Source: Candidatus Nomurabacteria bacterium RIFCSPLOWO2_01_FULL_41_18 (GTDB taxonomy: Bacteria; Patescibacteriota; Minisyncoccia; Phycocordibacterales; UBA9973). Taken from it: 64,000 nt of DNA. This document shows positions 1 through 64,000 of this stretch, one piece after another; positions within the stretch are counted from its first letter, which is position 1, and every line of letters starts with the position of its first letter. The notes below the pieces were generated by a model. That model worked only from the letters and a program-made list of their open reading frames with translations, was not told where the DNA came from and searched no databases. Location: the NCBI GenBank assembly GCA_001785865.1, contig MFUZ01000006.1, positions 242,315 through 306,314 of the forward strand. The letters run 5' to 3'. The position numbers and the translations under genes are program-made.

Positions 1-673
1 TGAAATAATCGGCGAGACACTCGATGACGCAGTGGGCGAGGCGTTCGACAAAGTAGCTCGGATGCTCGATCTCCCCTATCCCGGCGGTCCACAGATCTCA
101 AAATTGGCAGAAGAACTTAGGGCAAAAGAAGAACAATATTTTCGGGGACTCCGCAGGACGGCCGGTCCTAGGACTGAGCAGATTTTCCTGCAGGAAAATC
201 GCGACCCCGAAAAAATTAGTTCTTCTTTTGCCCTACCTCGTCCTATGCTGTACAGTAAAAATTTTGATTTTTCTTTTTCTGGATTAAAAACTGCTGTTCT
301 ATATTTGATTAGAGATTTAGGCGGTATCGATAAACTTGACCAAATTACAAAAACAAAGATCGCCTTAGAGTTCGAAAATTCCGCTATTGAGTGCTTAATT
401 CACAAGACTAAAAAAGCAGTAGAAAAATACGGGGCAAAAACGCTGATAGTCGCTGGTGGTGTGGCTTGCAATATACATCTGCAAAGAGAGATGTCCGCCC
501 TAGGCGGATCCGCCTCGGGCGGAAAGAAAATCAAGATTTTGTTCCCTTCAAAAGGACTTGCTGGCGATAATTCTCTAATGATCGGCATTGCCGGATACTT
601 AAATTATATAAAAAATAAGAAAAAAGTCCCAAAATTAAATAGTATAAAAGCTACTGGCAATTTAAGGCTTTAA
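1..673 (+). CDS. tsaD: tRNA N6-adenosine threonylcarbamoyltransferase TsaD (Kae1/Gcp family), 5'-truncated by window edge
   Basis: Frame continues from base 1 (EIIGETLDDAVGEAFDKVARMLDLPYPGGPQISKLA...FALPRPMLYSKNFDFSFSGLKTAV...IVAGGVACN), matching the TsaD C-terminal half; contains an extra GC-rich segment relative to orthologs. Confidence 0.8.
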   Translation, partial: EIIGETLDDAVGEAFDKVARMLDLPYPGGPQISKLAEELRAKEEQYFRGLRRTAGPRTEQIFLQENRDPEKISSSFALPRPMLYSKNFDFSFSGLKTAVLYLIRDLGGIDKLDQITKTKIALEFENSAIECLIHKTKKAVEKYGAKTLIVAGGVACNIHLQREMSALGGSASGGKKIKILFPSKGLAGDNSLMIGIAGYLNYIKNKKKVPKLNSIKATGNLRL

Positions 674-693
674 TATGATATTATTGAGGAAGT

Positions 694-2877
694 ATGAGCG
701 TAAACGAGAAATTACTGAAACCCTATAATTCAAAAGAAACAGAAGATAGAATTTACAAACTATGGGAAGATAGTGGTTTTTTTAATCCAGACAAGAATAT
801 AGACCAAAATGCAAAGCCTTTCACAATTATAATGCCTCCAACCAACGCAAACGGATCATTGCACGCCGGACATGGCTTGGTGATGACTATAGAAGATATT
901 ATGGTGCGTTACAAAAGAATGCGGGGATTTAAGACCCTATGGCTCCCTGGCCTCGATCATGCCGGATTTGAAACACAGGTAGTCTACGAAAAAAAGTTAG
1001 AAAAAGAAGGGCGAACCAGATTTGAAATTGAACCAAAAAAACTATATGAAGAAATTCTTGATTTTACTCTCACTAATTCAAAAAATATAAAATCTCAAGC
1101 GCGAAAAATGGGAGCTTCTTGCGATTGGTCTCGTGAAAAATTCACACTGGACCCGGATATCGTAAAAATAGTCTACCAGACATTTAAGAAACTATCTGAT
1201 GACAATTTAGTATACAGAGGAAACAGGATAGTCAGCTGGTGTCCAAAACATCAAACATCTTTTTCTGATTTAGAAATATTAGACGAAGAGCGAACAGATA
1301 ATTTTTATTACTTGAAGTATGGGCCGTTTGTCATAGGCACTGCCCGACCGGAGACAAAATTCGGTGATAAATATGTAGTAATGCACCCAGACGATAAACG
1401 TTACAAAGAATACACAAACGATCAAAAGATAAAACTAGAATGGATAAATGGCCCCATTGAAGCCACTGTTATAAAAGATAAAGCTATTGATATGGAATTT
1501 GGAACAGGTGTTATGACAATCACTCCTTGGCACGATAATGCAGACTTTGATATTGCAGAAAGGCATAAACTGGATAAAGAACAGATCATCGATGAGAACG
1601 GCAAACTGCTTCCGATTGCCGGCGAATTTGCCGGACAACACATTAAAAAAGCTAGAGCACTGATTGTCGAAAAATTGCAGAAAAAGGGGTTAGTAGAGAA
1701 AATAGATGAAAAATACAAACACGTTGTTCGAACTTGTTATAAATGCGGAACAACCATCGAACCGCAAATAAAAAGCCAGTGGTTCATAAAAATGAAACCC
1801 CTAGCCGAAAAAGCTTTGGAAAAAATAGAAGACGGAGAAATCACTTATATTCCTGAACATTATAAAAAAATCACTACCCATTGGCTCAATAATATTATCG
1901 ATTGGAACATTTCGAGGCAAATTGTTTGGGGCATTCCCATACCAGCAAAAATATGCACAAAATGCGGGTCTGGTATGGTTGATTTGGAAAATAAAATAAA
2001 AAAGTGCACCTCTTGCGGTGGTGAAGTCATGCAAGATAAAGACACTTTTGATACTTGGTTTTCTTCAGGACAATGGCCTTTTGCGACGCTCGGCTATCCT
2101 GACAAAAATGATTTCAAAACATTTTATCCCACCGATGTCATGGAGACAGCCGGAGAAATTATATTTTTCTGGGTTTCCAGAATGATCATGCTCGGTTTGT
2201 ATGTTACCGGAGAAGTTCCTTTTAAAAATGTATACCTGCATGGTTTAGTTTTGGACGCCAAAGGATTAAAAATGAGTAAAAGTAAAGGAAATGTCATAGA
2301 CCCGCTCTCACTCACGGAAAAATACGGCACGGATGCATTCAGGATAGGATTGGTGATCGGCAATACACCCGGCACCTCGCTTGCATTAGCCGAAGAAAGA
2401 ATTAGGGGTTACGGAAAATTTGCAAATAAAATCTGGAATGCTACAAGATTTGTGCTAGAAAACACTCAGGATTACGAGGATGACAAAATAGAAATAAAAT
2501 ATGATGAAGAAGACGAAAAATCAGATGCGGAACTAAAAAAATTAATAACAGAAATTACGAAAGAAATGGATAACTATAAATTTTACATCGTTGCCGAAAA
2601 ACTTTATCACTATTTTTGGCACACTTTTGCTGATATAATAATAGAAAGATCAAAAAAGAAAATTATTGAAGGGAAAAATGCTGAATCGGCAAAAATGTTG
2701 CTTCGCACACAGCTGACTACCCTGCTCAAAGCGTTACACCCATTTATACCTTTTGTCACAGAAGAAATATGGGGAATGATACCTACCCGAAATACTACAC
2801 ATAACGTTGTAGGTATATCTGATCGTAAAAATCTGTTAATGATCGAAAAATGGCCCTATGACCGGGTCGACAAATAA
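694..2877 (+). CDS. valS: valine--tRNA ligase (class I aaRS, short form lacking C-terminal coiled-coil)
   Basis: HIGH-like PPTNANGSLHAGHG, WLPGLDHAGFETQ, VSWCPKHQTSFSDLEI, KMSKSKGN motifs; 727 aa. Confidence 0.8.
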   Translation: MSVNEKLLKPYNSKETEDRIYKLWEDSGFFNPDKNIDQNAKPFTIIMPPTNANGSLHAGHGLVMTIEDIMVRYKRMRGFKTLWLPGLDHAGFETQVVYEKKLEKEGRTRFEIEPKKLYEEILDFTLTNSKNIKSQARKMGASCDWSREKFTLDPDIVKIVYQTFKKLSDDNLVYRGNRIVSWCPKHQTSFSDLEILDEERTDNFYYLKYGPFVIGTARPETKFGDKYVVMHPDDKRYKEYTNDQKIKLEWINGPIEATVIKDKAIDMEFGTGVMTITPWHDNADFDIAERHKLDKEQIIDENGKLLPIAGEFAGQHIKKARALIVEKLQKKGLVEKIDEKYKHVVRTCYKCGTTIEPQIKSQWFIKMKPLAEKALEKIEDGEITYIPEHYKKITTHWLNNIIDWNISRQIVWGIPIPAKICTKCGSGMVDLENKIKKCTSCGGEVMQDKDTFDTWFSSGQWPFATLGYPDKNDFKTFYPTDVMETAGEIIFFWVSRMIMLGLYVTGEVPFKNVYLHGLVLDAKGLKMSKSKGNVIDPLSLTEKYGTDAFRIGLVIGNTPGTSLALAEERIRGYGKFANKIWNATRFVLENTQDYEDDKIEIKYDEEDEKSDAELKKLITEITKEMDNYKFYIVAEKLYHYFWHTFADIIIERSKKKIIEGKNAESAKMLLRTQLTTLLKALHPFIPFVTEEIWGMIPTRNTTHNVVGISDRKNLLMIEKWPYDRVDK

Positions 2878-2879
2878 AC

Positions 2880-3596
2880 ATGCTAACCAACGATCCAAAA
2901 ATTTTAGCAATAGCGTTCTTGGGAGGAATCATTCCTTCTCTTTTATGGCTGTGGTTCTGGATCAGGGAGGAACAGAAAAAAGCCGAACCCAAAGGAATCC
3001 TCGCCATGGTCTTCATCATGGGCATGCTATCAGTGGTCTTGGTCCTGCCGATCCAAGAATTCATCCAGTCGAATATCGACGGAGCGAGAGAGCGCCTCAT
3101 ACTCTGGGCAACTGCAGAAGAGATAATCAAATATCTGGCCGTAGTCATCATCCTTTTCAGGACCAGGTACATCGATGAGCCTATTGATTGGCCTATCTAT
3201 CTCATTACCGCCGCCTTGGGCTTCGCAGCCTTCGAAAACGCCCTATTTCTACAGAGATCGCTCACTCTCGACCAGACGACAGTCGGCCTTTTTACCGCAG
3301 CCTCTATAGGCCAGCTTCGATTTCTAGGCTCTACCCTTCTCCATGCTGTTTCAAGCGGAATGCTGGGCATAGCGCTCGGAATCTCACTTCATCTTTCTTT
3401 CTTTAAAAAGAAATCCTACCTTGCTGTCGGCCTTGTGCTCGCTATCGCCTTGCATAGTGTCTTTAATTTTTTTATAATAAAGATCAGAGTCAATGAAGTA
3501 AATTACTTTTTAGAAGTATTGAAAGTTTTCAGTTTCTTGTGGGTCGTCACTATTATTATCATGCTACTTTTTGAGAAAGTAAGAAGAATGACTTAA
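2880..3596 (+). CDS. PrsW-family intramembrane protease-like membrane protein
   Basis: Multi-TM; EExxK (TAEEIIKYL), FxxxE (AAFENALF) and conserved His motifs typical of PrsW family. Confidence 0.5.
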   Translation: MLTNDPKILAIAFLGGIIPSLLWLWFWIREEQKKAEPKGILAMVFIMGMLSVVLVLPIQEFIQSNIDGARERLILWATAEEIIKYLAVVIILFRTRYIDEPIDWPIYLITAALGFAAFENALFLQRSLTLDQTTVGLFTAASIGQLRFLGSTLLHAVSSGMLGIALGISLHLSFFKKKSYLAVGLVLAIALHSVFNFFIIKIRVNEVNYFLEVLKVFSFLWVVTIIIMLLFEKVRRMT

Positions 3597-3603
3597 AAAA
3601 TTT

Positions 3604-4086
3604 ATGGATAAAAAAAGAAGTTTTTGGGAAAGAATAACGGGAGGGATTCATGTCGAAGAGGAGGAATACGAAGAACCGAAGAAGAATTCAGTCGGCGGAG
3701 GCACGGGAAGCAAGAAAGATAAAAAAGGCAACGAATGGATCGAGGAAGAGAATGAGGAAGCGGAGCTCGCCGTGGATATTTATCAGACTCCGACCGACAT
3801 CATCATACAAACCTTCGTAGCCGGAGTAAAGCCGGACGACCTAGAACTGTCTATTGCGAGAGACATAGTGACCATAGTCGGAGCACGCGAGGAAAACCGA
3901 AACATAGACGAGGAAAATTATTTTACCAAGGAGCTCTATTGGGGAAGATTTTCCCGCACTATATCCCTACCCGTGGAAATTGAACCAGAAGAAGTCGAAG
4001 CCACAGAAAAACACGGCCTCCTCACTATCCGCCTGCAAAAAGTAGATAAAGAAAAGACCAATACTATCAAAGTCCGATCTATCTAG
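3604..4086 (+). CDS. Hsp20/alpha-crystallin family small heat shock protein
   Basis: Alpha-crystallin domain pattern (DIYQTP...ELSIARD..GLLTIRLQK) with acidic N-terminal extension. Confidence 0.8.
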   Translation: MDKKRSFWERITGGIHVEEEEYEEPKKNSVGGGTGSKKDKKGNEWIEEENEEAELAVDIYQTPTDIIIQTFVAGVKPDDLELSIARDIVTIVGAREENRNIDEENYFTKELYWGRFSRTISLPVEIEPEEVEATEKHGLLTIRLQKVDKEKTNTIKVRSI

Positions 4087-4221
4087 TAAAAGATTTCTTT
4101 TCTTTCTTTTTCTGTGCTTATGTGAGCCACAATAATTCGTTTTTCGTTAAAAACGAATTTTCCAGCCCCGGACTCAGTTGTTTTTCTTGCTAGAAAAACA
4201 TGCTTCCGTCGGCACAAAGCA

Positions 4222-4253
4222 CAGAAAAAGAGCACAGCAGTGTGCTCTTTTTC
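4222..4253. terminator. bidirectional intrinsic terminator hairpin (agagcaca-gcag-tgtgctct flanked by A-run and T-run), nested in larger inverted repeat ggcacaaagcac/gtgctttgtgcc
   Basis: Perfect 8-bp stem with A5 upstream and T5 downstream, between hsp20 3' end and tRNA-Phe 3' end. Confidence 0.55.
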
Positions 4254-4267
4254 ATGTAAGTGCTTTG

Positions 4268-4340
4268 TGCCGAGGACCAGAATCGAACTGGTGACCTATC
4301 CCTCTTCAGGGGAGCGCTCTACCAACTGAGCTACCTCGGC
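4268..4340 (-). tRNA. tRNA-Phe (anticodon GAA)
   Basis: Cloverleaf: GCCGAGG acceptor, GCTC/GAGC D-stem, anticodon loop CTGAAGA, TTCGATT T-loop; no encoded CCA. Confidence 0.85.
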
Positions 4341-4358
4341 ATATTTTTTCTCTTTAAA

Positions 4359-4601
4359 CTAGTCGCCAAGCTTTAAATTATTCAATGTCTCGCTTGCTCC
4401 GGCATATATCGATTTCAGCTGATCTACATATGGCTGAAGAAGATAAAAAGCGCCTATCGCAGAACCGATAATGAATATCCAATATACTGCCCTGGTAATG
4501 CTCGCAATACGCATGGAACGCTTCATAGAATGTAGTATCTTATTGTTCTCTTCCGAGAGACTGACACTCTTATTCAAAAGCTCCCTTTCTTCTGGCGACA
4601 T
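4359..4601 (-). CDS. hypothetical small membrane protein (80 aa, one TM)
   Basis: ORF between two tRNA genes; hydrophobic segment AVYWIFIIGSAIGAFYLL; no recognisable family. Confidence 0.4.
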   Translation of the reverse strand: MSPEERELLNKSVSLSEENNKILHSMKRSMRIASITRAVYWIFIIGSAIGAFYLLQPYVDQLKSIYAGASETLNNLKLGD

Positions 4602-4641
4602 AGATAAATACTAGCAAAAATAGATATAAAAATCAAAAACT

Positions 4642-4716
4642 TGGTGCCCTCGGCCAGAATCGAACTGACATCAAATTCTTAGGAGAAATTTGTTCTATCC
4701 ATTGAACTACGAGGGC
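4642..4716 (-). tRNA. tRNA-Arg (anticodon CCT)
   Basis: GCCCTCG acceptor paired with CGAGGGC, anticodon loop CTCCTAA, TTCGATT T-loop, encoded CCA. Confidence 0.7.
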
Positions 4717-4743
4717 ATAGGACAATAGTATATTATTGATGAA

Positions 4744-4989
4744 TTAAAGTCCAAGTAACCTAGCTATCTTTGGCTTATCGTAACCCACAGTAAGCTCATC
4801 GCCTATGATGATGACCGGCACACCCATTTGCCCGCTTTTTGTCACCATTTCCTTTCTTTTTTCAAGGTCGCTCGCCACATTGTATTCCGTAAAAGAGATA
4901 TTTTTCTCTCGGAAAAAGTCTTTTGCCATATGGCAAAAGTGGCAGGTGGGGGTTGAATAAATTTGTACTGTTGGTTTTGTATCAGTCAT
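4744..4989 (-). CDS. glutaredoxin-like protein (thioredoxin fold, NrdH/Grx family)
   Basis: 81 aa with CHFC active-site motif (TPTCHFCHMAK) and GVPVIIIGDELTVGYD tail typical of glutaredoxins. Confidence 0.7.
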   Translation of the reverse strand: MTDTKPTVQIYSTPTCHFCHMAKDFFREKNISFTEYNVASDLEKRKEMVTKSGQMGVPVIIIGDELTVGYDKPKIARLLGL

Positions 4990-5110
4990 AAAATTCTTTG
5001 TATTATTTTCTAATATTCTAATTATATAACTAAATATAATATAATAGGTTCTCTCGGTCAGAATATCAATAAAAATTGCTATTCCTCCCTCTTTGCCTAT
5101 TATAGCATGC

Positions 5111-5139
5111 TTGTCAAGTAAACATAAAAAAGATATATT
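5111..5139 (+). promoter_or_regulatory. sigma70-like promoter for tRNA-Gly (TTGTCA-17bp-TATATT)
   Basis: -35 TTGTCA 5111-5116, 17-bp spacer, -10 TATATT 5134-5139, ~10 nt upstream of tRNA 5' end. Confidence 0.45.
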
Positions 5140-5148
5140 CTAACTGTT

Positions 5149-5219
5149 GCGGGATTAGTTTAGTGGTAAAATGAGTCCTTCCCAAGGATTAGACGCGAGT
5201 TCGATTCTCGCATCCCGCA
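5149..5219 (+). tRNA. tRNA-Gly (anticodon CCC)
   Basis: GCGGGAT acceptor / ATCCCGC, anticodon loop TTCCCAA, TTCGATT T-loop; no encoded CCA. Confidence 0.8.
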
Positions 5220-5223
5220 CATT

Positions 5224-7635
5224 TTAACTCTTCTTCTCGTGCTCTCCGATCGCCATGATGATTTTGATGACCGTGTCGGGATTGAGCGACATGCTGTCTA
5301 TCCCCTCCGACACTAGAAATTGTGCAAATTCCGGATAGTCGGACGGCGCTTGTCCGCAGATTCCGATATCCTTTCCCTTCTCTTTGCACTTACGGACTAT
5401 CTGCGACACCAATTTTTTCACTGCGGGATTATTTTCATTGGCTATATGAGTCACTATACCCGAATCGCGATCAAGACCCAGCGTAAGCTGAGTGAGGTCG
5501 TTCGAGCCGATTGACATACCGTCAAAAATGTCTAGAAATTCATCCGCCAAAAAGACATTCGAAGGGATCTCACACATCACGAATATTTTGAGCTTCTCAT
5601 CTTTTTTGCGATCGAGACCATGGACAGCCATGATTTCTACCACCTTCTGTCCTTCTTCCGGCGTCCTACAGAATGGGATCATGGGGACTACATTGGAAAG
5701 ACCCATGTCTTCCCGTACGCGCTTCATGGCGATACATTCCAAGCTGAAAGCATCTTTGAATTCAGGATCATAATAGCGCGATGCCCCACGCCAGCCGATC
5801 ATCGGGTTCTCTTCATGAGGTTCGTACAGATACCCGCCCAAGAGGGTGCGGTATTCATTGGTTTTGAAATCAGAAAAGCGGATTACTACTTCCTTTGGAT
5901 AAAACGTCGCCGCTATTTTTGCGATGCCTAAGGCGAGATTGTCGACATAGAATTGGGACTTGTCTTTGTAGAGAGGCGTGAGTTCGTCTATTCTCTTGAG
6001 CACCTTCTTTAATTCGGGAGTCTGCTTGCCAGCCTTTAATTTCTTATAGTCGATCAGGACATTCGGGTGCACACCGATATGATTCGCAATGATGAATTCG
6101 AGCCTGCCGAGCCCTACCCCTTCCGCAGGTAGATTGTGATTTTTGAACGCCTCGTCCGGAGAACCGATGTTCACCATTATCTTTGTATTTATTTTAGGAA
6201 TTTTATTCAAATGATGTTCGATTATTTGAAACGGCAAAATTCCTTCGTAAACGTTGCCAACATTGCCGGAAGAGCAATCTACGGTTATATTTTGGCCATT
6301 TTTGAGGATCTTGGTGGCATTGCCGGAGCCGACAATGCAGGGAATTCCGAGCTCCCGCGACACTATCGCCGCATGCGAAGTACGCCCGCCCTCATCCGTC
6401 ACGATGGCGCTCGCGATCTTCATGATAGGTTCCCAGTCCGGATCAGTGATCTTGGTTACGAGCACTTCCCCTTTCTTGAAGGCATTGATATTTTTTGCAT
6501 TGCTAAGGACGCGCACTTTGCCCGCGCCTATCTTGGATCCGACAGCGATACCTTTCACTCGCACATGTCCGGATTCTTTCAACTTATATTCTTTGAGCAC
6601 ATTCTTGTCTATCGCGGAAGCGACAGTCTCTGGGCGAGCTTGCACGATGAATAATTCGCCGGTCTTGCCGTCCTTGGCCCATTCGATATCCATTGGCTGA
6701 TAACGATCGTGCTTTTGTGAAAAATATTTTTCAATTTGCAGGCACCACTTCGCGAGCTTTACCACTTCAAGGTCAGTAAGACAGAATTTCTGCTGTTCAG
6801 AGGGAGCGACCTTATCTTCCTTGGTTCCATCCTTCCCATAGACGAGCTGGATGTTCTTATTGCCAAGATTCTTGGTGATGATAGGATACGGACTGCCATT
6901 CTCCAATGTCGGCTTAAAAACTATGAACTCGTCAGGGACGACTTTACCCTGCACGATGAACTCGCCCAATCCATAAATTCCATTTATTAAAATTATCTTA
7001 TCAAATCCCGTTTCGGTATCAATGGTAAAAGCCACCCCGGACGAAGACAAGTCGGAGCGCACCATACACTGGACGCCAACCGAAAGTGCCACATCAAAAT
7101 GAGAGAATCCTTTATCCGTACGGTAAGATATGGCTCTGTCTGTGAAAAGCGAAGCGATGCACTTTTTGGTCGCAGTAAGGACATTTTCAATGCCTTGAAT
7201 ATTCAAATATGTCTCTTGTTGACCGGCAAAAGAAGCTCCAGGCAGATCCTCCGCCGTAGCAGAAGAACGCACTGCGACCGCCAGATTATTTCCGTATTTT
7301 TTACCGAGATCTTCGTAAGATGTTGCGATTATGTCTTTGAGGTCTTGCGGAAGAGTCTCCTTCAGTATGGCTTCGCGGACTTTTTTACCCCGGACCTGCA
7401 GATTGCGCAGATCCTTTGTGTTTAAATCAGACAATATTCCTTTTATCTTTTCGTCCAGGCCAGTATTTTTAAAAAAATGGCGATAGGCATCCGCGGTGAG
7501 CGCGAATCCATCCGGTATGTTTACGCCGAGTGGCACCAAATTCGAATACATCTCTCCAAGAGCAGCATTCTTGCCGCCGACACTTCCAATATCACCGATA
7601 CCCACCTCGCTATACCACTTCACAAAATTTTCCAT
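5224..7635 (-). CDS. ppsA: phosphoenolpyruvate synthase (pyruvate, water dikinase)
   Basis: 803 aa; N-term WYSEVGIGDIGSVGGKNAALGEM, phosphohistidine domain GGRTSHAAIVSRELGIP, C-terminal PEP-utilizing TIM barrel. Confidence 0.85.
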   Translation of the reverse strand: MENFVKWYSEVGIGDIGSVGGKNAALGEMYSNLVPLGVNIPDGFALTADAYRHFFKNTGLDEKIKGILSDLNTKDLRNLQVRGKKVREAILKETLPQDLKDIIATSYEDLGKKYGNNLAVAVRSSATAEDLPGASFAGQQETYLNIQGIENVLTATKKCIASLFTDRAISYRTDKGFSHFDVALSVGVQCMVRSDLSSSGVAFTIDTETGFDKIILINGIYGLGEFIVQGKVVPDEFIVFKPTLENGSPYPIITKNLGNKNIQLVYGKDGTKEDKVAPSEQQKFCLTDLEVVKLAKWCLQIEKYFSQKHDRYQPMDIEWAKDGKTGELFIVQARPETVASAIDKNVLKEYKLKESGHVRVKGIAVGSKIGAGKVRVLSNAKNINAFKKGEVLVTKITDPDWEPIMKIASAIVTDEGGRTSHAAIVSRELGIPCIVGSGNATKILKNGQNITVDCSSGNVGNVYEGILPFQIIEHHLNKIPKINTKIMVNIGSPDEAFKNHNLPAEGVGLGRLEFIIANHIGVHPNVLIDYKKLKAGKQTPELKKVLKRIDELTPLYKDKSQFYVDNLALGIAKIAATFYPKEVVIRFSDFKTNEYRTLLGGYLYEPHEENPMIGWRGASRYYDPEFKDAFSLECIAMKRVREDMGLSNVVPMIPFCRTPEEGQKVVEIMAVHGLDRKKDEKLKIFVMCEIPSNVFLADEFLDIFDGMSIGSNDLTQLTLGLDRDSGIVTHIANENNPAVKKLVSQIVRKCKEKGKDIGICGQAPSDYPEFAQFLVSEGIDSMSLNPDTVIKIIMAIGEHEKKS

Positions 7636-7667
7636 AATATCTATATATTATAGCACATTAATAATAG

Positions 7668-8918
7668 TTACTTGCCCGATATCTTGACGAGCCTGTCGTA
7701 TTTCACTTTTCTTTCAGGTTTAAGCGGAGCACCGGACTTCAAGCCAAAACATCCGAACGCAAAAGCAAGATCCGCGATAAAATCATCATTTGTTTCTTCT
7801 CCCCTGTGGCTCACGATGAGTTCGATGCCCCCCTCCCTCGCCACTTTCATCACCTCCAGAGTTTCAGACAGAGTCCCGATTTGGTTCGGCTTGATGATCA
7901 TGGCATTGATGCTTCTCATTTCAATCGCTTTTTTTAAGCGAAGCACATTGGTAACCGTCAGATCATCTCCAACCACTTTCAAGCGGCTGTGATTCCGACC
8001 AAGTGTGCCAAAACTTTCAAAATCTTCCTCATTGAATGGATCTTCGATAGATAATAAATTAAATTCAGCAATTAAAGAATCGTAAATTTTCATCAATTCT
8101 TCTTTTGAAATATTTTTACCATCAACTTGATAAACACCATTCCCGTAAAAAGAAGATGCAGCCACATCCAGAGCAAAACGCACTTTGCCTTCTAGATTAT
8201 TTCGCCCTACGGCCTCGGTGAGATACATAAGCGGTTTTCGAATATCGCTTACTTCTGGCGCAAAACCTCCCTCATCGCCTAAAACCACTGATTCTTTCCC
8301 TAAATCATTCTTAATTATATCCTCGAGAGATGCCTGCACTTTTATCCCGATATCAATAGCTTCATTTATATCATCCGTCTGGGGTATGACATGATATTCC
8401 TGAAAGGCGAGCCCACTCTTCGTATGTCTGCCTCCTTCGAGCAGATTCATAAAAAGATATGGGGTCTTTCGCGATGGCTTGATCTCGACGAGAGTTCCTA
8501 GATATTGATACACTTCTTGGTCTGTCGCCTTTGCGGCAGCTTTAGCGCAAGCTATCGAGACTCCGATCATAGAATTGCCGCCGAGATTGTCTTTATTGGG
8601 AGTGCCGTCCAACTCGATTATTATTCTATCAATTTCTTTTTGATTTAAAACATTCTGGTTAACCAATCGAGGGGCGATCACGGTATTTACCTTTTCTATG
8701 GCATCTTTTACGCCGAGGCCGTCCTTATCCCTTAATTCATGCGCCTCGTGGCTGCCGGTGCTCGCTCCGGAAGGAACCGAAAACGTGCCGGAAGCAGCCC
8801 CCGCCCCCGCCAGAGGCGGGCAGGCAAACACTGTGACTTCAATGGTAGGGTTTCCGTGCGAATCTTTTATTTCTTTAGCTAAAATTTTAGTAATAGGAAA
8901 ATTTGTTAATTCCGCCAT
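7668..8918 (-). CDS. eno: enolase (phosphopyruvate hydratase)
   Basis: GNPTIEV, SGASTGSHEAHELRD, SHRGEETNDDFIADLAFA motifs; small GC hairpin insert near N-terminus. Confidence 0.9.
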   Translation of the reverse strand: MAELTNFPITKILAKEIKDSHGNPTIEVTVFACPPLAGAGAASGTFSVPSGASTGSHEAHELRDKDGLGVKDAIEKVNTVIAPRLVNQNVLNQKEIDRIIIELDGTPNKDNLGGNSMIGVSIACAKAAAKATDQEVYQYLGTLVEIKPSRKTPYLFMNLLEGGRHTKSGLAFQEYHVIPQTDDINEAIDIGIKVQASLEDIIKNDLGKESVVLGDEGGFAPEVSDIRKPLMYLTEAVGRNNLEGKVRFALDVAASSFYGNGVYQVDGKNISKEELMKIYDSLIAEFNLLSIEDPFNEEDFESFGTLGRNHSRLKVVGDDLTVTNVLRLKKAIEMRSINAMIIKPNQIGTLSETLEVMKVAREGGIELIVSHRGEETNDDFIADLAFAFGCFGLKSGAPLKPERKVKYDRLVKISGK

Positions 8919-8961
8919 ATTACTTTTAATTTTAGCATATTTTTGCTATCATACGAAATAA

Positions 8962-10104
8962 ATGGAAAAATTGATTAGCGGCCGAAACTACATAATGGAG
9001 AGAAAATACAAATGGATCATCAAGCCGATTTTGTTCAAATTTGATCCCGAAAACGTGCATGATAATATGGGCGTCGTCGGTCGTTGGCTCGGCAAACACT
9101 TCCTGACCCGTAAATTAGCGAGTTTATTTTGGAATTATTCAAATCCCGCACTGGAACAGAACATTCTCGGTATAAACTTCAAGAACCCGACAGGACTTTC
9201 GGCTGGTTTCGATAAGAATGCGGAATTGACCGAAATCATCTCTTCCATCAGTTTTGGCTTTATGGAAGTGGGCTCTATTACTGGTGAGGCCTGCGTAGGT
9301 AACCCCAAACCCCGGCTTTGGCGCTTGAAGAAATCGAGATCGCTCGCCGTAAATTACGGACTCATGAACGACGGCGCTGAAGCGATAGCCGAAAGATTGG
9401 GCAAGAAGCTCGAGGTGAAAAAATTCGATATCCCCGTCGGCATCAGTATCGCCAAAACAAATTGCAAAGACACAGTAGATACTGAAAAAGCCATCTTCGA
9501 TTATTTCAAGGCTTATCGAGCATTCATCGACATAGGCGACTATTTCACAATAAATATCAGCTGTCCGAACGCCTTTGGCGGACAGCCCTTCACCGACAGC
9601 ACCAAGCTCTACTTGCTGCTTTCGAAAATCATGTCCGTCCCGAAGACAAAACCTATTTTTATAAAATTATCCCCCGACTTAAAACAAAAAGAAATCAATG
9701 AAATACTAGATATTGCCGCAAAATGGAATGTGGACGGATTTATTTGCACAAATTTGACTAAAAATCGTAATAAAAAACAGAATAAAAACATTATAGATGA
9801 AAGCGTGCCGGAGTTAGGCGGACTGTCTGGGAAAGCAGTTGAAGATCTGTCGCTCGAACTGATCAGATATATTTATAAAAAAACAGGTGGAAAAGCAAGT
9901 AAATTTGTAATTATTGGCTGTGGTGGAGTCTTTAGCGCCGAAGATGCATACAAAAAAATAAAAGCCGGCGCTTCCCTCATCCAACTCATAACGGGAATGA
10001 TTTTCGAAGGCCCGCAACTAATTAGTGAAATAAATTTAGGATTAGTAAAACTCCTAAAAGCTGATGGTTATAAAAATATTTCTGAAGCAATTGGAAAAGA
10101 ATAG
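8962..10104 (+). CDS. pyrD: dihydroorotate dehydrogenase (quinone-type, class 2)
   Basis: N-terminal membrane-associated extension + NPTGLSAGFDKN and C-terminal GCGGVFSAEDAYKKIKAGASLIQL motifs. Confidence 0.75.
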   Translation: MEKLISGRNYIMERKYKWIIKPILFKFDPENVHDNMGVVGRWLGKHFLTRKLASLFWNYSNPALEQNILGINFKNPTGLSAGFDKNAELTEIISSISFGFMEVGSITGEACVGNPKPRLWRLKKSRSLAVNYGLMNDGAEAIAERLGKKLEVKKFDIPVGISIAKTNCKDTVDTEKAIFDYFKAYRAFIDIGDYFTINISCPNAFGGQPFTDSTKLYLLLSKIMSVPKTKPIFIKLSPDLKQKEINEILDIAAKWNVDGFICTNLTKNRNKKQNKNIIDESVPELGGLSGKAVEDLSLELIRYIYKKTGGKASKFVIIGCGGVFSAEDAYKKIKAGASLIQLITGMIFEGPQLISEINLGLVKLLKADGYKNISEAIGKE

Positions 10105-10106
10105 AA

Positions 10107-10138
10107 TTACGTAATGTATTACGTAATACATTACGTAA
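10107..10138. repeat. 32-bp perfect palindrome TTACGTAATGTATTACGTAATACATTACGTAA (copy 1) between convergent stops; probable bidirectional terminator
   Basis: Perfect self-complementarity; contains TACGTAA three times at 12-nt spacing; second near-identical copy at 56849-56882. Confidence 0.7.
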
Positions 10139-10146
10139 CTAAAATC

Positions 10147-11418
10147 TTATTTCTTCTTCAACAAAATCATCAAATCAGAAACGTTGGCCCCTGTTGCGCC
10201 GGTCATGATAATGTCGCCGGACTTTTGAAACACCGGGTAAGAATCGAAACGTTCTAGGTGATCATCGATATCTATACCTTGATTTTTTATTTTTTCAATA
10301 GTTTTTTTATCCGCTATGGCTCCAGCTGCATCGCTGTTGTCCATGCCGTCGGAAGCGAGAGAGACAAAGACCGAATCTTCGCCGATCATTCCTTTTTTGA
10401 TCACTCGGAGCGCCATATGGAGGTTTCTTCCGCCCTTTCCCCCTTTCCTTGCCACTTTTATTTCAGGCTCCCCAGCAGCCAAGACGGTAGTATCTGGGGC
10501 TTCCGCTTTAAAAATTTTCCCCACGGCAGAATCTATCTCATCATACATATCTGTGGATAAAATATTTGCTTTAAGGCCAAGTTCTTCCGACTTTTCGGCC
10601 ATCGCGCTTATGGCGGTCTTGTTTGAAACCAGGACAAAATTGCGTACTTTTTCAAAATATTTATCTTCTTTCGGAGTTTCTATCAGGTCGAATTTTCCCA
10701 AATTATATTTACGAATGATTTCTGCAGCATCCGCTACGGTACTCTCATCCTTGTAGGTGGGGCCTGAAGCGACATCAGCAAAATGATCCCCGGGTATATC
10801 GGAAAAAATAAGTCCGACGACATTGGCCGGATAAGCGACTTTGGCCAATCCCCCGCCTTTCAATATGGAAAGATGCTTCCGGACAGTATTTATTTCCTCG
10901 ATAGTGCCTCCACATTTCAAAAATTCATCATAGAGAGCCATATTTTGCTCGCACTCCTCTTTGGAATAGCAGAGCAAGGCAGAGCCACCGCCCGAGACAA
11001 GTACGATGATGAGATCATCTTCGCTTCCATTTTTCAATATTTCATATATTTTTTCACCGGCCTCTACATTCATCATACTCGGCCTCGGGTGGCTCCCGGC
11101 AAATACGTCGATATAGTCGAGGCTGATCTTGGCAAGTCCAACCACGGCGCCAGTTTCTATCTTCGGACCTAAAATTTTCTCCAACGCGAGAGCGGCACGG
11201 GCAGAAGCCTTGCCAAAACCGACAACTTTGATTTTTTTAAATTTCGACAGATCGAAACTCTCCCCCATTATGGTAAGTAGATCGCCCTCGGGCTTTACAA
11301 ATCGAGAAATTACTTCTTCGGTATCGATCGCCGATAGTCCCGCCTCAATGATAGCAAGAGCCAATTTACGATTTTCCGTTGTGGCGAGCTCGCCCTGATT
11401 TTTGATCCATCTTTTCAT
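10147..11418 (-). CDS. glycerate kinase, MOFRL family (glycerate 2-kinase-like)
   Basis: 423 aa; VVGFGKASARAA, VSGGGSALL, GGKGGRN motifs typical of MOFRL/DUF4147 glycerate kinases. Confidence 0.6.
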   Translation of the reverse strand: MKRWIKNQGELATTENRKLALAIIEAGLSAIDTEEVISRFVKPEGDLLTIMGESFDLSKFKKIKVVGFGKASARAALALEKILGPKIETGAVVGLAKISLDYIDVFAGSHPRPSMMNVEAGEKIYEILKNGSEDDLIIVLVSGGGSALLCYSKEECEQNMALYDEFLKCGGTIEEINTVRKHLSILKGGGLAKVAYPANVVGLIFSDIPGDHFADVASGPTYKDESTVADAAEIIRKYNLGKFDLIETPKEDKYFEKVRNFVLVSNKTAISAMAEKSEELGLKANILSTDMYDEIDSAVGKIFKAEAPDTTVLAAGEPEIKVARKGGKGGRNLHMALRVIKKGMIGEDSVFVSLASDGMDNSDAAGAIADKKTIEKIKNQGIDIDDHLERFDSYPVFQKSGDIIMTGATGANVSDLMILLKKK

Positions 11419-11419
11419 T

Positions 11420-12436
11420 CTATTTTACAAGATTTACGGGATTGCTCAAAACAAACCCTCTGATATTTTCTACTGTTACTTTCAGAATCTCCGCAACAGC
11501 TTCCCGGGTGTAAAAAGCGATGTGCGGAGTGATAATCACATTTGGCATATCTATAAGAAGACGGTCTTCCAGCAAGGTTTTGTAATCCTCAATATGTCTT
11601 CCGCTCGCGGGCGAAGACAAGATCTCAATTTCGTCTTTGAGCTCCCTTTCACCTTCGAGCACATCCAGTCCGGCTCCGCCGATAATTCCTTCTTTGAGGC
11701 CCCAGATGAGCGCGTCGGTGTCGATGAGCTCCCCTCGCGCAGTATTTATGATATAGGCTCCTTTTTTCATCATGGAAATATTTTCTTTGTTGATCAGATG
11801 ATGGCTCTCTTTGGTGTAAGGGGCATGAAGAGTGATGATGTCGGCCTCGCGGACCACATCATTCAGACTCTTATATTCAAAATTATTTTCCTTTGCAAAA
11901 GCCAGATCGGGATAAAGATCATAAGCGATCATGTGCATACCGAAGGCTTTGGCTATTTTTATTACATTTTTCCCAATTTTTCCAGTGCCGATAATTCCCA
12001 AAGTCTTACCCAAGAGATCAAATCCCTCCATTCCGGAAAAGTAATTGAAATCGGAAGATTCCCGGATGTAATTATTCGCTTTGATGATATTTCTGGAAAG
12101 ATCGAGGACGAGTCCAAAAGTGAACTCAGCTACCGTATGGGAGCCATACGCCGGCACATTGGCGACTTTTATCCCTTTGGTCTTCGCGTATTCGCAGTCG
12201 ATATTGTTGTATCCTGTCGCCCGCGTGGCGATAAATTTTAAATTTGGCAGAGCGTCTAAAACTTTTTTACTGACGTCAGAATCCACAAAAACGCATATAA
12301 TATCGGCATCTTTTGCGAGGTCGGTATTGGTCTCATCTAATTTTTCTTTAACGAAAGAGATTTCAGAGCCACTAAAAGAATTTAAAAAGAGGTCCTGCTC
12401 TGATTTTTCTAGACTCCCGAAGAATGATATTTTCAT
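11420..12436 (-). CDS. D-isomer-specific 2-hydroxyacid dehydrogenase (glycerate/hydroxypyruvate reductase-like)
   Basis: NAD-binding GIIGTGKIGKNV Rossmann motif, catalytic His region TPHIAFYT. Confidence 0.75.
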   Translation of the reverse strand: MKISFFGSLEKSEQDLFLNSFSGSEISFVKEKLDETNTDLAKDADIICVFVDSDVSKKVLDALPNLKFIATRATGYNNIDCEYAKTKGIKVANVPAYGSHTVAEFTFGLVLDLSRNIIKANNYIRESSDFNYFSGMEGFDLLGKTLGIIGTGKIGKNVIKIAKAFGMHMIAYDLYPDLAFAKENNFEYKSLNDVVREADIITLHAPYTKESHHLINKENISMMKKGAYIINTARGELIDTDALIWGLKEGIIGGAGLDVLEGERELKDEIEILSSPASGRHIEDYKTLLEDRLLIDMPNVIITPHIAFYTREAVAEILKVTVENIRGFVLSNPVNLVK

Positions 12437-12448
12437 GCTCTAATTATA

Positions 12449-12560
12449 TCATGGTTCGATTTTACTCACCATGATCCTGCTTTCGACTGCCCTGAGGGGC
12501 TTGCTCAAGCCCTTGAACGGGAGTTTTTATCGAATGGATCATAAGCCCAGTCGAAGCAAT
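12449..12560 (-). promoter_or_regulatory. structured 5' leader with mutually exclusive helices upstream of 2-hydroxyacid DH/glycerate kinase operon (candidate riboswitch/attenuator)
   Basis: ATCATGG(12449)/CCATGAT(12469)/ATGGATCAT(12534) three-way alternative pairing; TCGACTG(12483)/CAGTCGA(12548); GGGCTT can pair with AAGCCC at 12507 or 12543. Confidence 0.35.
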
Positions 12561-12567
12561 AATATGG

Positions 12568-12951
12568 CTATTTAAACCAATTTTTCCAGAAAAAGAGAAA
12601 AGAAAAGAAGCCTCCGGACTTCTTTTCTGGAACCTCGGACTGGTTCTCATCTTCCACGATGATGATCACGCCTTCTCCTTCTTTCACCACTGGAAATTTT
12701 TCACGTATACTTTCTTCGATTCCGCTTGAGGTTCCCAATTTGGCTATCTCTGCCGTGAGTTTTAATTTTTGCTCCTCCAGCTCGGTCACTTGGCTCTCTG
12801 CAATTTTTTTATTTTCCCTGGTTATAGACATCTTGCCCATAAAAACTATCACGCTCCAGGCAAAAATAAGCAACAATATAAACAAAATTGCCAAAACAGG
12901 CCTTGAATGTAAAATATTTCGCCAACCTCTTTTTCTTTGAAAACTTTTCAT
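12568..12951 (-). CDS. septum formation initiator family protein (FtsB/DivIC-like)
   Basis: N-terminal TM then coiled coil (ESQVTELEEQKLKLTAEIAKL); 127 aa. Confidence 0.5.
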   Translation of the reverse strand: MKSFQRKRGWRNILHSRPVLAILFILLLIFAWSVIVFMGKMSITRENKKIAESQVTELEEQKLKLTAEIAKLGTSSGIEESIREKFPVVKEGEGVIIIVEDENQSEVPEKKSGGFFSFLFFWKNWFK

Positions 12952-13077
12952 AGTATGATACTATCAGTATATGCTTTTCAACAAAAAACATCAAAAAAAG
13001 ATCCAGATCATCTGGGCGATAGTGAGTATTCTCATCATCATCAGCATGATCTTATTGTATTCTCCGATATTTCAAAT

Positions 13078-13208
13078 AAACTAGAAACTCGTTGCAGGCG
13101 TACTTTTTAGAAAGCCTTGCGCAGGCGGACGCGCCGAGCAGTTCGCTCCGCAAGCTTGCGGAGATAGATTGCTTTATAAAAAGTATGCCAAGAAAGAGTT
13201 TCTAGTTT
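13078..13208. repeat. GC-rich ~130-bp nested inverted-repeat element (terminal 13-bp IR AAACTAGAAACTC/GAGTTTCTAGTTT)
   Basis: Outer perfect 13-bp IR, second IR GTACTTTTTAGAAAGC/GCTTTATAAAAAGTA(T), central 18-bp perfect palindrome CTCCGCAAGCTTGCGGAG; overlaps lepA stop. Confidence 0.5.
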
Positions 13209-15136
13209 TCCCCGCTACGCATCATCTTCAAAAATACGTCTTGGGGAATGTTTACTTTGCCTCTTTCTTTCATTTTCTTTTTGCCTTTCTTTTGTTTCTC
13301 ACGAAGTTTCATTTTGCGAGTTATATCACCTCCATACATATGTGCAGTAACATCTTTTTTCATACCAGAAAGCGTGCGTGATGAGATGATGCGTCCAAAT
13401 GCTTTACCTTGGATTTTCAAAGTAAACATTTGCCTAGGCAACAAGCTCTCTAATTTTACAACAGACTCTTCGGCTTCTATTTCTACCCTTTTCTTTGAGA
13501 CAACTTTAGAAAAAGCTGGTACAGGTTCATCGGCAACCAACACATCAAGTCGGGTGACATCTGCTTCACGATTTTCGGCTATATTGTAAGATATTGATCC
13601 ATAGCCAGATGAAGTGCTTTTTAGTTCATCAAAGAAATTGCGCATCAATTCACGAAGCGGCATTTTTACAGATATAGATGAACGGTTGTCTCCGAAATTC
13701 TCAGTCTCCCCTACTTCTGCTTCATGATCAAACAATATCTGCATAATGTTACCTAGATATTCCACAGGAGTGATTATTTTTGCATTTACCCACGGCTCAA
13801 AAATAGTTTTAATATTACTGTCATCTGGAAAAAAGTACGGCGAATAAATCTTCTGCCTCTTCGGCAGATCGCCGATGAGGCGATTTCCAACATTAGTATT
13901 ATATTCTACTTCATATACGATAGAGGGCGTAGTGATGACAAGATTCAAATTAAATTCTCGCTTCAGTCTTTCAGTAATGATTTCTAAATGAAGCATTCCA
14001 AGAAAACCACAGCGAAAACCTCGCCCCAGAGATCCTGAAGATTCTTCTTCAAAAGAAAAAGACGAATCTGAAAGTTTTAGTTTTCCTAAAGAAAGCTTTA
14101 GTAAGGCAAAATCGTCCGCATCCTCGGGAAAAACACTCGCCCAAACCACCGGCATCGGCTGCATATATCCCGGAAGTGCAGGCAGTGGATTCGCAGATTT
14201 TGTAATCGTATCTCCAACAGAAGCAATACCAGGCTTTTTTATGCCTGTGACAATATAGCCGGTATCTCCAGCTGAGAGACTGTCTCGTGGAGTTTCTTCT
14301 GGTGAAAAAGTCCCGACCTCAAGCGCTGTAAATTTTTCCCCTGAGACAGCAAAAAGCAAGCTGTCACCCCGCCTCACCTTACCATCAAATAACCTCACAA
14401 AAACTATTACCCCTTTATGATTTGAATATTTAAAATCAAACACTAAAGCGCTCAAAACATTTTCACTTTTATTTTCATTTTTATAATTTTCAATTGGCGC
14501 CGGAACACGTTTTATAACTTCCTTTAAAAGATTTTCCACCCCTTCTCCTGTGCGACCTGAAACTAAAAGCACTTCATTTGGATCGCAATTTAAAAGTTTT
14601 ACCACTTCTTCTTTTACTTCCGACACCCTAGCCAAAGGTGAATCAATTTTAGAAAGGACAGGAATTATTACAGAGGCCCCTTCACCTCTCCCATTGCCAG
14701 AGCGGGGTAGGCGAGCCATAGCGAGCGTGGTAAGCGTCTGCGCCTGCACCCCCTGTGTGGAGTCAACCAGTAAAATAGACCCTTCCACGGCCTTCAGAGC
14801 CCTAGAGACTTCATAAGAAAAATCCACGTGTCCGGGAGTGTCAATGAGATTCAGTATGTAAACCTCATCCCCCGCCTTCTCCTGGGGGGAGAAGGAGCCC
14901 CCTCGCCTTCCAGGAGAGGGGTTAGGGGTGAGGTGGGTGGTGTATTCCATGCGAACGGGTTGCATTTTGATTGTAATACCTCGTTCACGCTCAAGCTCCA
15001 TAGAGTCTAGTACTTGATCACGCATTTTTCGCGCTTCTACTGTATGCGTGATCTCGAGCATTCTGTCTGCCAAAGTACTTTTGCCATGGTCTATGTGGGC
15101 GATTATTGAAAAGTTTCTGATGTGTTTTAGGTCCAT
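13202..15136 (-). CDS. lepA: elongation factor 4 (LepA)
   Basis: NFSIIAHIDHGKSTLADR, DTPGHVDF, full five-domain EF4 layout; carries ~20-aa GC-rich in-frame insert (LTPNPSPGRRGGSFSPQEKAG). Confidence 0.9.
   Translation of the reverse strand: MDLKHIRNFSIIAHIDHGKSTLADRMLEITHTVEARKMRDQVLDSMELERERGITIKMQPVRMEYTTHLTPNPSPGRRGGSFSPQEKAGDEVYILNLIDTPGHVDFSYEVSRALKAVEGSILLVDSTQGVQAQTLTTLAMARLPRSGNGRGEGASVIIPVLSKIDSPLARVSEVKEEVVKLLNCDPNEVLLVSGRTGEGVENLLKEVIKRVPAPIENYKNENKSENVLSALVFDFKYSNHKGVIVFVRLFDGKVRRGDSLLFAVSGEKFTALEVGTFSPEETPRDSLSAGDTGYIVTGIKKPGIASVGDTITKSANPLPALPGYMQPMPVVWASVFPEDADDFALLKLSLGKLKLSDSSFSFEEESSGSLGRGFRCGFLGMLHLEIITERLKREFNLNLVITTPSIVYEVEYNTNVGNRLIGDLPKRQKIYSPYFFPDDSNIKTIFEPWVNAKIITPVEYLGNIMQILFDHEAEVGETENFGDNRSSISVKMPLRELMRNFFDELKSTSSGYGSISYNIAENREADVTRLDVLVADEPVPAFSKVVSKKRVEIEAEESVVKLESLLPRQMFTLKIQGKAFGRIISSRTLSGMKKDVTAHMYGGDITRKMKLREKQKKGKKKMKERGKVNIPQDVFLKMMRSGEN
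14868..14940 (-). repeat. in-frame GC-rich palindromic element inside lepA (two hairpin units: CCTTCTCC-TGGGG-GGAGAAGG and CCCCTCGCCTTCCAGGAGAGGGGTTAGGGGTGAGG)
   Basis: Sequence family shared with copies in leuS (28866-28908) and giant protein gene (21118-21160); absent from E. coli LepA at this position. Confidence 0.7.
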
Positions 15137-15265
15137 CCCGTTTAGAAGCAGATCGCGATCAACTCGCGTGTCTGATATGTTATGTTATTAATTTCTATAA
15201 TATTTGATTTCATGTTTTGTTTGTTTTTTAAATTGCGGTCGCGGCTTCTAACGGGATCCATAAAA

Positions 15266-17029
15266 TTAATCTAAAAACCCTCCAGTTTGATGCTCCCAGA
15301 GCTCAGCATAAAAACCTTTTTTCTTTAAAAGATTTTTATGTGTTCCCTCTTCCACTATTTGTCCTTTATCTAAAACTATAATCCTATCCATTTTTTGAAT
15401 TGTGGAAAGTCGGTGAGCTATGACTATGGTAGTTTTTCCTTTCATTAATTCCCCAAAAGCTTCTTGAATATATGATTCACTAATACTGTCCAAAGAACTC
15501 GTGGCTTCATCTAGAACCAAAATAGGAGAATCTTTTAGCATTGCGCGAGCTATTGCCACCCTTTGCCTTTCTCCGCCAGAGAGTTTAACTCCTCTTTCAC
15601 CAACCAGAGTATCATAACCATGGGGCAATTTAGAAACAAACTCATCAGCGTGGGCTTTTTTTGCAACCTCAATGATTTCCTGTTCACTTGCATTTGGTTT
15701 ACCATAATTAATGTTTTCCTTAATCGGTCGATGAAATAAAATTGGCTCTTGCGGAACATATGATACAACAGTTCGTAAATCGTCTTGAGTTACATTTCTT
15801 ATGTCTTGATCATCGATAGTAATTGCTCCACTTGTAATATCGTTCGCCCTCAAGAGAAGTTTCGTAAATGTTGATTTACCCGCGCCTGAATGCCCGACAA
15901 TACCAACGCGTTCACCAGGTTTAATGTCGAGATTAAAATTACTTAAAACTTCTTCACCAAGCTGGTATTTGAAAGAAACATCTTTGAAAACTATATGTCC
16001 CTCTTTCATTTTTATTATTTCAGAATTTTTGGGATCTAGTATATCGGGAACTATTTCAAATATATCCACCATTTCTTTCATGTCTGAAGCGGATTTCATG
16101 AATTTTGTCAAAGAATTTCCAAATTCCCATAAATTAATGGCCACAATAGTCATATAAGTTTCGATAAGTACAATGGTCCCCACAGTCATCTTGCCCTCTA
16201 TCCACAAAGTTATCATGATATAAAGAGTCACACTTTGAACACAGATTATAAATAAATGCTGTAAAAGATCTATCTTAACACCCAAAAATGAGGCTTTTCT
16301 ACTTCTTTTAGCGCCCTCTTCGGTGTACTTGCTATAGGAATTTATTTCGCTTTTTCTAGCGGAAAAAAACTTGACTGCCAAAATATTTGAAAATACATCG
16401 GAAAGACGTCCGCTTATCTTAGAATCCTGCTCTGCTTCAAGCAAATCGTATGTCATTTTCTTTTTTACAAAGAAAGAAACTACACTTATATGTATAACTA
16501 TCCAAATACCAAAAACTAAACTGATCATGGGAGATTGGTAAAGAAGAACTGTGAATACTCCAACTAAAATTACAAAAAATTTCAAAAAGTTATAAACGAA
16601 TATATCGAATGCAATTTCAAATCCTGTCACAAAACGCCTAGCCTTGGTGACTAAGCTTCCTGCAAAAGTGTTGGAAAAAAAAGTTGGTGAATTTTGCTCA
16701 ATTTTTTGAAAGGCAAAATTTCTAAGGTCTCTTATAACATCAATTTCAAACTTCAAAAAGATAAATTTTGTAAACCTTGCGATAAAAAATACTAGAATGT
16801 GTATTGCTACAATAATAACAAATAACTGAAAGATTTCATTTGATGTTGTTGAATTGTCCCCAATTCCTAGTGAAAATATGTCAACAATTTTTTTAAAATA
16901 TAGAGGAGTAATGATTTCAGCAAAAAATATTCTTAGGCTAAAACCCACCAAAATGCAACAAAAAACCCACTTATATTTGCGTATTTGAGGCCAGACATAT
17001 TTCAATATCTTTGAAAAAAAAGACAACAT
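15266..17029 (-). CDS. ABC transporter, fused permease/ATP-binding protein (type I exporter, MsbA-like)
   Basis: 6-TM N-terminal domain, Walker A GHSGAGKST, signature LSGGERQRVAIARAML, Walker B ILVLDEATS. Confidence 0.85.
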   Translation of the reverse strand: MLSFFSKILKYVWPQIRKYKWVFCCILVGFSLRIFFAEIITPLYFKKIVDIFSLGIGDNSTTSNEIFQLFVIIVAIHILVFFIARFTKFIFLKFEIDVIRDLRNFAFQKIEQNSPTFFSNTFAGSLVTKARRFVTGFEIAFDIFVYNFLKFFVILVGVFTVLLYQSPMISLVFGIWIVIHISVVSFFVKKKMTYDLLEAEQDSKISGRLSDVFSNILAVKFFSARKSEINSYSKYTEEGAKRSRKASFLGVKIDLLQHLFIICVQSVTLYIMITLWIEGKMTVGTIVLIETYMTIVAINLWEFGNSLTKFMKSASDMKEMVDIFEIVPDILDPKNSEIIKMKEGHIVFKDVSFKYQLGEEVLSNFNLDIKPGERVGIVGHSGAGKSTFTKLLLRANDITSGAITIDDQDIRNVTQDDLRTVVSYVPQEPILFHRPIKENINYGKPNASEQEIIEVAKKAHADEFVSKLPHGYDTLVGERGVKLSGGERQRVAIARAMLKDSPILVLDEATSSLDSISESYIQEAFGELMKGKTTIVIAHRLSTIQKMDRIIVLDKGQIVEEGTHKNLLKKKGFYAELWEHQTGGFLD

Positions 17030-17151
17030 TGCCCTATTCTAGCAGAAAAAACCCACAATTTCAAAGCTTAAAAATTTAATCAGTTTAGTAATATCATAAT
17101 AGACACGGCCGTTGCTATTACGCTATCAAAAAATAATTAACCCTTAGAATT

Positions 17152-18858
17152 TTAAAGCCCTTCTTGGGAAGGAGCAATGACTTTTGCTCGCCAGAATTTA
17201 GTATGCAGGGCTTTCGCTATGTCTCGTAATTCTTCGTTTTTCAAAAGATACAGCACCAGAATTGCAGCCAATATGCCAAAAATTCCAGAGAAAAATCCCT
17301 GCAGAAAGACGCCCCAGAAGGTAGTGGTGCCGAAAATCGGAGAAAAAATATTTAAGCAGAAGTAACTCACCCCACCGAGGAAAAATGCGGCGCCCAAACT
17401 CTGAAAGAATACCTTGGTGATGAAGGACTCCCCTTGCATAAAGTCCTTTCGGACAAAAAACCAATACAAAACAGAGTTCAGGATAGTACCGGCAGAATAA
17501 GCGAGCGGCAACATGAGCACTTCGGTGCCAGGAATATCACTCACCTTGAAGAGCGACTCAATGAAGTATCGGAAAAAAGGAATATTTTGGAAAAAATGCA
17601 TAAACACATAAGATAAGATTACTATTACAACTGCACAGAAAAAGTTGATGATGAGCGGGCGTCTCGTATTGCCGAGCGCATAGTAAGCGCGGGATAAGAG
17701 CGTGATCATTCCTTGTGCCAAGATCGAGACAGAAAATATCGCAAGCGAAGCAGCCACCAAGCGAGTGTTGTCCCAAGAAAAACTTCCCGAACCCAGAATA
17801 ACCCGCACGATCTGAGCGCGAAGGACAATAAAAAGAAAAATTACCGGCAATGACCAGAAGACTATAGCCCGGGCGGAAGATTTCAGGTGATTTTTAAATT
17901 CATCCATCTTACCCAAAGAGACCGACTTTGCCAAAACCGGAAAAGTGGCCACTGCATAAGAAATACCTATAATATTGAGCGGAACCGATTGGAGATTGAA
18001 AGCAAAATTAAATATTGAAATAGACCCGCTCTTCAAAAAAGAAGCTAGGGAAATAATCGAAATGAGAGCAATGTTGTTCATGGCAAGGCCCAAGGTTCTA
18101 GGTAGAGAGGTCAGGACCGAACTTTTTATGTCTGAAAAATTAACGGAAAGGGCTTCACCCGCCGGACTACGACCAAAGGAGAATCGGGGCACAAATCCGA
18201 GAGCGCTTGCAGACAATGCCTGTATCCCGAAATGCATCAAGGCTCCGAGCGCCACTCCGAGCGCGAGCCCATAAATTCCAAAAATGGGATATAGAAATAA
18301 TACCCCGATAATGATCCCGACATTGTATAGGATCGGACTCAAAGAGTAAATAAAAAACCTGCGAAAAATTTGCGTTACCGTGCCAAACAGGTTTGAAAGA
18401 CCGAGCAAAATAGGCGACAATAGCATTATCCGCGAAAGCAAGACTACTTTTGCCTGCATGAGAGGCGTAAAACCCGGCGCGATAAGAGGCGCTAGGTATG
18501 GCATAAGCACAAAGGCAATGACGGACACCAGCACCATCACAGTAAAAAACACGGTGAATATATCATTCAAATATTTGCGCGCTTTGTCTGTGACATTATC
18601 TCCATCCATTCTCGCCACAATAAAAGGAATGATCACGGTAAAGGAAGCGAGAGACGCAACCGAGATAAAAATAAGATCTGGAATACGAAAAGCCGCATAG
18701 TAAGAATCAAGTAGCGCTCCGGGTCCGATAAAATGAGCAATGAAACGATCGCGGAATAAGCCTAAAATTTGCGACAGAAGAGCAAAGACGCCCAGAAGTA
18801 GAGCAGCCTGATTTATACTTCCATATTCCCGGCCAAAGATTCTAAAAAGTCTATCCAT
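17152..18858 (-). CDS. murJ: lipid II flippase MurJ (MviN family)
   Basis: 14-TM protein, N-terminal LLGVFALLSQILGLFRDRFIAHFIGPGALLDSYYAAFRIPDLIF typical of MurJ. Confidence 0.8.
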   Translation of the reverse strand: MDRLFRIFGREYGSINQAALLLGVFALLSQILGLFRDRFIAHFIGPGALLDSYYAAFRIPDLIFISVASLASFTVIIPFIVARMDGDNVTDKARKYLNDIFTVFFTVMVLVSVIAFVLMPYLAPLIAPGFTPLMQAKVVLLSRIMLLSPILLGLSNLFGTVTQIFRRFFIYSLSPILYNVGIIIGVLFLYPIFGIYGLALGVALGALMHFGIQALSASALGFVPRFSFGRSPAGEALSVNFSDIKSSVLTSLPRTLGLAMNNIALISIISLASFLKSGSISIFNFAFNLQSVPLNIIGISYAVATFPVLAKSVSLGKMDEFKNHLKSSARAIVFWSLPVIFLFIVLRAQIVRVILGSGSFSWDNTRLVAASLAIFSVSILAQGMITLLSRAYYALGNTRRPLIINFFCAVVIVILSYVFMHFFQNIPFFRYFIESLFKVSDIPGTEVLMLPLAYSAGTILNSVLYWFFVRKDFMQGESFITKVFFQSLGAAFFLGGVSYFCLNIFSPIFGTTTFWGVFLQGFFSGIFGILAAILVLYLLKNEELRDIAKALHTKFWRAKVIAPSQEGL

Positions 18859-18860
18859 TT

Positions 18861-20915
18861 TTACGGGTTTTCGGTATCTGGAGCAGATGTAGAGATCACC
18901 GGCGCAGTTTTAAAAGAATCCATGTATTTTATTAAATCTGGATTGGTCGGTGCCAAAGCTAATGCTCTTTCGGCATAAGATATGGCCAAAACATTATCGC
19001 CTTCCTTTTTTGCTATTTGTGAGAGAAGAAGCAAAGCATCGATGTAATCGCTCTTCAAAGCTAGACCCTGGTTCGCATAATCTTTCGCCTCACTGATCTT
19101 GTCATCCGTCCAAAATACGCTCGCGAGAGTAATCTTGAGACCTGGATTATTAGGATTTAAAGCAATCGCTTTTTGATAGGCCTCGATGGCTTTACTAGAA
19201 ACATCTTTCACTCCCAAGAAAGCCAAGCTCTGATAAAGCGAACCAAGCGCCCCCCAATTTAAATAATTTCGCGGATTATATCTGGTGGCCAATAACGCGC
19301 CGTTGACCGCTTGATCCAAATTCGACTGCAAAGCGACCTTGTCTGCATCAGAGGTAGTCGTAGCATCTTTTCCTGCCAGAGAATTGAATTTTAGAAGATA
19401 TATTTGCGAATAAGTGCGGAGATATAAATCATTTTCATGAAGCGTCAAAGCTCGGCCGATCGCCACTTGCGCCTCCTCCACCGTGGGCGCTCGGAGCGCT
19501 TGTGAAAAATACGGGATAGAGACTAGGCGTTCGATGTATTTAAACGCCATAACTACAGATATCATTATTACCAAAATGAGAATAAGTATTGAGAAGAAAC
19601 TTTTACGGTGATCACTGAGAAATGAAATTAATATTTCCTTGGAAGTTAGACCGATAAATACACCGGCAAAAACGAAGGACAACAAAAATATCACCGCACC
19701 CGTGGAATAAAAGAAGGAAGAAATAAATAAATAAAGTGACAGCATGAAAAACGCCATTATTTCCCAATTTACCTTATTTTTAATACCGTAAAATACTGAC
19801 CTGACGCCGACAATCAGAAAGAGAACGAAAAAGACAAGCAGGGATAAAATGCCAAGCCCCCCGACCGTAGCGGCCAAGGTGGGCAATGTTCCGGAACCCG
19901 AGTTAAAAGAAACATCCCAAAATTGAGTATTGTTTATAGACTGAGGTTTATACATTGCCCAAGCTTCGTCAAATCTATTTGGACCAAGACCAAAGATTGG
20001 ATGATCTCCGAGCACACCACGAGTTATGGACAAAGTGGCTCCGAGCGAGGGACTCACTTCGGTATTTGATATATGCAAACGATTTGATATGACGTCGCTG
20101 AGGAAACCTGAAGACAAAAAGAACAGAAGAGAAATGATGACAACGATAAAGGAAGTCAAAGGAAACTGTTTTCTGTCTTCTTCCTTGCCGTGAAAAGAAA
20201 TGGAAACTTTATAGACAAAAATAATCAGGCTGGAAATTCCGAGCAGGATCCAAGCCAGGGGGAAATTCACCAGGATCGCTAATAATATTGAGAGCAAGGT
20301 GAATATTGAAAGCAAAAGTTTTTCCACTTTAGAAATCGGAAAAAATTCAATCACCAAAAGAAACATCAGACTGGAAAATCCCGCAAAAAGCCCGAGCGCA
20401 TTCCAAGACCCCAAGAGATTGTCAGTTTTATCGGCTAAAAGCGCGAGCGTGGTGATCGCCGGGAAAAATAAATGAATCCCCTGGAAAATCAAAACAACAA
20501 CCGAAGACAGTATCGCTCCCAGTAAAACTATTTTGGCTCGTTTTGGGGTTTTGAAAACTATTCCCGACATAAGCATCAAAACGAAGCTCCCAAAAATAAA
20601 CCAGAAAGACCCAAGGTCAAGCATGTTGCCAAATAAAGATACAGCTCTACTTCCCGAAAAAAGAGCAGAAAGTAAAAAAATGAAAACTATACCAAGTCCA
20701 GAAAGGAGAAGCGCGGATCTGGGGAAAATTATTTTACCATCGATAAATCTGGATATAGCCCAAAAAATAATCGAGAGAGTGAGCCCGACGACTAAAAGCA
20801 ATCCCTTCCCGACGGCAATCGAAATGGTGGTGAAAGGCAGACAAAAGACGGGCAACAAAACTATTACTAAAAACAGCGAAATAAACGAAAGCCGATCAAA
20901 AATGTTTGAATACAT
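18861..20915 (-). CDS. O-antigen ligase (Wzy_C)-like polytopic membrane protein with C-terminal TPR repeats
   Basis: Many TM helices, large periplasmic loop, C-terminal TPR-like repeats (AIEAYQKAIALNPNNP...). Confidence 0.55.
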   Translation of the reverse strand: MYSNIFDRLSFISLFLVIVLLPVFCLPFTTISIAVGKGLLLVVGLTLSIIFWAISRFIDGKIIFPRSALLLSGLGIVFIFLLSALFSGSRAVSLFGNMLDLGSFWFIFGSFVLMLMSGIVFKTPKRAKIVLLGAILSSVVVLIFQGIHLFFPAITTLALLADKTDNLLGSWNALGLFAGFSSLMFLLVIEFFPISKVEKLLLSIFTLLSILLAILVNFPLAWILLGISSLIIFVYKVSISFHGKEEDRKQFPLTSFIVVIISLLFFLSSGFLSDVISNRLHISNTEVSPSLGATLSITRGVLGDHPIFGLGPNRFDEAWAMYKPQSINNTQFWDVSFNSGSGTLPTLAATVGGLGILSLLVFFVLFLIVGVRSVFYGIKNKVNWEIMAFFMLSLYLFISSFFYSTGAVIFLLSFVFAGVFIGLTSKEILISFLSDHRKSFFSILILILVIMISVVMAFKYIERLVSIPYFSQALRAPTVEEAQVAIGRALTLHENDLYLRTYSQIYLLKFNSLAGKDATTTSDADKVALQSNLDQAVNGALLATRYNPRNYLNWGALGSLYQSLAFLGVKDVSSKAIEAYQKAIALNPNNPGLKITLASVFWTDDKISEAKDYANQGLALKSDYIDALLLLSQIAKKEGDNVLAISYAERALALAPTNPDLIKYMDSFKTAPVISTSAPDTENP

Positions 20916-20983
20916 AGATTACATTATATATTGTGGTGAAACTTTTTGCAAAGGTTTTTAATTTTTATCTTATTAAGGAAAAT

Positions 20984-25261
<4,278 letters not shown>

Positions 25262-25263
25262 TT

Positions 25264-25545
25264 TTAATTAATCTTCATTTCAAGACGCTCAACGCGAATT
25301 CTTAAATCTTCAACAGTTCTTTCTTGCTTGATATCAGTGTGCACCAGATTGGCCATCGTCTGTCTGTGCTCTCTCGCTTCTTCTGTAAATGTTTGCATTT
25401 GTTTTAAGATCAACTCAAAGGCTTTGTCATGCCGTGTGAATCTTTCATCAATTTTAGTAAAAGATTTTGCAATAGAAGCCATCGCTTTTTCAAAAGCTGA
25501 CATTGTCACATATTTTTCGGTTATTTTTTTTACTTCTTTTCTCAT
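25264..25545 (-). CDS. hypothetical coiled-coil protein (93 aa), upstream of giant fibre gene
   Basis: ORF tightly packed in same orientation; no recognisable family. Confidence 0.4.
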   Translation of the reverse strand: MRKEVKKITEKYVTMSAFEKAMASIAKSFTKIDERFTRHDKAFELILKQMQTFTEEAREHRQTMANLVHTDIKQERTVEDLRIRVERLEMKIN

Positions 25546-25551
25546 AAAATT

Positions 25552-25923
25552 TTACTTTTGTATCTTCCCTATCAAAATTCCCAAAAGCTTTTTGACGCTA
25601 TTCTGCGCATCTGCCTCGGCTCCACTGCCGGTAAAATTCTGCCATTCTGCCATCACTTCCGCGTCTTTCAAATCGCGGACGGCATTTTCAAGTGTTAACC
25701 TTGTTTCAAAATCAACTTCCGTATCTGCCTGCAATACTTTTTCAATAAACATTGAGGTGAAATTGATTATCTTTTCATTGGTTTCAACTTTGGACTGACC
25801 AGACTTCACTCCTCCTATTTCTCTAGACAAAGTGAAATAATTAAATCCAAAAAATACATTGCCAATAACTAATGATCCAATAATTATAATTATAGCAATA
25901 CGCTCCATTTTAGGTTCTATCAT
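25552..25923 (-). CDS. hypothetical membrane-anchored protein (123 aa)
   Basis: N-terminal TM (IAIIIIIGSLVIGNVFFGF); no recognisable family. Confidence 0.4.
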   Translation of the reverse strand: MIEPKMERIAIIIIIGSLVIGNVFFGFNYFTLSREIGGVKSGQSKVETNEKIINFTSMFIEKVLQADTEVDFETRLTLENAVRDLKDAEVMAEWQNFTGSGAEADAQNSVKKLLGILIGKIQK

Positions 25924-25988
25924 AAATATTTGATATAAATTCTATTCCGTCAGAAGCAGGTCGCCTCGAGGTGACCGGTAGCACTCGC

Positions 25989-27962
25989 CTACTGGCGAAG
26001 GCGGCTTCTAACAGAATTATACACTAATAATAATAACACAACAACTAAAAGAATGGTCTTCCAGTCGAGTCCAGTTAAGCTGGAAAGCCATCCTCCGGAG
26101 CTTCGGAGCTCTATGTTCTCGTGAATGCCAGCACCCGAGGTGACGACGAATGCTTTGCCTTCATACGGCTCATATCCGGGCGCTTCTACCGAGAAATAGT
26201 AGCTACCTTCCGGTACGAGGAAAGAATACGTCCCCCGGACGTCGGTTATTTGCGGATTTTCCTGACTGTAATCTTTGGCAGGCCATAGTTCATAGCTTTT
26301 AGTGGATACGTTTAGAGAATAGAGAGAGACGATCGCCGACGGAATACGGGTTTCTTTGCCATTATTCTTCTCAAAAACATATCCCTCTGGGTCAATGACT
26401 GTTATCATCCTCATCTGGCGAGTGCCGAGAACGGGGTCTATATAATCAATTACAGTGATCACTTCATATTCACCCGGCACTACGGGCGAGACGACATCGG
26501 CAGTGTATATGCCGTCACGGTCGGGATCAGTATATTCAAAGGAAGAAAGTACTAATTTATTTTCAACCGAAATCGGTTCGGGATTTTTTTCAACTAAATC
26601 ATTCGAAGCAAAAAGAGCTGAAGCCAGAAGAGATGAGCGAGAAATTTCATTTTGATTCCCTTCTGCTACTTTCGGTGTTGCGGATTTGAATACAATATAA
26701 CCAGTCACGCTTGACGCAGAGCCAATAGGTTTTACCACTAGCCGCATCGTCTGGCCGGGTAGCGTTGATATTTTTTGAACAACTTCTCCTTTATCACCGA
26801 TAGACATCGCAACATTCAGGTCAATCAACTCTCCGCTCGCCCGGGCAAAGACAAATTCTGCAGGCAAATTTCTCTTATCAACTAGTGAAAAATTTGCGAG
26901 AGGTAACCCTTCTATAAGAGCAATCTTGCCTACACCGATGTTGGGTAATATTTTTTGATCCGGATTTGAGAGTCCGGGAATATCTAGAGAGACACCATTT
27001 AATTTATCTATCTGAGCCAATCTTCCTGCTCCGATATTTTTTAGCGTATTGGTAAGCTCTGAAAGCCCTGGAAGATTTAAAGTTATACCGCTTAATTTGG
27101 TCAGATCAGTCATCCTGTGAACATCAACACTTTTGAGCGTTTTATCCAGTTCGGGGAATTTGGAGGCTAGAATGCGAACCTCATACGGGAGCGGCGCGAA
27201 GACAAAAGCATTGATAGCCCCTGTCGGCAGAAGATCCCATTCGCCCATAAATGCGAGAGGGGTGATCTTGGGAATCTCAGAGACTACGGTCACTGGTTCG
27301 CTTTTGGGTCTAAAGAAATTCAAAATAGGACTGAAAAAATTATCCGCAGGGGGATTTTCGGCAACCGGTGGAAAGATTTCCTGAGTGGAGAGCGACGAAG
27401 TTGTTCTGGACCTAGTTACAGAAACAGATCCACTTCCGTCGTCAACGTTTCGCGCGCTTGCCGGTCGCCAATCGGTTTGCACTTTAAAGTTTGCCGAACC
27501 ACAAGAATCTATCCCGCCCGCGCAATTAAAATTAATTTGGCTGTTATCGGATTTCACCGTCGCATAGCCCAAAAATTCCCCGCTTGTATTTATGGTGACT
27601 CCGCTAAAATTAATCCAACCAAGGTTGGGACTCCAGGCAAATCCAGAAAGCGTCCCTTCTGCATTATTGGAGACTCCCGAGGTGTCCGGATCTAAGTTTA
27701 TCCAACCGTATTCACTACTCCAAGCTTGCCCTGAAAGACCCGTGTCGGTAACGCCCACATCGCAATTATCACAGCCGAAATTGATCCAGCCGATATTTTC
27801 TCCCCAAGCATATTTATGTGTTCCGTCAATCGTCCCTTCCGTATTCGAAGCGAAAGCCGAATTAGCACCAAAAAAAACAAAAGAAAACAACGCAAAAAGA
27901 ACGACAAAAAACCCTAGAAAAACCAATTTTGCTCTGGGAAATTTTTTTAACATTTTTTGCAT
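25989..27962 (-). CDS. secreted/surface-anchored protein with GWINF repeats, LRR-like region and carboxypeptidase-regulatory-like beta domain; C-terminal TM anchor
   Basis: Signal peptide, three GWIN(F/L) repeats, LxxLxL repeats, YSFLVPEGSYYFSVEAPGYEPYEG beta-sandwich, C-terminal hydrophobic tail. Confidence 0.5.
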   Translation of the reverse strand: MQKMLKKFPRAKLVFLGFFVVLFALFSFVFFGANSAFASNTEGTIDGTHKYAWGENIGWINFGCDNCDVGVTDTGLSGQAWSSEYGWINLDPDTSGVSNNAEGTLSGFAWSPNLGWINFSGVTINTSGEFLGYATVKSDNSQINFNCAGGIDSCGSANFKVQTDWRPASARNVDDGSGSVSVTRSRTTSSLSTQEIFPPVAENPPADNFFSPILNFFRPKSEPVTVVSEIPKITPLAFMGEWDLLPTGAINAFVFAPLPYEVRILASKFPELDKTLKSVDVHRMTDLTKLSGITLNLPGLSELTNTLKNIGAGRLAQIDKLNGVSLDIPGLSNPDQKILPNIGVGKIALIEGLPLANFSLVDKRNLPAEFVFARASGELIDLNVAMSIGDKGEVVQKISTLPGQTMRLVVKPIGSASSVTGYIVFKSATPKVAEGNQNEISRSSLLASALFASNDLVEKNPEPISVENKLVLSSFEYTDPDRDGIYTADVVSPVVPGEYEVITVIDYIDPVLGTRQMRMITVIDPEGYVFEKNNGKETRIPSAIVSLYSLNVSTKSYELWPAKDYSQENPQITDVRGTYSFLVPEGSYYFSVEAPGYEPYEGKAFVVTSGAGIHENIELRSSGGWLSSLTGLDWKTILLVVVLLLLVYNSVRSRLRQ

Positions 27963-28017
27963 TCCCCTTCGCTCAAAAATTTAAGCGAAGTCTTAAGTAT
28001 TATAGCAAAAAGCAATA

Positions 28018-30558
28018 CTAAATCACAATGTTGACAAGCCTGTTTTTCACATAAATCATCTTTTTGACGTCTTTTCCTGCAATATGCCTCACAACAGTTT
28101 CATTCTCCAGAGCTTTTTTCTTTATGCTTTCTTCTGTTTCATCTGCCTGCACAAAAATTTCAGCTCTAACTTTTCCATTTATTTGTATTACAATTTTAAT
28201 TTCTTCATCTTTTATTAAATTCTCATCCCATTTTGGCCAATTGGAGAGATTGATCGAATCCTTCTCTCCTAGAAGGCTCCATAATTCTTCGGTCATATGC
28301 GGTGCGAATGGTGAGAGAACTTGCAGAAATTTTTTATAATCTTCCACTGAAACATTTTCAGCTTTTTCCATCTCTGTCGCCAGAATCATCATGGAAGAGA
28401 TTGCGGTATTGAAATTCATACCCTCTATATCTTCAGAAACTTTTTTTATGGTTTTGTGCAATAACCGAACCAGTGGAGAATTTTTTGACATTCCGGAAGA
28501 ATTATTAAATTTCAAAACTTTCTCCCCTATCCTCCAAACTTTTTCAATAAATCTTCTAGCTCCGATAATGCTTTCCGTAGACCAAGCCACGGACTGATCA
28601 AACGGCCCCATAAACATTTCATAAACTCGAAGTGTATCTGCGCCATAGGTTTTCACAATGTCATCCGGGTTAATTACATTTCCAAGAGACTTGGACATTT
28701 TGACTCCCCCTTCACCCAAGATCATCCCATGCGAAGTACGCTTCATGTATGGCTCGTTTGTAGGCACAAGTTTCAAATCAAAAAGAAATTTATGCCAAAA
28801 ACGAGAATACAAAAGATGCAGAGTCGTGTGTTCATTTCCGCCGTTGTACCAGTCTACTCCACCCGTATTTCCCCCTCTCCTTTCAGGAGAGGGCTGGGGT
28901 GAGGTTAACCAGTATTTTAAATTTTTCTTGCTTGCAAATTCTTTATTATTTTTCGCATCAGCATATCGCAAATAATACCAAGAACTTCCAGCCCAGTTTG
29001 GCATGGTGTCTGTTTCTCTTTTTGCTTTACCAAGGCACTTTGGACATTTCACATTTACCCATTTTGAAATGTTTGCGAGTGGTGATTCGCCACTATCCGT
29101 CGGCTGATAATTCTTAACTTTTGGTAATTCCACCGGCAAATCTTTTTCTGGAACTGGAACTACCCCACAATCTTGGCAATGTATAACTGGTATGGGCTCA
29201 CCCCAGTATCGCTGTCTAGAAAAAATCCAGTCACGAAGTTTGAAGGTCGTCTTTCTAGAAGCGGCACTCTCTGAACTTAACCAATCAATAATTTTAGGTC
29301 GAGCTTCTGCTGAAGTTAAACCATCAAATTGTTTAGAATTAAAAAGCACACCTTCACCTTCGTAACATTCTTCCATGTTTTTTATTTTCTCAAAAAGTGA
29401 TTCGTCTTTGGATTTGATCGAAACCTTGAGAGGAATATTATATTTTTTCGCCATATCAAAATCCCTTTTATCATGAGCATCAGCAAATACAGCGCCAGTC
29501 CCATAATGAACTAACACAAAATCTGATACCCAAACTGGTATTTCTTCTTTGGTTGCTGGATTAATGACCCTGACACCCTTTAATTCAATTCCCGTTTTAT
29601 TACTTTCTGCTGTTCTCTCAACTTCTGGTCTATTTTTAACTTCTTTAATATATTTTTCAACTTCATTCCAGTTTAAAATACTATTTTTGTATTCTTGAAT
29701 AAATGAATGTTCGGGAGCTAAAACAATAAAAGTACAAGAAAAAATTGTATCGACACGAGTAGTAAAAACTTTTATAGCTAGGTCTTGTCTAGCTGAAACT
29801 TTAAACTCTATTTCTGCGCCTTCACTTTTCCCTATCCAATTCCTCTGCCCAAGCTTAATTTGTGGAAGATAATTTACATCATCTAAATCTTTATAAAGCC
29901 TATCGGCGTATTTTGTAATCGCTAGCATCCATTGCTCTTTCTCCCTTTTTTCCACTGCAGTCCCACAACGTTCACAAACGCCAGCTTGCCCTGAGCCTGT
30001 CGAACGGGTTACAACTTCTTCATTCGCAAGTCCAATTTTATCCTTCGGGCACCAGTTTATCGTCATCTTCGCTTTGTAAGCTAAACCTTTTTTCAAAAAT
30101 TGTAAAAATATCCACTGTGTCCATTTGTAATATTTTGGATCAGTGGTATTTATTTCTCGCGACCAATCAAAAGAAATACCGAGTGACTTTATCTGTCTGC
30201 GAAAAGTATCACTATTTTTCTTGGTAACTATCCGTGGATCTTTGCCTGTTTTTATTGCAAAGTTTTCTGTCGGCAATCCAAATGCATCCCAACCTATAGG
30301 ATACAAAACATTAAAACCTTCTAGCCTTCTTTTTCTAGAAATAATATCCATCCCTATGTAAGGCCTTGGATGCCCTACATGAAGACCGTCTCCAGAAGGA
30401 TATGGAAACTCTATCAAGCCATAGAATTTCGGCTTGATCGCAGACTTACTCAGACTGGACGCGGACTGACGCGGAAAATCTTTTGCATAATATATTCCAT
30501 TTTTGTCCCAGATAGTCTGCCATTTACTTTCTATCTTTAAGTGGTTATATTCCTTCAT
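28018..30558 (-). CDS. leuS: leucine--tRNA ligase
   Basis: FPYPSGDGLHVGHPRPY HIGH region, KMSKSLGN, editing domain; carries 16-aa GC-rich insert TSPQPSPERRGGNTGG. Confidence 0.9.
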   Translation of the reverse strand: MKEYNHLKIESKWQTIWDKNGIYYAKDFPRQSASSLSKSAIKPKFYGLIEFPYPSGDGLHVGHPRPYIGMDIISRKRRLEGFNVLYPIGWDAFGLPTENFAIKTGKDPRIVTKKNSDTFRRQIKSLGISFDWSREINTTDPKYYKWTQWIFLQFLKKGLAYKAKMTINWCPKDKIGLANEEVVTRSTGSGQAGVCERCGTAVEKREKEQWMLAITKYADRLYKDLDDVNYLPQIKLGQRNWIGKSEGAEIEFKVSARQDLAIKVFTTRVDTIFSCTFIVLAPEHSFIQEYKNSILNWNEVEKYIKEVKNRPEVERTAESNKTGIELKGVRVINPATKEEIPVWVSDFVLVHYGTGAVFADAHDKRDFDMAKKYNIPLKVSIKSKDESLFEKIKNMEECYEGEGVLFNSKQFDGLTSAEARPKIIDWLSSESAASRKTTFKLRDWIFSRQRYWGEPIPVIHCQDCGVVPVPEKDLPVELPKVKNYQPTDSGESPLANISKWVNVKCPKCLGKAKRETDTMPNWAGSSWYYLRYADAKNNKEFASKKNLKYWLTSPQPSPERRGGNTGGVDWYNGGNEHTTLHLLYSRFWHKFLFDLKLVPTNEPYMKRTSHGMILGEGGVKMSKSLGNVINPDDIVKTYGADTLRVYEMFMGPFDQSVAWSTESIIGARRFIEKVWRIGEKVLKFNNSSGMSKNSPLVRLLHKTIKKVSEDIEGMNFNTAISSMMILATEMEKAENVSVEDYKKFLQVLSPFAPHMTEELWSLLGEKDSINLSNWPKWDENLIKDEEIKIVIQINGKVRAEIFVQADETEESIKKKALENETVVRHIAGKDVKKMIYVKNRLVNIVI
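28866..28908 (-). repeat. in-frame GC-rich palindromic element copy (CCCCCTCTCCTTTCAGGAGAGGGCTGGGGTGAGG) in leuS
   Basis: 9-bp perfect IR CCTCTCCT/AGGAGAGG plus GGGGTGAGG tail; absent from E. coli LeuRS between YWLP and VD(I/W)Y. Confidence 0.7.
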
Positions 30559-30573
30559 TGTTACATAATAAAC

Positions 30574-30657
30574 AAAAAACCGCCTTTATGCAAAAGCTCC
30601 CGATTTTTTAGCTTTATAAAAAGCTCTTAAAATCGCAGTCCTTTAGGGCGGTTTTTT
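30574..30657 (-). terminator. long composite hairpin (AAAAAACCGCC ... GGCGGTTTTTT) between upstream membrane-protein gene and leuS start
   Basis: 11-bp outer stem with internal sub-hairpins, U-run on minus-strand transcript immediately before leuS RBS. Confidence 0.35.
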
Positions 30658-30679
30658 GTTTAAGTCTTTTTAAATATTA

Positions 30680-31753
30680 TTAGTAAATCGGCACTGGCTT
30701 GGTATAGCGATAAGTGTCTGGATTGATAGTTTGTTCAAAACAATAGTGCCCAGCGGGATGTACCCATGATCTAGAATTATATGGATCTCTTATAGGAGCA
30801 GTCATGGTTTTACCATTACTTTCTTCATTATTTGACGATTTGTTAAATTCCGCACAGAGATTATATGTTGTCTCGCTTGTTTTTTGATATTCGTATGGCT
30901 TTCCTGTTTGTGGATCTACCTTGTTAGGGTAATATTGGTTGTACGTATTTACTTCATCTATCGTGTTCGGTAACACTCCTTTGGTTGAGTAAAAATTTTC
31001 AATCTGACCATCTAAATTCTGTAAATAACTTACTTTTTGCTCGTCATATTTGATCAATCTTTGAGTTCGAGGTGAACCGAGAACAGAAAATCCCCAAACA
31101 ATAGAACCAATGACAATGATTCCCGCAATTACTCTCCAAGCCATCCTAGAATTTTTCGTCAGTTTTTTTCTAAGATCAGAAATGTAGTAAATAAAAAGAC
31201 TAGAAAAGATAACAAGTAGTACAGCGACTTTTAGAAGAAAACCAGTCGTTAATTCCTGTCCGTCAATAAAATAGTAAACGACAGTTATCAAATCTCCCGC
31301 TACCACACAACCGGAAATAAACAGAGTTAGATATGTGAGCCCTTTATGAATGACGCTATTTTGCATCTCTCCCTCTACTCTGTATTGCCTTTCCAAGAAC
31401 CACATCAAAATCATGAAAATAGGAAGAAGCACGACCAGAGTGGCGACAGGCCAGCTGATCGATGAACTGCCGTAATAATTATAACCATTGGTAACTTTCG
31501 GATAGGCTGTGTTGATAACAGTAAACAATAGGCTTAAAAGATTGCCGAGTAATACGTAAAGTGTGATAAAAGCTCCTAAATTCAGCAAAACATCTTTTGC
31601 AGTTGCTCTTGGGCGAATTTGTGTTTGATTTGGATCCATATTATTTCTGTTACGATTAATAAAAAATGAAATGAGGCCAACTATTATCCCTATAACTACA
31701 ACGAAAAAAATAATAATGTAAATAAAGAACGAAAATGGAAAATATTCGAACAT
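30680..31753 (-). CDS. hypothetical polytopic membrane protein
   Basis: ~6 TM helices in N-terminal two thirds, soluble C-terminal domain; no family recognised. Confidence 0.45.
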   Translation of the reverse strand: MFEYFPFSFFIYIIIFFVVVIGIIVGLISFFINRNRNNMDPNQTQIRPRATAKDVLLNLGAFITLYVLLGNLLSLLFTVINTAYPKVTNGYNYYGSSSISWPVATLVVLLPIFMILMWFLERQYRVEGEMQNSVIHKGLTYLTLFISGCVVAGDLITVVYYFIDGQELTTGFLLKVAVLLVIFSSLFIYYISDLRKKLTKNSRMAWRVIAGIIVIGSIVWGFSVLGSPRTQRLIKYDEQKVSYLQNLDGQIENFYSTKGVLPNTIDEVNTYNQYYPNKVDPQTGKPYEYQKTSETTYNLCAEFNKSSNNEESNGKTMTAPIRDPYNSRSWVHPAGHYCFEQTINPDTYRYTKPVPIY

Positions 31754-31794
31754 TGTGAATAAATTACTGTTAATTAATAATAACTATATCTACA

Positions 31795-32772
31795 TTATAC
31801 GCCCCAAACCGCCGTATTGGCAAGTGGGATGATGCGATTGTTGGACTTTTCTAATACACAAAGCTCACCAGCTTCTATTTGGCCTTCAAAGTTTTTCATA
31901 GTTTCCTCTAGTGCATACCCAAGAGAAAGTGAAGAAGAATCTATCGCATACGAGGTTAAAATAACAAAAAGTGGCTTGTCACTCAAAACTTTTTGCACTG
32001 CTGATAAAAGCTTTGGCAACATTTCTTCTATTTTCCAAACTTCTCCTTTTGGTCCCCTACCAAACTTTGGTGGATCCATTATTATGGCATCATATTTGTT
32101 TCCCCTCTTTGCTTCTCTCTCTAGGAATTTTATTGCATCATCTTCTATGATTCGCATGCCTGTTAGTCCTAAATGACTATTGAGTTTTTCATTTTCTTTT
32201 GCCCAAGCGAGGCTTTGCTTTGAAGCATCGAGGTGCGTCACTACTGCGCCAGCGCGAAGCGCAAACAAGCTCGCCACTCCCGTATAGCCGAACAAGTTCA
32301 AAAATCTAGGTCTGGAAGCAGAGGGAGAATTCTGGCGGCGGAAGGTTCCGTCCGAAGGATGGAGGAATGTCGCAGAATTCTCCTTCTGTAAAAGACCACC
32401 AACACTAGCGCTGATCTTTTCTTCAATAAAATCCCAGTGGCAAGCCTGCTCTGGGAAAAATCCCAAGTGTCGGAAAGGAGTAGGTGAAGCCAGAAATTTA
32501 ATGCCTTTATATTGCATCTCCCATCTATCTTGAATCTTTTCTTTCATCTTCCACCCAGCTTTTGCTCCCACTTTTGAACTCCAAAATTTACCGTCAGCTT
32601 TATTCCATTCTTTTTCCGACAAAGTTTTTGCCCAAACAGCATCTTCATAAGGACGCACAAAAACATATTTACCAAATCGCTCCAACTTTTCCCCCTCACC
32701 CGTATCTAGGAGCTCATAATCACCGAAGTCTGTGGAATCTTTCAAATAAAAAATTTTAATTTGGTTTTGCAT
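31795..32772 (-). CDS. class I SAM-dependent rRNA methyltransferase (RlmI/RlmK-like)
   Basis: LFGYTGVASL..HLDASK SAM-binding motif and DPPKFGRGPKGEVWKIEE catalytic region; contains 60-bp GC-rich in-frame palindromic insert. Confidence 0.65.
   Translation of the reverse strand: MQNQIKIFYLKDSTDFGDYELLDTGEGEKLERFGKYVFVRPYEDAVWAKTLSEKEWNKADGKFWSSKVGAKAGWKMKEKIQDRWEMQYKGIKFLASPTPFRHLGFFPEQACHWDFIEEKISASVGGLLQKENSATFLHPSDGTFRRQNSPSASRPRFLNLFGYTGVASLFALRAGAVVTHLDASKQSLAWAKENEKLNSHLGLTGMRIIEDDAIKFLEREAKRGNKYDAIIMDPPKFGRGPKGEVWKIEEMLPKLLSAVQKVLSDKPLFVILTSYAIDSSSLSLGYALEETMKNFEGQIEAGELCVLEKSNNRIIPLANTAVWGV
32324..32383 (-). repeat. 60-bp (20-codon) GC-rich in-frame insert bounded by perfect 11-bp inverted repeat GGAGAATTCTG/CAGAATTCTCC
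   Basis: Read directly; length multiple of 3; lies in linker of methyltransferase. Confidence 0.55.
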
Positions 32773-32774
32773 AA

Positions 32775-33260
32775 TTATTTCTTACCTTGAATATTATTCT
32801 TAATCCATTCATTTTTCTTTTTTCTATACTCATCCTCTGGTAAACCGTCTAAGGAATTTTTAAAATCTTCATATCTTTGACTTAAACCTGCATCTGCTCG
32901 CAATTTTTCTAAAGTCCTGCGATGAATTCCTATCATCTTATGACCTACAGGAAGTATTTGTAAATCAACTCTTATTCCATTTCTTTTTGTATTTAAGTGG
33001 CTAATTTCTTTGACTACAGGACCTTGTATGTAACTTTTTTCAACAAGCAACTTACTGTCAGCATTAACGTCATTGCTCACAACCATCACGTCAATTTCTG
33101 ATTTTCCAGAAATCGGCACAGCCATAGAACCAATCAATTCTGAAGAAGAATCAGGAAGTATTTTTGATAATTCAATAATAATTTCTTTCTGTAATTCAGA
33201 AATTTCTAGAGATGGTTTTATTATCTTTATTTTTTCGTTCATGCTTGTATTATAACACAC
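32775..33260 (-). CDS. GrpB family protein (nucleotidyltransferase-fold, UPF0157)
   Basis: 161 aa; LIGSMAVPISGKSEIDVMV and C-terminal pattern typical of GrpB. Confidence 0.55.
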   Translation of the reverse strand: MCYNTSMNEKIKIIKPSLEISELQKEIIIELSKILPDSSSELIGSMAVPISGKSEIDVMVVSNDVNADSKLLVEKSYIQGPVVKEISHLNTKRNGIRVDLQILPVGHKMIGIHRRTLEKLRADAGLSQRYEDFKNSLDGLPEDEYRKKKNEWIKNNIQGKK

Positions 33261-33271
33261 TCTTTATTAGT

Positions 33272-33312
33272 GAACCACCGATGTTGATAAATTCTGCATA
33301 TGCAGAATTTAT
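33272..33312. repeat. 40-bp perfect palindrome GATGTTGATAAATTCTGCATATGCAGAATTTATCAACATC just downstream of PaaX-like gene
   Basis: Perfect IR; half-site recurs upstream of same gene at 33941-33963. Confidence 0.7.
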
Positions 33313-33322
33313 CAACATCTAG

Positions 33323-33925
33323 TTAAGGCAAGTGAAAATGTTTCCCTAATTTTTCATCTCTCAAAATGTTTTCTACGACCAAAATCTCAACACACTTCTC
33401 TACTCCAAAGAAATCAGCAATAAATATTATTTCGTCTTCGCATGGATAAGGATAAATCCAAGCGGATTTTTGAAATTGAAAAAAATTTAGTTCTTTCAAA
33501 TGAAAACGTAATGCTTCCCGTCCTTTTGTAAATCTCATAGGAATATCAAACATAACTAATCTCCATTTACCGTCCCATTTCTTAGGCTTGTTAATTTTCA
33601 TCAACTCAATATCAAAAACTTTTAATTTAGTATCACCTTTTTTTGTAATTTTTACTATTGTTTTCCCGTTCTTGTCAGAGACATATTCTATAAGATTTTG
33701 TTTACGAAGATGATTTATTGAATTTCTAATTTGTTCCTTACTGAGATGTTTAGAACTTTTAAATTGTCTGAAAACTTGTACTGCATTGCCCATAGCAGCC
33801 GCAATCAAAACAAGAGCTGGAATTGACGCAACAGCGATCACACACAAAACCACTTGAGCAATCTGGGCTTTTCTTGTCTTAGAATCCAAAAATTCTCTAA
33901 TTCTTGAGGAATATTTATTTTTCAT
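33323..33925 (-). CDS. PaaX-family-like transcriptional regulator (TM anchor + winged-helix + PaaX_C/Cas2-like alpha/beta domain), tentative
   Basis: wHTH-like LRKQNLIEYVSDKNGKTIVKITKKGDTKL; C-terminal WRLVMFDIP...ALRFHLKELNFFQFQKSAWIY; ATG at 33925 preferred over upstream TTG at 33961. Confidence 0.45.
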   Translation of the reverse strand: MKNKYSSRIREFLDSKTRKAQIAQVVLCVIAVASIPALVLIAAAMGNAVQVFRQFKSSKHLSKEQIRNSINHLRKQNLIEYVSDKNGKTIVKITKKGDTKLKVFDIELMKINKPKKWDGKWRLVMFDIPMRFTKGREALRFHLKELNFFQFQKSAWIYPYPCEDEIIFIADFFGVEKCVEILVVENILRDEKLGKHFHLP

Positions 33926-33940
33926 ATTGTTTATAATTAT

Positions 33941-33963
33941 AGCATATGCAGAATTTATCAACA
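33941..33963. promoter_or_regulatory. upstream copy of 22-bp motif GCATATGCAGAATTTATCAACA (candidate operator) in promoter region of PaaX-like gene
   Basis: Direct match to half of the downstream 40-bp palindrome. Confidence 0.4.
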
Positions 33964-33987
33964 GAAGATTTTAAAAGGTATAAAATA

Positions 33988-34839
33988 CTATACCAAAAAC
34001 TCTATCACATCCCCATCCTTGACAATATATTCTTTGCCCTCGGTGCGGACCCAGCCTTTCTCTCGCGCTTTTGCAAAACTCCCCGCTTCTACTAATTGTT
34101 CATAAGACACCACTTCTGCGCGAATAAACTTTTGTTGAAAATCAGTATGGATGGAACGACCTGCAAAAGGCGCAGTGGCTCCACGAAGCGTGGTCCATGC
34201 CCTTGATTCATCTTCGCCAGTTGTAAAAAAAGTTATTAAATTTAATAAATCATAACTAGCTTTAATTAGATTATCCAAACCCGTGCCAAAAATAGGATCA
34301 ACTTCTATGTGTGGTCCAGGAAGCTTCGCAACGAAATCTTTCCCGCCCGACTGAACGACATCAGTCGTTCGGGCGGGTTTTACATTTTCAGCTAAAGCTG
34401 AAGTATTTAAGACATATAACGTTGGTTTTTTAATTCCTCCTTGCTCCAATTCAAAATTGATAACTTCTATATCAAAAAGCGGATCAACTTTGTCGTGAAC
34501 ATGAATCATGTCTTTATCTTCAAAAATCCGCACCACCTCAATGATGGCATCCACTTCGCGAATATGCGAAAGAAATTTATTTCCAAGCCCTGCGCCCTCG
34601 CTCGCACCTTTTACAAGCCCTGCAATATCCACAAATTCAACTACAGCGGGTATAGTTTTCTTTGATTTAGATATAACGGAGAGTTTCATCAAGCGTTCGT
34701 CCGGCACAGGCACAATGCCCACCGATGGATCAATGGTGCAAAAAGGATAATTCTCCGCCGGGACATTTTTCTTTGTAAGAGCGTTAAAAAGCGTGGATTT
34801 GCCGACATTAGGAAGCCCTACAATTCCGATTTTAAGCAT
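33988..34839 (-). CDS. ychF: ribosome-binding ATPase YchF (Obg-like GTPase family), short form
   Basis: [29 protein letters not shown]-terminal TGS-like domain. Confidence 0.8.
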
Positions 34840-34907
34840 TTAGAGAATATAGCAAAAAAACACCGCAATGTCATTCCTGTTTTGTGTTATTTATTTAAAC
34901 TTTTACA

Positions 34908-35480
34908 TTAAAGCGAACTTATTAACCATCCAAACACACTGAAGTCATCGTCGCGCTCAAGAATAAAGTTATTCACCTTGGCTCTTTGTTGCTCTAGGGC
35001 ATCTATTTGGCTATTGATTTGAGTTATCATACTATTATCGTTTGTTTTTAACATCAAAGCATTGAGAGTGCGACCTTGATCTTTCATTTGAACCAATTGA
35101 AATTTCAATACCCCTAAGTCATTACCTAAAAAGAATGTCTGCACCGCGCTTCTGCCTTCCAGGATAGTTATGACATGATCTGACTTTTCTATAGAATTGA
35201 TTTGTTGTTCGGTAATTGCTTCTAAACTTTTTATATTATCTTCGTCTATTGTGTATTCTTCTAATAAGAACGTGGTATCACTTCCTATCTTATAAAAGTC
35301 AACTTTATTCTCTAGCGCATTATACCTATAAATACTGTCGTACTCGGAAGTAACTTCATCTACCTCAAAAGCTTCCAATGTATAAGCAAAAAATACGATG
35401 GGTAAAATCATAAGTGACACTTTTATTGTTATTACTGGAGTTTTGGTCATACCTCTGATGCCGTCTTGGAAACCAGACAA
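34908..35480 (-). CDS. hypothetical membrane-anchored protein (190 aa)
   Basis: N-terminal TM; no recognisable domain. Confidence 0.35.
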   Translation of the reverse strand: MSGFQDGIRGMTKTPVITIKVSLMILPIVFFAYTLEAFEVDEVTSEYDSIYRYNALENKVDFYKIGSDTTFLLEEYTIDEDNIKSLEAITEQQINSIEKSDHVITILEGRSAVQTFFLGNDLGVLKFQLVQMKDQGRTLNALMLKTNDNSMITQINSQIDALEQQRAKVNNFILERDDDFSVFGWLISSL

Positions 35481-35539
35481 TTACAACAAAACCATTTCTT
35501 GATTTTTCTTTTCCGACTCTTTAATGTGAAATTCTAACT

Positions 35540-36037
35540 TTACTGTTCGTGCATTGAACTTGGTCCAACTCTATTGGCATGCTGTGCCAGTGTTTCAGCG
35601 ACCACCACCATATCTGTGATGTCTTCCATAGACAGAAGAATAATAGACACAGAAGCACTAGAAGTAGCATCTTCGTTGAAGTGAATCTGCCGGGCGTTTA
35701 AAATCATCACTTTACGTCCAATAAAAGGAAAATTATGCGTAACTTCAAACCCTTTGAAAAAACTATGCTGAGGCAAGATATCTTCTAGAAGTTTTCGTAA
35801 CGCAGGAATGTCCCATTGACCATTGCCGAGTTTGTATACCGCCTGACCCTCTGTGTCTTTTGACTCAACCTGAAATACTTTATAGAAAGATTCATTAGCC
35901 GCCATAACACAAAGATCACGATCTAAAACTAAAATAGGTTCCCGCACCATATCTACGACAGTTTTGATATATGTCCAACTTTTTTCCCATATATGTTCTA
36001 CTAAATTTGCTCCACCTATTTTTCTATTAGTCTTCAT
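35540..36037 (-). CDS. stand-alone PAS domain protein
   Basis: PAS-fold pattern (VLDRDLCVMAANESFYKVF...VMILNARQI). Confidence 0.5.
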   Translation of the reverse strand: MKTNRKIGGANLVEHIWEKSWTYIKTVVDMVREPILVLDRDLCVMAANESFYKVFQVESKDTEGQAVYKLGNGQWDIPALRKLLEDILPQHSFFKGFEVTHNFPFIGRKVMILNARQIHFNEDATSSASVSIILLSMEDITDMVVVAETLAQHANRVGPSSMHEQ

Positions 36038-36134
36038 AGCACAGAAGCCGTTATGTATCTAAAATTATTACGGAAAAAAAATAAAACCACTCCGCTTTTA
36101 GCGGAGTGGTTTTTACAACACATCATGTAAAACT

Positions 36135-36419
36135 TTATCCCATGTGTCCACTACCTAAAATCAAACTAGATTCTCGCTCAAACAAAGCATTCTCCTGTTC
36201 AATACATGCTGGACATTTGGTAAAGTGTACAGAAATATTTTCTTCGTTGTATTCGTTTAGATAATTAGGTTTTTTAAAATTCCAAGATTTTTTATAGTAA
36301 AAAGCATAACAATGCTCACACATAGACATAGTAAGAGTTTTGAATTTCTTATTTCTGGGAAACTCTTTTCTTTTACCATTAACCCAATCTTTTGCTAATG
36401 TTTTAAATCTTTTTAACAT
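36135..36419 (-). CDS. hypothetical Cys-rich zinc-ribbon protein (94 aa)
   Basis: Two CxxC pairs (CEHC ... CPAC). Confidence 0.4.
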   Translation of the reverse strand: MLKRFKTLAKDWVNGKRKEFPRNKKFKTLTMSMCEHCYAFYYKKSWNFKKPNYLNEYNEENISVHFTKCPACIEQENALFERESSLILGSGHMG

Positions 36420-36624
36420 ATATTTTTATTTTTTACCCCGCCACAGCGGGGCAAGTTAATTTTTAATAATTGTTCGACATTAAGTTAATAATATTACGTA
36501 AATAATTTAATCTAATTTTAATATTATATTAATACGAAATCGATAAGTCAATATAAAAAATAGCCCTTTTGGGCATAAGTTGTTAATAAACTGTTTATAA
36601 TTTTAATGTTAACTTAACTTTATA

Positions 36625-37878
36625 TTATTTAGTAGGCTTTATCGGTAAAGTGACGCTAAAAATACTGCCTTTGCCTAGGACACTCTCTGCTTTTATTGTT
36701 CCGCCATGTATTTCTGTTGCCCATTTTGTTATAGCAAGCCCGAGCCCTGAATGACTTCCATTAGAGCTATGGGTATGGGCCTTATCACCCCTGTAAAAAC
36801 GATCAAATATTTTTGGTAAATCTTCTCTTGATATTCCCATGCCGTCATCAGCTATTTTTATTTTCACCATATTTTTTTGTGCGCTTAGGTCAATTAGAAT
36901 GTTTCCGTTTCTTTTACCGTAAGTTATGGAATTTTTTATGATATTAATGAATAACCTTTTTAAATATCTTTCTTCTCCGGCAATATGCAAATTTTTGACT
37001 TCATCCTTAATTTTTATCTTTATATTTTTTTCCAACGCCACTATTCTCAATCTTTTTACTAGGTCTTTAATTAATTTGATTAAATCTACAGGAGAAGAGT
37101 TTATAGTATTTTTTACACTTTGGCTGGAAGAAAGTGGGGAGGTAAGCAAAGCCAAGTTTGTAAAGATATTTGATAGGCTAGTTATTTCAATGTTTATTTT
37201 TTTTAAAGTTTCACGAACAGATTTTAAATTGTTTTTATTCATTAACGCTAGGTCTATATTGCCTCTCATGATGGCGAGCGGAGTCCGGAGCTCATGCGTT
37301 GCATTTGCAATAAATTCTGTTTTTAACTTTTCTTGTGATAAAAGAACTTCTGTAACTTTTTGTTTTTCAGCCATACTGAGGGACTTTTGTTCTTTTTCTA
37401 TGAGCCAATTAGTATTCACAGCTCGAGATGCCATAATTTCTATTGTCTCTGCCAATACAAATTCCTCCTCCGTAAAGTCGTGTCGATTCTTGTAACACAA
37501 CACAATACTACCAAATATGTGTTCACCATAGCGAATAGGAATAATCATGTAACTCTTGAAATCATTCGAGATATGGGATTCATAATTTTCGCTTTTTACG
37601 TTTGGGTCGAATAGTATGTTTCCCTTTTTTTCTGCTATATGATGGCCTGTTTTATTTTTTGGGATGATTGGATCAAAATGAATATTTTTGCTTTTATATA
37701 TAGTTTCAAATCTGTCATTAGTAGGGGATTTTTCTAAAGCAAAACTGAAATCCGCATTTAAAATTTTCTCACTTTCCTCCGTAAATTTTTTAATAACTGA
37801 TGCATTATTTTCATCTCTCATTAAATGCATACTAACATCATTTAATGTGACGATTTTTTTTAAAATTAGTTTTTCCAT
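36625..37878 (-). CDS. sensor histidine kinase with GAF domain (cytoplasmic)
   Basis: GAF-like N-terminus, H-box HELRTPLAIMRGNIDL, HATPase_c G-boxes (DDGMGI, GLGLAI). Confidence 0.8.
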   Translation of the reverse strand: MEKLILKKIVTLNDVSMHLMRDENNASVIKKFTEESEKILNADFSFALEKSPTNDRFETIYKSKNIHFDPIIPKNKTGHHIAEKKGNILFDPNVKSENYESHISNDFKSYMIIPIRYGEHIFGSIVLCYKNRHDFTEEEFVLAETIEIMASRAVNTNWLIEKEQKSLSMAEKQKVTEVLLSQEKLKTEFIANATHELRTPLAIMRGNIDLALMNKNNLKSVRETLKKINIEITSLSNIFTNLALLTSPLSSSQSVKNTINSSPVDLIKLIKDLVKRLRIVALEKNIKIKIKDEVKNLHIAGEERYLKRLFINIIKNSITYGKRNGNILIDLSAQKNMVKIKIADDGMGISREDLPKIFDRFYRGDKAHTHSSNGSHSGLGLAITKWATEIHGGTIKAESVLGKGSIFSVTLPIKPTK

Positions 37879-38441
37879 GCACTTAGATATTTTAAAATAT
37901 CGGGAATTTCTTTTTCAAGTATATGATTTTTGATCATTTGTTTATATTCTTTTGGAAGATTAAGTAGAAAGTTATAGGATAATTTTTGGAAACCACCACC
38001 TGGTATACCATCTTCTTTTTTAAGCATCTCTTCATTGATGGGTTTTTTAAGAACGTATACTGAGCGAATAAAGTTGTTAATCGTACCTCCAAAGTCGTCT
38101 TGTGTGTGATGTAAGACTTTAAGTTTTTTTATAAATATTAAGTCAGAAGGTGTGACGGAAATACCTGTTTCTTCTTTGGTTTCTCGAACTGCTGCATCTA
38201 AATATTCTTCACCTTTATTTGGATGTCCAGCAATAGTAGCGTCTAAAAGGCCAGCTGATTTTTTATGCAAACCCATTTTCTGAAAGAAAATATTTTTATT
38301 TTTGTCAAAAATCCACACCTGTATTTCGCGATGAAGCAATCCAAGACGATGTATATCGATTCTGGACTTAGAATCAACGATCTTGTCATTTTTATCTATG
38401 ACGTCCAATATTCTTTTATTTTCGTAATTTAAATTAGTCAT
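37866..38441 (-). CDS. NUDIX hydrolase
   Basis: Nudix box GHPNKGEEYLDAAVRETKEETGI. Confidence 0.7.
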   Translation of the reverse strand: MTNLNYENKRILDVIDKNDKIVDSKSRIDIHRLGLLHREIQVWIFDKNKNIFFQKMGLHKKSAGLLDATIAGHPNKGEEYLDAAVRETKEETGISVTPSDLIFIKKLKVLHHTQDDFGGTINNFIRSVYVLKKPINEEMLKKEDGIPGGGFQKLSYNFLLNLPKEYKQMIKNHILEKEIPDILKYLSAWKN

Positions 38442-38519
38442 AATCCTTTGGTTTTCGCTCTTTTGAGCTCATCAGTCAGGACATACATCCTGATAACTTT
38501 GACCCACAACCCTGTGATA

Positions 38520-39173
38520 TCAAAGTGTGTGTGGGTCGGAATTTGGCGTAGGTTTTTCAGGCAAACCCACTATTCTTGCGATCTGTCTCGCGCATTGCTC
38601 AGGTGTGCCGTCGTTGTAAATTACAACGTCGTAATACTTTTCAACCCCGAGCTGTTCATATCTTTTTATTTTTTCAAGTTTGCGCGTAGGATCAATCCCA
38701 TGCATCAGGCAACGTTCTGTGAGCCTTGCCTTCAAGGTTTCCAAAGAACGGGAAGAGATGAACACCAGCTTCATCTTTGGGAATTTACGACGATGATTTA
38801 AACCACCCCTTCCAAACAAGCATACAACTAAGTCTGTGCCTTTTGGTGTTGGAAGCCAGATTTTTCTTTTCAAAATGGCCGTGCGGTACGTTTTTCCGTT
38901 CACCTCCACCTGCCGAATTGTTCCGGGGATGAAAAATTTATCATCCCATAGTATTTGGAACTGTTCTTCTGTCACGAACCGGTACTCTTTTTCGGATTCC
39001 TCTCCCGGACGTTTTGGTCGAGTGTAGTATCTCGGTATCACATGAATCTTGTATCCAAGATGTTCCAAAGCTCGTAATACTGTCGTTTTCCCAGCACCTG
39101 GGGGACCATTGATGCCGACATGGGTAATTGGTTTTTTCATTTTTCCTTTATTAAATTGTTTAAGATCTTTCAA
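38520..39173 (-). CDS. P-loop nucleoside/nucleotide kinase (guanylate kinase-like)
   Basis: Walker A GPPGAGKTT and YTRPKRPGEE..YRFVT guanylate-kinase-like motif. Confidence 0.5.
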   Translation of the reverse strand: MKDLKQFNKGKMKKPITHVGINGPPGAGKTTVLRALEHLGYKIHVIPRYYTRPKRPGEESEKEYRFVTEEQFQILWDDKFFIPGTIRQVEVNGKTYRTAILKRKIWLPTPKGTDLVVCLFGRGGLNHRRKFPKMKLVFISSRSLETLKARLTERCLMHGIDPTRKLEKIKRYEQLGVEKYYDVVIYNDGTPEQCARQIARIVGLPEKPTPNSDPHTL

Positions 39174-39239
39174 GATCTAGTTGCTATGTGTTTCTCTCAT
39201 TATATAACACAAACTAGTTTTACGCAAGTCCTTTACAGC

Positions 39240-39908
39240 TTATTCTTTCAACACAAAACCAACTCCTCGTACAGTGTGTATTAAGGGTTTTTTATCTCTA
39301 TTTTCTATTTTTGTGCGTAAGTACTTTATATGAACATTTAATTCATTGTTCGTTTCTTTAAATTCAGGCCCCCAAGCATGGTCTATAAGTTGGCGTCTTT
39401 TTATAGCTTCTCCGGGACGAGTAATCAAAAAATCTAAAAGTTTATATTCTTTTGGTGTTAATTTTATTATTCTTCCTCCGCGAGTAACCTCATGCTTTTT
39501 TTTATCCATGATAAGATCCCCGACTTTATTAATATCTCCGTCTGTGGTTTTCCTGCGACGTAGTACTGTGCGGATTCTGGCAAAAAGTTCCTGAGTGCTA
39601 AATGGTTTTACCATATAATCATCTGCACCAATATTTAAGCCATTGACTCTGTCTTCTAGTGTACCTCGAGCAGTGAGCATAATAATAGGTGTATGGATTT
39701 GATGGTCTCTTAATTCTTTACAAACAGCAAAGCCATCTTTTTTGGGAATCATTATATCAAGCAAAATCATACTGTAATTGTTCTTCATAGCTTTTCGAGA
39801 TGCCTCTTCTCCATCAAAAGCTGTATCTACAGAATAACGCTCACTTTTGAGAGCGCTATTCAATATATTTGATAGTTTTTTTTCGTCTTCAACAACTAAT
39901 ATTGACAT
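39240..39908 (-). CDS. OmpR/PhoB-family two-component response regulator
   Basis: Receiver domain (ILVVEDE...D...LTAR) plus winged-helix trans_reg_C (RTVLRRR...LIHTVRGVGF). Confidence 0.85.
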   Translation of the reverse strand: MSILVVEDEKKLSNILNSALKSERYSVDTAFDGEEASRKAMKNNYSMILLDIMIPKKDGFAVCKELRDHQIHTPIIMLTARGTLEDRVNGLNIGADDYMVKPFSTQELFARIRTVLRRRKTTDGDINKVGDLIMDKKKHEVTRGGRIIKLTPKEYKLLDFLITRPGEAIKRRQLIDHAWGPEFKETNNELNVHIKYLRTKIENRDKKPLIHTVRGVGFVLKE

Positions 39909-40030
39909 GACTCCAGTATATAACTATTGATTAGGATTTGCAAGGATTATTATTAATAATATATTAAAGTAGTTAGTTAAATTTAGATTAAAGTTATCCA
40001 CAGAATCCACATATTTCTCAGTTCGCTGTG

Positions 40031-40059
40031 TTGACTCCTAAATTGCGATAAGATATAGT
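40031..40059 (+). promoter_or_regulatory. sigma70-like promoter TTGACT-17bp-TATAGT upstream of ECF sigma factor gene
   Basis: -35 40031-40036, -10 40054-40059, 21 nt upstream of ATG at 40081. Confidence 0.5.
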
Positions 40060-40080
40060 GTTAAAATAACATTAAATTTT

Positions 40081-40590
40081 ATGACAACACTCGAAAAGAC
40101 AAGATTAGAATCAATCCTTACCTTAGCTCATCATGACTATGAGAAAGGACTAAATTCTCGTGCATTCTTCAAAGTTAGCAATCGCGAGTTGGGAGAAGAC
40201 TTGGTCCAGCAAACATTTATGAAAACTTGGATTTATCTCGTAAAGGGAGGAAAAATAGAAATGATGAAATCTTTTCTCTATCATATTTTAAATAACCTTA
40301 TTGTCGACGAATACCGTAAACACAAAACAACTTCTCTCGAGACTCTAATGGAAAAAGGCTATGAGCCTAGCACAACAGATGCAATTAATTTAATGACTAT
40401 TTTAGACGGCAAAGCTGCATTTCTTTTAATAGAACGTCTCCCAGAAATGTATCGGAGAGTAATGAGAATGAAATATGTGCAAGATTTATCTTTAGGAGAA
40501 ATGTCTGTTCTCACCGGACTATCGAAAAACACCATCGCAGTACAACTCCATCGCGGATTGGAAAAAATAAAACTTTTATATAAATACTGA
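40081..40590 (+). CDS. RNA polymerase sigma factor, ECF (sigma-70 group 4) family
   Basis: Region 2 (LVQQTFMKTWIYL...DEYRK) and region 4 HTH (LSLGEMSVLTGLSKNTIAVQLHRGLEKIK). Confidence 0.75.
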   Translation: MTTLEKTRLESILTLAHHDYEKGLNSRAFFKVSNRELGEDLVQQTFMKTWIYLVKGGKIEMMKSFLYHILNNLIVDEYRKHKTTSLETLMEKGYEPSTTDAINLMTILDGKAAFLLIERLPEMYRRVMRMKYVQDLSLGEMSVLTGLSKNTIAVQLHRGLEKIKLLYKY

Positions 40591-40606
40591 AATTATTTAA
40601 TCAAAG

Positions 40607-41443
40607 TTAACTAGGAAGCTGTGCATCGTCATCTAGAATCTCAAAATCATCCCCTTCTATCTTTGGAATTCTCCGCTCCCGCACCAGATACACCGCCCCT
40701 CCGCCAAGCGCAATCAAAATGAATAAACTTATCAGAGAAATAGCGTACTTTTTCTGTTTCGGCTGGACTTGGTCTTGAGTTTCCAATGCAGAAGCTTTCA
40801 TTGCATTCGGAGTGAAAATATCTTCTGCGACAGCAGTTTTTGGAACGGTATTTTGAGGCGGATTAGCTATTTTCTCCAACACTGGAAGTTTTTTAACGGT
40901 AGAAGCTGGCGCAGGTCTTACCGACGGAATGTAAGGAATATACATCTTATTGGCTCCACCCAGCGTAGGCTCGCTCTCTTTCCATTCTCCCCCTATCTTT
41001 GATATTGTCCTCCCATTACCACTTCCGCCCATTCTGCTCGCATAGACCACTTGGTCGACCGTCGAGAGATCCTTGTCTTTGAGCGCGATAGACTCCCCAG
41101 CATTTGAAAATGTAAAACTGGAATCGAAAATATTTCCTCCAAAACTCGGATAATTCTCTTTGAATTTCTCCGGATTGGAAACTATGAGCGCATACCCTCC
41201 CGCCCCCAAGTCTGGCGACCCTTGCGCCAGGATTAATTTATGGTTGACGCCTCCTTCAAAAAATTTGTATAGGGTGAGATCGATGTTATTTGGTCCAGAA
41301 TTGTAAATCTCGACCCATTCCTTGCCTTCATCGGAACCTTCCTGGTCGTACATTATCTCATTTATTATCAGACTGGATTCCGCCATTGTGTAGTTTGAAA
41401 AAAAGACACTAACTAGAACAACTAGAATCAGTTTTTTCTTCAT
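40607..41443 (-). CDS. lamin-tail-domain (LTD) secreted protein with C-terminal TM anchor
   Basis: Signal peptide; LIINEIMYDQEGSDEGKEWVEIYN motif of LTD; C-terminal hydrophobic anchor. Confidence 0.65.
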   Translation of the reverse strand: MKKKLILVVLVSVFFSNYTMAESSLIINEIMYDQEGSDEGKEWVEIYNSGPNNIDLTLYKFFEGGVNHKLILAQGSPDLGAGGYALIVSNPEKFKENYPSFGGNIFDSSFTFSNAGESIALKDKDLSTVDQVVYASRMGGSGNGRTISKIGGEWKESEPTLGGANKMYIPYIPSVRPAPASTVKKLPVLEKIANPPQNTVPKTAVAEDIFTPNAMKASALETQDQVQPKQKKYAISLISLFILIALGGGAVYLVRERRIPKIEGDDFEILDDDAQLPS

Positions 41444-41457
41444 GCTATAATATTAGC

Positions 41458-42453
41458 ATGGATAATAATTATGACCTCATTGCAATAGGAGAAACCACGA
41501 TAGACGCGTTTATTCGTATCAAAGATGCCCACGTAAACTGTAATCTCAACAAAGAAAATTGCGAGATCTGTTTGGCTTTTGGAGCAAAAATTCCATACGA
41601 ATCTGTCACCGAAGTTCCTGCTGTTGGAAATGCGGCAAATGCCGCCGTATCAACCGCACGCCTTGGACTCAAATCTGCGCTGGTAGCGAATATTGGAAAA
41701 GACAGAAACGGTGATTTATGTGTTGATTCTCTAAAGAAAGACAAGGTTTCTACAGAGTTCATATCCGTAAACATAGACAGAGATACAAATTATCACTACA
41801 TTTTATGGTTTGAGGACGAAAGAACTATATTACAAAAACATTCCGACTTTCCATATAAACTGCCAAATCTAGGTAGTCCAAAATGGATATATTTGACATC
41901 ACTTGGAGAAAAATCTATGCCCTATCATGAGGATATAATAAAATATCTAAAAAATAATCCAGAAATAAAATTGGCTTTTCAACCGGGAATTTTTCAGATT
42001 AAAATAGGTTACGAAAAGTTGAAGGATATTTATAAAAGAAGCGAGATTTTCTTCTGCAACATAGAAGAAGCCAAAACAATCTTAAATATAGAAAATCATG
42101 ATGAAGTAAAAGATTTACTTGAAAAAATGCATAAGCTAGGACCAAAAATAGTAGTACTTACAGATGGGCCAAAAGGAGCTTACGCATATGACGGCAAAAA
42201 TTATTTATCCATGCCTATATATCCAGACTCAAAGCCTCCATTTGAACGCACCGGCGCCGGAGATGCATTTTCTTCTACTGTAGTTGCAGCACTCGCACTC
42301 GGCAAAACTCTCCCTGAAGCACTCTCTTGGGGTCCAATAAATTCAATGTCTGTAGTTCAAGATGTCGGCGCGCAAAAAGGACTCCTCACTCGGGAAAAAC
42401 TAGAAGAATATTTAAAAAACGCCCCAGAAGATTACAAGGTCAAAAAAATATAA
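41458..42453 (+). CDS. PfkB-family carbohydrate kinase (ribokinase-like)
   Basis: C-terminal GAGDAFSSTVVAALALG anion-hole motif, N-terminal GG-like region. Confidence 0.75.
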   Translation: MDNNYDLIAIGETTIDAFIRIKDAHVNCNLNKENCEICLAFGAKIPYESVTEVPAVGNAANAAVSTARLGLKSALVANIGKDRNGDLCVDSLKKDKVSTEFISVNIDRDTNYHYILWFEDERTILQKHSDFPYKLPNLGSPKWIYLTSLGEKSMPYHEDIIKYLKNNPEIKLAFQPGIFQIKIGYEKLKDIYKRSEIFFCNIEEAKTILNIENHDEVKDLLEKMHKLGPKIVVLTDGPKGAYAYDGKNYLSMPIYPDSKPPFERTGAGDAFSSTVVAALALGKTLPEALSWGPINSMSVVQDVGAQKGLLTREKLEEYLKNAPEDYKVKKI

Positions 42454-42704
42454 TGAACCCTGATCATTTCTGGAAACAAAATAAGGACCCAATTCCAACT
42501 CCTGCTAAAACAATTGAGGAATTAGAAAAAGAATTATATGAAAAACGAAAAGCACTTATGAAGTTGTATGAAGATGGAAAAGTAGAAAATGATGAAGTGG
42601 GCATGGAAGAAGCAGATTTAAGAATACAAATTGAAAAACTAGATAGAGCACTCTTGCAAGAAATAAAACGAGCTCAAAACGAAGCAGAATCTTACGGAAA
42701 TTAG
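42453..42704 (+). CDS. hypothetical small coiled-coil protein (83 aa)
   Basis: ATG overlapping PfkB stop (ATAATGA); charged helical sequence; no family. Confidence 0.35.
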   Translation: MNPDHFWKQNKDPIPTPAKTIEELEKELYEKRKALMKLYEDGKVENDEVGMEEADLRIQIEKLDRALLQEIKRAQNEAESYGN

Positions 42705-43699
42705 GATCTTTTTTTTGAAATTTTCTTCACAGCTTCTTTTATAGATTTTACACCCATGCCATAGTGCTCTACGAGCTCGTCTGGAGTACCGCTCTGGCCA
42801 AATTTGTCTTGCACTCCAACGAATTCTATTGGTACGGGACAATTTTTCGCCAAAACTTCTGCAACAGCCGAACCCATTCCTCCTGCAACCTGATGTTCCT
42901 CAACTGTTACTATTCTTTTGGTTTCTTTTGCTAAAGCCACAATAGCATTTTCATCAATCGGCTTGATGCTAGAGATGTTCATCACTTTTGTTTTTATTCC
43001 TTCTACTTCCAATTCTTTGGCCGCGACCAACGCACGATATATAATTCCCCCTGTGACAATTATCCCCACTTCTGCGAGCCCCACATCCGGCATCCAATAC
43101 ATTTCCGCCTTGCCTAAGTCGAAAGGAGTTTCTTCTGTGGTAATGATCTGCGTTTTTTCGCGCGCGAGCCGAAGATATGCCGGCCTTTCGCTCTTTGCCA
43201 AAGCGACCGTCGCTTTCTTGGCCTCGATCGCATCACAAGGAGAAACCACATCCATGTTTGGCATGACTCGCATCAAGGCTATGTCCTCGAGCGCCTGATG
43301 AGTACCACCGTCCGGACCGACAGAAATACCAGCATGTGAGCCCACTATCACCACCTTGCGATCATTGTAAGCAATAGTCGTCCTGATCTGTTCCCAATTC
43401 CTCCCTGGAGAAAACATCGCGTACGAGGAACAAAAAGGAATTTTTCTCATCGCCGACATACCAGAAGCAACAGTGACTAAATTTTGTTCTGCTACACCAA
43501 CTTCTACAAATCTATCTCCAAACTTTTCTTTGAATTTATCCATCTGCGTAGACTCGGTCAGATCTGCGCAAAGAGCTACGACATTCTTGTCCGCCTCGCC
43601 CGCCAAGACTAGCCCCTGTCCGAAACCTTTTCGGATCGGCACCTGCTCGACATCAGTATTAAACAATTTAGGATTAAGTTTTAATTTAGGGTTGAGCAT
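42701..43699 (-). CDS. transketolase, C-terminal section (pyrimidine-binding + C-terminal domains)
   Basis: Split-transketolase arrangement; EQNLVTVASGMS, GGTHQALEDIALMR motifs. Confidence 0.85.
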   Translation of the reverse strand: MLNPKLKLNPKLFNTDVEQVPIRKGFGQGLVLAGEADKNVVALCADLTESTQMDKFKEKFGDRFVEVGVAEQNLVTVASGMSAMRKIPFCSSYAMFSPGRNWEQIRTTIAYNDRKVVIVGSHAGISVGPDGGTHQALEDIALMRVMPNMDVVSPCDAIEAKKATVALAKSERPAYLRLAREKTQIITTEETPFDLGKAEMYWMPDVGLAEVGIIVTGGIIYRALVAAKELEVEGIKTKVMNISSIKPIDENAIVALAKETKRIVTVEEHQVAGGMGSAVAEVLAKNCPVPIEFVGVQDKFGQSGTPDELVEHYGMGVKSIKEAVKKISKKRS

Positions 43700-43707
43700 A
43701 TCGGGAT

Positions 43708-44595
43708 CTACTGATGTTCACTTCTTATTTTACCTGATAATGTCCTAAGCTCGTCGAGCGCCATTTTTGCTTCTTCATTGTTCGGGGGTTTGCCGTGCCA
43801 TCTGTAGTCCCTTTCGAACTCGTGGACACCCTTCCCAGGAATCGTGTGCGCGACGATGACCGTCGGCTTTTCGTATATCGCCTGAGCCTCATCTACCGCC
43901 TCGTTCAGCGCCCTGAAATCATGCCCGCCTACTTCTATGACATGCCAATTGAAAGCCCTGTATTTATCCGCAAATGATTCAAGTGGCATGATGTCTTCGG
44001 TAAAGCCGTCTATCTGGATATTGTTCCTGTCTACTACTGCAATCAGATTTCTTAATTTATGTTTCCCTGCGAGCATTATCGCCTCCCAGGTATTGCCTTC
44101 GTCATGCTCGCCGTCAGACATAAAACAATAAATAAATCTGTTTTTACTTGCCCCGTCCTTGGCGGGGTCGTTACCATCCATCCTATCAGCCAAAGCCATG
44201 CCGACTGCCTGCGACAGCCCTGCGCCGAGAGGCCCGGAAGAGGTCTCTAGCATCGGCAAATATTCCCGATGCGGATGCCCTTGGAGCCTAGTGTCAAACT
44301 TGCGCAAAGTTTTCAATTCTTCCACTCCGAAATATCCTGCATGCGCCATCGTCGCATACAGGACGGGACAGATGTGACCGTTACTAAGCACCAATCTGTC
44401 CCTCTCTTCCCAATCTGGATTTTTAGGATCATGTTTTAAAATATGAAAATAAAAAAGAGTAAAAACATCTGCCATGCCGAGAGGTCCCGCTGTGTGCCCG
44501 CTCCCCGCTTCTTGTAGCATCTCTATAATAGACTCGCGAATATCATTCGCTTTTTTTTCTAGCTCAATTATTTTTTTATCTGATAGAAACGCCAT
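43708..44595 (-). CDS. transketolase, N-terminal section (TPP-binding)
   Basis: GSGHTAGPLGMADV, GDGEHDEGNTWEA TPP-binding motifs. Confidence 0.85.
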   Translation of the reverse strand: MAFLSDKKIIELEKKANDIRESIIEMLQEAGSGHTAGPLGMADVFTLFYFHILKHDPKNPDWEERDRLVLSNGHICPVLYATMAHAGYFGVEELKTLRKFDTRLQGHPHREYLPMLETSSGPLGAGLSQAVGMALADRMDGNDPAKDGASKNRFIYCFMSDGEHDEGNTWEAIMLAGKHKLRNLIAVVDRNNIQIDGFTEDIMPLESFADKYRAFNWHVIEVGGHDFRALNEAVDEAQAIYEKPTVIVAHTIPGKGVHEFERDYRWHGKPPNNEEAKMALDELRTLSGKIRSEHQ

Positions 44596-44656
44596 GAAAT
44601 GTATTATACTCCCAATTTACCTGGTTTCAAAGAAACCTTAGAAAATTGCAGTCCCT

Positions 44657-45358
44657 TTAAGGGGCCAAACTTTGGAAACTTTGGAGTGCTCCGAGGGGAT
44701 CTCCGCTCTTCCAGATACCCGAACCCACAGTGAGCCTGTCCGCACCAGCGCCTAAAATACTTTCCGCGTTTTCCAGATTGATGCCGATATCGACTGATAT
44801 CACGACTCCGGGCAGATCTTTCTTGAGTAATTTTATATTTTCGAGCGCTCTGTTTGAAAAAGCTTCACCCTGAAAACCGATCTTGTCCGAACCCATACAA
44901 TGCAAGAAATCAACTTTATGCGATAGCCGAGACACTACTTTGAGATCTTCACTCGGCTTGAAAGCAATGCCTATTTGTACATTGTCCCGAATATACATAT
45001 CCAAGCCCTCCAAGAAATCCTCAAACTCTTCTAGATTTTTTTGCGCCCCAAGATGAAAGATCATCCTTTTCGGACCCAGCTTCATATATAGATCGAAATT
45101 ACCAACCGCATCTGACACCATGAGATCGAACTCAAAATCGAATTCCTCCCAGAAAGGCATCCCTTCTTCTTCGTTCATTATTTTTTGAAAATTAGGATCT
45201 TCCCATCCTCCTCCGCTAAAAGGCCACGTCTGGCTCGGAGCAAAGACGCCGTCGCATATGTCGATATGCACACACTTTGCCACACCTCGCAAGGCTGTAA
45301 GCTTGTTTTTTATTTCACTGAAATTTTTTTCTAATATTGCTGGAATTATTTCGCTCAT
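44657..45358 (-). CDS. ribulose-phosphate 3-epimerase-like TIM-barrel protein
   Basis: HIDICDGVFAP, DLMV, C-terminal VDIGIN...GAGADRLTVGSGIW align with Rpe motifs; internal insertion. Confidence 0.55.
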   Translation of the reverse strand: MSEIIPAILEKNFSEIKNKLTALRGVAKCVHIDICDGVFAPSQTWPFSGGGWEDPNFQKIMNEEEGMPFWEEFDFEFDLMVSDAVGNFDLYMKLGPKRMIFHLGAQKNLEEFEDFLEGLDMYIRDNVQIGIAFKPSEDLKVVSRLSHKVDFLHCMGSDKIGFQGEAFSNRALENIKLLKKDLPGVVISVDIGINLENAESILGAGADRLTVGSGIWKSGDPLGALQSFQSLAP

Positions 45359-45383
45359 GGTGATAGCTGTTAGGCGCTAGGCT

Positions 45384-46187
45384 TTAGGCACTAGGCATTA
45401 GCTTTTTAATTTGCCTCTGAACTTCGTCGACAAGCATATCATGAAAAACACCATTTGAAGCTATGAGATGATTTTCGGGAAATTTCCAAGAGCTACCGTC
45501 AAGATTTGTTATCTTTCCCCCAGCTTCTTGGACCAAAAAAACACCTGCAGCAAAATCATAAGAAACATTTCTTCCGAGCTGGATGTTAGCCTCTAGCCCG
45601 CCACGGGCGACATAAGCTAGCTCTAAAGCAGTAGCTCCTAAATTCCTTACCGAACGTACTACTTTTGGTAAATCATGATAAAGTTCTAAAATTATATGTC
45701 TTTCTTTGCCAGGAGATACAGTGACGATAGCGTGGTCTGTATTATCTTTTGAAACAAATATTTTATTGTCGTTCAAATACGCACCGCTACCCTTTTCTGC
45801 ATAAAAAAGAGAATGGGTAGCCGGATTGTAGACCACACCCACGATTATTTCACCTTTCCGCTCAAGAGCAATAGACACAGCAAAAAGCGGAATACCGTTT
45901 GCAAAATTCCTTGTACCATCTACGGGATCTACATGCCAGACATATTCACTCTCCTTTCCCCTCTCTCCATTCATTCCCGTCTCTTCACCCAAGATAGAAT
46001 GCTCGGGAAAAGCACCAAATATAATTTTTTTTATTATTTCTTCGGATTCTTTGTCAGCCAGAGTAACAATACTTTTGTCTTCTTTAAAATCTTTAAGTAT
46101 TTCCGTCTCAAAATATTTTTCTAGGACTTTCCCAGCCTCTAGTGCAGCCAAGATAGCGGTCTCTAATTCTTTAGATTTATTCTGCAT
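45384..46187 (-). CDS. inositol monophosphatase/FBPase family phosphatase
   Basis: WHVDPVDGTRNFANGIP metal-binding motif. Confidence 0.75.
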   Translation of the reverse strand: MQNKSKELETAILAALEAGKVLEKYFETEILKDFKEDKSIVTLADKESEEIIKKIIFGAFPEHSILGEETGMNGERGKESEYVWHVDPVDGTRNFANGIPLFAVSIALERKGEIIVGVVYNPATHSLFYAEKGSGAYLNDNKIFVSKDNTDHAIVTVSPGKERHIILELYHDLPKVVRSVRNLGATALELAYVARGGLEANIQLGRNVSYDFAAGVFLVQEAGGKITNLDGSSWKFPENHLIASNGVFHDMLVDEVQRQIKKLMPSA

Positions 46188-46672
46188 TATTTTTCTTTCT
46201 TAATATCAATCGCATCTATCTTTCCTAGCCGGCGGACATGTCGCTCACCGCCGGTATATGGTGTCTTGAGCCAGAGATTGACTGCTTCCATCACGCTCTC
46301 TTCTGTGAAATACCTAGCACCAAGAGAAAGAATGTTCGAATTGTTGTGTTCTCGAGAACGGACTATGATATTGGATTCATCATCCACGATCGGCTTCGCC
46401 TCGCCGTAAAAAACTGCCGCGCGTACATGAGGAAACCTGTTTGCCGCTATGGCCTCTCCTTCGCCAGTACCGCCTAAAATTATCCCGCGCGCATTATCCG
46501 GGTCTTTCGAAACTTCTCGCGCCACTGGGACAACGAAATCCGGATAATCATCGTCTTCGTTGTATTCGTAAGCGCCTTTGTCTATGACCTCATAACCTTC
46601 TCCTTTGAGCGTGGTCACCAGGTGCTCCTTGAGCACATAACCCGCATGATCTGTTCCAATGAAAATTTTCAT
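46187..46672 (-). CDS. rpiB: ribose-5-phosphate isomerase B
   Basis: MKIFIGTDHAGYVLKEHL, GIILGGTGEGEAIAANRF motifs. Confidence 0.8.
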   Translation of the reverse strand: MKIFIGTDHAGYVLKEHLVTTLKGEGYEVIDKGAYEYNEDDDYPDFVVPVAREVSKDPDNARGIILGGTGEGEAIAANRFPHVRAAVFYGEAKPIVDDESNIIVRSREHNNSNILSLGARYFTEESVMEAVNLWLKTPYTGGERHVRRLGKIDAIDIKKEK

Positions 46673-46676
46673 CCCG

Positions 46677-46931
46677 TTAGAGATAGGAAGCGCCTAATCT
46701 ATTCTTCAGATAACGCTTGCCCATTCCCGATTTTAAAAATAATTCTCTCGACCTCGCTTTACTTTCTAATAAACACGCTTCGTAGTATATCAAAATAAAT
46801 GGGCCTCGTCCTTTCGTATATGTAGATAAACCCTTGTTATGTTGTCCCAGGCGCTTCCGTAGGTCTTGCGTATATCCCGTGTATATTTTACCATCCTTCT
46901 TGCTTTTTAAGATATATGTGTAATAAAACAT
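46677..46931 (-). CDS. GIY-YIG nuclease family protein (small stand-alone, YhbQ-like)
   Basis: YYTYILKSKKDGKIYTGYTQDLRKRLGQHN GIY-YIG motif. Confidence 0.7.
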   Translation of the reverse strand: MFYYTYILKSKKDGKIYTGYTQDLRKRLGQHNKGLSTYTKGRGPFILIYYEACLLESKARSRELFLKSGMGKRYLKNRLGASYL

Positions 46932-47014
46932 AAGTAATCTCTAACGGGATTCATTCTTTCATTATACCATATTGTATGGGCAATCCTACCAAAATCGAGC
47001 TGATTTTGGTGGAA

Positions 47015-47308
47015 TTAGGGTGTTTTGGGGGTGTTTCTGTTTTTTCTTTCTTTATATTTTTCATAAATTGCCCCTATGAGAGATCCAAACACAAATCCAT
47101 GAATAAAAGCTGCTGTAGACATTATCCACATGATATTATCTGAATCTTGAAACAGAAGAAGACTGAACGGTAAAAATGGGAGAGGGGGTAAAATATAAAA
47201 AATAAACATTAAATCACCTAGTTTAAGAAAATAATCGGCACAAAAAATAATGAGGTATAAAATACCTACTACAATTCCAAATTTTAAAACATATCTTTTT
47301 TGTTGCAT
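47015..47308 (-). CDS. hypothetical small membrane protein (97 aa)
   Basis: Three hydrophobic helices; no family. Confidence 0.35.
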   Translation of the reverse strand: MQQKRYVLKFGIVVGILYLIIFCADYFLKLGDLMFIFYILPPLPFLPFSLLLFQDSDNIMWIMSTAAFIHGFVFGSLIGAIYEKYKERKNRNTPKTP

Positions 47309-47318
47309 AAAAAAAATT

Positions 47319-47867
47319 CTATTTATAAAAATCTTCTTCTTCGTAATAATATGACTGCTCTATACCTTTCATGAAAACTTCTCGGTCATCAATTTTATCG
47401 GTCAGAGCAGTGCGCAGAAGCTCGCGAATTTCAAGGTCGTTCACTGGACTACGCTCCATGGCGTTTAGATAATCCGCTTTGTCAATCTTCGCCCAGTCAA
47501 CACATTTTTTGATATTTTTTTTAAAAATTAAATCTAACCAAATCCTCATGCTTCGGCCATTACCCTCCATAAACGGATGAGTGATATTCATTTCCACATA
47601 TTTAGCCATAATTTCCTCGAAAGTATTCTCTGGCATTCCTCCGACCTTGTTCAAACTTTCTTTCAAATATAAATAGGAAGCGAATCGGAAACCGCCTTTG
47701 CTTATATCCTTAACGCGAATCTGACCAGCAAAATCGTAAAGCTCCTCAAATAAATATTTGTGGATCTGCTCTAAACCTTTGATTGTACCGATCTCAAAAC
47801 CTGAAATTTCCGGACTGCCAAAAAGTTTTTTTGCACGTTCTTTACTTATTTCGTCAACATTTTGCAT
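47319..47867 (-). CDS. Fic/Doc (Fido) family protein
   Basis: Canonical Fic motif [12 protein letters not shown]. Confidence 0.75.
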
Positions 47868-47942
47868 ACTGATATTATACCATTTTTACGGGTATTTTCC
47901 TAGGAACGGTTCTTACGAAAACTTGCGAAAACTTTAAGTCGA

Positions 47943-48266
47943 TCATCCATTTCTTCCAAAAATAAAAATAACAAGTATAACAATGAAAAGAAAGATTGCG
48001 AGTGAATGTTTTTTGATAAGTTGTCTAGGCGTTAGGCGTTCTTCTGGTAATAAATTTTTCTGTTCTGAAATATCTTTTGAAAATTGATGTATCGATACAA
48101 AAAGTGTATAGATGATCAATAATCCTATATATCCAAAAATTGGAGCTCCATACCCCACCATGTATGCCCATGTTTCTGAGTTAGAAGTCAAATAAATTAC
48201 CAATTGAAGGATTAAGTATAATACTGTAATAATTATTAGACCTGTAATTCGAGATTTTTTATTCAT
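47943..48266 (-). CDS. hypothetical membrane protein (107 aa)
   Basis: Three TM helices; no family. Confidence 0.35.
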   Translation of the reverse strand: MNKKSRITGLIIITVLYLILQLVIYLTSNSETWAYMVGYGAPIFGYIGLLIIYTLFVSIHQFSKDISEQKNLLPEERLTPRQLIKKHSLAIFLFIVILVIFIFGRNG

Positions 48267-48271
48267 AAATT

Positions 48272-49297
48272 TTATTTTATACTCCCTCCAGTTTTAATCA
48301 CATGCTCCACAAGCGTGTGAGTATACCCCATTTCGTTATCATACCAACCCATAACTTTTATCAAATTCCCTCCCACAACGCGAGTAAGTTTCAAATCAGC
48401 AATAGAACCATACGGACTTTCTAAAATATCTGAAGAAACAAGATCCTCTTCAGTGACATTAAAAATCCCTTCCCATCTTTTATCTTTTGAAGCTTTTTTA
48501 AGAATATTATTTACTTCTTCGGCTGTAGTTGGTTTTTTGGAAATAAAAGTAATATCAACGATAGACCCCGCAGGTACAGGCACTCGCATTGAAATGCCGT
48601 CAAAAAGTCCGGAGAGCTTTGTAAATGCTTTTGTCACCGCTATGGCCGCACCGGTAGAACTCGGCACTATGTTTTGCGCAGCTGCTCTGCCCTCACGAAA
48701 ATCTTTTTTATTTGGACCATCTACAATGCTTTGGCTCGCTGTATATCCATGCACAGTATTCAAAAGCGCTTTTTCGATTCCTAAAACTTCATCTAAAATT
48801 GCAATCAGTGGTGAAGCTGCATTTGTAGTACAAGATGCATTTGAAGTAATATCGCAAGTGCCGAATTTGTCTTCATTTACGCCAAGTAAGATTGTCTCAC
48901 CTTTCACTGGCACTTCGCCCTCCTTTGCGGGAGCAGAAATAACGACTTTTTTAGCACCTGCATCCAAGTGCGCTTTTGCTTTGTCGTAAGTCACAAAAAG
49001 TCCGGTAGACTCTACAACAACATCCACCCCCAAATCTTTCCAAGGAAGCTTGTTGGGCTCTTTTTCTGCCAAAACTTTCACTTTTTTGTTATCAATAATT
49101 ATTTCTTGACCTTCTGCTTTTATGTCGTGTTTCCATTCTCGGTAAACTGTGTCGTATTTCAAAAGATAAGCCATGTTCTCCACGCTTCCAAGATCATTCA
49201 CTGCCACTATTTCAATCTCCGGCCTATCCCAAGCCACTTTCAAAAATGCTCTGCCTATCCTTCCAAACCCGTTAATTCCAACTTTGATTTTATTCAT
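48272..49297 (-). CDS. gap: glyceraldehyde-3-phosphate dehydrogenase, type I
   Basis: VGINGFGRIGR NAD-binding, catalytic ASCTTN. Confidence 0.9.
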   Translation of the reverse strand: MNKIKVGINGFGRIGRAFLKVAWDRPEIEIVAVNDLGSVENMAYLLKYDTVYREWKHDIKAEGQEIIIDNKKVKVLAEKEPNKLPWKDLGVDVVVESTGLFVTYDKAKAHLDAGAKKVVISAPAKEGEVPVKGETILLGVNEDKFGTCDITSNASCTTNAASPLIAILDEVLGIEKALLNTVHGYTASQSIVDGPNKKDFREGRAAAQNIVPSSTGAAIAVTKAFTKLSGLFDGISMRVPVPAGSIVDITFISKKPTTAEEVNNILKKASKDKRWEGIFNVTEEDLVSSDILESPYGSIADLKLTRVVGGNLIKVMGWYDNEMGYTHTLVEHVIKTGGSIK

Positions 49298-49326
49298 GGC
49301 GTTTATTATACCAAAATAAAGAAAAA

Positions 49327-52300
49327 GTGTATAATCAAAAAATGGAAAAAGAGGAAAACAGAGAGGTAAAATTCATCCACCTACACACCCACAGCCACTA
49401 TTCCCTCCTAGACGGGCTTTCAAAGATTGAGGATTTAGTTCAGCTCGCAAAAGAAGCTGGAATGCCAGCTATGGCCATCACTGATCATGGAAATATGTAT
49501 GGGGCAATCGAATTCTATAAACTTGCAAAAAAAGAAGGCATAAAGCCTATAGTCGGAGTGGAGGCCTACATGACTGCTGGAAACAGAAAAGACAGAACCA
49601 CGGAAGCCGGAGGCACAAAAAGATATTACCACCTCACTTTGCTTGCGAAGAATTTAGAAGGATATAAAAATTTAATAAAACTCGTTACTATCGCAAACTT
49701 GGAAGGATATTATTACAAACCGAGAATGGATAAAGAAATACTTAGAAAACATTCAAGTGGCATCATTGCCCTTTCAGGATGTCTGGGTGGAGAACTTTCG
49801 CAAACAGTGATGAAGGGTGATGAAAAAAAAGCAGATGAACTCGTGCAGGAATATCAAGACATTTTCGGCAAAGAAAATTATTTTATAGAAATACAATGTC
49901 ATCCGTCAGTTGAAAATGACAAAAGTGTGCGTGAGAATTTAATAAAACTCGCCAGAAAACATAATATTATGATTGTTGGTACACAAGATTCACATTATCC
50001 ATGTAGTGACGACCATGATGCACACCATACCTTGCTTCAAATAAATACCCAAGGCGATGTAAAAGATGGCGCTAAGTTTGAATTTTCTGATGATGACTTT
50101 TCATTTATTGATACAAAAAAGGCACTGGAAGTTTTCAAGGATATCCCCGAAGCAGTAGAAAATACAATGAAAATAGCCGATATGTGCAATCTTGAATTGG
50201 AACTCGGTAAATGGGTCTTCCCTGACTTCAAAATTGAAGGAGGAAAAACAGCAGATCAGAAAATGCGCGAGCTGGTATATGCTGGCTTCAAGAATTTGCG
50301 GATAGAACAAACAAAACCGACGTTAGAACGCGTTGAATACGAGCTAAAAGTTATTTTTGATAAAGGATATTCTCCATATTTTTTAGTAGTTGGTGATTTG
50401 ATGCATTATGCAAAAGAACATGGGATTTTGACAACTATCAGAGGCTCTGTGGCGGGTTCGATGGCTACATATTTGCTTGGTATAACAAATGTTAACCCGA
50501 TAGATTACAAAATACCTTTTGAGAGATTTTTAAATCCTTTCCGTCCTTCCGCACCAGATATTGATATGGATTTTGCAGACAATAGACGCGACGAAATGAT
50601 CGAGTATGTAAAAAATAAATATGGTGAAGATAAGGTGGCTCAAATTGGAACTTTTGGTACGATGATGGCGCGCGGAGCCGTGCGCGATGTAGCTCGTGCC
50701 CTCGGCTACCCATACACCATAGGTGATAGGCTTTCCAAGATGATCCCGATGGGTTCGCAAGGTATGCCCATGACCATAGAGTATGCGATGGAAATAGTGC
50801 CGGAACTAAAACAGGCATATAAAACAGAAAAAGATACAAAAAAAATAATAGACTTGGCAAAAAAACTCGAAGGCTGTGTCAGACACATCTCTGTGCATGC
50901 AGCTGGAGTCGTCATCTCACCACTTCCACTTATAGAATATGTCCCCCTTCAATATGATCCAAAAGGAGAAAATAAAATAATTACTCAGTATGATATGTAT
51001 AGCATTGAAGAAGCAGGACTTTTGAAATTTGACTTTCTGGGTATTAGAAATTTATCAATTTTGGCAGACGCAGTTAGTTTGGTAAAAAGATTTTACAATA
51101 TAGATATAGATATAGAAAATATTCCACTCGATGACAAAAAAACTTTCGAACTTTTAGCTTCTGGTCAAACCGAAGGACTTTTTCAATTAAACGGCTCCGG
51201 CATGACCAGATATTTAAAAGAATTGAAACCCACTTCTATCCACGACATAAATGCCATGGTGGCTCTTTATCGTCCTGGGCCAATGGACTCTATACCAGAA
51301 TATATCAAACGAAAACATAATCCTAAACTAATTAAATACTTAGACCCCAGAATGAAGAAATATTTGGGTGATTCTTATGGGCTCATAGTCTATCAAGACG
51401 ATTTATTGCTCTCTGCAATAGAACTAGCCGGCTACAACTGGGAAGAAGCTGACAAATTCCGTAAGGCAGTTGGTAAAAAAATACCAAAAGAAATGGCAGC
51501 TCAAAGAGAGAAATTAACGAAGGGTATTATTGCAAATGGGCAAACTCCTGCTTTTGCTGAAAACCTTTGGAAACTTTTTGAACCATTCCAAGCTTATGGA
51601 TTCGGTAAAGCCCATGCAGCCTCTTATGGTAAAGTTGCTTACCAAACTGCCTATATGAAAGCAAACTACCCAGTAGAATATATGGCTTCGATACTCACAG
51701 CTGAAAGTGGTGACGTTGAAAAAATAGCTGAAATAATCAACGAATGTAAAAATATGAACATTCCCGTGCTTCCTCCACATATTAATGAAAGTTATGGTGG
51801 ATTTACTTGCCTGCCTAGTGAAGCTCACACCCAAATCAGTGACAAAAATAAAAGTATTAAAATAAGATTTGGATTCTATACAATCAAAAACTTAGGCACA
51901 GATATCGCTGACAGCATAATCAGAGAAAGAAAAGAGAACGGCAAATTTGAATCGATAACAAATTTTCTAGATAGAATCAAACACAAAAATTTAAACAAGA
52001 AATCCTTAGAGGCGCTAATTAAATCTGGATGCATGGATGAATGGGGCGATAGAGGGGTGATGATAGCAAATGTAGAGGCAATGCTTTTGTACAATCACGA
52101 GATAAATAAACAAAATCAGAATCAAGTTTCTCTTTTTGGTGGAACAAATTCAATAAAAGCGCCAGAATTTAAATTACAAAATGCAAAAGAATCAACGCAG
52201 GCCGAAAAACTGCTTTGGGAAAAAGAATTGCTGGGACTTTACATCTCCGGACATCCCTTAGACCGCATCCGCGCCAAATTAGAAAGTAAAGATATAAATA

Positions 52301-52599
52301 TTAAAAAAATAAAAGCAAACCAAGAAAACAGTAGAGAAAATAATTTAGGTAATGGTATGCAAGTAACTATCGCCGGAATAATAGAAACGGTAAGACAAGT
52401 AGTTACCAAAAATAATGAAAGGATGGCATTTCTTAAAATAGCCGATTTGACTGATTCAATTGAAGCTGTGTGCTTCCCTTCTATATTCAAAGAATCTATT
52501 GATATTTTGGTGCCTGAGAAATGTATTGCCATTTCTGGTAAAATATCTTTGCGTAACGGCGAAAAGAGCATTATAATAGAAGCAGTGAAAGAGGTCTAG
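49327..52599 (+). CDS. dnaE: DNA polymerase III subunit alpha
   Basis: PHP domain FIHLHTHSHYSLLDG, polymerase core, OB-fold C-terminus; 1090 aa. Confidence 0.9.
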   Translation: MYNQKMEKEENREVKFIHLHTHSHYSLLDGLSKIEDLVQLAKEAGMPAMAITDHGNMYGAIEFYKLAKKEGIKPIVGVEAYMTAGNRKDRTTEAGGTKRYYHLTLLAKNLEGYKNLIKLVTIANLEGYYYKPRMDKEILRKHSSGIIALSGCLGGELSQTVMKGDEKKADELVQEYQDIFGKENYFIEIQCHPSVENDKSVRENLIKLARKHNIMIVGTQDSHYPCSDDHDAHHTLLQINTQGDVKDGAKFEFSDDDFSFIDTKKALEVFKDIPEAVENTMKIADMCNLELELGKWVFPDFKIEGGKTADQKMRELVYAGFKNLRIEQTKPTLERVEYELKVIFDKGYSPYFLVVGDLMHYAKEHGILTTIRGSVAGSMATYLLGITNVNPIDYKIPFERFLNPFRPSAPDIDMDFADNRRDEMIEYVKNKYGEDKVAQIGTFGTMMARGAVRDVARALGYPYTIGDRLSKMIPMGSQGMPMTIEYAMEIVPELKQAYKTEKDTKKIIDLAKKLEGCVRHISVHAAGVVISPLPLIEYVPLQYDPKGENKIITQYDMYSIEEAGLLKFDFLGIRNLSILADAVSLVKRFYNIDIDIENIPLDDKKTFELLASGQTEGLFQLNGSGMTRYLKELKPTSIHDINAMVALYRPGPMDSIPEYIKRKHNPKLIKYLDPRMKKYLGDSYGLIVYQDDLLLSAIELAGYNWEEADKFRKAVGKKIPKEMAAQREKLTKGIIANGQTPAFAENLWKLFEPFQAYGFGKAHAASYGKVAYQTAYMKANYPVEYMASILTAESGDVEKIAEIINECKNMNIPVLPPHINESYGGFTCLPSEAHTQISDKNKSIKIRFGFYTIKNLGTDIADSIIRERKENGKFESITNFLDRIKHKNLNKKSLEALIKSGCMDEWGDRGVMIANVEAMLLYNHEINKQNQNQVSLFGGTNSIKAPEFKLQNAKESTQAEKLLWEKELLGLYISGHPLDRIRAKLESKDINIKKIKANQENSRENNLGNGMQVTIAGIIETVRQVVTKNNERMAFLKIADLTDSIEAVCFPSIFKESIDILVPEKCIAISGKISLRNGEKSIIIEAVKEV

Positions 52600-52623
52600 A
52601 TTTTATTAATTAATTTAAAAAAA

Positions 52624-52809
52624 ATGAAATCAGAACAATTAGATTTAGTTAATTTAGTTAAAAGAACAGATAAAGAATTAGAAACAAGTATTTCTAAGAA
52701 AAGAGAAGAACATGGTTTAGATGCTGAATTAGATGCCGAAGAAAAAGCACTGATAGTCAGACAAATGCACGAAGAACAAGACGATAGAAATAAAACCTAC
52801 TTAAACTAA
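52624..52809 (+). CDS. hypothetical small acidic protein (61 aa)
   Basis: Short ORF between convergent dnaE and pth; weak support. Confidence 0.3.
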   Translation: MKSEQLDLVNLVKRTDKELETSISKKREEHGLDAELDAEEKALIVRQMHEEQDDRNKTYLN

Positions 52810-53345
52810 TTATACAAACTCATTGCCTTTTCTTTGCCTTCAGTAAAAATAGTTTCTACTGCCTCGGCTACAGTTTTGCTGAGTTTTTTGATTATTTCTA
52901 GTTCTGATTTTTTGAATTCTCCAAGAAGAAAATTCAAGACTGCTTTCTCCCCTTTTGGTTTTTTCACCACACCTTTAGGAGTGGCTGATGAAATGCCAAC
53001 TCTAATACGCAAAAATTCTTCGCTTTTTAGTGCTTTGATTACAGAACCCAAACCATTGTGCCCACCCGAAGAACGATTAAAAGAAATTTTTATTTTTCCA
53101 AGTGGCAAATCAATATCGTCATAAATTACCACCAGATCTTTCAAATCTTTTTTACTTTTTATCAAAGGTGCTACGGCTTTGCCAGAATTATTCATAAAAT
53201 TGTCTGGCATGAGAAATTTAATCTTGCTTTTGTCTTTTTTGCCTTCAAATTTTTTCTCTAAAATACCAACCATAATCCTTCCGGTATTATGTCTTGTGTT
53301 TTCGTATTCAGTTCCAGGATTTCCTAAGCCAACAACCAATTTCAT
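52806..53345 (-). CDS. pth: peptidyl-tRNA hydrolase
   Basis: LVVGLGNPGTEYENTRHNTG, FNRSSGGHNGL motifs. Confidence 0.85.
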   Translation of the reverse strand: MKLVVGLGNPGTEYENTRHNTGRIMVGILEKKFEGKKDKSKIKFLMPDNFMNNSGKAVAPLIKSKKDLKDLVVIYDDIDLPLGKIKISFNRSSGGHNGLGSVIKALKSEEFLRIRVGISSATPKGVVKKPKGEKAVLNFLLGEFKKSELEIIKKLSKTVAEAVETIFTEGKEKAMSLYN

Positions 53346-53437
53346 GCCTTTATATTAACACAAATATATTGTGTAATTTATTATTACACAATAAACTAGA
53401 CAATGCTGTCAAGAATATTTTGTGTTATATTATCTGC

Positions 53438-54025
53438 ATGGAAAATGAAACACAGGAAATCCGGGAAGTACCCCAATCCGCCAAACAGTCATTTTGGGAT
53501 CTCGTACGTTTTGCCGTAATTGCAATGCTCATAGTAGTTCCCGTCCGCCTCTTCTTGGTAGAACCGTTCATTGTCTCAGGTAGTTCTATGATTCCGACTT
53601 TTGAAAATGGAAATTATCTGATCATAGACAAGATCTCCTATAGGATAAGCGACCCGAAAAGAGACGACGTCGTAGTCTTTCGTTACCCAAAGGACCCAAA
53701 TAAATTTTTCATTAAGAGGATCATCGGCCTTCCGAATGAAACGATAGAGATTAAAGGAAGTGTCGTGACAATAAAGAATGACGAACACAAGGACGGATTC
53801 GTACTCGAGGAACCTTTTGTAAAAAACACCGCCAACAACAATCTGGTCGTCGAATTAAAAGACGACGAGTTTTTTGTGATGGGCGACAATAGAAGCGGAA
53901 GTTCGGATTCTAGATATTGGGGAGCGGTGAAAAAAGAGCTCCTTACCGGAAAAGCGTTCCTCCGATTATTGCCGATCAAGAAGTTAAGTTTACTGCCGGG
54001 CAGCTACCGACAAACGGATGAGTAG
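53438..54025 (+). CDS. lepB: signal peptidase I
   Basis: Catalytic GSSMIPT (Ser) and KRIIGLPNE (Lys) boxes, GDNRSGSSDSRYWG box E. Confidence 0.8.
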   Translation: MENETQEIREVPQSAKQSFWDLVRFAVIAMLIVVPVRLFLVEPFIVSGSSMIPTFENGNYLIIDKISYRISDPKRDDVVVFRYPKDPNKFFIKRIIGLPNETIEIKGSVVTIKNDEHKDGFVLEEPFVKNTANNNLVVELKDDEFFVMGDNRSGSSDSRYWGAVKKELLTGKAFLRLLPIKKLSLLPGSYRQTDE

Positions 54026-54035
54026 TAAATAAAAA

Positions 54036-54067
54036 CCATGACCCATTCGAAAGACTCAGGGTCATGG
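54036..54067 (+). terminator. hairpin CCATGACCC-loop-GGGTCATGG downstream of lepB
   Basis: 9-bp perfect stem after lepB stop; weak T-tract. Confidence 0.4.
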
Positions 54068-54083
54068 TGAATAAAATTGAACC

Positions 54084-55382
54084 ATGAAGAAAAATATAAA
54101 AAATAAAAATCAAGAAGTTGCTTCGCCAAAGGGAATGAGGGATCTGATGAATGAGGAATACTATTCTTTCCAGGGCTTCTTTGAAAAAGCCCAAGAAGTG
54201 GCGGTATATTACGGATTCAAGCCGATCGACACCCCGATCTTGGAGCATGAAGAAATATTTACTTCTGGCGTGGGCGTTGGCACGGATATCATAGATAAAG
54301 AGATGTATACTCTGAAAACCAAGGGTGGCGATCATCTGGCGCTTCGCCCCGAACATACGGCTCCTTTGGTGCGCGCTTATATTGAGCACGGCATGCAGAC
54401 CCTCCCCCAACCAGTAATGCTCTACCAGTACGGCCCGGTATTCCGGCATGACAAGCCTCAGCGAGGACGATATAGGCAATTTTGGCAATTCGATCTGGAC
54501 TCGCTTGGAAACGACAAGAGCATCATGGATGCGCTCGTCATCAAAGCCGGCATGAGCATCTTGGAGGATGCCGGGGCGACGGATCTTTCTATCGATATAA
54601 ATTCGATCGGCGACAAGGAATGCCGGAATGGATACATCAAAGAACTCACCAGCTATTATCGAAAACACATCAACGAGCTCGCACCGATAGACCGCGAACG
54701 CCTGAAAACAAATCCGCTTAGAATTTTAGATTCAAAAGAAGAAAAGACAAAAGGGGTCAACGACCAAGCCCCAGATTCCATATCTTTTCTCTGCCCTTCC
54801 TGTAAAAAACACTTTAGAGAAGTATTGGAATATCTGGAAGAGATGAACATCCAGTACAACTTAAACAAAAATTTAGTGCGCGGACTTTCCTATTACACCC
54901 GCACCGTTTTTGAGATCATAGAAAAAGAAGGCGGAGAAGGCGGCACACCGCTTACCTTGGCTGGTGGCGGACGCTACGACTACCTTGCCCGCCAGATAGG
55001 ATCCAAGAAGGATGTGTCTGCTGTGGGTATCTCGATCGGCGTGGATAGGATCATCGCATCGCCCTGGTATAAAAAGCTGACGCCTCGCATAATGAAAAAA
55101 ACTAAAATTTATTTCATCCAGCTAGGCTCCGAAGCCAAGCTAAAAAGCTTGAATATAATTGAGATCTTGCGTAAAGCCCATATCCCCATCACCCAATCTC
55201 TTTCCAAGGACAGCCTGGGTTCTCAACTCGCGATCGCTGAAAAGTTGAATATCCCCTACGCGCTCATCTTCGGAGTAAAAGAGGCACTCGACAACTCGGT
55301 AATAGTGCGGGATATGTCGAGCAGATCTCAGGACACGGTAAAATTAGATAAGCTCCTCGAATACTTAAAAGAAATAAAATAA
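54084..55382 (+). CDS. hisS: histidine--tRNA ligase
   Basis: Class II motifs, YQYGPVFRHDKPQRGRYRQFWQFD, GGGRYD, anticodon-binding domain. Confidence 0.9.
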   Translation: MKKNIKNKNQEVASPKGMRDLMNEEYYSFQGFFEKAQEVAVYYGFKPIDTPILEHEEIFTSGVGVGTDIIDKEMYTLKTKGGDHLALRPEHTAPLVRAYIEHGMQTLPQPVMLYQYGPVFRHDKPQRGRYRQFWQFDLDSLGNDKSIMDALVIKAGMSILEDAGATDLSIDINSIGDKECRNGYIKELTSYYRKHINELAPIDRERLKTNPLRILDSKEEKTKGVNDQAPDSISFLCPSCKKHFREVLEYLEEMNIQYNLNKNLVRGLSYYTRTVFEIIEKEGGEGGTPLTLAGGGRYDYLARQIGSKKDVSAVGISIGVDRIIASPWYKKLTPRIMKKTKIYFIQLGSEAKLKSLNIIEILRKAHIPITQSLSKDSLGSQLAIAEKLNIPYALIFGVKEALDNSVIVRDMSSRSQDTVKLDKLLEYLKEIK

Positions 55383-55389
55383 GAGGGTC

Positions 55390-55962
55390 ATGAAAAAAAT
55401 TCTGCAAAAAGACGAAAAAGTTTTGCGCCAAATAGCAAAAGAGGTTCCTTTGGCCGACATTCATACTACTAAAATTAAAAAAGTGCTGACAGAAATGAAG
55501 GAAGCCTTGGACAGCCAAGGCGACGGCGTAGCGATCGCGGCTCCCCAGATCGGGTATGCGCTTCGAATATTTGTTGTCTCCGGAAAAATATTCTCGAAAG
55601 ATTTTCCTAAAACTAGAGAAGAAAGATATTCCGATCATGCGCCCAAAAAAGAAACTAAGGAAGAAGAAAAGGAGATCAAAAAAGAGATCGAAAATCTTGT
55701 TTTTATCAACCCAAAAATTTCTAAGCTTTCGCGCGAAAAACACTGGTTATCTGAAGGCTGTCTTTCTGTCCGCCCAATATATGGGAAAACATACAGATCC
55801 ACAAAAGCTAGCGTATCCGCATATGATGAAAACGGAAAGAAGTTTAAGAGAGGCGGAGCAGGCCTCTTGGCTCAGATCTTCCAGCATGAGACGGATCATT
55901 TAAACGGCATACTTTTTATAGACCACGCCAAAGATTTAAAAGCGGAAGAATTACCGAAATAA
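55390..55962 (+). CDS. def: peptide deformylase
   Basis: GVAIAAPQIG, EGCLSV, QHETDHLNG motifs (with lineage-specific insertion). Confidence 0.85.
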   Translation: MKKILQKDEKVLRQIAKEVPLADIHTTKIKKVLTEMKEALDSQGDGVAIAAPQIGYALRIFVVSGKIFSKDFPKTREERYSDHAPKKETKEEEKEIKKEIENLVFINPKISKLSREKHWLSEGCLSVRPIYGKTYRSTKASVSAYDENGKKFKRGGAGLLAQIFQHETDHLNGILFIDHAKDLKAEELPK

Positions 55963-55999
55963 ATTAGATGCTGGGTCATAGCTTTTAGCTAATAGAATT

Positions 56000-56857
56000 A
56001 TGGATAAATTAAGCTTTGTATTTTGGGGAACACCCGATGTAGCCTCTGAGACACTTGAAACCTTAAAGCAAGCTAGATTTTTACCGTCTTTGATTGTTAC
56101 ATCTCCAGATGCAAAAAAAGGGAGAGGCATGCATATGGAAGCATCCCCCGTAGCCATTTTTGCAGAACAAAATAAAATACCTTGTCTTAAACCCGAAAAA
56201 CTTGACGAAGAATTTTGTAATAAACTAAAGCCTAGCTGTCTAAAGCCTAATTGCCTATTTATTGTGGTTGCTTACGGCAAAATAATACCTGAAAATATTA
56301 TAAATATGCCGAAATTGGGCTCTATCAATATACATTATTCACTTCTCCCAAAATATCGTGGAGCTTCTCCTGTAGAATCTGCGATCTTAAACGGAGATAC
56401 GGAAACAGGAGTGACTATACAAAAAATGGTATATAAATTGGATGCAGGAAACATATTAGCGCAAGAAAAGGTGCAAATATCGCCTGATGAAACAGCTCCA
56501 GAATTAAGAAAAAAATTAATTAAAATAGGTGGAGAACTTTTGGTAAAAACTTTAGGAACCCCCTCCTTCCTCCCCCTTATCAAGGGGGAGGTGCCGAAAG
56601 TGGTAGGGATCGAGCAAGATGAATCTCAAGCCACATTTTGCAAAAAAATTAAAAAAGAAGACGGACTGATAGATTTAAATGCCGATGCAGTTACAAACTA
56701 TAATAAATGGAGAGCCTATGTCTTTTGGCCAAGAACTTTCTTTTTTGTAAATGGAAAGAGAATAATAGTTACTGACGCAAAGCTTATAGATGGAAAGTTT
56801 GTGATTAAAAAAATCATTCCAGAAAACGGAAAAGAAATGAATTACAAAGTTACGTAA
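56000..56857 (+). CDS. fmt: methionyl-tRNA formyltransferase
   Basis: N-terminal formyltransferase (NIHYSLLPKYRGASPVESAILNGD) and C-terminal domain; small GC hairpin insert at 56569-56591. Confidence 0.85.
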   Translation: MDKLSFVFWGTPDVASETLETLKQARFLPSLIVTSPDAKKGRGMHMEASPVAIFAEQNKIPCLKPEKLDEEFCNKLKPSCLKPNCLFIVVAYGKIIPENIINMPKLGSINIHYSLLPKYRGASPVESAILNGDTETGVTIQKMVYKLDAGNILAQEKVQISPDETAPELRKKLIKIGGELLVKTLGTPSFLPLIKGEVPKVVGIEQDESQATFCKKIKKEDGLIDLNADAVTNYNKWRAYVFWPRTFFFVNGKRIIVTDAKLIDGKFVIKKIIPENGKEMNYKVT

Positions 56858-56882
56858 TGTATTACGTAATACATTACGTAAC
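56849..56882. repeat. 34-bp perfect palindrome GTTACGTAATGTATTACGTAATACATTACGTAAC (copy 2) overlapping fmt and hpf stop codons
   Basis: Identical 32-bp core to copy at 10107-10138; same convergent-gene context. Confidence 0.7.
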
Positions 56883-57281
56883 TTAATACTTCGAAGTAAA
56901 AGGATTTCGTTTTGAGAGACCCTTCATCATCTTTTTGACACTGCGGGCTCCGCGATACAAGAGCGTCTGACTGCGATCTTTGTTTTTATTTATTTCGTAG
57001 TAGAGAGTGTCTTTAATGGCATCTATCGCCTGATATAAATCTTCCTTATCAGAGCTAGAATAAAATTCTTTGCCGTCTATCTTGATCAGACAATCTGCAT
57101 GGAAAACCTCGCCTGATTTATGATGATTTGTGGACTTGCCTACTTCGAAATTTACCATCACCTTTCCTCCCCCTTCTTTTATCCTGGTAAGAAGCTTTTC
57201 CAAGTTGGTAACCCTCTTCAAAACATAGTCTTTTATAGCTTCAGTTAATTCAATATTTTTACCCTGTAAATTGATTTGCAT
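56883..57281 (-). CDS. hpf: ribosome hibernation promoting factor (HPF/RaiA/YfiA family)
   Basis: MQINLQGKNIELTEAIKDYV... typical RaiA fold signature. Confidence 0.8.
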   Translation of the reverse strand: MQINLQGKNIELTEAIKDYVLKRVTNLEKLLTRIKEGGGKVMVNFEVGKSTNHHKSGEVFHADCLIKIDGKEFYSSSDKEDLYQAIDAIKDTLYYEINKNKDRSQTLLYRGARSVKKMMKGLSKRNPFTSKY

Positions 57282-57311
57282 ACTTGTATTATATCATATA
57301 TACTTGATACC

Positions 57312-57779
57312 ATGTCAATTGAAGAAAATATACCATTACAAAATTTACGACCACCTCAAGAGTCAACCGCGCCAAAGCAAGAGAAAGGAGAAAAGTTGAA
57401 AATAAAAGTTCTTTTGCTTGATGATGATGAAGCAATGAGAATGCTTAGTGCTCTAGTACTAAAAGATATGGGTTGTTCTGTAGAAGAATTCGAAGATGGA
57501 AACAAACTTATTGAAAAATTTAAACAGGCAAAACCTAATGAATATGGTCTTCTAATCAGTGATAAAGATATGCCTAAAAGCATAGACGGTGTAGAAGTAC
57601 TTACAGCCATACATTCCATAGATAGTAAATTGCCTCTGATCTTATATACCGGTGGCCTCATTTCTTCTCAACTAGAAGAAGCTGTCGGCCATTTGGGTGG
57701 TGTATGTCTACAAAAACCTTTCAAGATAGAACAATTACAAGAAAAAGTAGGGCAAGCACTTTCTAAAACTCGAGGCTAA
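57312..57779 (+). CDS. single-domain response regulator (CheY-like receiver)
   Basis: LLLDDDEAMRML...DKDMP...ILYTGG receiver pattern; start at ATG 57312 preferred. Confidence 0.6.
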   Translation: MSIEENIPLQNLRPPQESTAPKQEKGEKLKIKVLLLDDDEAMRMLSALVLKDMGCSVEEFEDGNKLIEKFKQAKPNEYGLLISDKDMPKSIDGVEVLTAIHSIDSKLPLILYTGGLISSQLEEAVGHLGGVCLQKPFKIEQLQEKVGQALSKTRG

Positions 57780-57790
57780 TTTATACTAAT

Positions 57791-60022
57791 CTACTCCTGA
57801 TTGATTTCCATTATCAATCTAGCTAGTAGATAAGCTATGGTCGATTCCGCACCCTGATTTAGATTTACTCCCTCTTCCTGAACTCCGTCATAAGTGCCTC
57901 CTGTCGAATGCGTATAGACCATCTGTTTGGACAGATTATTTCCGAAAAACCAGTCAAAAGCAAGCATCATTTTTTGGCGATAGATAGGATCATCCTCCAC
58001 CAATATCATCTTGTGAAGCGCGAGAATGAGAGCAGAGACTTCTTCCGGCTGCTGGTCATAGCGCTCTTTTTTCCCGTCTTTCTTAAACCAGCCACCTTGC
58101 CCGACTGGTACACAAATATCTCCTTCAAAGGACTGCTCAATCAAGAAATCAAGCGAAGCTTTGGCTACTTTGAAATATTTCGGATTCCCAGAAACGGAAT
58201 AGGCCGCAAGCAGTGCATCGGGCAAAATTCCGTTCGAATATGCGAGGATCTTTTCAAACCATTTCCATTTATCGTCGCTTGTCTCTTCAAACATATCAAC
58301 CAGAAAATCCGCATAAAATTCTATATGCTTGCGAGCCTCGTCAGTGTTCTCATGATGAGATAGATTTTCCACGAAAGCTTTGATGTAAAAGGCTGCCGCC
58401 CTGGGAGAGATGACCTTCTTATGCAATTTGAACTGTTTTTGGAAAAGAGTCGAAGCGTGTTTCTTGACACTTCCAATCTTGGTATTGGTCGATGCCACCG
58501 ACAAGGCCCAGAGGGCGCGAGCATTGGAATCTTCCAAATTTTCATTTTGATTGAGTTCATTGTGCGGATTCCTGTCGGTATTGAAATAGTTTACAAACCC
58601 TCCAGTATCGATAGAAGAACGTTCAATGAATTTGAGAAAAATATTTATGAGCGACTCCGCCTCCTCTGAGGGATACAGGTCGTTGTACCAAGAGAGAGCA
58701 ACCAACGCGCGGGCATTGTCATCCAGAGTATATCCCCATTTCGGATCGGGATTGCTCAATAAGGCAAATTGGAAGATCCCAAAGTTATCGGTCATCTTCT
58801 TGATGTGGGCAATGTTGACGGGAAGCATGAATTTATTTTTCTCCGTTGCCCTCGACAAAAATGGAGAAAATATATTCATATAAGAAAGAGCGACATTCGG
58901 CCAAGTCATATTTCTGGTATAAAGATATGCGGATTTCCCCATGTTCTCTAATATTTTTTTGTTTTCAAGCAGTTTCAAAACCTCGAGTTCAATGCTTTTA
59001 GAATCACTGAACGGAACCAGCCTGCCGACCTCCTTGGTAACGATTTCTTTAGCCTGCATGAAGGCAGTGGAAATCACCGCCCTGCCTGCGCCAAGTGCAT
59101 AGGTCAATGTGCCTGAAACTGCTTGATCAGGATTTTGTGAAAGCGCCAAATATATGTCAGTGGCCTGTAAATAGAGCAGAAGATCATTTCGAGACAGGTA
59201 CTTGTTGACAAATACCACATTTTTTTCCACTCCAAGATTTTTAGCCTGAGCTATGAGCTTGTTCCTGTAAATTTCTCCTTCTCTCCGGAGCACGACTGGG
59301 TGAGTCTGCCCCAAAACTAAATATATCGTGTTGGGATATTTTTCTAAAATTCCTGGCAGAGCCGCAATGGCGTACTCTATTCCCTTTCCGCTACTTAGAA
59401 GCCCGAAGGTGGCTAAAATAGTTTTGTTCTCAAGTTTCAACTCTTTTTGGGCAGGCAAAGTATCCACATACTGCTGGGGATGAATCCCATGCGGAGTGAC
59501 TTTTATTTTCTCCGCCTTAGCTCCGTAAATTTCAATCAGGAGCTTTTTAGACAGCTCGGTCATGACGATCTGCAGATCAGAATGACGGATTATCTTTTCC
59601 ATCACCGATTTCATTCCGCTCTCGGGGCGCGGCAACACGGTATGAAAAGTCACCGCCGACGGCTTTTCTAATTTCTCCAAAAAAAGAGCGATGTTATTGC
59701 CGTAATTTTCGCCGAAAATTCCGAACTCATGCTGAATAGACACCATTTTGACCTCGGGCATAGCATTCAGCTTATCCGCTACAGAAATATAATCCACCTT
59801 ATTGTTCTCCTCAATTTGAAAAATTACCTTTGGAGAATAAAGAGGTGCGGTGACTGGCCCCACATCCATCGCGACAACTTTGGATTCTACTTTCTCTAGA
59901 AAAAGCTCATCCGAATAGCTGATCAAGTCCGCGCTGAAGTTCGCAATCCCACACTCGCGCGGAGGATAGGTCGTCACATAGACGACACACCCTATGTCCT
60001 TCTCTTTGGTGAGAGTAGTCAT
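57791..60022 (-). CDS. bifunctional-architecture protein: N-terminal GT4/GT1-type glycosyltransferase fused to C-terminal six-hairpin (alpha/alpha)6 glycosidase-like domain
   Basis: GT-B C-terminal Rossmann motif (GTLTYALGAGRAVISTAF) followed by ~330-aa domain with GGF/W-rich toroid-like pattern. Confidence 0.55.
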   Translation of the reverse strand: MTTLTKEKDIGCVVYVTTYPPRECGIANFSADLISYSDELFLEKVESKVVAMDVGPVTAPLYSPKVIFQIEENNKVDYISVADKLNAMPEVKMVSIQHEFGIFGENYGNNIALFLEKLEKPSAVTFHTVLPRPESGMKSVMEKIIRHSDLQIVMTELSKKLLIEIYGAKAEKIKVTPHGIHPQQYVDTLPAQKELKLENKTILATFGLLSSGKGIEYAIAALPGILEKYPNTIYLVLGQTHPVVLRREGEIYRNKLIAQAKNLGVEKNVVFVNKYLSRNDLLLYLQATDIYLALSQNPDQAVSGTLTYALGAGRAVISTAFMQAKEIVTKEVGRLVPFSDSKSIELEVLKLLENKKILENMGKSAYLYTRNMTWPNVALSYMNIFSPFLSRATEKNKFMLPVNIAHIKKMTDNFGIFQFALLSNPDPKWGYTLDDNARALVALSWYNDLYPSEEAESLINIFLKFIERSSIDTGGFVNYFNTDRNPHNELNQNENLEDSNARALWALSVASTNTKIGSVKKHASTLFQKQFKLHKKVISPRAAAFYIKAFVENLSHHENTDEARKHIEFYADFLVDMFEETSDDKWKWFEKILAYSNGILPDALLAAYSVSGNPKYFKVAKASLDFLIEQSFEGDICVPVGQGGWFKKDGKKERYDQQPEEVSALILALHKMILVEDDPIYRQKMMLAFDWFFGNNLSKQMVYTHSTGGTYDGVQEEGVNLNQGAESTIAYLLARLIMEINQE

Positions 60023-61047
60023 GATGTTATGTTTGCTTGTTTTAATTCAGCCAAAAGTTGCGACAAGGGTCCGGTAGCCAAGCAGACATAGCGATCAGAA
60101 GCGCCATAATAGACAAAAAGCTTGTCTCCTTCGACAAATCCGCCCGTGGGGAAAACGATGCTGGAAATTTTCTCTTTTTCATAAGGCATTTCCGGGGCGA
60201 GAATATGATGCGGCAATTTCCCGATCAGACGAGTCGGATCATCGAGGTCAAACAAAGCCACGCGAGCGGAATAATAAAAAGAATCCTTTGTCTCGGTAAA
60301 TACCACATGATGATAGATGACGAGCCAACCCTCTTTCGTCTCGATCGGTGGCAAGCCCGGACCTATTTTCGAATCTCCATGGTTAGATGATTGTAAAAGC
60401 ACCTGGTGATCCTTCCACACCAAGAGATCATCAGACCAGGCGATCCAGATGCTCGGGTTCGCTGGCACGATATCGAGTTCGCATGGCCAGGACAGTGGCT
60501 GCCCGGTCGCTTTCAAGTGATCGCACCAAGACTTGTGCCAATGGTTCGGACGATGCAACATACAGTATCTTCCATTTATTTTCCTCGGAAATAGAACGAT
60601 GTCCTTGTTGTCCGAATTTTTCACCGAAATTATTCCCAGATTTTCAAAAGAAGTAAAATCTCGCGTTTTGAGCAAGGCCGTCGATGTCTCGATGTGATCG
60701 GCAAGTCTACCGTCAGACATCACCGGTTTCTCCAGCGCCACATAAGTGATATAAAAGTCACCCTCTATCTTAGTGATGCGCGGATCTTCTGTGCCCCACA
60801 TGTCAAATGATTCTTTGGGGCCGAATATTGGCTTATCTGAAACACGCTTAAATGTCACCCCATCTTCGCTCGTCGCTAAGCCTAGATGGGAAACATACGA
60901 TTCAGTCTCCCCCACGGCGCGATAAAGCATTACTACTCCACGCTCGGTACGAGCTATGCCAGGATTGAATACTCCTTCTTTTTCCCAATTCAGATTGTCA
61001 TTTGGCTCCAAAATAGGGCCACCTTCATATCTTGTTAGTGAATACAT
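60019..61047 (-). CDS. glycoside hydrolase family 130 protein (mannoside phosphorylase-like, DUF377)
   Basis: EGGPILEP...GVFNPGIARTERGVVMLYRA... beta-propeller GH130 signature. Confidence 0.7.
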   Translation of the reverse strand: MYSLTRYEGGPILEPNDNLNWEKEGVFNPGIARTERGVVMLYRAVGETESYVSHLGLATSEDGVTFKRVSDKPIFGPKESFDMWGTEDPRITKIEGDFYITYVALEKPVMSDGRLADHIETSTALLKTRDFTSFENLGIISVKNSDNKDIVLFPRKINGRYCMLHRPNHWHKSWCDHLKATGQPLSWPCELDIVPANPSIWIAWSDDLLVWKDHQVLLQSSNHGDSKIGPGLPPIETKEGWLVIYHHVVFTETKDSFYYSARVALFDLDDPTRLIGKLPHHILAPEMPYEKEKISSIVFPTGGFVEGDKLFVYYGASDRYVCLATGPLSQLLAELKQANITS

Positions 61048-61049
61048 GA

Positions 61050-61394
61050 TTAGATCCTCCCATAATTATCTTCCAGTCTGATAATATCATTTTCATCAAA
61101 AGTTCCGCCATAAGATACTTCTAAAATCAAGACAGCGTCCCTTGTGGCTTCGATCCGATGCGCTACAGTCTTCGGAATTGTAAATTCATCGCCAGGCTTA
61201 GCATTAATCTTATTGCCACCGATAGTGAGAACCGGGTGTCCGGAAATGACCCGCCAAAATTCATCGCGGTGGTTATGATACTGCAGGCTTAAAGAATTCT
61301 CTGGGTTAATAGAAAGAATCTTGACCGTAGTCGCTTCGTCGTGTGTAAATTGATCAAACTGCCCCCATGGTTTTTTTACTATAAGTGTTTGCAT
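61050..61394 (-). CDS. cupin-domain protein (mannose-6-phosphate isomerase type II-like cupin)
   Basis: LQYHNHRDEFWRVISGHP...GDEFTIPKTVAHRIEA cupin motifs. Confidence 0.5.
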   Translation of the reverse strand: MQTLIVKKPWGQFDQFTHDEATTVKILSINPENSLSLQYHNHRDEFWRVISGHPVLTIGGNKINAKPGDEFTIPKTVAHRIEATRDAVLILEVSYGGTFDENDIIRLEDNYGRI

Positions 61395-61396
61395 GT

Positions 61397-61885
61397 TTAT
61401 ATCTTCTTTTTATTTTTAATTTTTTTATATTTCTTTACTTTTTTCACTAATTCCGAAGAACTCTGCACTTTGCCTCCATAGCCAATGTCATTTATTATCT
61501 CACAACCTATTTTATTACAAACTAAAACTTCAGGAGTTGGAATATTGCCTACATGGCGATCTCCGCCTTTTGCAAAAATATGCGGACGAATAGACAATAA
61601 ATCTTTACTGATACTTATATCTTTTGTGCCCTTCTTGTGACTAGTTAAAATAACTCTGTCAACTGCGCTGAATGCTTCAAGGATTTCTTTTCGTTCGTGC
61701 TCGGGCATAAAAGCATAACCCTTTTTGAGTTTTAACCAATTGTCGTTGTTGAGAAGCACCACGAGCTCATCACCGAGTTTCTTTGCCTCTTCAAACATTC
61801 GAACATGACCAATGTGAACAGGGTCAAATCCCCCACTGACCATAACTATCTTTTTAGATTTTTTAGATGATTTTTTTTTAATCAT
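61397..61885 (-). CDS. cytidylyltransferase-like nucleotidyltransferase (HldE/RfaE domain II-type sugar-phosphate adenylyltransferase)
   Basis: GGFDPVHIGHVRMF (H/T)xGH motif and nucleotide-binding ISKDLLS. Confidence 0.6.
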   Translation of the reverse strand: MIKKKSSKKSKKIVMVSGGFDPVHIGHVRMFEEAKKLGDELVVLLNNDNWLKLKKGYAFMPEHERKEILEAFSAVDRVILTSHKKGTKDISISKDLLSIRPHIFAKGGDRHVGNIPTPEVLVCNKIGCEIINDIGYGGKVQSSSELVKKVKKYKKIKNKKKI

Positions 61886-61938
61886 ATAATTATGATTATG
61901 CTAAAATTCTAAAAATACAAAGGGGTATCCGTCTTGTT

Positions 61939-62064
61939 TTACCTACTTTTTCTTCGGAGAGCTTTCTTTGCAAGCATGGCATGCTTGATTGCCAGCCTTT
62001 TTTTAGTCTTATGTGAATGTCTAGATCTGTTTTTAAGACCCAGCGTTGTACTTCTTTTTGCCAT
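61939..62064 (-). CDS. small highly basic 41-aa protein (possible unrecognised ribosomal protein)
   Basis: MAKRSTTLGLKNRSRHSHKTKKRLAIKHAMLAKKALRRKSR; 17 of 41 residues K/R/H; not on ORF track. Confidence 0.35.
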   Translation of the reverse strand: MAKRSTTLGLKNRSRHSHKTKKRLAIKHAMLAKKALRRKSR

Positions 62065-62092
62065 ATTTCCATTGTAGCATAATTTTCATCTC

Positions 62093-63154
62093 GTGTATAA
62101 TGTCGTAATGAGCTATAAATTTTTCACTAGTTCGGAAAAAACCTGGAAATCCATGTTCCGCGCCGTATCGGAAGCGAGAAAATCCATATATTTGGAGATG
62201 TATATTTTTGATAATGAGATGGAAGAGTATGATTTCTTCACCCTGCTCCAGAAAAAAGCAAGGCAAGGCTTGCGGGTAAAAATGGTAATCGACTATTTTG
62301 GCAGTCTCAGCTTGAGCAATAAAGAGATCGCTGAACTCAAAGCCTCCGGAGTGGAAGTCCTCTCCTTGAGCCATCTGTTCTATCGCATGCATAGAAAGAT
62401 CTTGATCGTAGACGAGCAAGTCGCCTTTATCGGCGGAGTGAATATATATAGAGCCTCCAGATTTTGGAATGATCTCATGGTGGAAATCACAGGCTCTCTG
62501 GTCAAAAAAATAGTTTTGTCTTTTGCGAAGTCATACCGGGGCGCTGGAGGCAGAGACCCTCTTTTTATCGGTGATAATGATGGAATAGTAAGAACAATTG
62601 CGAGCACCTGGATCGTAGAGCATTCCCCTGTCGGAAAAAAATTTCAGCTCAAAAGGATCTACAAGAAATATCTACATGAAGCTATCTCTGAGATCATCCT
62701 CGTCACTCCATATTTCATCCCGAAGCGCTGGCTACGAGCAGCGCTCCATCAGGCAGTCTTGCGTGGAGTTCGAGTGGAGATATTGATCCCCTCGACTGCG
62801 GAACATTTCTTTCTTGACCGCTTGAATTATTTCTACATATACAAGCTTTCCAAGCTAGGTGTCGTGTTTTACATGCTGAAAAAAACAAATCATGCAAAAG
62901 CGATGATCATAGACGGCAAAGAAGCCATGGTCGGATCGCCAAACCTTGACTTTCTGTCCTTTGATTTCAATTCGGAAATAGGCATCTTCTTCAAGGAAAA
63001 AGAAGCGGTTGCCAAACTCTCTCGGATCGTAAGGGTGTGGAAAAAAGACGCGGTCTTATTCGACCACAAAACTTATAAACCAAAATGGTTCGACTACATT
63101 TTGTCGCCCATTATAAACATGCTATCTCTGTTCTATAGGCTGTTCGTGGATTAG
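62093..63154 (+). CDS. phospholipase D-family protein (cardiolipin synthase-like)
   Basis: Two HKD motifs: HRKILIVDEQVAFIGGVNI and HAKAMIIDGKEAMVGSPNLD. Confidence 0.7.
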   Translation: MYNVVMSYKFFTSSEKTWKSMFRAVSEARKSIYLEMYIFDNEMEEYDFFTLLQKKARQGLRVKMVIDYFGSLSLSNKEIAELKASGVEVLSLSHLFYRMHRKILIVDEQVAFIGGVNIYRASRFWNDLMVEITGSLVKKIVLSFAKSYRGAGGRDPLFIGDNDGIVRTIASTWIVEHSPVGKKFQLKRIYKKYLHEAISEIILVTPYFIPKRWLRAALHQAVLRGVRVEILIPSTAEHFFLDRLNYFYIYKLSKLGVVFYMLKKTNHAKAMIIDGKEAMVGSPNLDFLSFDFNSEIGIFFKEKEAVAKLSRIVRVWKKDAVLFDHKTYKPKWFDYILSPIINMLSLFYRLFVD

Positions 63155-63157
63155 GGA

Positions 63158-63742
63158 CTATTTTTGTTTTTTAAGCCAATCGATCATCTTGCTGAAAGTG
63201 CTAGCGCCTGATTCTCCGTCCGCAGTCAAGCCCGCATCCTTTTGGAATGCCTTAACCGCGGAGACCGTACCCGCTCCATAATCGTTATCCACCCTGTTTG
63301 AAGTATTGTTATAAATATTCAGGAATTTTTGCACCGTGCCGACTCTCGTGCCATTCGATTTGAGCTTCATCAAGATATTTTCGTCTATCAGTTTTTGCAA
63401 TTCGTTTATGAGCGTCTGATGCTTGTACATAGTTGCCACCGGTGCTTCTGGATTTTTCTCTACGATCGGCGCTGCGACCTCTTCCCTTGCTTGCAAGATC
63501 GCAAGTTCGGCGCCGAGGCGCTTGATTTCTTTCTTGTAATTTTCATTTTCCTTTTCCAGCTGTTTTACTTTCTGGCTGGCTACGTATTCTGTGCCAGACT
63601 GGATGGTATTTACCGACCAATACAGGGCGAGAGCGAGCAAGGACAAAACAACAATTGAGAATAAAATAAGTTTTAATTTTTCCATATGCTTATATATTAC
63701 CAAACACCGAAAAAAAATGATAGTGTCGAGGCAAGACTCCAT
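63158..63742 (-). CDS. membrane-anchored coiled-coil protein with C-terminal peptidoglycan-binding (PG_binding_1) domain
   Basis: N-terminal TM, coiled coil, DNDYGAGTVSAVKAFQKDAGLTADG motif. Confidence 0.5.
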   Translation of the reverse strand: MESCLDTIIFFRCLVIYKHMEKLKLILFSIVVLSLLALALYWSVNTIQSGTEYVASQKVKQLEKENENYKKEIKRLGAELAILQAREEVAAPIVEKNPEAPVATMYKHQTLINELQKLIDENILMKLKSNGTRVGTVQKFLNIYNNTSNRVDNDYGAGTVSAVKAFQKDAGLTADGESGASTFSKMIDWLKKQK

Positions 63743-63827
63743 ATTTTACTAGCTTGTAAATGCTTTAATGTTGTTTTTCCTGCAATTTCTGATACTATGA
63801 TAAAAGTTCTTTCTAGAATAAATAAAT

Positions 63828-63902
63828 TCCGGGGTAGCTCAGCGGTAGAGCGGTCGCCTGTTAAGCGATTGGTCGTAGGTTCGATCCCTACCCCCGGAGC
63901 CA
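63828..63902 (+). tRNA. tRNA-Asn (anticodon GTT)
   Basis: TCCGGGG/CCCCGGA acceptor, anticodon loop CTGTTAA, TTCGATC T-loop, encoded CCA. Confidence 0.85.
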
Positions 63903-64000
63903 GTATGATATACTGTAATAATTAATGAAAATTAGAATTAGTTTAATAGCCATTTTCTCTATAATATTCATGACGGCTTTGCTCTGTTTTTCCATTTTTC

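Follow-up and report, generated by a model that had tools for sequence, protein, structure and literature searches.

A probable passenger copy of a BoxC/PIT/TMECO-class intrastrand-triplex repeat, in frame in the leuS gene of a Nomurabacteria genome

Introduction

The leuS gene at positions 28018-30558 (reverse strand) of the window, by which we mean the whole 64-kb stretch of DNA analysed here, encodes a LeuRS of 846 aa that is 100% identical to the LeuRS of 'Candidatus Nomurabacteria bacterium RIFCSPHIGHO2_01_FULL_42_15'. This host gene contains a GC-rich palindromic segment, which the initial annotation of the DNA read as one member of a dispersed palindromic family, inserted in frame. The locus raises the question of what kind of sequence can occupy the coding region of an essential gene, and of how it might have arrived there.

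Short GC-rich palindromes, known as GC clusters or as double-hairpin and 'byp' elements, occur in coding regions of the AT-rich mitochondrial genomes of fungi. The Rickettsia palindromic elements (RPEs) on which Ogata et al. reported in 2000 are said to be selfish sequences that sit in frame in essential protein-coding genes and are translated, in surface regions tolerant of them. RPEs are named in PMC10969869 and PMC1458961. REP/REPIN sequences with RAYT (Y1) transposases are short GC-rich hairpins found on either side of the gene for the enzyme that presumably mobilises them (PMC3116915, PMC3733652). Finally, the BoxC, PIT (potential intrastrand triplex) and TMECO repeats, the subject of work by Bachellier in the 1990s, Hoyne & Maher in 2000 and Holder et al. 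in 2015 (PMC4666352), are defined by a pyrimidine block, a Watson-Crick complementary purine block and a mirror-symmetric second purine block, with class II triplets (G*G-C, A*A-T, T*A-T), a first loop of 3-6 nt and a second of about 3 nt (PMC4666352). The E. coli consensus forms a stable triplex as ssDNA in vitro by CD/NMR; Holder et al. saw TMECO copies without mobility genes nearby and did not detect the triplex in vivo (PMC4666352).

Results

The 34-mer CCCCCTCTCCTTTCAGGAGAGGGCTGGGGTGAGG occurs once in the window, at 28871-28904 on the forward strand, and had 0 matches in 100 shuffles. As first annotated, it holds a perfect 9-bp inverted repeat, in which CCCTCTCCT (28873-28881) and AGGAGAGGG (28885-28893) enclose the 3-nt loop TTC; the arm length given at that stage was right, the arms themselves having been written out as 8-mers. 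The tail GGGGTGAGG placed beside the hairpin does lie within 28871-28904 (forward strand). On the coding strand, positions 28905-28858 read ACC TCA CCC CAG CCC TCT CCT GAA AGG AGA GGG GGA AAT ACG GGT GGA, corresponding to TSPQPSPERRGGNTGG. Judged by comparison of related sequences, the repeat core is confined to 39 GC-rich nucleotides, or 13 codons, at 28867-28905 (reverse strand), namely ACCTCACCCCAGCCCTCTCCTGAAAGGAGAGGGGGAAAT, encoding TSPQPSPERRGGN. The codons that follow, ACG GGT GGA (TGG) at 28858-28866 (reverse strand), have synonymous sites that diverge among relatives, and they and the trailing TGG codons are host loop sequence with normal divergence. In the mRNA fold predicted for the leuS copy, which is nested and stable (-27.9 kcal/mol, z = -2.9), pairing between these host codons and CTCACCC can form an outer stem. 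An Rfam gathering scan of the window returned four tRNAs only, with no match at the leuS element.

The in-frame insertion claimed for this segment is borne out by orthologues, since the LeuRS proteins of E. coli, T. thermophilus and N. gonorrhoeae all show a 15-residue gap at exactly the insert site, located at YWLP|VDIYIGGIEH (L522-V524) in the E. coli alignment and at W529|M530 in that of T. thermophilus. The leuS reading frame is continuous across the 48-nt segment (a multiple of 3) and has no stops. Programmed translational bypass, of the kind seen for byp and T4 gene 60, was rejected given an ORF unbroken through the 48-nt insert, and an intein or homing-endonuclease insertion was rejected for a 16-residue insert without a domain. 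As leuS is an essential single gene and its ORF is intact, we infer that the insert is translated and tolerated. A second, unrelated GC-rich insertion of 8 codons (TRSTGSGQ; ACCCGTTCGACAGGCTCAGGGCAA) lies in the ZN1 region at 29986-30009 (reverse strand); it is missing in relatives and in solved LeuRS structures and is not a triplex motif, and a search of the window for repeats of GGCTCAGGGCAAGC from this insert gave none above chance. In the AF2 model of LeuRS, which has a mean pLDDT of 73 and falls below 50 over the entire 521-575 segment, all three GC-rich inserts match low-pLDDT coil segments, a hint of a disordered loop at the insert site.

The G-rich (template) strand at 28873-28904 (forward strand) carries a complete intrastrand-triplex motif. 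The pyrimidine block CCCTCTCC (28873-28880) is followed by the 5-nt loop TTTCA, the purine block GGAGAGGG (28886-28893) by the 3-nt loop CTG, and the mirror purine block GGGTGAGG (28897-28904) completes the motif, all on the forward strand, with 8/8 base pairs and 8/8 allowed triplets (G*G-C, A*A-T, T*A-T). The motif is also multicopy, with 5 occurrences in the window, 34 in related loci and 0 in shuffles. On these features the leuS element is assigned to the known BoxC/PIT/TMECO intrastrand-triplex class, and the family is not new. Its block sequences are nearly those of the class, and in the lepA copy described below the loop is even the TTA of type A. Like BoxC/PIT/TMECO, the repeats are multicopy, occur singly or in inverted pairs and are linked to local indel variability. 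The strict TMECO pattern, CCCTCNCCC N3-6 GGGNGAGGG N3 GGGNGAGGG with 9-nt blocks, is missed by one base, the first block of leuS being CCCTCTCCT and the triplex pairing extending over 8 nt; the leuS copy is best described as a close variant, not as the E. coli TMECO consensus. The present host differs from E. coli in being an AT-rich CPR bacterium, and the genomic setting differs too. In E. coli K-12, 23/23 TMECO copies are intergenic (Holder et al. 2015, PMC4666352), whereas 5/5 copies in the window and 34/34 copies in relatives lie in ORFs.

The window copies were found with a composite search for the three blocks and their loops, which gave 5 motifs (lepA twice, a surface protein, leuS and fmt) against 0 in 10 shuffles of the window. 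As about 91% of the window is coding, the position of 5/5 motifs inside ORFs indicates no avoidance of genes. In lepA (ORF 13202-15136, reverse strand), an inverted pair of motifs at 14863-14932 (reverse strand) encodes LTPNPSPGRRGG-SFSPQEKAGDEV, a peptide that recurs in other genes of related genomes. The 1425-aa surface-protein ORF (20984-25261, reverse strand) contains a motif at 21123-21156 (forward strand) encoding TSPQPSPGEGEGE. The earlier statement that lepA and leuS both carry the element is thus correct, and the surface-protein copy is equally real. That the two genes carry the same element is true at the level of the family and not of identity, because the lepA copy is an inverted pair with different loops and a difference in one arm base. 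These copies, together with the orthologue gap, support the reading of the leuS segment as the in-frame insertion of a dispersed palindromic family member. We also observed an additional member, absent from the earlier list, in fmt (56000-56857, forward strand), where CTCCCCCT / AGGGGGAG / GAGGGGGT at 56558-56590 (reverse strand) encode GTPSFLPLIKGEV. The window also has an excess of perfect GC-rich hairpins of 7 bp or more, 15 against 2.25 +/- 1.3 in shuffles. The 9-mer GGGGTGAGG alone was not significantly enriched there (10 observed, 5.7 expected); the excess over chance belongs to the composite motif, not to the 9-mer.

The same 39-nt core is found at the same leuS codon in three other Nomurabacteria (L001, L002 and L003). 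The insert sits at this codon in independent assemblies from ENA, NCBI and JGI, and the protein cluster occurs on 7 contigs with the frame preserved, so that an assembly or sequencing artefact, a natural concern for a metagenome-assembled genome, has a negligible probability. Among the four carrier genomes no other 39-nt stretch of leuS is as conserved as the core, which has 37/39 positions invariant. Over 6 pairwise comparisons it has 0 synonymous differences, and both changes present are non-synonymous; in the rest of leuS, for the same pairs, differences affect 43-49% of the codons for identical amino acids and 59-69% of the 4-fold sites, the latter being saturated.

This pattern bears on the view that selection on the protein has made the insert an adaptive loop of LeuRS in this lineage, in contact, for instance, with tRNA or a partner, and that the palindromic DNA is incidental. 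The insert does adjoin a conserved catalytic strand and has been kept in four genomes. Frozen synonymous sites combined with two changes that are both non-synonymous are, however, the opposite of what protein-level selection produces; the same DNA is present in lepA, in the surface protein and in other genes, and half of the close relatives are without any insert while others have unrelated sequences there. We regard an adaptive loop as very improbable. Conservation at the nucleotide level beyond that of the rest of leuS, and the stable, nested mRNA fold, would fit a nucleic-acid structure kept for a local function in cis, such as a ribosome-pausing or mRNA-stabilising hairpin or a factor-bound DNA site. 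The same conservation nevertheless extends across the family, including copies in unrelated genes and positions, and the folds of 2/4 window copies are no more stable than those of shuffles (z = -0.2 and -1.3). Moreover, the leuS site is empty in about half or more of relatives, and PIT elements showed neither promoter nor terminator activity in E. coli. A cis function in leuS is therefore improbable in our assessment.

The site itself varies widely. Of 120 Paceibacteria LeuRS proteins, approximately half have no insert at the leuS site. In the others this codon holds inserts of at least 11 kinds, 2-50 aa in length and mostly palindromic, and among relatives it is also occupied by a tandem duplication (L133), by short palindromes and by inverted motif pairs (L124/L125); the copy in this genome is a single motif. 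Because relatives show insertions of 0-50 aa, the site appears to be a permissive, unstable loop. Such diversity could suggest that no pre-existing element was inserted and that replication errors producing hairpins, through template switching or quasi-palindrome formation, created the insert in place, in a fragile G-rich tract of glycine codons; the pairing of the outer stem with the host GGT GGA codons and the reported status of TMECO sites as hot spots of deletion and rearrangement point the same way. De novo events would not, however, remake the very 39 nt, with their loops, that other loci and other genomes carry, nor the block sequences shared across bacteria, and we consider this origin unlikely.

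Insertion of a dispersed repeat is the reading we prefer, and it leaves room for more than one history. An NJ tree of the 120 LeuRS proteins is star-like with insert carriers scattered, so one ancient insertion followed by many losses fits as well as repeated insertion. Near-identical copies of the core are also present elsewhere in related loci, both at different sites and in different genes, and since such paralogues resemble each other as closely as copies at one site do, orthology under constraint and repeated insertion at one site predict the same picture. Beyond the identical protein, the closest relatives of this LeuRS reach no more than about 75% identity, and hence include no recent filled/empty pair documenting an insertion event; neither a target-site duplication nor defined ends of the repeat were identified. 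Across 406 kb of related leuS loci there are 34 triplex motifs against 0 in shuffles, and 34/34 lie in frame in long ORFs. The core motif CCTCACCCC-N-CCCTCTCC recurs across many phyla, and so does a 3' arm that the query did not contain.

Relatives of this LeuRS link the motif to an enzyme. Some carry an in-frame unit of the form [motif]-DUF559-[motif], in which a DUF559 (Vsr-like) endonuclease domain is bounded exactly by triplex motifs. These domains occupy a different LeuRS site from that of the leuS repeat, retain the E-x-D-G-D-x-H-D motif and co-occur with the motif at the leuS site (Fisher p=2e-5). All seven DUF559 genes among 120 motif-sampled loci (7/7) lie within about 100 nt of a motif, and 8/8 DUF559 genes sampled by homology, across phyla, have motifs on both flanks. 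A TMECO copy is located 168 nt from E. coli ycjD (chance about 0.005). Among solved structures, the one nearest to DUF559 is 3hrl, whose function is unknown. Neither the DUF559 nor the hydrolase module had a tblastn match in the 64-kb window. A RAYT (Y1 transposase) was rejected as the mobilising partner, as the Y1_Tnp gene of L003 is 2.4 kb away and has no flanking motifs, and tblastn with its sequence found no match in the window or the other loci.

Discussion

We consider it likely that the leuS segment is a translated passenger copy of a dispersed GC-rich hairpin/intrastrand-triplex repeat of the BoxC-PIT-TMECO class, fixed in frame in a permissive LeuRS loop; its spread may be tied to DUF559 elements. 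This interpretation starts from what was observed: the segment matches a known motif class, is present in several copies, lies in frame, is missing from most orthologues and is conserved at the nucleotide level. A repeat copy would have become fixed, stop-free and in frame, just before the VDWYNGG.EH strand of the LeuRS catalytic core, and would be transcribed and translated as a 13-residue Pro/Ser/Arg/Gly-rich passenger, neither spliced out nor bypassed. The reported local DNA instability of triplex motifs may then underlie the hypervariability of the LeuRS loop among relatives.

The segment resembles other known systems in part. By description, it is like the fungal GC clusters and 'byp' elements in that GC-rich palindromes enter the coding regions of an AT-rich genome, but a byp element breaks the frame and is bypassed by the ribosome, whereas the leuS repeat keeps the frame; sequences and hosts are unrelated. 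It shares with RPEs the in-frame position of a palindromic repeat in an essential protein-coding gene, and is set apart by their description as elements of 100-150 bp, restricted to Rickettsia, presumably unrelated in sequence and without triplex symmetry; with a core of 39 nt, membership was rejected on size. The copies are reminiscent of REP/REPIN sequences in being GC-rich hairpins, single or in inverted doublets, with a repeat sequence that co-varies with the flanked enzyme gene. Unlike REP/REPIN, they have no GTAG/CGTC 5' tag and flank a DUF559 PD-(D/E)XK endonuclease gene rather than a Y1 transposase gene, and with no Y1 in the window REP/REPIN-RAYT membership was rejected. Set against MITEs, which have terminal inverted repeats, a target-site duplication and a cognate transposase, the picture is mixed: inverted motif pairs occur (lepA, and L124/L125 at the leuS site) and bracket DUF559 genes, no target-site duplication was identified, and the leuS copy is a single motif. 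EDxHD/Vsr-fold homing endonucleases such as I-Bth0305I (PMC3239194) are grouped with DUF559 in PMC3424549, and DUF559 is a member of the PD-(D/E)XK clade of I-Bth0305I, its LeuRS-borne copies likewise lying at recurrent sites in conserved essential genes. In contrast to I-Bth0305I, the DUF559 copies have no surrounding intron or intein and are read as one chain with the host protein.

The flanking of DUF559 genes by such repeats may account for the spread of the family. We tentatively propose that copies are spread or maintained via DUF559 (Vsr-like PD-(D/E)XK) endonuclease elements bracketed by inverted motif copies, single motifs and inverted pairs such as those of leuS and lepA being non-autonomous remnants or 'empty cassettes' of such elements. 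With similar caution, one may picture a pan-bacterial selfish element that, in its autonomous form, would code for a DUF559 endonuclease (Vsr-fold, EDxHD-like) such as the resident YcjD of E. coli; BoxC/PIT/TMECO repeats could be its terminal repeats and its non-autonomous derivatives. Units of this element would enter conserved essential genes of CPR bacteria in frame, sometimes bringing whole domains (DUF559, an alpha/beta-hydrolase-like module), and leave single motifs like the leuS copy as remnants. In the literature searched we found no published link between DUF559 or ycjD and BoxC/triplex motifs, and no published in-frame palindromic elements in CPR bacteria; the motif-bounded DUF559 domain in relatives' LeuRS and the motif-flanked DUF559 genes appear to be unreported.

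We infer that repeats whose class was described in E. coli K-12 as confined to intergenic DNA can sit inside essential genes and be translated. The situation of the RPEs in Rickettsia looks like part of a wider phenomenon that extends to CPR bacteria, and odd low-complexity insertions in CPR proteins are partly explained by such repeats. The origin of the BoxC/PIT/TMECO repeats has been unexplained since the 1990s, and the DUF559 endonucleases, including E. coli YcjD, are a candidate for their long-missing mobility or maintenance factor. The motif-bounded units in LeuRS further suggest a possible route for the in-frame insertion of whole domains into housekeeping enzymes.

A triplex-class repeat in the reading frame of leuS

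The leuS segment is in frame, absent from most orthologues and conserved at the nucleotide level. It lies within an ORF of 846 aa on the minus strand (28018-30558), which encodes leucyl-tRNA synthetase (LeuRS) by homology (E = 6e-206 against T. thermophilus LeuRS) and whose product matches LeuRS of 'Candidatus Nomurabacteria bacterium RIFCSPHIGHO2_01_FULL_42_15' at 100% identity. The sequence of positions 28871-28904 (+), CCCCCTCTCCTTTCAGGAGAGGGCTGGGGTGAGG, occurs once in the window and had no match in 100 shuffles. The perfect 9-bp inverted repeat described in the initial annotation was confirmed as CCCTCTCCT/AGGAGAGGG, with a 3-nt loop. The coding strand reads ACC TCA CCC CAG CCC TCT CCT GAA AGG AGA GGG GGA AAT ACG GGT GGA at the element, and translates to TSPQPSPERRGGNTGG. 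The same annotation had placed this addition where E. coli LeuRS is contiguous, and alignments agreed: LeuRS of T. thermophilus, N. gonorrhoeae and E. coli show a 15-residue gap at the exact element position, between YW(L/M)P and VD.YIGG.EH (E. coli coordinates L522-V524). Splicing or bypass of the insert has no support because the frame is intact.

A literature search with the literal element sequence led to the conserved G/C-rich 'intrastrand triplex motif', 5'-CCCTCNCCC N3-6 GGGNGAGGG N3 GGGNGAGGG, named TMECO by Holder et al. 2015 (PMC4666352) and known earlier as BoxC and PIT. On the plus strand, the leuS element consists of the pyrimidine block CCCTCTCC (28873-80), the loop TTTCA, the complementary purine block GGAGAGGG (28886-93), the loop CTG and the mirror purine block GGGTGAGG (28897-904), with 8/8 allowed triplets under the intrastrand triplex architecture. 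The element is one base off the strict 9-nt E. coli TMECO consensus; it is a triplex-class repeat, and belongs with BoxC/PIT/TMECO as a close variant. Assignment to a known RNA family found no support.

This LeuRS also lacks the leucine-specific domain that the E. coli and T. thermophilus enzymes have just before KMSKS, a gap of ~43-57 residues in the alignments (residues ~616-617 of the window LeuRS versus E. coli 569-611). In addition, leuS has two more GC-rich inserts in frame: TRSTGSGQ, in the ZN1 region (29986-30009, minus strand; residues 183-190), and RQSASSLSKSA, near the N-terminus (~30432-30470, minus strand; residues ~29-41). Both are missing from most relatives and from solved LeuRS structures. 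Their sequence type is another one (the 'TGSGQA' kind; AKLITGQAS in P0011), and they have no repeats within the window.

Distribution of the motif

A purpose-written finder for triplex-motif geometry detected five motifs in the window, and none in ten shuffles. The initial annotation had reported the element in lepA as well, where the finder placed an inverted pair of motifs at 14863-14932. Another motif lies in the gene for a 1425-aa surface protein (21123-56), and one (CTCCCCCT/AGGGGGAG/GAGGGGGT, 56558-56590) is in frame in the methionyl-tRNA formyltransferase gene fmt (ORF 56000-56857, plus strand), encoding the peptide GTPSFLPLIKGEV; fmt is a third translation-related gene with the family, missing from the initial annotation. 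All five motifs are within ORFs, in a window that is ~91% coding, and the motif thus does not avoid genes. In contrast, all 23 TMECO copies of E. coli K-12 are reported to be intergenic (PMC4666352). The same intragenic habit was seen in related leuS loci (406 kb in all), which held 34 triplex motifs (none in shuffles), every one in an ORF of at least 304 codons, concentrated in seven genomes.

The motif extends far beyond these genomes. A scan of one genome per species with the pattern CCTCACCCC-N1-4-CCCTCTCC returned at least 120 stretches, and the 147 matches listed among them were spread over Proteobacteria, Bacteroidota, Planctomycetota, Chloroflexota, Verrucomicrobiota, Cyanobacteria and others. 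The 3' arm GGAGAGGG, which was outside the search pattern, accompanied nearly all of these 147. The motif class is therefore pan-bacterial rather than an invention of the CPR. The peptide of the lepA inverted pair, ..PSPGRRGG-SFSPQEKAGDEV, appeared again at a second LeuRS site in three relatives (L001, L003 and L160) and in an LTD/PKD protein of L001. Sharing of the same DNA among unrelated genes and sites marks a proliferating element, not a protein feature.

The window also holds other repeats. A GGTTCTGGCTCTGGC-type short tandem repeat coding (PE)n (21160-21200) adjoins the surface-protein motif. The AT-rich nested palindrome TTACGTAATGTATTACGTAATACATTACGTAAC is present in two copies, 91-93% identical and 46.7 kb apart (10097-10148 and 56839-56892), the second spanning the fmt stop codon (ORF end 56857) and the spacer past it. 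At the lepA 3' end, a long imperfect inverted repeat (13078-13208; 38-nt arms, 84% complementary) surrounds a GC-rich palindrome (13113-13163), its right arm overlapping the stop codon (13202-13204); it could act as a terminator, or belong to a different type of repeat.

Conservation of the core and variability of the site

Three other genomes (L001, L002 and L003), with LeuRS only 73-79% identical to that of the window, share with it both the 39-nt core and the leuS codon at which it lies. Over the six pairwise comparisons of these four sequences, 43-49% of codons for identical amino acids and 59-69% of four-fold sites differed outside the core, whereas none of the 11-13 core codons showed a synonymous difference. 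The only two changes in the core were both non-synonymous, and it was the most conserved 39-nt window of leuS (37/39 invariant). The TGG codons directly 3' of it diverge normally among carriers; with the synonymous sites of the core frozen, this rules out ordinary protein-level selection as the cause of its conservation. Same-subtype copies elsewhere (L003 6524, L204 2847) resembled the leuS copy no less than same-site copies resembled each other, so conservation is a property of the family. The core could be either an old insertion constrained at the nucleotide level, or a conserved master sequence that inserted repeatedly or recently. In a neighbour-joining tree, insert carriers were scattered among non-carriers, the topology being star-like and without resolution.

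The codon position of the element was highly polymorphic in a survey of 120 Paceibacteria/Nomurabacteria LeuRS proteins and another 80 metagenomic loci. About half of the LeuRS had no insert (YW-TP-VDWYNGG), many had a short LG.DP..GG loop, and at least 11 other alleles reached up to 50 residues. The DNA of most of these other alleles was palindromic; among them, L124 and L125 carry inverted pairs of triplex motifs, L128 and L132 have other perfect hairpins, and L133 has a palindrome duplicated in tandem. The last, a 72-nt multi-hairpin sequence coding VDPVRERSPQGDRSTASGRAFSN(E/G), represents a distinct repeat family, also present in P0021, P0091 and P0077. This natural variation is the best evidence at hand, and suggests that the element occupies a permissive LeuRS loop. 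In an AF2 model of LeuRS (mean pLDDT 73), residues 551-566 were predicted as coil with pLDDT 32-40, but the whole 521-575 segment was poor; the GC-rich inserts at ~29-41 and 183-190 were in segments of pLDDT <50.

Association with DUF559 endonuclease genes

Nine of the 120 LeuRS (P0017, P0030, P0033, P0037, P0040, P0060, P0092, P0107 and P0113) contained an in-frame DUF559 domain (PF04480), and in Nomurabacteria LeuRS these domains were bounded by triplex motifs. DNA mapping gave the order motif, DUF559, motif, motif in L124 (1492-1978), and motif, alpha/beta-hydrolase-like module, motif, DUF559, motif in L003 (3711-4798); P0017 has a motif-bounded module of this type besides DUF559. Aligned to the window LeuRS, the insert has the motif peptide (N)PSP(A/T)LPEGEG at its start and (V/A)LSFGE(G/D)LGGV at its end, indicating that the inserted unit is [motif]-DUF559-[motif] with inverted motifs. 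A triplex-type insert at the leuS element site was found in 6/9 LeuRS with DUF559 versus 6/111 without (Fisher p = 2e-5). In many relatives, the LeuRS editing region also bears an inserted NUDIX domain. A Y1_Tnp gene (PF01797, IS200/IS605- or RAYT-type) lies 2.4 kb upstream of leuS in the motif-rich relative L003 (1-607). It has no flanking triplex motifs and no homologue within the window, and involvement of a RAYT in motif spread has no support.

The association was then tested outside the CPR. Among the matches listed, 120 loci chosen for the motif only were searched for DUF559 by tblastn, and seven had such genes (Variovorax, Acinetobacter, a betaproteobacterium, Cytophagales, Verrucomicrobia and two others). 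All seven were within ~100 nt of the motif (chance ~1e-8), five being flanked on both sides. Conversely, eight distinct DUF559 genes picked purely by protein homology, from sources including a CPR genome, Breznakibacter, Flaviaesturariibacter, Phormidium, Prevotella, Prevotellaceae and Paludibacteraceae, all had motifs on both sides, in the same inverted orientation in 7/8; the flank sequences matched within a locus and differed between loci. In a Prevotella DUF559-IspF fusion of ~297 aa (L209 1150-1626), the downstream motif forms the in-frame domain junction. Similar fusions, with IspF, epimerase, RNase H or MetH, occur in many DUF559 homologues.

In E. coli K-12, a TMECO/BoxC copy (L208 5206-5239, equivalent to NC_000913 ~1351205-1351238) is located between fabI and ycjD, 168 nt downstream of the latter, which is annotated as 'DUF559 domain-containing protein' (chance ~0.005). 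Mobility functions were never found near TMECO by Holder et al. (PMC4666352), and no paper linking DUF559 or ycjD to BoxC or triplex motifs was found in the literature searched. DUF559 falls within the Vsr/DUF559 PD-(D/E)XK clade, as does the homing endonuclease I-Bth0305I (PMC3424549). Among solved structures, 3hrl of N. gonorrhoeae is the closest.

A possible route of spread

The repeat family of the leuS element populates ORFs in these genomes, and such motifs bracket DUF559 genes. We propose that single motifs and pairs may be non-autonomous remnants of [motif]-DUF559-[motif] units, which the endonuclease could help to spread or persist, by analogy with REP/RAYT systems, MITEs or homing. 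The leuS insert would be translated into a flexible Pro/Ser/Arg/Gly loop that the enzyme tolerates, probably without a role in LeuRS function, and the instability reported around triplex motifs may contribute to the hypervariability of this loop. Rickettsia RPEs are selfish palindromes that are translated within essential genes, and the leuS insertion, a palindrome in the frame of an essential gene, is alike in function. What is new is that the repeat lives within genes and in frame in a CPR bacterium, that a single LeuRS codon is used recurrently, and that the motifs are associated with DUF559. The main interest of the leuS element lies in this last link, which is testable.

What the first reader, a model, noticed from the sequence alone, without database searches (positions are those of the whole stretch)
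32324..32383. 60-bp GC-rich insert bounded by 11-bp perfect IR inside RlmI-like methyltransferase gene
GGAGAATTCTG ... CAGAATTCTCC flanks 38 bp of GC-rich DNA. The total is exactly 20 codons. It sits in the linker (LLQKENSATFLHPSDGTFRRQNSPSASRP) between the N-terminal domain and the SAM-binding motif. This is another in-frame palindromic element of a different sequence family, which reinforces that this genome tolerates and accumulates translated palindromic insertions.
Basis: partly seen in the sequence, partly recalled or inferred. Interest (0 to 1): 0.55.

Follow-up and report, generated by a model that had tools for sequence, protein, structure and literature searches.

The report
Translated 48-bp mobile hairpin insert
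The palindrome is one copy of a tiny hairpin-forming repeat (a 48-bp unit) found in frame inside many housekeeping genes of ultra-small bacteria, where it would add a 16-residue loop, much like the Rickettsia palindromic elements.

Summary
The 11-bp inverted repeat is real (32324-32334 / 32373-32383) and extends to 16-nt arms (32319-32388). It lies in a PF10672 SAM-methyltransferase gene (31795-32772, minus strand), between the N-terminal domain and the Rossmann fold.

Many orthologues, including all distant ones, lack the segment. Others carry the same DNA element, and some carry it in the opposite orientation.

A core-pattern scan of metagenomes found 44 loci, and only 7 are this gene. The others lie in LeuRS, PheS, PheT, MnmA, CCA-adding enzyme, LigA, UvrC, RecA, FAD oxidases and a few intergenic sites.

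- All copies share a ~56-nt apical core.
- The unit measures exactly 48 bp (16 codons) from AATT to AATT.
- Basal stems are locus-specific, with a median of 17 nt beyond AATT.
- About 38 of 40 intragenic copies use one of two stop-free frames.

At one MnmA site, filled alleles equal empty alleles plus exactly 48 bp at a single AATTCT.

Best reading: a MITE-like, RPE-like hairpin element that is translated as a linker loop. The mobilising enzyme is unknown and translation is not demonstrated. No description turned up in a limited full-text search.

The parts
31795..32772 (-). Host gene: 325-aa class I SAM-dependent methyltransferase (PF10672, 2IGT-like). Identical to NCBI 'hypothetical protein A2738_00755', Candidatus Nomurabacteria bacterium RIFCSPHIGHO2_01_FULL_42_1x.
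   Evidence: ORF; Pfam PF10672 E = 1.5e-10; NCBIfam hits all below cut-off; 100% match to P0001; PDB 2IGT E = 1.3e-65.
32323..32412 (-). Codons 121-150: protein segment with no counterpart in 2IGT or in insert-free orthologues. Predicted to be a disordered linker between helix 107-134 and the first Rossmann strand 156-160.
   Evidence: 2IGT aligns to query residues 11-120 and 151-309, with one chain residue between them. AF2 gives pLDDT < 50 and coil for 130-151. Orthologue alignment A1.
32319..32388 (.). Whole hairpin, 70 nt: arms 32319-32334 and 32373-32388 (16 nt, one mismatch) around 38 nt.
   Evidence: the repeat finder I15; folding; covariance-model hit at 32314-32393, + strand, 78.1 bits, E = 5e-13.
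32328..32375 (+). 48-bp (16-codon) repeat unit, counted from the left AATT (32328-32331) to the base before the right AATT (32376-32379). Equivalent to a 44-bp element plus a 4-bp AATT duplication.
   Evidence: The AATT-like tetranucleotides sit at fixed model columns 15-18 and 63-66, 48 bp apart, in 42 of 45 family copies. Filled alleles equal empty alleles plus 48 bp at MnmA site 2.
32346..32364 (+). Apical stem-loop of the conserved core (TTCCGTCC GAA GGATGGAG): 8 bp including G.U pairs on the + strand.
   Evidence: RNAalifold consensus on 39 copies. Columns 37:47 (GU 21, AU 11, CG 4, GC 3) and 38:46 (CG 18, GC 9, UA 8) covary.
32319..32327 (.). Locus-specific left basal arm outside the AATT (CAGAGGGAG). 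Pairs with 32380-32388.
   Evidence: Arms differ between loci but are self-complementary in every copy. They are similar among methyltransferase orthologues carrying the element in the window's orientation.
32380..32388 (.). Locus-specific right basal arm (CTCCTTCTG).
   Evidence: As for the left arm.

Best explanation
The finding is one copy of a dispersed, non-autonomous hairpin DNA element. It resembles a MITE and, in how it works, a Rickettsia palindromic element.

Anatomy of the family:
- a conserved, GC-rich apical core of about 56 nt. On the window's + strand the consensus reads RAATTCTGCTGGCGGAAGGTTCCGCCCGAAGGGTGGAGTAAAGCCAAAGAATTYT;
- a unit of exactly 48 bp between two AATT tetranucleotides;
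- a basal stem whose sequence is specific to each locus.

Proposed mechanism:
1. The unit enters at an AATT (usually RAATTY) site. Either a 44-bp element duplicates AATT, or a 48-bp element inserts next to an existing AATT. (Inferred, from one site.)
2. Because 48 bp is 16 codons, the host reading frame is kept. Each orientation has a stop-free frame that reads the AATTC as Asn-Ser. Copies in loops or inter-domain linkers of housekeeping proteins therefore survive, read through as a 16-residue loop. Here that is ...NSATFLHPSDGTFRRQ NS... between the N-terminal domain and the Rossmann fold. (Frame preservation and location are shown. Translation is inferred.)
3. The hairpin stem then grows into the flanks, probably by intrastrand template switching that copies one flank in inverted form. 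(Inferred.)

Shown here: family membership, dispersal, the 48-bp unit, intragenic in-frame location, both orientations, insert-free orthologues, and one empty/filled site comparison. The enzyme that moves the element is unknown.
For: 1. Insertion in this gene.
- Orthologues of 291-305 aa lack the segment.
- So do the distant relatives in Lachnospiraceae and Sphingopyxis.
- The minimal linker is HWDFIEEKIKNSGRKIKFLNLFGYT.
- 2IGT has a single residue where the query has residues 121-150.

2. Same DNA element, both orientations.
- L003 and L021 carry it as in the window.
- L001, L090 and L092 carry the reverse complement at the same site, still in frame (ENSDGGRFTPEAGGKPKNS).

3. Dispersed family.
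- The pattern CTCCNNCCTNCGGNNNGAACCTTCCGCC hit 44 metagenome loci. About 0.1 hits are my rough chance estimate for 22 fixed bases.
- Only 7 of the 44 lie in the methyltransferase gene.
- Model R1 found further copies, up to 3 in one ORF.

4. Hosts. LeuRS, PheS, PheT, MnmA (two sites), CCA-adding enzyme, FAD-linked oxidases (several sites), LigA, a class-V aminotransferase, UvrC and the RecA tail, plus a few intergenic copies. Insertions are mostly at Pfam domain boundaries.

5. Reading frames.
- 40 of 45 copies lie in ORFs of 200 aa or more.
- About 38 of these use one of two frames, KNSLALLHPSGGTFRQQNS or KNSxGGRFxPKxGxxPKNS.

6. Unit length. 42 of 45 copies have AATT-like tetranucleotides exactly 48 bp apart.

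7. Empty versus filled site, MnmA site 2.
- Empty L105 and L086 have one AAT TCT.
- Filled L102 and L107 are +17 and +14 codons. That equals the 16-codon unit plus flank differences of +1 and -2 codons.
- The flanks have been rewritten into an inverted repeat.

8. Structure is maintained.
- 18 of 27 pairs show compensatory changes, including in the apical stem.
- Arms extend a median of 17 nt beyond AATT.

9. Related families share the architecture.
- Their AATT-to-AATT units are 54, 57, 60 and 84 bp, all multiples of 3.
- They occupy the same sites in LeuRS and in this methyltransferase.

10. The insert is tolerated. The host ORF is intact, and the AF2 model keeps both domains with the insert as a low-confidence coil.
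Against: - No transposase, or longer element with the same ends, was found in 735 kb of related loci.
- The Y1 (RAYT-like) genes nearby have their own, different palindromes.
- The window's 64 kb holds only this one copy, so activity in this genome is not shown.
- The AATT-duplication rule rests on one site, with two filled and two empty alleles.
- In the methyltransferase the insert is 25-28 residues, not 16. The arms there are net additions or the ancestral linker was longer.
- The locus-specific arms are not explained by any demonstrated mechanism.
- Patchy presence on a rough NJ tree fits repeated gain or repeated loss.
- Many core columns were fixed by my search pattern, so core conservation is overstated.
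- No transcript or peptide data show that the insert is translated.
Confidence: 0.72

Rival explanations
1. A selected cis-acting structure rather than selfish DNA. The hairpin is kept at domain boundaries because it acts in the mRNA or the DNA. It could pause ribosomes between domains, form an RNase III site that tunes expression of housekeeping genes, or extrude as a cruciform.
For: - Inserts sit mostly at domain boundaries.
- Unrelated hairpins occupy the same sites in different genomes: methyltransferase L009, L010, L011, L004; LeuRS families 1-4.
- Stems are maintained and extended.
Against: - The same core occurs in both orientations at one site. The better-pairing strand is antisense to the host gene in about three quarters of copies.
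- Many orthologues do without any insert.
- An identical core in a dozen unrelated genes needs dispersal anyway.
- The G.T over A.C excess in the arms follows the host coding strand, not the element strand.
- Site recurrence is also expected if only a few loops in essential proteins tolerate 16 extra residues.
Confidence: 0.12
2. A locally generated palindrome. The linker is a hypervariable, indel-prone stretch, and the inverted repeat arose in place by template switching or inverted duplication, with no mobile element involved.
For: - Core-less palindromes exist at the same site: L010 has an 18-bp perfect palindrome and L002 has GCCGAAGCaagGCTTCGGC.
- The arms are locus-specific and, at MnmA site 2, look like overwritten flank.
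Against: The central 40-50 nt is nearly identical at dozens of unrelated loci on different contigs. Local generation cannot produce that. It may explain the arms only.
Confidence: 0.05
3. An intervening sequence that is not translated. The long perfect stem is cut out of the mRNA, for example by RNase III-type cleavage followed by RtcB-type ligation, so the protein lacks the insert.
For: - Stems of 20-30 bp in mRNAs of essential genes would be good double-strand RNase substrates.
- No expression data are available to exclude removal.
Against: - Unit lengths are multiples of 3 in all families.
- About 38 of 40 intragenic copies use the two Asn-Ser frames, although 5 of the 6 frames of the consensus are open by my reading. 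That points to selection on the encoded peptide.
- No ribozyme or other Rfam family matches; only sub-threshold generic miRNA-hairpin models do.
- The insert is far too short for an intein.
Confidence: 0.06
4. A chance inverted repeat or an assembly artefact.
For: An 11-bp perfect IR within 60 nt is expected about 1.5 times per 64 kb by chance.
Against: - 16-nt arms, and z = -4.9 for folding.
- The identical protein is recorded on 9 contigs from several sources.
- Homologous copies occur in many independent assemblies.
Confidence: 0.01

Closest known systems
Rickettsia palindromic elements (RPE-1 to RPE-10; Ogata et al. 2000, as summarised in the MITE review PMC10969869)
   Same: Palindromic repeats that sit in frame inside unrelated housekeeping genes and encode a conserved peptide compatible with protein fold and function. 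No transposase is known. They occur in small genomes (for the RPE facts; for this family).
   Different: - RPEs are about 100-150 bp; this unit is 48 bp.
- The lineage is different (Patescibacteria metagenomes).
- Here the conserved part is the hairpin apex and the basal stem is unique to each locus.
- The unit has fixed AATT boundaries, and both orientations recur at the same site.
- Sequence similarity to RPEs was not tested.
Yeast mitochondrial GC clusters, e.g. GC42 (PMC4478555)
   Same: A roughly 42-nt GC-rich hairpin element in an AT-rich genome. It has a short duplicated target (AG), stems under constraint and variable loops, many copies and no transposase. Size class and logic are the nearest match.
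   Different: - GC42 copies are mostly intergenic; here about 90% are intragenic and in frame.
- The target is AATT, not AG.
- The host is bacterial.
- No locus-specific stem extension is mentioned in the GC42 passages read.
Bacterial MITEs (Correia, BOX, RUP, ERIC and intragenic RU elements; PMC10969869, PMC2759123)
   Same: Short, non-autonomous and multi-copy, with terminal inverted repeats and a short duplicated target. They occasionally form in-frame fusions with host ORFs.
   Different: - Ordinary MITEs are mostly intergenic, larger and have conserved terminal repeats.
- A parent insertion sequence with matching ends is usually identifiable; none was found here.
REP / REPIN elements mobilised by RAYT (Y1, HUH) transposases (PMC3733652)
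   Same: Short hairpin repeats that act as single-stranded DNA. RAYT-like Y1 genes exist in related genomes and are flanked by their own palindromes. Head-to-head doublets of the element occur (L093, L099).
   Different: - REPs are extragenic and 20-40 nt, with a conserved 5' GTAG or CGTC tag, and they flank the RAYT gene.
- This element is intragenic and lacks the tag.
- It is not the palindrome that flanks the Y1 genes.
- No Y1 gene is present in the window.
Quasi-palindrome template-switch mutagenesis (established knowledge from E. coli work; a lead recalled from memory, not tested here)
   Same: It would convert imperfect inverted repeats into perfect ones and could extend a stem by copying one flank in inverted form. 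That fits the locus-specific, near-perfect arms and the overwritten flank at MnmA site 2.
   Different: It is a mutational process, not an element family. It explains the arms only, not the dispersed core.

Membership tests
MITE (miniature inverted-repeat transposable element) | Short, and carries no transposase gene | tested here: met
   48-bp unit and 70-100-nt hairpin.
MITE (miniature inverted-repeat transposable element) | Multiple dispersed copies at non-homologous loci | tested here: met
   44 pattern hits, 37 of them outside the methyltransferase gene. 45 distinct copies after the model search, in 11 other host protein families.
MITE (miniature inverted-repeat transposable element) | Terminal inverted repeats | tested here: met
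   Conserved RAATTCTKYGGC ... GCCNNNAGAATTY ends pair with each other.
MITE (miniature inverted-repeat transposable element) | Target-site duplication, shown by empty versus filled sites | tested here: inconclusive
   MnmA site 2: empty alleles have one AATTCT and filled alleles are +48 bp with AATT at both junctions. This is one site only. AATT is palindromic, so a duplication cannot be told apart from insertion next to an existing AATT.
MITE (miniature inverted-repeat transposable element) | A related autonomous element with the same ends | tested here: not met
   All model hits in 735 kb are complete small units, with no half-sites and no longer element. The sample is small, so this is not conclusive.
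Rickettsia palindromic elements (RPE) | Sequence homology to an RPE family consensus | not tested
   No RPE sequences were available in the tools used. Rfam gave no match.
Rickettsia palindromic elements (RPE) | Length of about 100-150 bp, in Rickettsia genomes | tested here: not met
   48-bp unit, in a Candidatus Nomurabacteria genome. RPE facts from PMC10969869.
Rickettsia palindromic elements (RPE) | In-frame insertion in unrelated ORFs with a conserved encoded peptide (the functional hallmark) | tested here: met
   40 of 45 copies are in long ORFs, with two conserved peptide frames.
REP / REPIN-RAYT system | Extragenic location | tested here: not met
   About 90% of copies are intragenic.
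REP / REPIN-RAYT system | Conserved GTAG or CGTC tetranucleotide at the 5' end of the hairpin | tested here: not met
   The ends are RAATTY. The tag criterion is from PMC3733652 (abstract seen).
REP / REPIN-RAYT system | Copies flank a RAYT (Y1) gene | tested here: not met
   The Y1 genes in L001, L021 and L004 are flanked by other palindromes, ACTTGGTAGTCGGAGTACCAAGT and CAGCGGTTGAACCGCTG. There is no Y1 gene in the window.
   PRK15128 scores 46.7 bits against a cut-off of 712, and only the Rossmann domain matches. The protein belongs to PF10672 and is closest to PDB 2IGT.
Intein or self-splicing intron | Splicing domain or ribozyme core | tested here: not met
   The insert is 16-28 residues. 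Rfam gave no family, only sub-threshold miRNA-hairpin models.
Known structured RNA family (Rfam 15) | Match at the gathering threshold | tested here: not met
   Best hit is mir-240 at 26.8 bits against a gathering score of 67.5.

The most novel reading that the evidence does not exclude
The 48-bp element is one member of a superfamily of RAATTY-bounded, GC-rich hairpin cassettes (units of 48, 54, 57, 60 and 84 bp, all multiples of 3). These would behave as exchangeable, invertible modules at a small set of permissive loops in essential genes.

They would be moved by an undescribed activity that cuts at AATT in a hairpin or cruciform context. It could be an ApoI/EcoRI-like cohesive-end nuclease plus ligase, or a single-strand HUH-type enzyme. 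It would not be a transposase that recognises element-specific ends.

This reading would explain:
- why unrelated cores share the same boundaries;
- why both orientations and different families recur at the same codon;
- why loss appears precise.
Probability: 0.15. Interest if true: 0.85.

Novelty: new variant of a known kind. Interest (0 to 1): 0.62.

Why it matters
If the reading is right, essential translation and repair enzymes of ultra-small Patescibacteria are repeatedly remodelled by a 48-bp selfish hairpin that is read through as protein.

- It gives a second, independent bacterial example of the RPE phenomenon. This one has a much smaller unit and a defined boundary rule, which makes the insertion mechanism easier to test.
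- It matters for annotation and for protein alignments and phylogenies. Shared 16-residue 'motifs' in unrelated proteins here reflect DNA parasites, not protein homology.
- 70-100-bp near-perfect palindromes inside genes can break metagenome assemblies.
- The recurrent use of the same loops maps positions in conserved enzymes that tolerate insertions.
- The locus-specific stem growth is a natural record of palindrome extension in genomes, and its cause is open.

Tried and rejected
- **Rfam scan of 32250-32450 at E up to 10.** Only generic miRNA-hairpin models appeared, far below threshold. It is not a described RNA family.
- **Search for other copies in the window.** The 11-mer with one mismatch, blastn-short and the covariance model all found none.
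- **Strand of function.**
  - I first read the excess of G.T over A.C pairs (54 against 11) as evidence that the GGCGG strand acts as a single strand.
  - Splitting copies by host-gene orientation shows the bias follows the host's antisense strand, 44:21 and 12:8.
  - I withdrew that argument for the arms. Only the apical-stem consensus (G.U at 33:51 and 37:47) still favours that strand, and part of that was fixed by my search pattern.
- **RAYT/Y1 link.** Y1 genes lie near the methyltransferase in L001, L021 and L004. They are flanked by other palindromes and are absent from the window. No link was established.
- **Viral contigs.** The core pattern gave no hit.
- **Peptide-level census.**
  - A 50-aa composite query found no word-sharing candidates.
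  - A phmmer run of the 34-aa window peptide against 1.84 billion representatives gave 3 hits. The two I inspected are unrelated repeat proteins.
  - All three attempts were uninformative.
- **In-place inversion as the cause of both orientations.** The evidence is mixed.
  - The reversed methyltransferase copies have a different apical subtype (CCCGCC/GGCGTG), which suggests independent insertion.
  - At FAD-oxidase site B, L098 and L094 share a subtype, which suggests flipping.
  - This is left open.
- **Literature.** Seven full-text searches were run, four of them naming Patescibacteria, CPR or Parcubacteria. None returned a description of such elements in those bacteria. The library is incomplete.
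Full report
**1. The observation**

The + strand reads GGAGAATTCTG at 32324-32334 and CAGAATTCTCC at 32373-32383. These are the only two occurrences of that 11-mer in the window. The repeat extends to 16-nt arms with one mismatch, 32319-32334 / 32373-32388.

The region folds well. It gives -28.6 kcal/mol on the gene's sense strand (z = -4.9) and -45.9 kcal/mol on the + strand.

An 11-bp inverted repeat with a short loop is not rare by chance. About 1.5 are expected per 64 kb, and the window has 9. The case therefore rests on what follows, not on the repeat alone.

**2. The host gene**

The repeat lies in ORF 31795-32772 on the minus strand (325 aa).
- The protein is identical to a hypothetical protein of Candidatus Nomurabacteria bacterium RIFCSPHIGHO2_01_FULL_42_1x.
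- It belongs to PF10672.
- It does not reach NCBIfam's RlmI cut-off.
- Its closest solved relative is 2IGT. That structure aligns to residues 11-120 and 151-309, with one residue where the query has thirty.
- An AlphaFold model keeps both domains and shows residues 130-151 as low-confidence coil.

**3. It is an insertion**

Among 120 close homologues, lengths fall into a class of about 291-305 aa and a class of about 320-342 aa. The alignment places the difference in this linker.

Genome contigs show that the distant relatives lack the segment, and so do most of the other Patescibacteria orthologues retrieved by that scan. The minimal linker is HWDFIEEKIKNSGRKIKFLNLFGYT.

Orthologues with the long linker all have an inverted repeat there, often with different arm sequences:
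- the window has GGAGAATTCTG;
- L003 has CAGAAGAAAAATT;
- L001 has GAGGGGAAAGAAAATTCT.

In L001, L090 and L092 the central DNA is the reverse complement of the window's. It is still in frame and encodes ENSDGGRFTPEAGGKPKNS.

On a rough NJ tree built from ungapped columns, presence is patchy. The window groups with insert-free orthologues.

**4. It is a dispersed repeat**

I scanned metagenome contigs with the core conserved among the methyltransferase copies, CTCCNNCCTNCGGNNNGAACCTTCCGCC. The scan returned 44 loci, and only 7 are this gene.

Every copy is a long hairpin. About 56 nt at the apex are conserved. The basal stem is different at every locus yet self-complementary.

RNAalifold finds 18 of 27 pairs with compensatory changes, including two in the apical stem. 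A covariance model built from 39 copies found extra copies in the same loci:
- three in one FAD-oxidase ORF in L099;
- head-to-head pairs in L093 and L099;
- no second copy in the window.

Rfam has no such family.

**5. Where the copies sit**

Forty of 45 distinct copies lie in ORFs of 200 aa or more. About 38 of those are read in one of two frames:
- KNSLALLHPSGGTFRQQNS on one strand;
- KNSxGGRFxPKxGxxPKNS on the other.

The hosts are housekeeping genes: LeuRS, PheS, PheT, MnmA (two sites), CCA-adding enzyme, FAD-linked oxidases, LigA, a class-V aminotransferase, UvrC and the RecA C-terminal tail. Most insertions fall between Pfam domains.

By my reading, five of the six frames of the consensus are open. 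The strong preference for the two Asn-Ser frames therefore suggests selection on the encoded peptide, and hence translation. That is inference, not proof.

**6. The unit and its boundaries**

In 42 of 45 copies, two AATT-like tetranucleotides (usually within RAATTY) lie exactly 48 bp apart. In the window they are at 32328-32331 and 32376-32379.

MnmA site 2 provides an empty/filled comparison.
- L105 and L086 have a single AAT TCT.
- L102 and L107 are +17 and +14 codons. That equals the 16-codon unit plus flank differences of +1 and -2 codons.
- The flanks keep their length, but their sequence has become an inverted repeat.

This fits two readings. Either a 44-bp element duplicates AATT, or a 48-bp element inserts beside an existing AATT. 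In both, the stem is then extended by copying one flank in inverted form.

Template switching at quasi-palindromes is the known process that would do this. That is established knowledge and was not tested here.

In the methyltransferase the extra segment is 25-28 residues. There the arms are net additions, or the ancestral linker was longer. The origin of the arms is the least secure part of the account.

**7. A wider superfamily and hot spots**

The same site in LeuRS carries different things in different genomes:
- family 1 in either orientation (L116, L125);
- a 54-bp family 2 (L007, L010, L005);
- a family 3 (L015, L016);
- a family 4, SPDAFAQSLG...SQKH (L003, L011);
- nothing at all (L002, L017).

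Families 3 and 4 also occur at the methyltransferase site, in L004/P0040/P0025 and in P0022. Families 2 and 3 are again bounded by AATT-like tetranucleotides, and their unit lengths are 54, 57, 60 and 84 bp, all multiples of three. Family 4 has an AATT at its left end only. Core-less palindromes also occur at the methyltransferase site, in L010, L011 and L002.

Recurrence could reflect target preference. It could also mean that only a few loops in essential proteins tolerate such inserts.

**8. What I could not establish**

- No transposase or parent element was found.
- Y1/RAYT-like genes near the methyltransferase in three related genomes have their own REP-like palindromes, some even inside their own ORFs. 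None lies in the window.
- The apparent single-strand bias in the arms follows the host coding strand and is not an element property.
- No viral contig carries the core.
- Peptide-level censuses failed for technical reasons.

**9. Comparison with known elements**

Functionally this is closest to the Rickettsia palindromic elements, which are in-frame, peptide-encoding palindromes in housekeeping genes (PMC10969869).

In size and logic it is closest to yeast mitochondrial GC clusters such as GC42. That is a 42-nt hairpin with an AG target duplication and no transposase (PMC4478555).

It differs from both in several ways:
- the 48-bp unit;
- the AATT boundaries;
- the locus-specific basal stems;
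- the recurrence of both orientations and of several families at one codon.

It fails the defining tests for REP/RAYT elements. It is not shown to be an RPE by sequence.

Seven full-text searches, four of them naming these bacteria, found no description of such elements in Patescibacteria.

**10. Verdict**

I rate it a new variant of a known kind, with moderate to high interest. The mechanism is open and testable.

Noticed in passing
window 118-235 and 494-523 (+), inside ORF 2-670 (TsaD, PF00814): A 118-nt hairpin lies in frame in TsaD. It has 30-nt arms (TAGGGCAAAAGAAGAACAATATTTTCGGGG / CCCGAAAAAATTAGTTCTTCTTTTGCCCTA) and a GC-rich centre. A second small palindrome, TCCGCCCTAGGCGGATCCGCCTCGGGCGGA, lies in the same ORF.
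   Followed up: partly
window 14858-14944 (LepA ORF 13205-15184, -); 21110-21167 and 21249-21278 (1427-aa ORF 20987-25267, -); 28859-28910 (LeuRS, -); 56554-56608 (Fmt ORF 55982-56854, +): A different family of GC-rich palindromes, of the type CCCCTCGCCTTC..GGAGAGGGGTTAGGGGTGAGG, is also read through in frame. It gives peptides such as SPQPSPGEGEGE and TSPQPSPERRGG.
   Followed up: partly
window 28475-28506 (-), in LeuRS (28021-30558): The sequence AATAATTCTTCCGGAATGTCAAAAAATTCTCC ('NNSSGMSKNS') has two AATTCT 24 bp apart. It sits at the exact LeuRS site that carries 48- or 54-bp hairpin units in other genomes. It looks like an internally deleted remnant of family 2.
   Followed up: partly
window 33280-33319: A perfect 40-bp palindrome with no spacer, GATGTTGATAAATTCTGCAT|ATGCAGAATTTATCAACATC, lies between the PaaX-like gene (33323-33961, -) and the GrpB-like gene (32775-33260, -). 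It contains AATTCTGC, as at the ends of the element core. It could be a core-less hairpin, an operator or a terminator.
   Followed up: no
window 10097-10148 and 56839-56892: Two copies of a REP-like palindrome, TTACGTAATGTATTACGTAATACATTACGTAA.
   Followed up: no
window 13078-13208: An intergenic inverted repeat with 38-nt arms (84% complementary) around a GC-rich 55-nt centre. No frame is open across it.
   Followed up: no
L001 1656-2761; L021 2406-3104; L004 7358-8078: IS200/RAYT-like Y1 genes (HUH motif NPNHFHFLI) are flanked by their own 17-23-nt palindromes, ACTTGGTAGTCGGAGTACCAAGT and CAGCGGTTGAACCGCTG. They are also interrupted in frame by them, giving peptides such as GTSTTKL and GTPTTKL.
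   Followed up: partly
L007 14080-14165, L010 14057-14142, L005 13415-13500, L020 8328-8413, L015 14527-14612 (all LeuRS); L004 10419-10510 (methyltransferase): Other hairpin families share the same architecture: a variable stem, AATT-like boundaries and a GC-rich apex. Their units are 54-84 bp, all multiples of 3, at the same sites as family 1.
   Followed up: partly
L093 9349-9509; L099 5561-5724: Head-to-head doublets of the 48-bp element, with adjacent copies in opposite orientation inside one ORF. This recalls REPIN doublets.
   Followed up: no
L099, L098 and L094, FAD-oxidase site A (GGPLPMD...NYPLV): L099 has the element. L098 and L094 have an unrelated segment of nearly the same length (within one residue) between the same conserved flanks, which in L099 form the arms. 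Either the core decayed or it replaced an equal-length native segment.
   Followed up: partly
L091 versus L124 and L128: The same element copy and right flank are joined to different left flanks, with the break at the element. This could be recombination or mis-assembly at the repeat.
   Followed up: no
methyltransferase alignment A1, N-terminal region and elsewhere: Other variable in-frame inserts occur in orthologues of the same protein: PLGSARDKTG, SFDSAQDK and PLDPARGKPN after SKDW, and also CSTPSVQQ, PARHASQGDAGG and PARPPESGAGGS. Their DNA was not examined.
   Followed up: no

Follow-up and report, generated by a model that had tools for sequence, protein, structure and literature searches.

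A truncated PaaX-like regulator gene bracketed by two candidate operators in a Nomurabacteria genome and related Patescibacteria

The regulator and its neighborhood

The DNA analyzed here (the window) is a stretch of 64,000 nucleotides from contig MFUZ01000006.1 of Candidatus Nomurabacteria bacterium RIFCSPLOWO2_01_FULL_41_18, and the gene of interest lies on its minus strand at 33323..33925. Its product is a regulator of 200 amino acids, in which an N-terminal helix and a hydrophobic segment are followed by a winged helix and a Cas2-like domain of the PaaX type. The conserved upstream neighbor is ychF (33988..34839, minus strand), which forms the left border of an insertion hot spot, and the right border is a gene for a SAM-dependent methyltransferase (31795..32772, minus strand). 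Between the regulator and the methyltransferase gene is a gene for a GrpB-like nucleotidyltransferase (32775..33242, minus strand), a variable passenger that is found in the window and in the related loci L002 and L003 and is absent from L001 and L005. Further neighbors in the window are a DUF5671 gene and leuS; in other loci the family is found beside rpsP-trmD-rpoB or secY-adk.

The start of the regulator gene is assigned to the ATG at 33925, with the N-terminus MKNKY, because an alignment of homologues shows it. An open reading frame extended to a TTG at 33961 is a translation of the candidate operator DNA and not the N-terminus of the regulator. The same misannotation of the start is found in some database entries, for example P0021, for which the N-terminus is given as LINSAYA.

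The Cas2-like domain (residues 115-187; 33365..33583, minus strand) matches the Pfam family PF20803 (PaaX_M) with E = 7e-19 and 68.1 bits against a cutoff of 24, is carried by all homologues listed, and is presumed to be a dimerization module. D127, Q152-K153-S154, and C162/E165 are invariant within it. Pfam matches to winged helices are weak and fall at residues 47-110; the recognition helix and β-wing were placed at residues 58-99 (33629..33754, minus strand) from the AlphaFold secondary structure, these weak matches, and the co-variation with half-sites described below. The AlphaFold2 model was built from a 55-sequence alignment and is mediocre (mean pLDDT 65), with a helix at residues 18-43 predicted at low confidence; it is adequate for domain-level fold matches, and membrane segment and winged helix are not separable in it at residues 21-52. 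The best Foldseek matches in the PDB are PaaX (8a39) and Rv0674 (3kfw), followed by several Cas2 structures, while the family profile, searched against PDB sequences, returned just spurious matches to Smac/Diablo (E around 0.1).

PaaX is the repressor of phenylacetate catabolism in Escherichia coli and Pseudomonas (PDB 8a39, 3l09). The regulator resembles it in the order of its domains, a winged helix followed by the Cas2-like middle domain (PF20803), and has PaaX as its best fold match; it differs in having neither the C-terminal helical domain nor paa genes nearby. There is no Pfam match to PaaX_C, and the regulator ends about 10 residues past the Cas2-like domain. Members of the family have 175-230 amino acids, compared to about 305 for PaaX, and the regulator scores 20.3 bits against the PaaX equivalog model TIGR02277, for which the cutoff is 264.55. 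In true PaaX, the C-terminal domain is said to bind phenylacetyl-CoA (PMC9493321). The regulator is a truncated PaaX-like protein consisting of a winged helix and a Cas2-like domain, and not a true PaaX. With no paa genes in the vicinity, database entries that call such proteins "repressor in the phenylacetic acid catabolism" are misnamed. The original prediction of a PaaX/Cas2-like fold was correct with respect to the fold, but assigned it to the C-terminus of PaaX, and the domain in question is the PaaX middle domain instead.

The likeness to Cas2 and VapD lies in the fold of residues of about 115-190, for which the Foldseek probability reaches 0.94. The FDIP and QKS motifs of the regulator align with the YDI(T) and Q-x-S of Cas2, in a weak alignment, and hhalign against an approximate Cas2 sequence placed D127 with the catalytic Asp, but with E = 0.11. 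However, the regulator is below the cutoff of the Cas2 model TIGR01573 (14.1 bits, compared to 24.5) and is fused to a DNA-binding domain; no cas genes, including cas1, are found among its neighbors, and no CRISPR-like tandem repeats were found in the region 25000-42000. The PADLOC and PHROG models gave only weak winged-helix or Cas2-like matches with E of at least 0.001, including PADLOC Cas2_II with E = 0.005.

The N-terminal transmembrane helix that had been predicted corresponds to a real hydrophobic segment. The stretch IAQVVLCVIAVASIPALVLIAAAMGNAVQVF (residues 21-52; 33770..33865, minus strand) has 31 uncharged residues and is a predicted membrane segment, with a 19-residue Kyte-Doolittle maximum of 2.89 at residues 25-43 and positive charges flanking both sides. 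S34, P36, G46, and N47 in this stretch are invariant in an alignment of 24 orthologues. A membrane-like segment (Kyte-Doolittle value of at least 2.0) is present in 53 of 81 family members. The secY-adk subfamily does not have the 21-residue insert, and the segment is therefore dispensable for the fold. PaaX differs in having no such hydrophobic segment. Membrane-tethered DNA-binding proteins are known, for example ToxR, CadC, and Noc. The regulator shares with them a predicted membrane segment combined with a sequence-specific DNA-binding domain, but its segment is N-terminal and adjoins or lies partly inside the winged helix, both flanks are positive, and there is no periplasmic sensor. Repressors do not usually have a membrane-like segment of 31 residues within or beside the DNA-binding domain, which counts against autorepression.

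Flanking palindromes in the window and across the family

Both flanks of the regulator gene contain a palindrome. The downstream one (33280..33319), a candidate operator, is a perfect 40-bp palindrome that begins 4 nt past the stop codon; its arms, GATGTTGATAAATTCTGCAT at 33280-33299 and ATGCAGAATTTATCAACATC at 33300-33319, are 100% complementary. A perfect 40-bp palindrome had been recognized here beforehand, but at 33272-33312, about 8 nt away from its actual position. The 22-mer GCATATGCAGAATTTATCAACA is contained in the palindrome on both strands (33282-33303 on the minus strand and 33296-33317 on the plus strand) and recurs upstream of the gene at 33942-33963, as predicted. The upstream occurrence had been described as a single copy in the promoter; it is not a half copy but part of a palindrome of its own, imperfect and 36 bp long (33928..33963, minus strand), with 86% identity to 33282-33317. 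This second candidate operator holds the gene's own promoter, in a layout shared with about 47 related loci.

Each of the two sites has the octamer GCATATGC as its core, at 33942..33949 in the upstream site and at 33296-33303 in the downstream site. The core is invariant in the site alignment. The outer half-sites are GTTGAT (33962-33957) and ATAAAC (33934-33929), both on the minus strand, in the upstream site and GTTGAT (33316-33311) and ATCAAC (33288-33283) in the downstream site. Within the 64-kb window the core octamer occurs at these two sites, one per palindrome, and a search for other copies of the 22-mer GCATATGCAGAATTTATCAACA in the 64 kb found none even with up to three mismatches (chance expectation 0.01). 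Beyond the flanks of the gene, no regulon is visible in the 64-kb window, which counts against autorepression. A metagenome scan for the window-type half-site and core gave one match, on a contig that at 29,973 bp is as long as that of L002 and presumably is that contig, and so was uninformative about a regulon.

The upstream site includes an extended -10 box, TGCTATAAT (33936..33944, minus strand; hexamer TATAAT at 33941-33936), read from the sequence, for which the TGC of the core provides the TGn. The box ends 10 nt before the ATG, which implies that the regulator mRNA would be leaderless or nearly so, and that the candidate operator would span the whole promoter. No Shine-Dalgarno sequence precedes the ATG in the window, and in related loci the extended -10 box of the upstream copy likewise ends about 10 nt before the ATG. 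Of the 47 upstream sites, 44 have a TAnAAT hexamer (TAGAAT, TATAAT, or TAAAAT) immediately past the core on the sense side, and none has one on the antisense side. A mirrored -10 hexamer, pointing back into the gene, is present at the downstream site in 19 of 47 loci; this is outside the reach of a model of autorepression.

The bracketing of the gene is real, and is more general than the view from a single window: it recurs throughout the family. Among 80 loci with relatives of the regulator, fetched from Nomurabacteria, Paceibacterota, Moraniibacteriota, Doudnabacteria, and other Patescibacteria, two copies of a palindrome specific to the locus enclose the homologue in almost every case. In 47 of these loci GCATATGC occurs one time on each side of the gene, 22-92 nt ahead of the mapped start of the coding match and about 24 nt past the stop codon, and hardly elsewhere in the locus (roughly 8 kb each). 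In more distant subfamilies the layout is the same but the palindromic cores differ, for example CCATATGG, GCACGTGC, GCCATGGC, GCTATAGC, and CGATCG. When the 5' flank of a gene is compared to its 3' flank, the best ungapped segment common to both has a median score of 18 for 75 family genes, compared to 9 for the comparison set of 310 other genes of the same loci, and scores of at least 14 are reached by 80% of the former and 2.3% of the latter. The family comprises 1,862 clusters at 50% identity (E up to 1e-10), with several paralogues per genome. No description of the family or of its bracketing sites was found in the literature.

When the 47 downstream sites are aligned on the core, changes in both arms that keep the symmetry account for 177 of 846 cells, compared to 77 in shuffles. 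The covariation score of the arms is 0.465, while shuffled sites give 0.18 (none of 500 shuffles reaches the observed score) and slid partners give 0.11-0.18. The signal is concentrated in columns 6-11 and 34-39, corresponding to two 6-bp half-sites that are 22 bp apart and read GTTGAT and ATCAAC in the window. The core and the outer 6 bp are retained, while the A/T-rich positions that flank the core are often asymmetric or unpaired. The anatomy is that of a putative dimer binding site rather than that of a hairpin. The centers of the half-sites are about 28 bp apart and not on one face of straight B-DNA, a point against the proposed binding.

If the 3' palindrome were chiefly an RNA or DNA hairpin, then it could act as a terminator or as a stabilizer of the mRNA 3' end, and its likeness to the promoter site would reflect a common origin. 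As RNA, the palindrome of the window forms an 18-bp hairpin with a folding energy of -31.5 kcal/mol (z = -6.2) right after the stop codon, a location that is conserved whatever gene follows, and two other long perfect palindromes in the window are located between convergent genes, where terminators are expected. However, there is no U tract, a terminator scan had no result, and just 77% of the arm positions pair across the family, with the unpaired ones often adjacent to the core. A hairpin would also have no need to match the promoter site of its own gene, and upstream and downstream half-sites have 77% identity within a locus compared to 43.5% between loci; nor would it need to track the recognition helix. 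A primary role as a hairpin is unlikely. A canonical intrinsic terminator was rejected for the 3' palindrome, where the hairpin is present but has neither the U tract nor a match in the scan. The only matches in Rfam 15 were hairpin-like and below threshold, at 22-24 bits where the gathering scores are 38-90.

The half-sites co-vary with the protein as well as with each other. With the Cas2-like domain controlled for, the distance between half-sites correlates with the distance between recognition helices and wings (residues 58-99) with a partial r of 0.21 (permutation p = 0.001), while the converse partial correlation, of half-sites with the Cas2-like domain, is -0.03; the clades can be recognized by eye. 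For example, the paralogue P0096 (locus L091), which lies between trmD and rpoB and is attributed to the assembly of the window by the locus-tag prefix A2738 that it has in common with the YchF of the window, has the same core, but the half-sites are ATCCAA/TTGGAT and the recognition helix is different. This tracking of the winged helix by the half-sites is the strongest available sign that the protein most likely reads its own flanking sites.

The downstream core begins at a median of 24 nt past the stop codon (interquartile range 21-34.5), while the next gene, in 45 loci, belongs to one of more than ten families and is 23-763 nt away, on the same strand in 31 loci and convergent in 14. Because the distance from the stop codon is kept whatever gene follows, the 3' site belongs to the regulator gene and not to the promoter of a neighbor. 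The same distances bear on the idea that the 3' palindrome is mainly an operator of the next genes, in this case those for the GrpB-like protein and the methyltransferase, which would be the real targets of the regulator. In all five loci of the ychF context that were examined (the window, L001, L002, L003, and L005) an extended -10 box is found about 24 nt behind the downstream site, so that the site would be at roughly -37 to -76 of the promoter of the next gene. In the window this box is TGTTATAAT (33249..33257, minus strand), which belongs to the GrpB-like gene; it starts 25 nt past the palindrome, and 6 nt separate its end from the ATG of that gene. The same arrangement is found for the GrpB-like gene of L002 and L003. 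In addition, L037 (six sites), L021, and L011 have extra copies of their locus-specific palindromes between or before neighboring genes, and such sites can therefore serve other genes; these copies are in line with autorepression as well. But L001 and L005 keep the site without a GrpB-like gene, and neither the variety of next genes nor the 14 convergent ones fit an operator for the neighbor. As the main function of the site this is improbable, while a local effect on the GrpB-like gene is possible given the -10 box behind the site in the ychF group. We conclude that the 3' palindrome is a candidate second operator that is tied to the 3' end of the regulator gene.

Gain, loss, and exchange of the unit

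Paralogues of the regulator occupy a few conserved junctions, namely behind ychF, at the trmD/rpoB and secY/adk junctions, and beside rpsB-tsf/proS, and synteny is kept within each paralogue group across many genomes. At the junction of ychF and the methyltransferase gene, the gene and both sites are either present or absent as a whole among relatives with YchF proteins that are 82-93% identical, so that gene plus repeats form an indel in the synteny comparison; with this all-or-none presence the unit behaves as a cassette. Six relatives with YchF 87-92% identical to that of the window all lack the regulator. In two of them (L085 and L086) the methyltransferase gene overlaps ychF, and the other four junctions hold nothing, a gene resembling a Y1 transposase, or a glycosyltransferase gene. 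No remnants of the regulator and no solo palindromes were found in the empty junctions of these six.

The history of the regulator also differs from that of its neighbor. Genomes with and without the regulator are interspersed in the YchF tree, and the pairwise identities of regulator and YchF are uncorrelated (Spearman 0.12) in a small sample of seven loci. For YchF, the locus nearest to the window is L003 (93%), while the regulator and the half-sites of the window are most similar to those of L001 and L002. Operator, gene, and operator thus appear to be gained, lost, or exchanged as one unit at this hot spot, and the same would apply at other junctions of housekeeping genes.

In insertion sequences such as IS1, IS10, IS30, and IS911, the transposase binds the terminal repeats, and the promoter that it represses is located within the left end. 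The regulator unit resembles these elements in layout, size, presumed recognition of both ends, and patchy presence at a hot spot, and it could be regarded as an insertion-sequence-like element in which the palindromes are terminal repeats bound by the winged helix and movement depends on the Cas2-like domain as the nuclease. The unit has a promoter inside its left end, a single open reading frame, and a right end just past the stop codon, within about 690 bp; the downstream site mirrors the upstream one, with the -10 hexamer included, in the 19 loci noted above. The all-or-none presence, the clean empty sites, the disagreement of the regulator and YchF trees, the invariance of the Cas2-type Asp D127, and the several paralogues per genome are in line with such an element too. 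The same palindrome is present at both ends of the unit, and the orientation of terminal repeats is undefined in the window.

However, no target-site duplication was found: the longest direct repeat in the outer flanks is 4 nt in the window, and the mean over 47 loci is 4.6 nt, compared to 4.57 for mismatched loci. The window has one unit, with no identical or near-identical extra copies, and the paralogues attributed to one assembly are only about 40-70% identical and have different half-sites. No viral relatives were found in IMG/VR, and Pfam, NCBIfam, and PHROG gave no match to a transposase or recombinase domain. The conservation of synteny within each paralogue group is long-term, and hundreds of orthologues at 70-80% identity with many invariant residues indicate long-term purifying selection. 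Without duplications, identical copies, viral copies, or a transposase domain, self-mobilization is not supported, and an insertion-sequence-like element is very unlikely. The ychF junction also collects unrelated genes, and therefore passive exchange by flanking homology is sufficient. The mobile cassette of the original prediction has weak support, from the all-or-none indel and the incongruence with the ychF tree, and no hallmarks of a transposon were found.

Probable autoregulation and comparison with known systems

The regulator probably represses its own gene, which would have a second operator at its 3' end. A regulator dimer would bind palindromes of about 34-40 bp, with 6-bp half-sites 22 bp apart and GCATATGC at the center. 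Because the upstream site contains the gene's own promoter and ends before the leaderless start, the bound regulator may be expected to shut off its own transcription by occlusion, as PaaX does in E. coli at Px. The operator of E. coli PaaX is TGATTC-N27-GAATCA, and its own promoter Px is repressed by steric hindrance (PMC9493321). Both systems have a long palindromic operator with short half-sites that are far apart, and the 36-bp site of the regulator is predicted to overlap its own promoter; in contrast to PaaX, the half-sites of the regulator are 22 bp apart around a conserved core, and a second candidate operator is located behind the gene.

The function of the 3' site is the least certain part of this model. 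It might raise the local occupancy of the regulator, possibly by looping to the promoter site, and block transcription leaving the unit, as a roadblock at the 3' boundary. Looping repressors include lambda CI at OL and OR, LacI at O1 and O2, and GalR at OE and OI; in lambda, the two operator regions flank the repressor gene. The regulator shares with these a pair of operators (candidates in this case) several hundred bp apart, one of which is over the regulated promoter, but no helical phasing was detected, and the second site is close to the stop codon in all members of the family. The two operators are separated by 573-774 bp. Across the periods that were tried, the Rayleigh test on these distances gives p values of 0.005-0.26, with no correction for relatedness or multiple testing, and helical phasing was rejected as not convincing, which counts against autorepression.

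An autoregulatory operator at both ends of the gene, as originally predicted, is the best-supported mechanism on comparative grounds, with the family-wide bracket, the co-variation of half-sites with the winged helix, and the overlap with the -10 box all pointing to it; the mobile cassette survives only as cassette-like gain and loss. It is conceivable, but rather unlikely, that the units are self-contained, laterally exchanged cassettes at junctions within housekeeping operons of streamlined Patescibacteria (ychF and the methyltransferase gene, trmD and rpoB, secY and adk). The protein, associated with the membrane and bound to the two ends of its own gene, would then split or couple the operon around it as a conditional roadblock or insulator, or else the units would persist as a selfish DNA-binding module. 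If either is the true function, then the units would be a type of regulatory element not described so far. The conserved 3' operator, if it is one, together with the cassette-like gain and loss suggests a previously undescribed mode of gene insulation or autoregulation.

To our knowledge, almost nothing is known about the control of transcription in bacteria of the candidate phyla radiation, which encode few regulators. The family described here is large, and its members, which have rpoB, secY/adk, ychF, and other core genes as neighbors, are routinely mislabeled as phenylacetate repressors. Each member carries recognizable candidate sites on both sides, and pairs of protein and DNA specificity can therefore be read from metagenomes. 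These natural pairs of recognition helix and half-site are a ready set for testing a winged-helix recognition code, and the family gives experiments on regulation in uncultured bacteria a concrete starting point.

The ychF/methyltransferase junction and the GrpB-like gene

The junction between the ychF and methyltransferase genes, which holds the PaaX-like regulator in the window, is an insertion hot spot in the relatives examined there (L085-L090). Its content varies by genome. In some, the ychF and methyltransferase genes overlap with nothing between them; others have a 518-bp gap, a glycosyltransferase gene, or a Y1-transposase-like gene accompanied by a small ORF. The regulator is a further alternative, in some genomes together with the GrpB-like gene and in others alone. 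A large serine recombinase gene lies just upstream of ychF in L085 and L086. In the window, TGTTATAAT (33243-33257 region) ends 6 nt ahead of the ATG of the GrpB-like gene, and this gene also looks leaderless. Its stop codon is only 2 nt from the start of the methyltransferase gene (32770-32777), so the two are probably co-transcribed.

Regulator paralogues at core gene clusters

Some paralogues of the regulator are within or adjoining core gene clusters. In L042-L056 the paralogue sits inside the ribosomal-protein (spc-type) cluster, with secY on one side and adk on the other; in L006-L038 and L091 it occupies the trmD-rpoB junction, directly upstream of rpoB. A few loci (L009, L011, L029) have a sense -10 hexamer facing rpoB on the 3' site, the palindrome just past the regulator stop codon.

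Other palindromes and hairpins in the window

Two further long perfect palindromes are present in the window, 46 kb apart and each in a short gap between convergent genes: 10107-10138 (genes 8962-10104 plus and 10147-11418 minus) and 56847-56884, extended to 38 bp (genes 56000-56857 plus and 56883-57281 minus). They have in common a motif of TTACGTAA(T) units, TTACGTAATGTATTACGTAATACATTACGTAA. Such sites may act as sequence-specific terminators working in both directions, or another factor may bind them. Hairpins at 36083-36113 (AAAACCACTCCGC...GCGGAGTGGTTTT) and 4224-4253 (GAAAAAGAGCACA...TGTGCTCTTTTTC), flanked on both sides by A/T runs, look like ordinary bidirectional intrinsic terminators; canonical terminators would therefore appear to be in use elsewhere in this genome.

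Mirrored, hybrid, and repeated sites in related loci

Among the 47 related loci sharing the window-type core (the central octamer of each site), 19 have ATTCTA or ATTTTA immediately ahead of the core at the 3' site (for example L010, L012, L015-L018, L022-L028, and L038), while a sense-side hexamer is found there in only four. These sequences are the promoter -10 hexamer mirrored, directed back into the regulator gene, and could represent either an antisense promoter or a preferred inner half-site. Several downstream sites are hybrids (L025/L026 from one genome, L015, L016, L018, L024, L031), in which one arm is the half-site of the locus itself and the other is a different recurring half-site, either GTTGGGAA or that of another paralogue. 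The mixed arms hint at cross-talk or heterodimers among paralogues. In L037, the 36-bp palindrome TTGCTTGTAATTTGTGCATATGCACAAATTACAAGCAA occurs six times (positions 685-4636), interspersed among consecutive small genes that surround the regulator gene and whose products are predicted to be secreted or membrane proteins; the six copies presumably form a local regulon or else mark successive boundaries.
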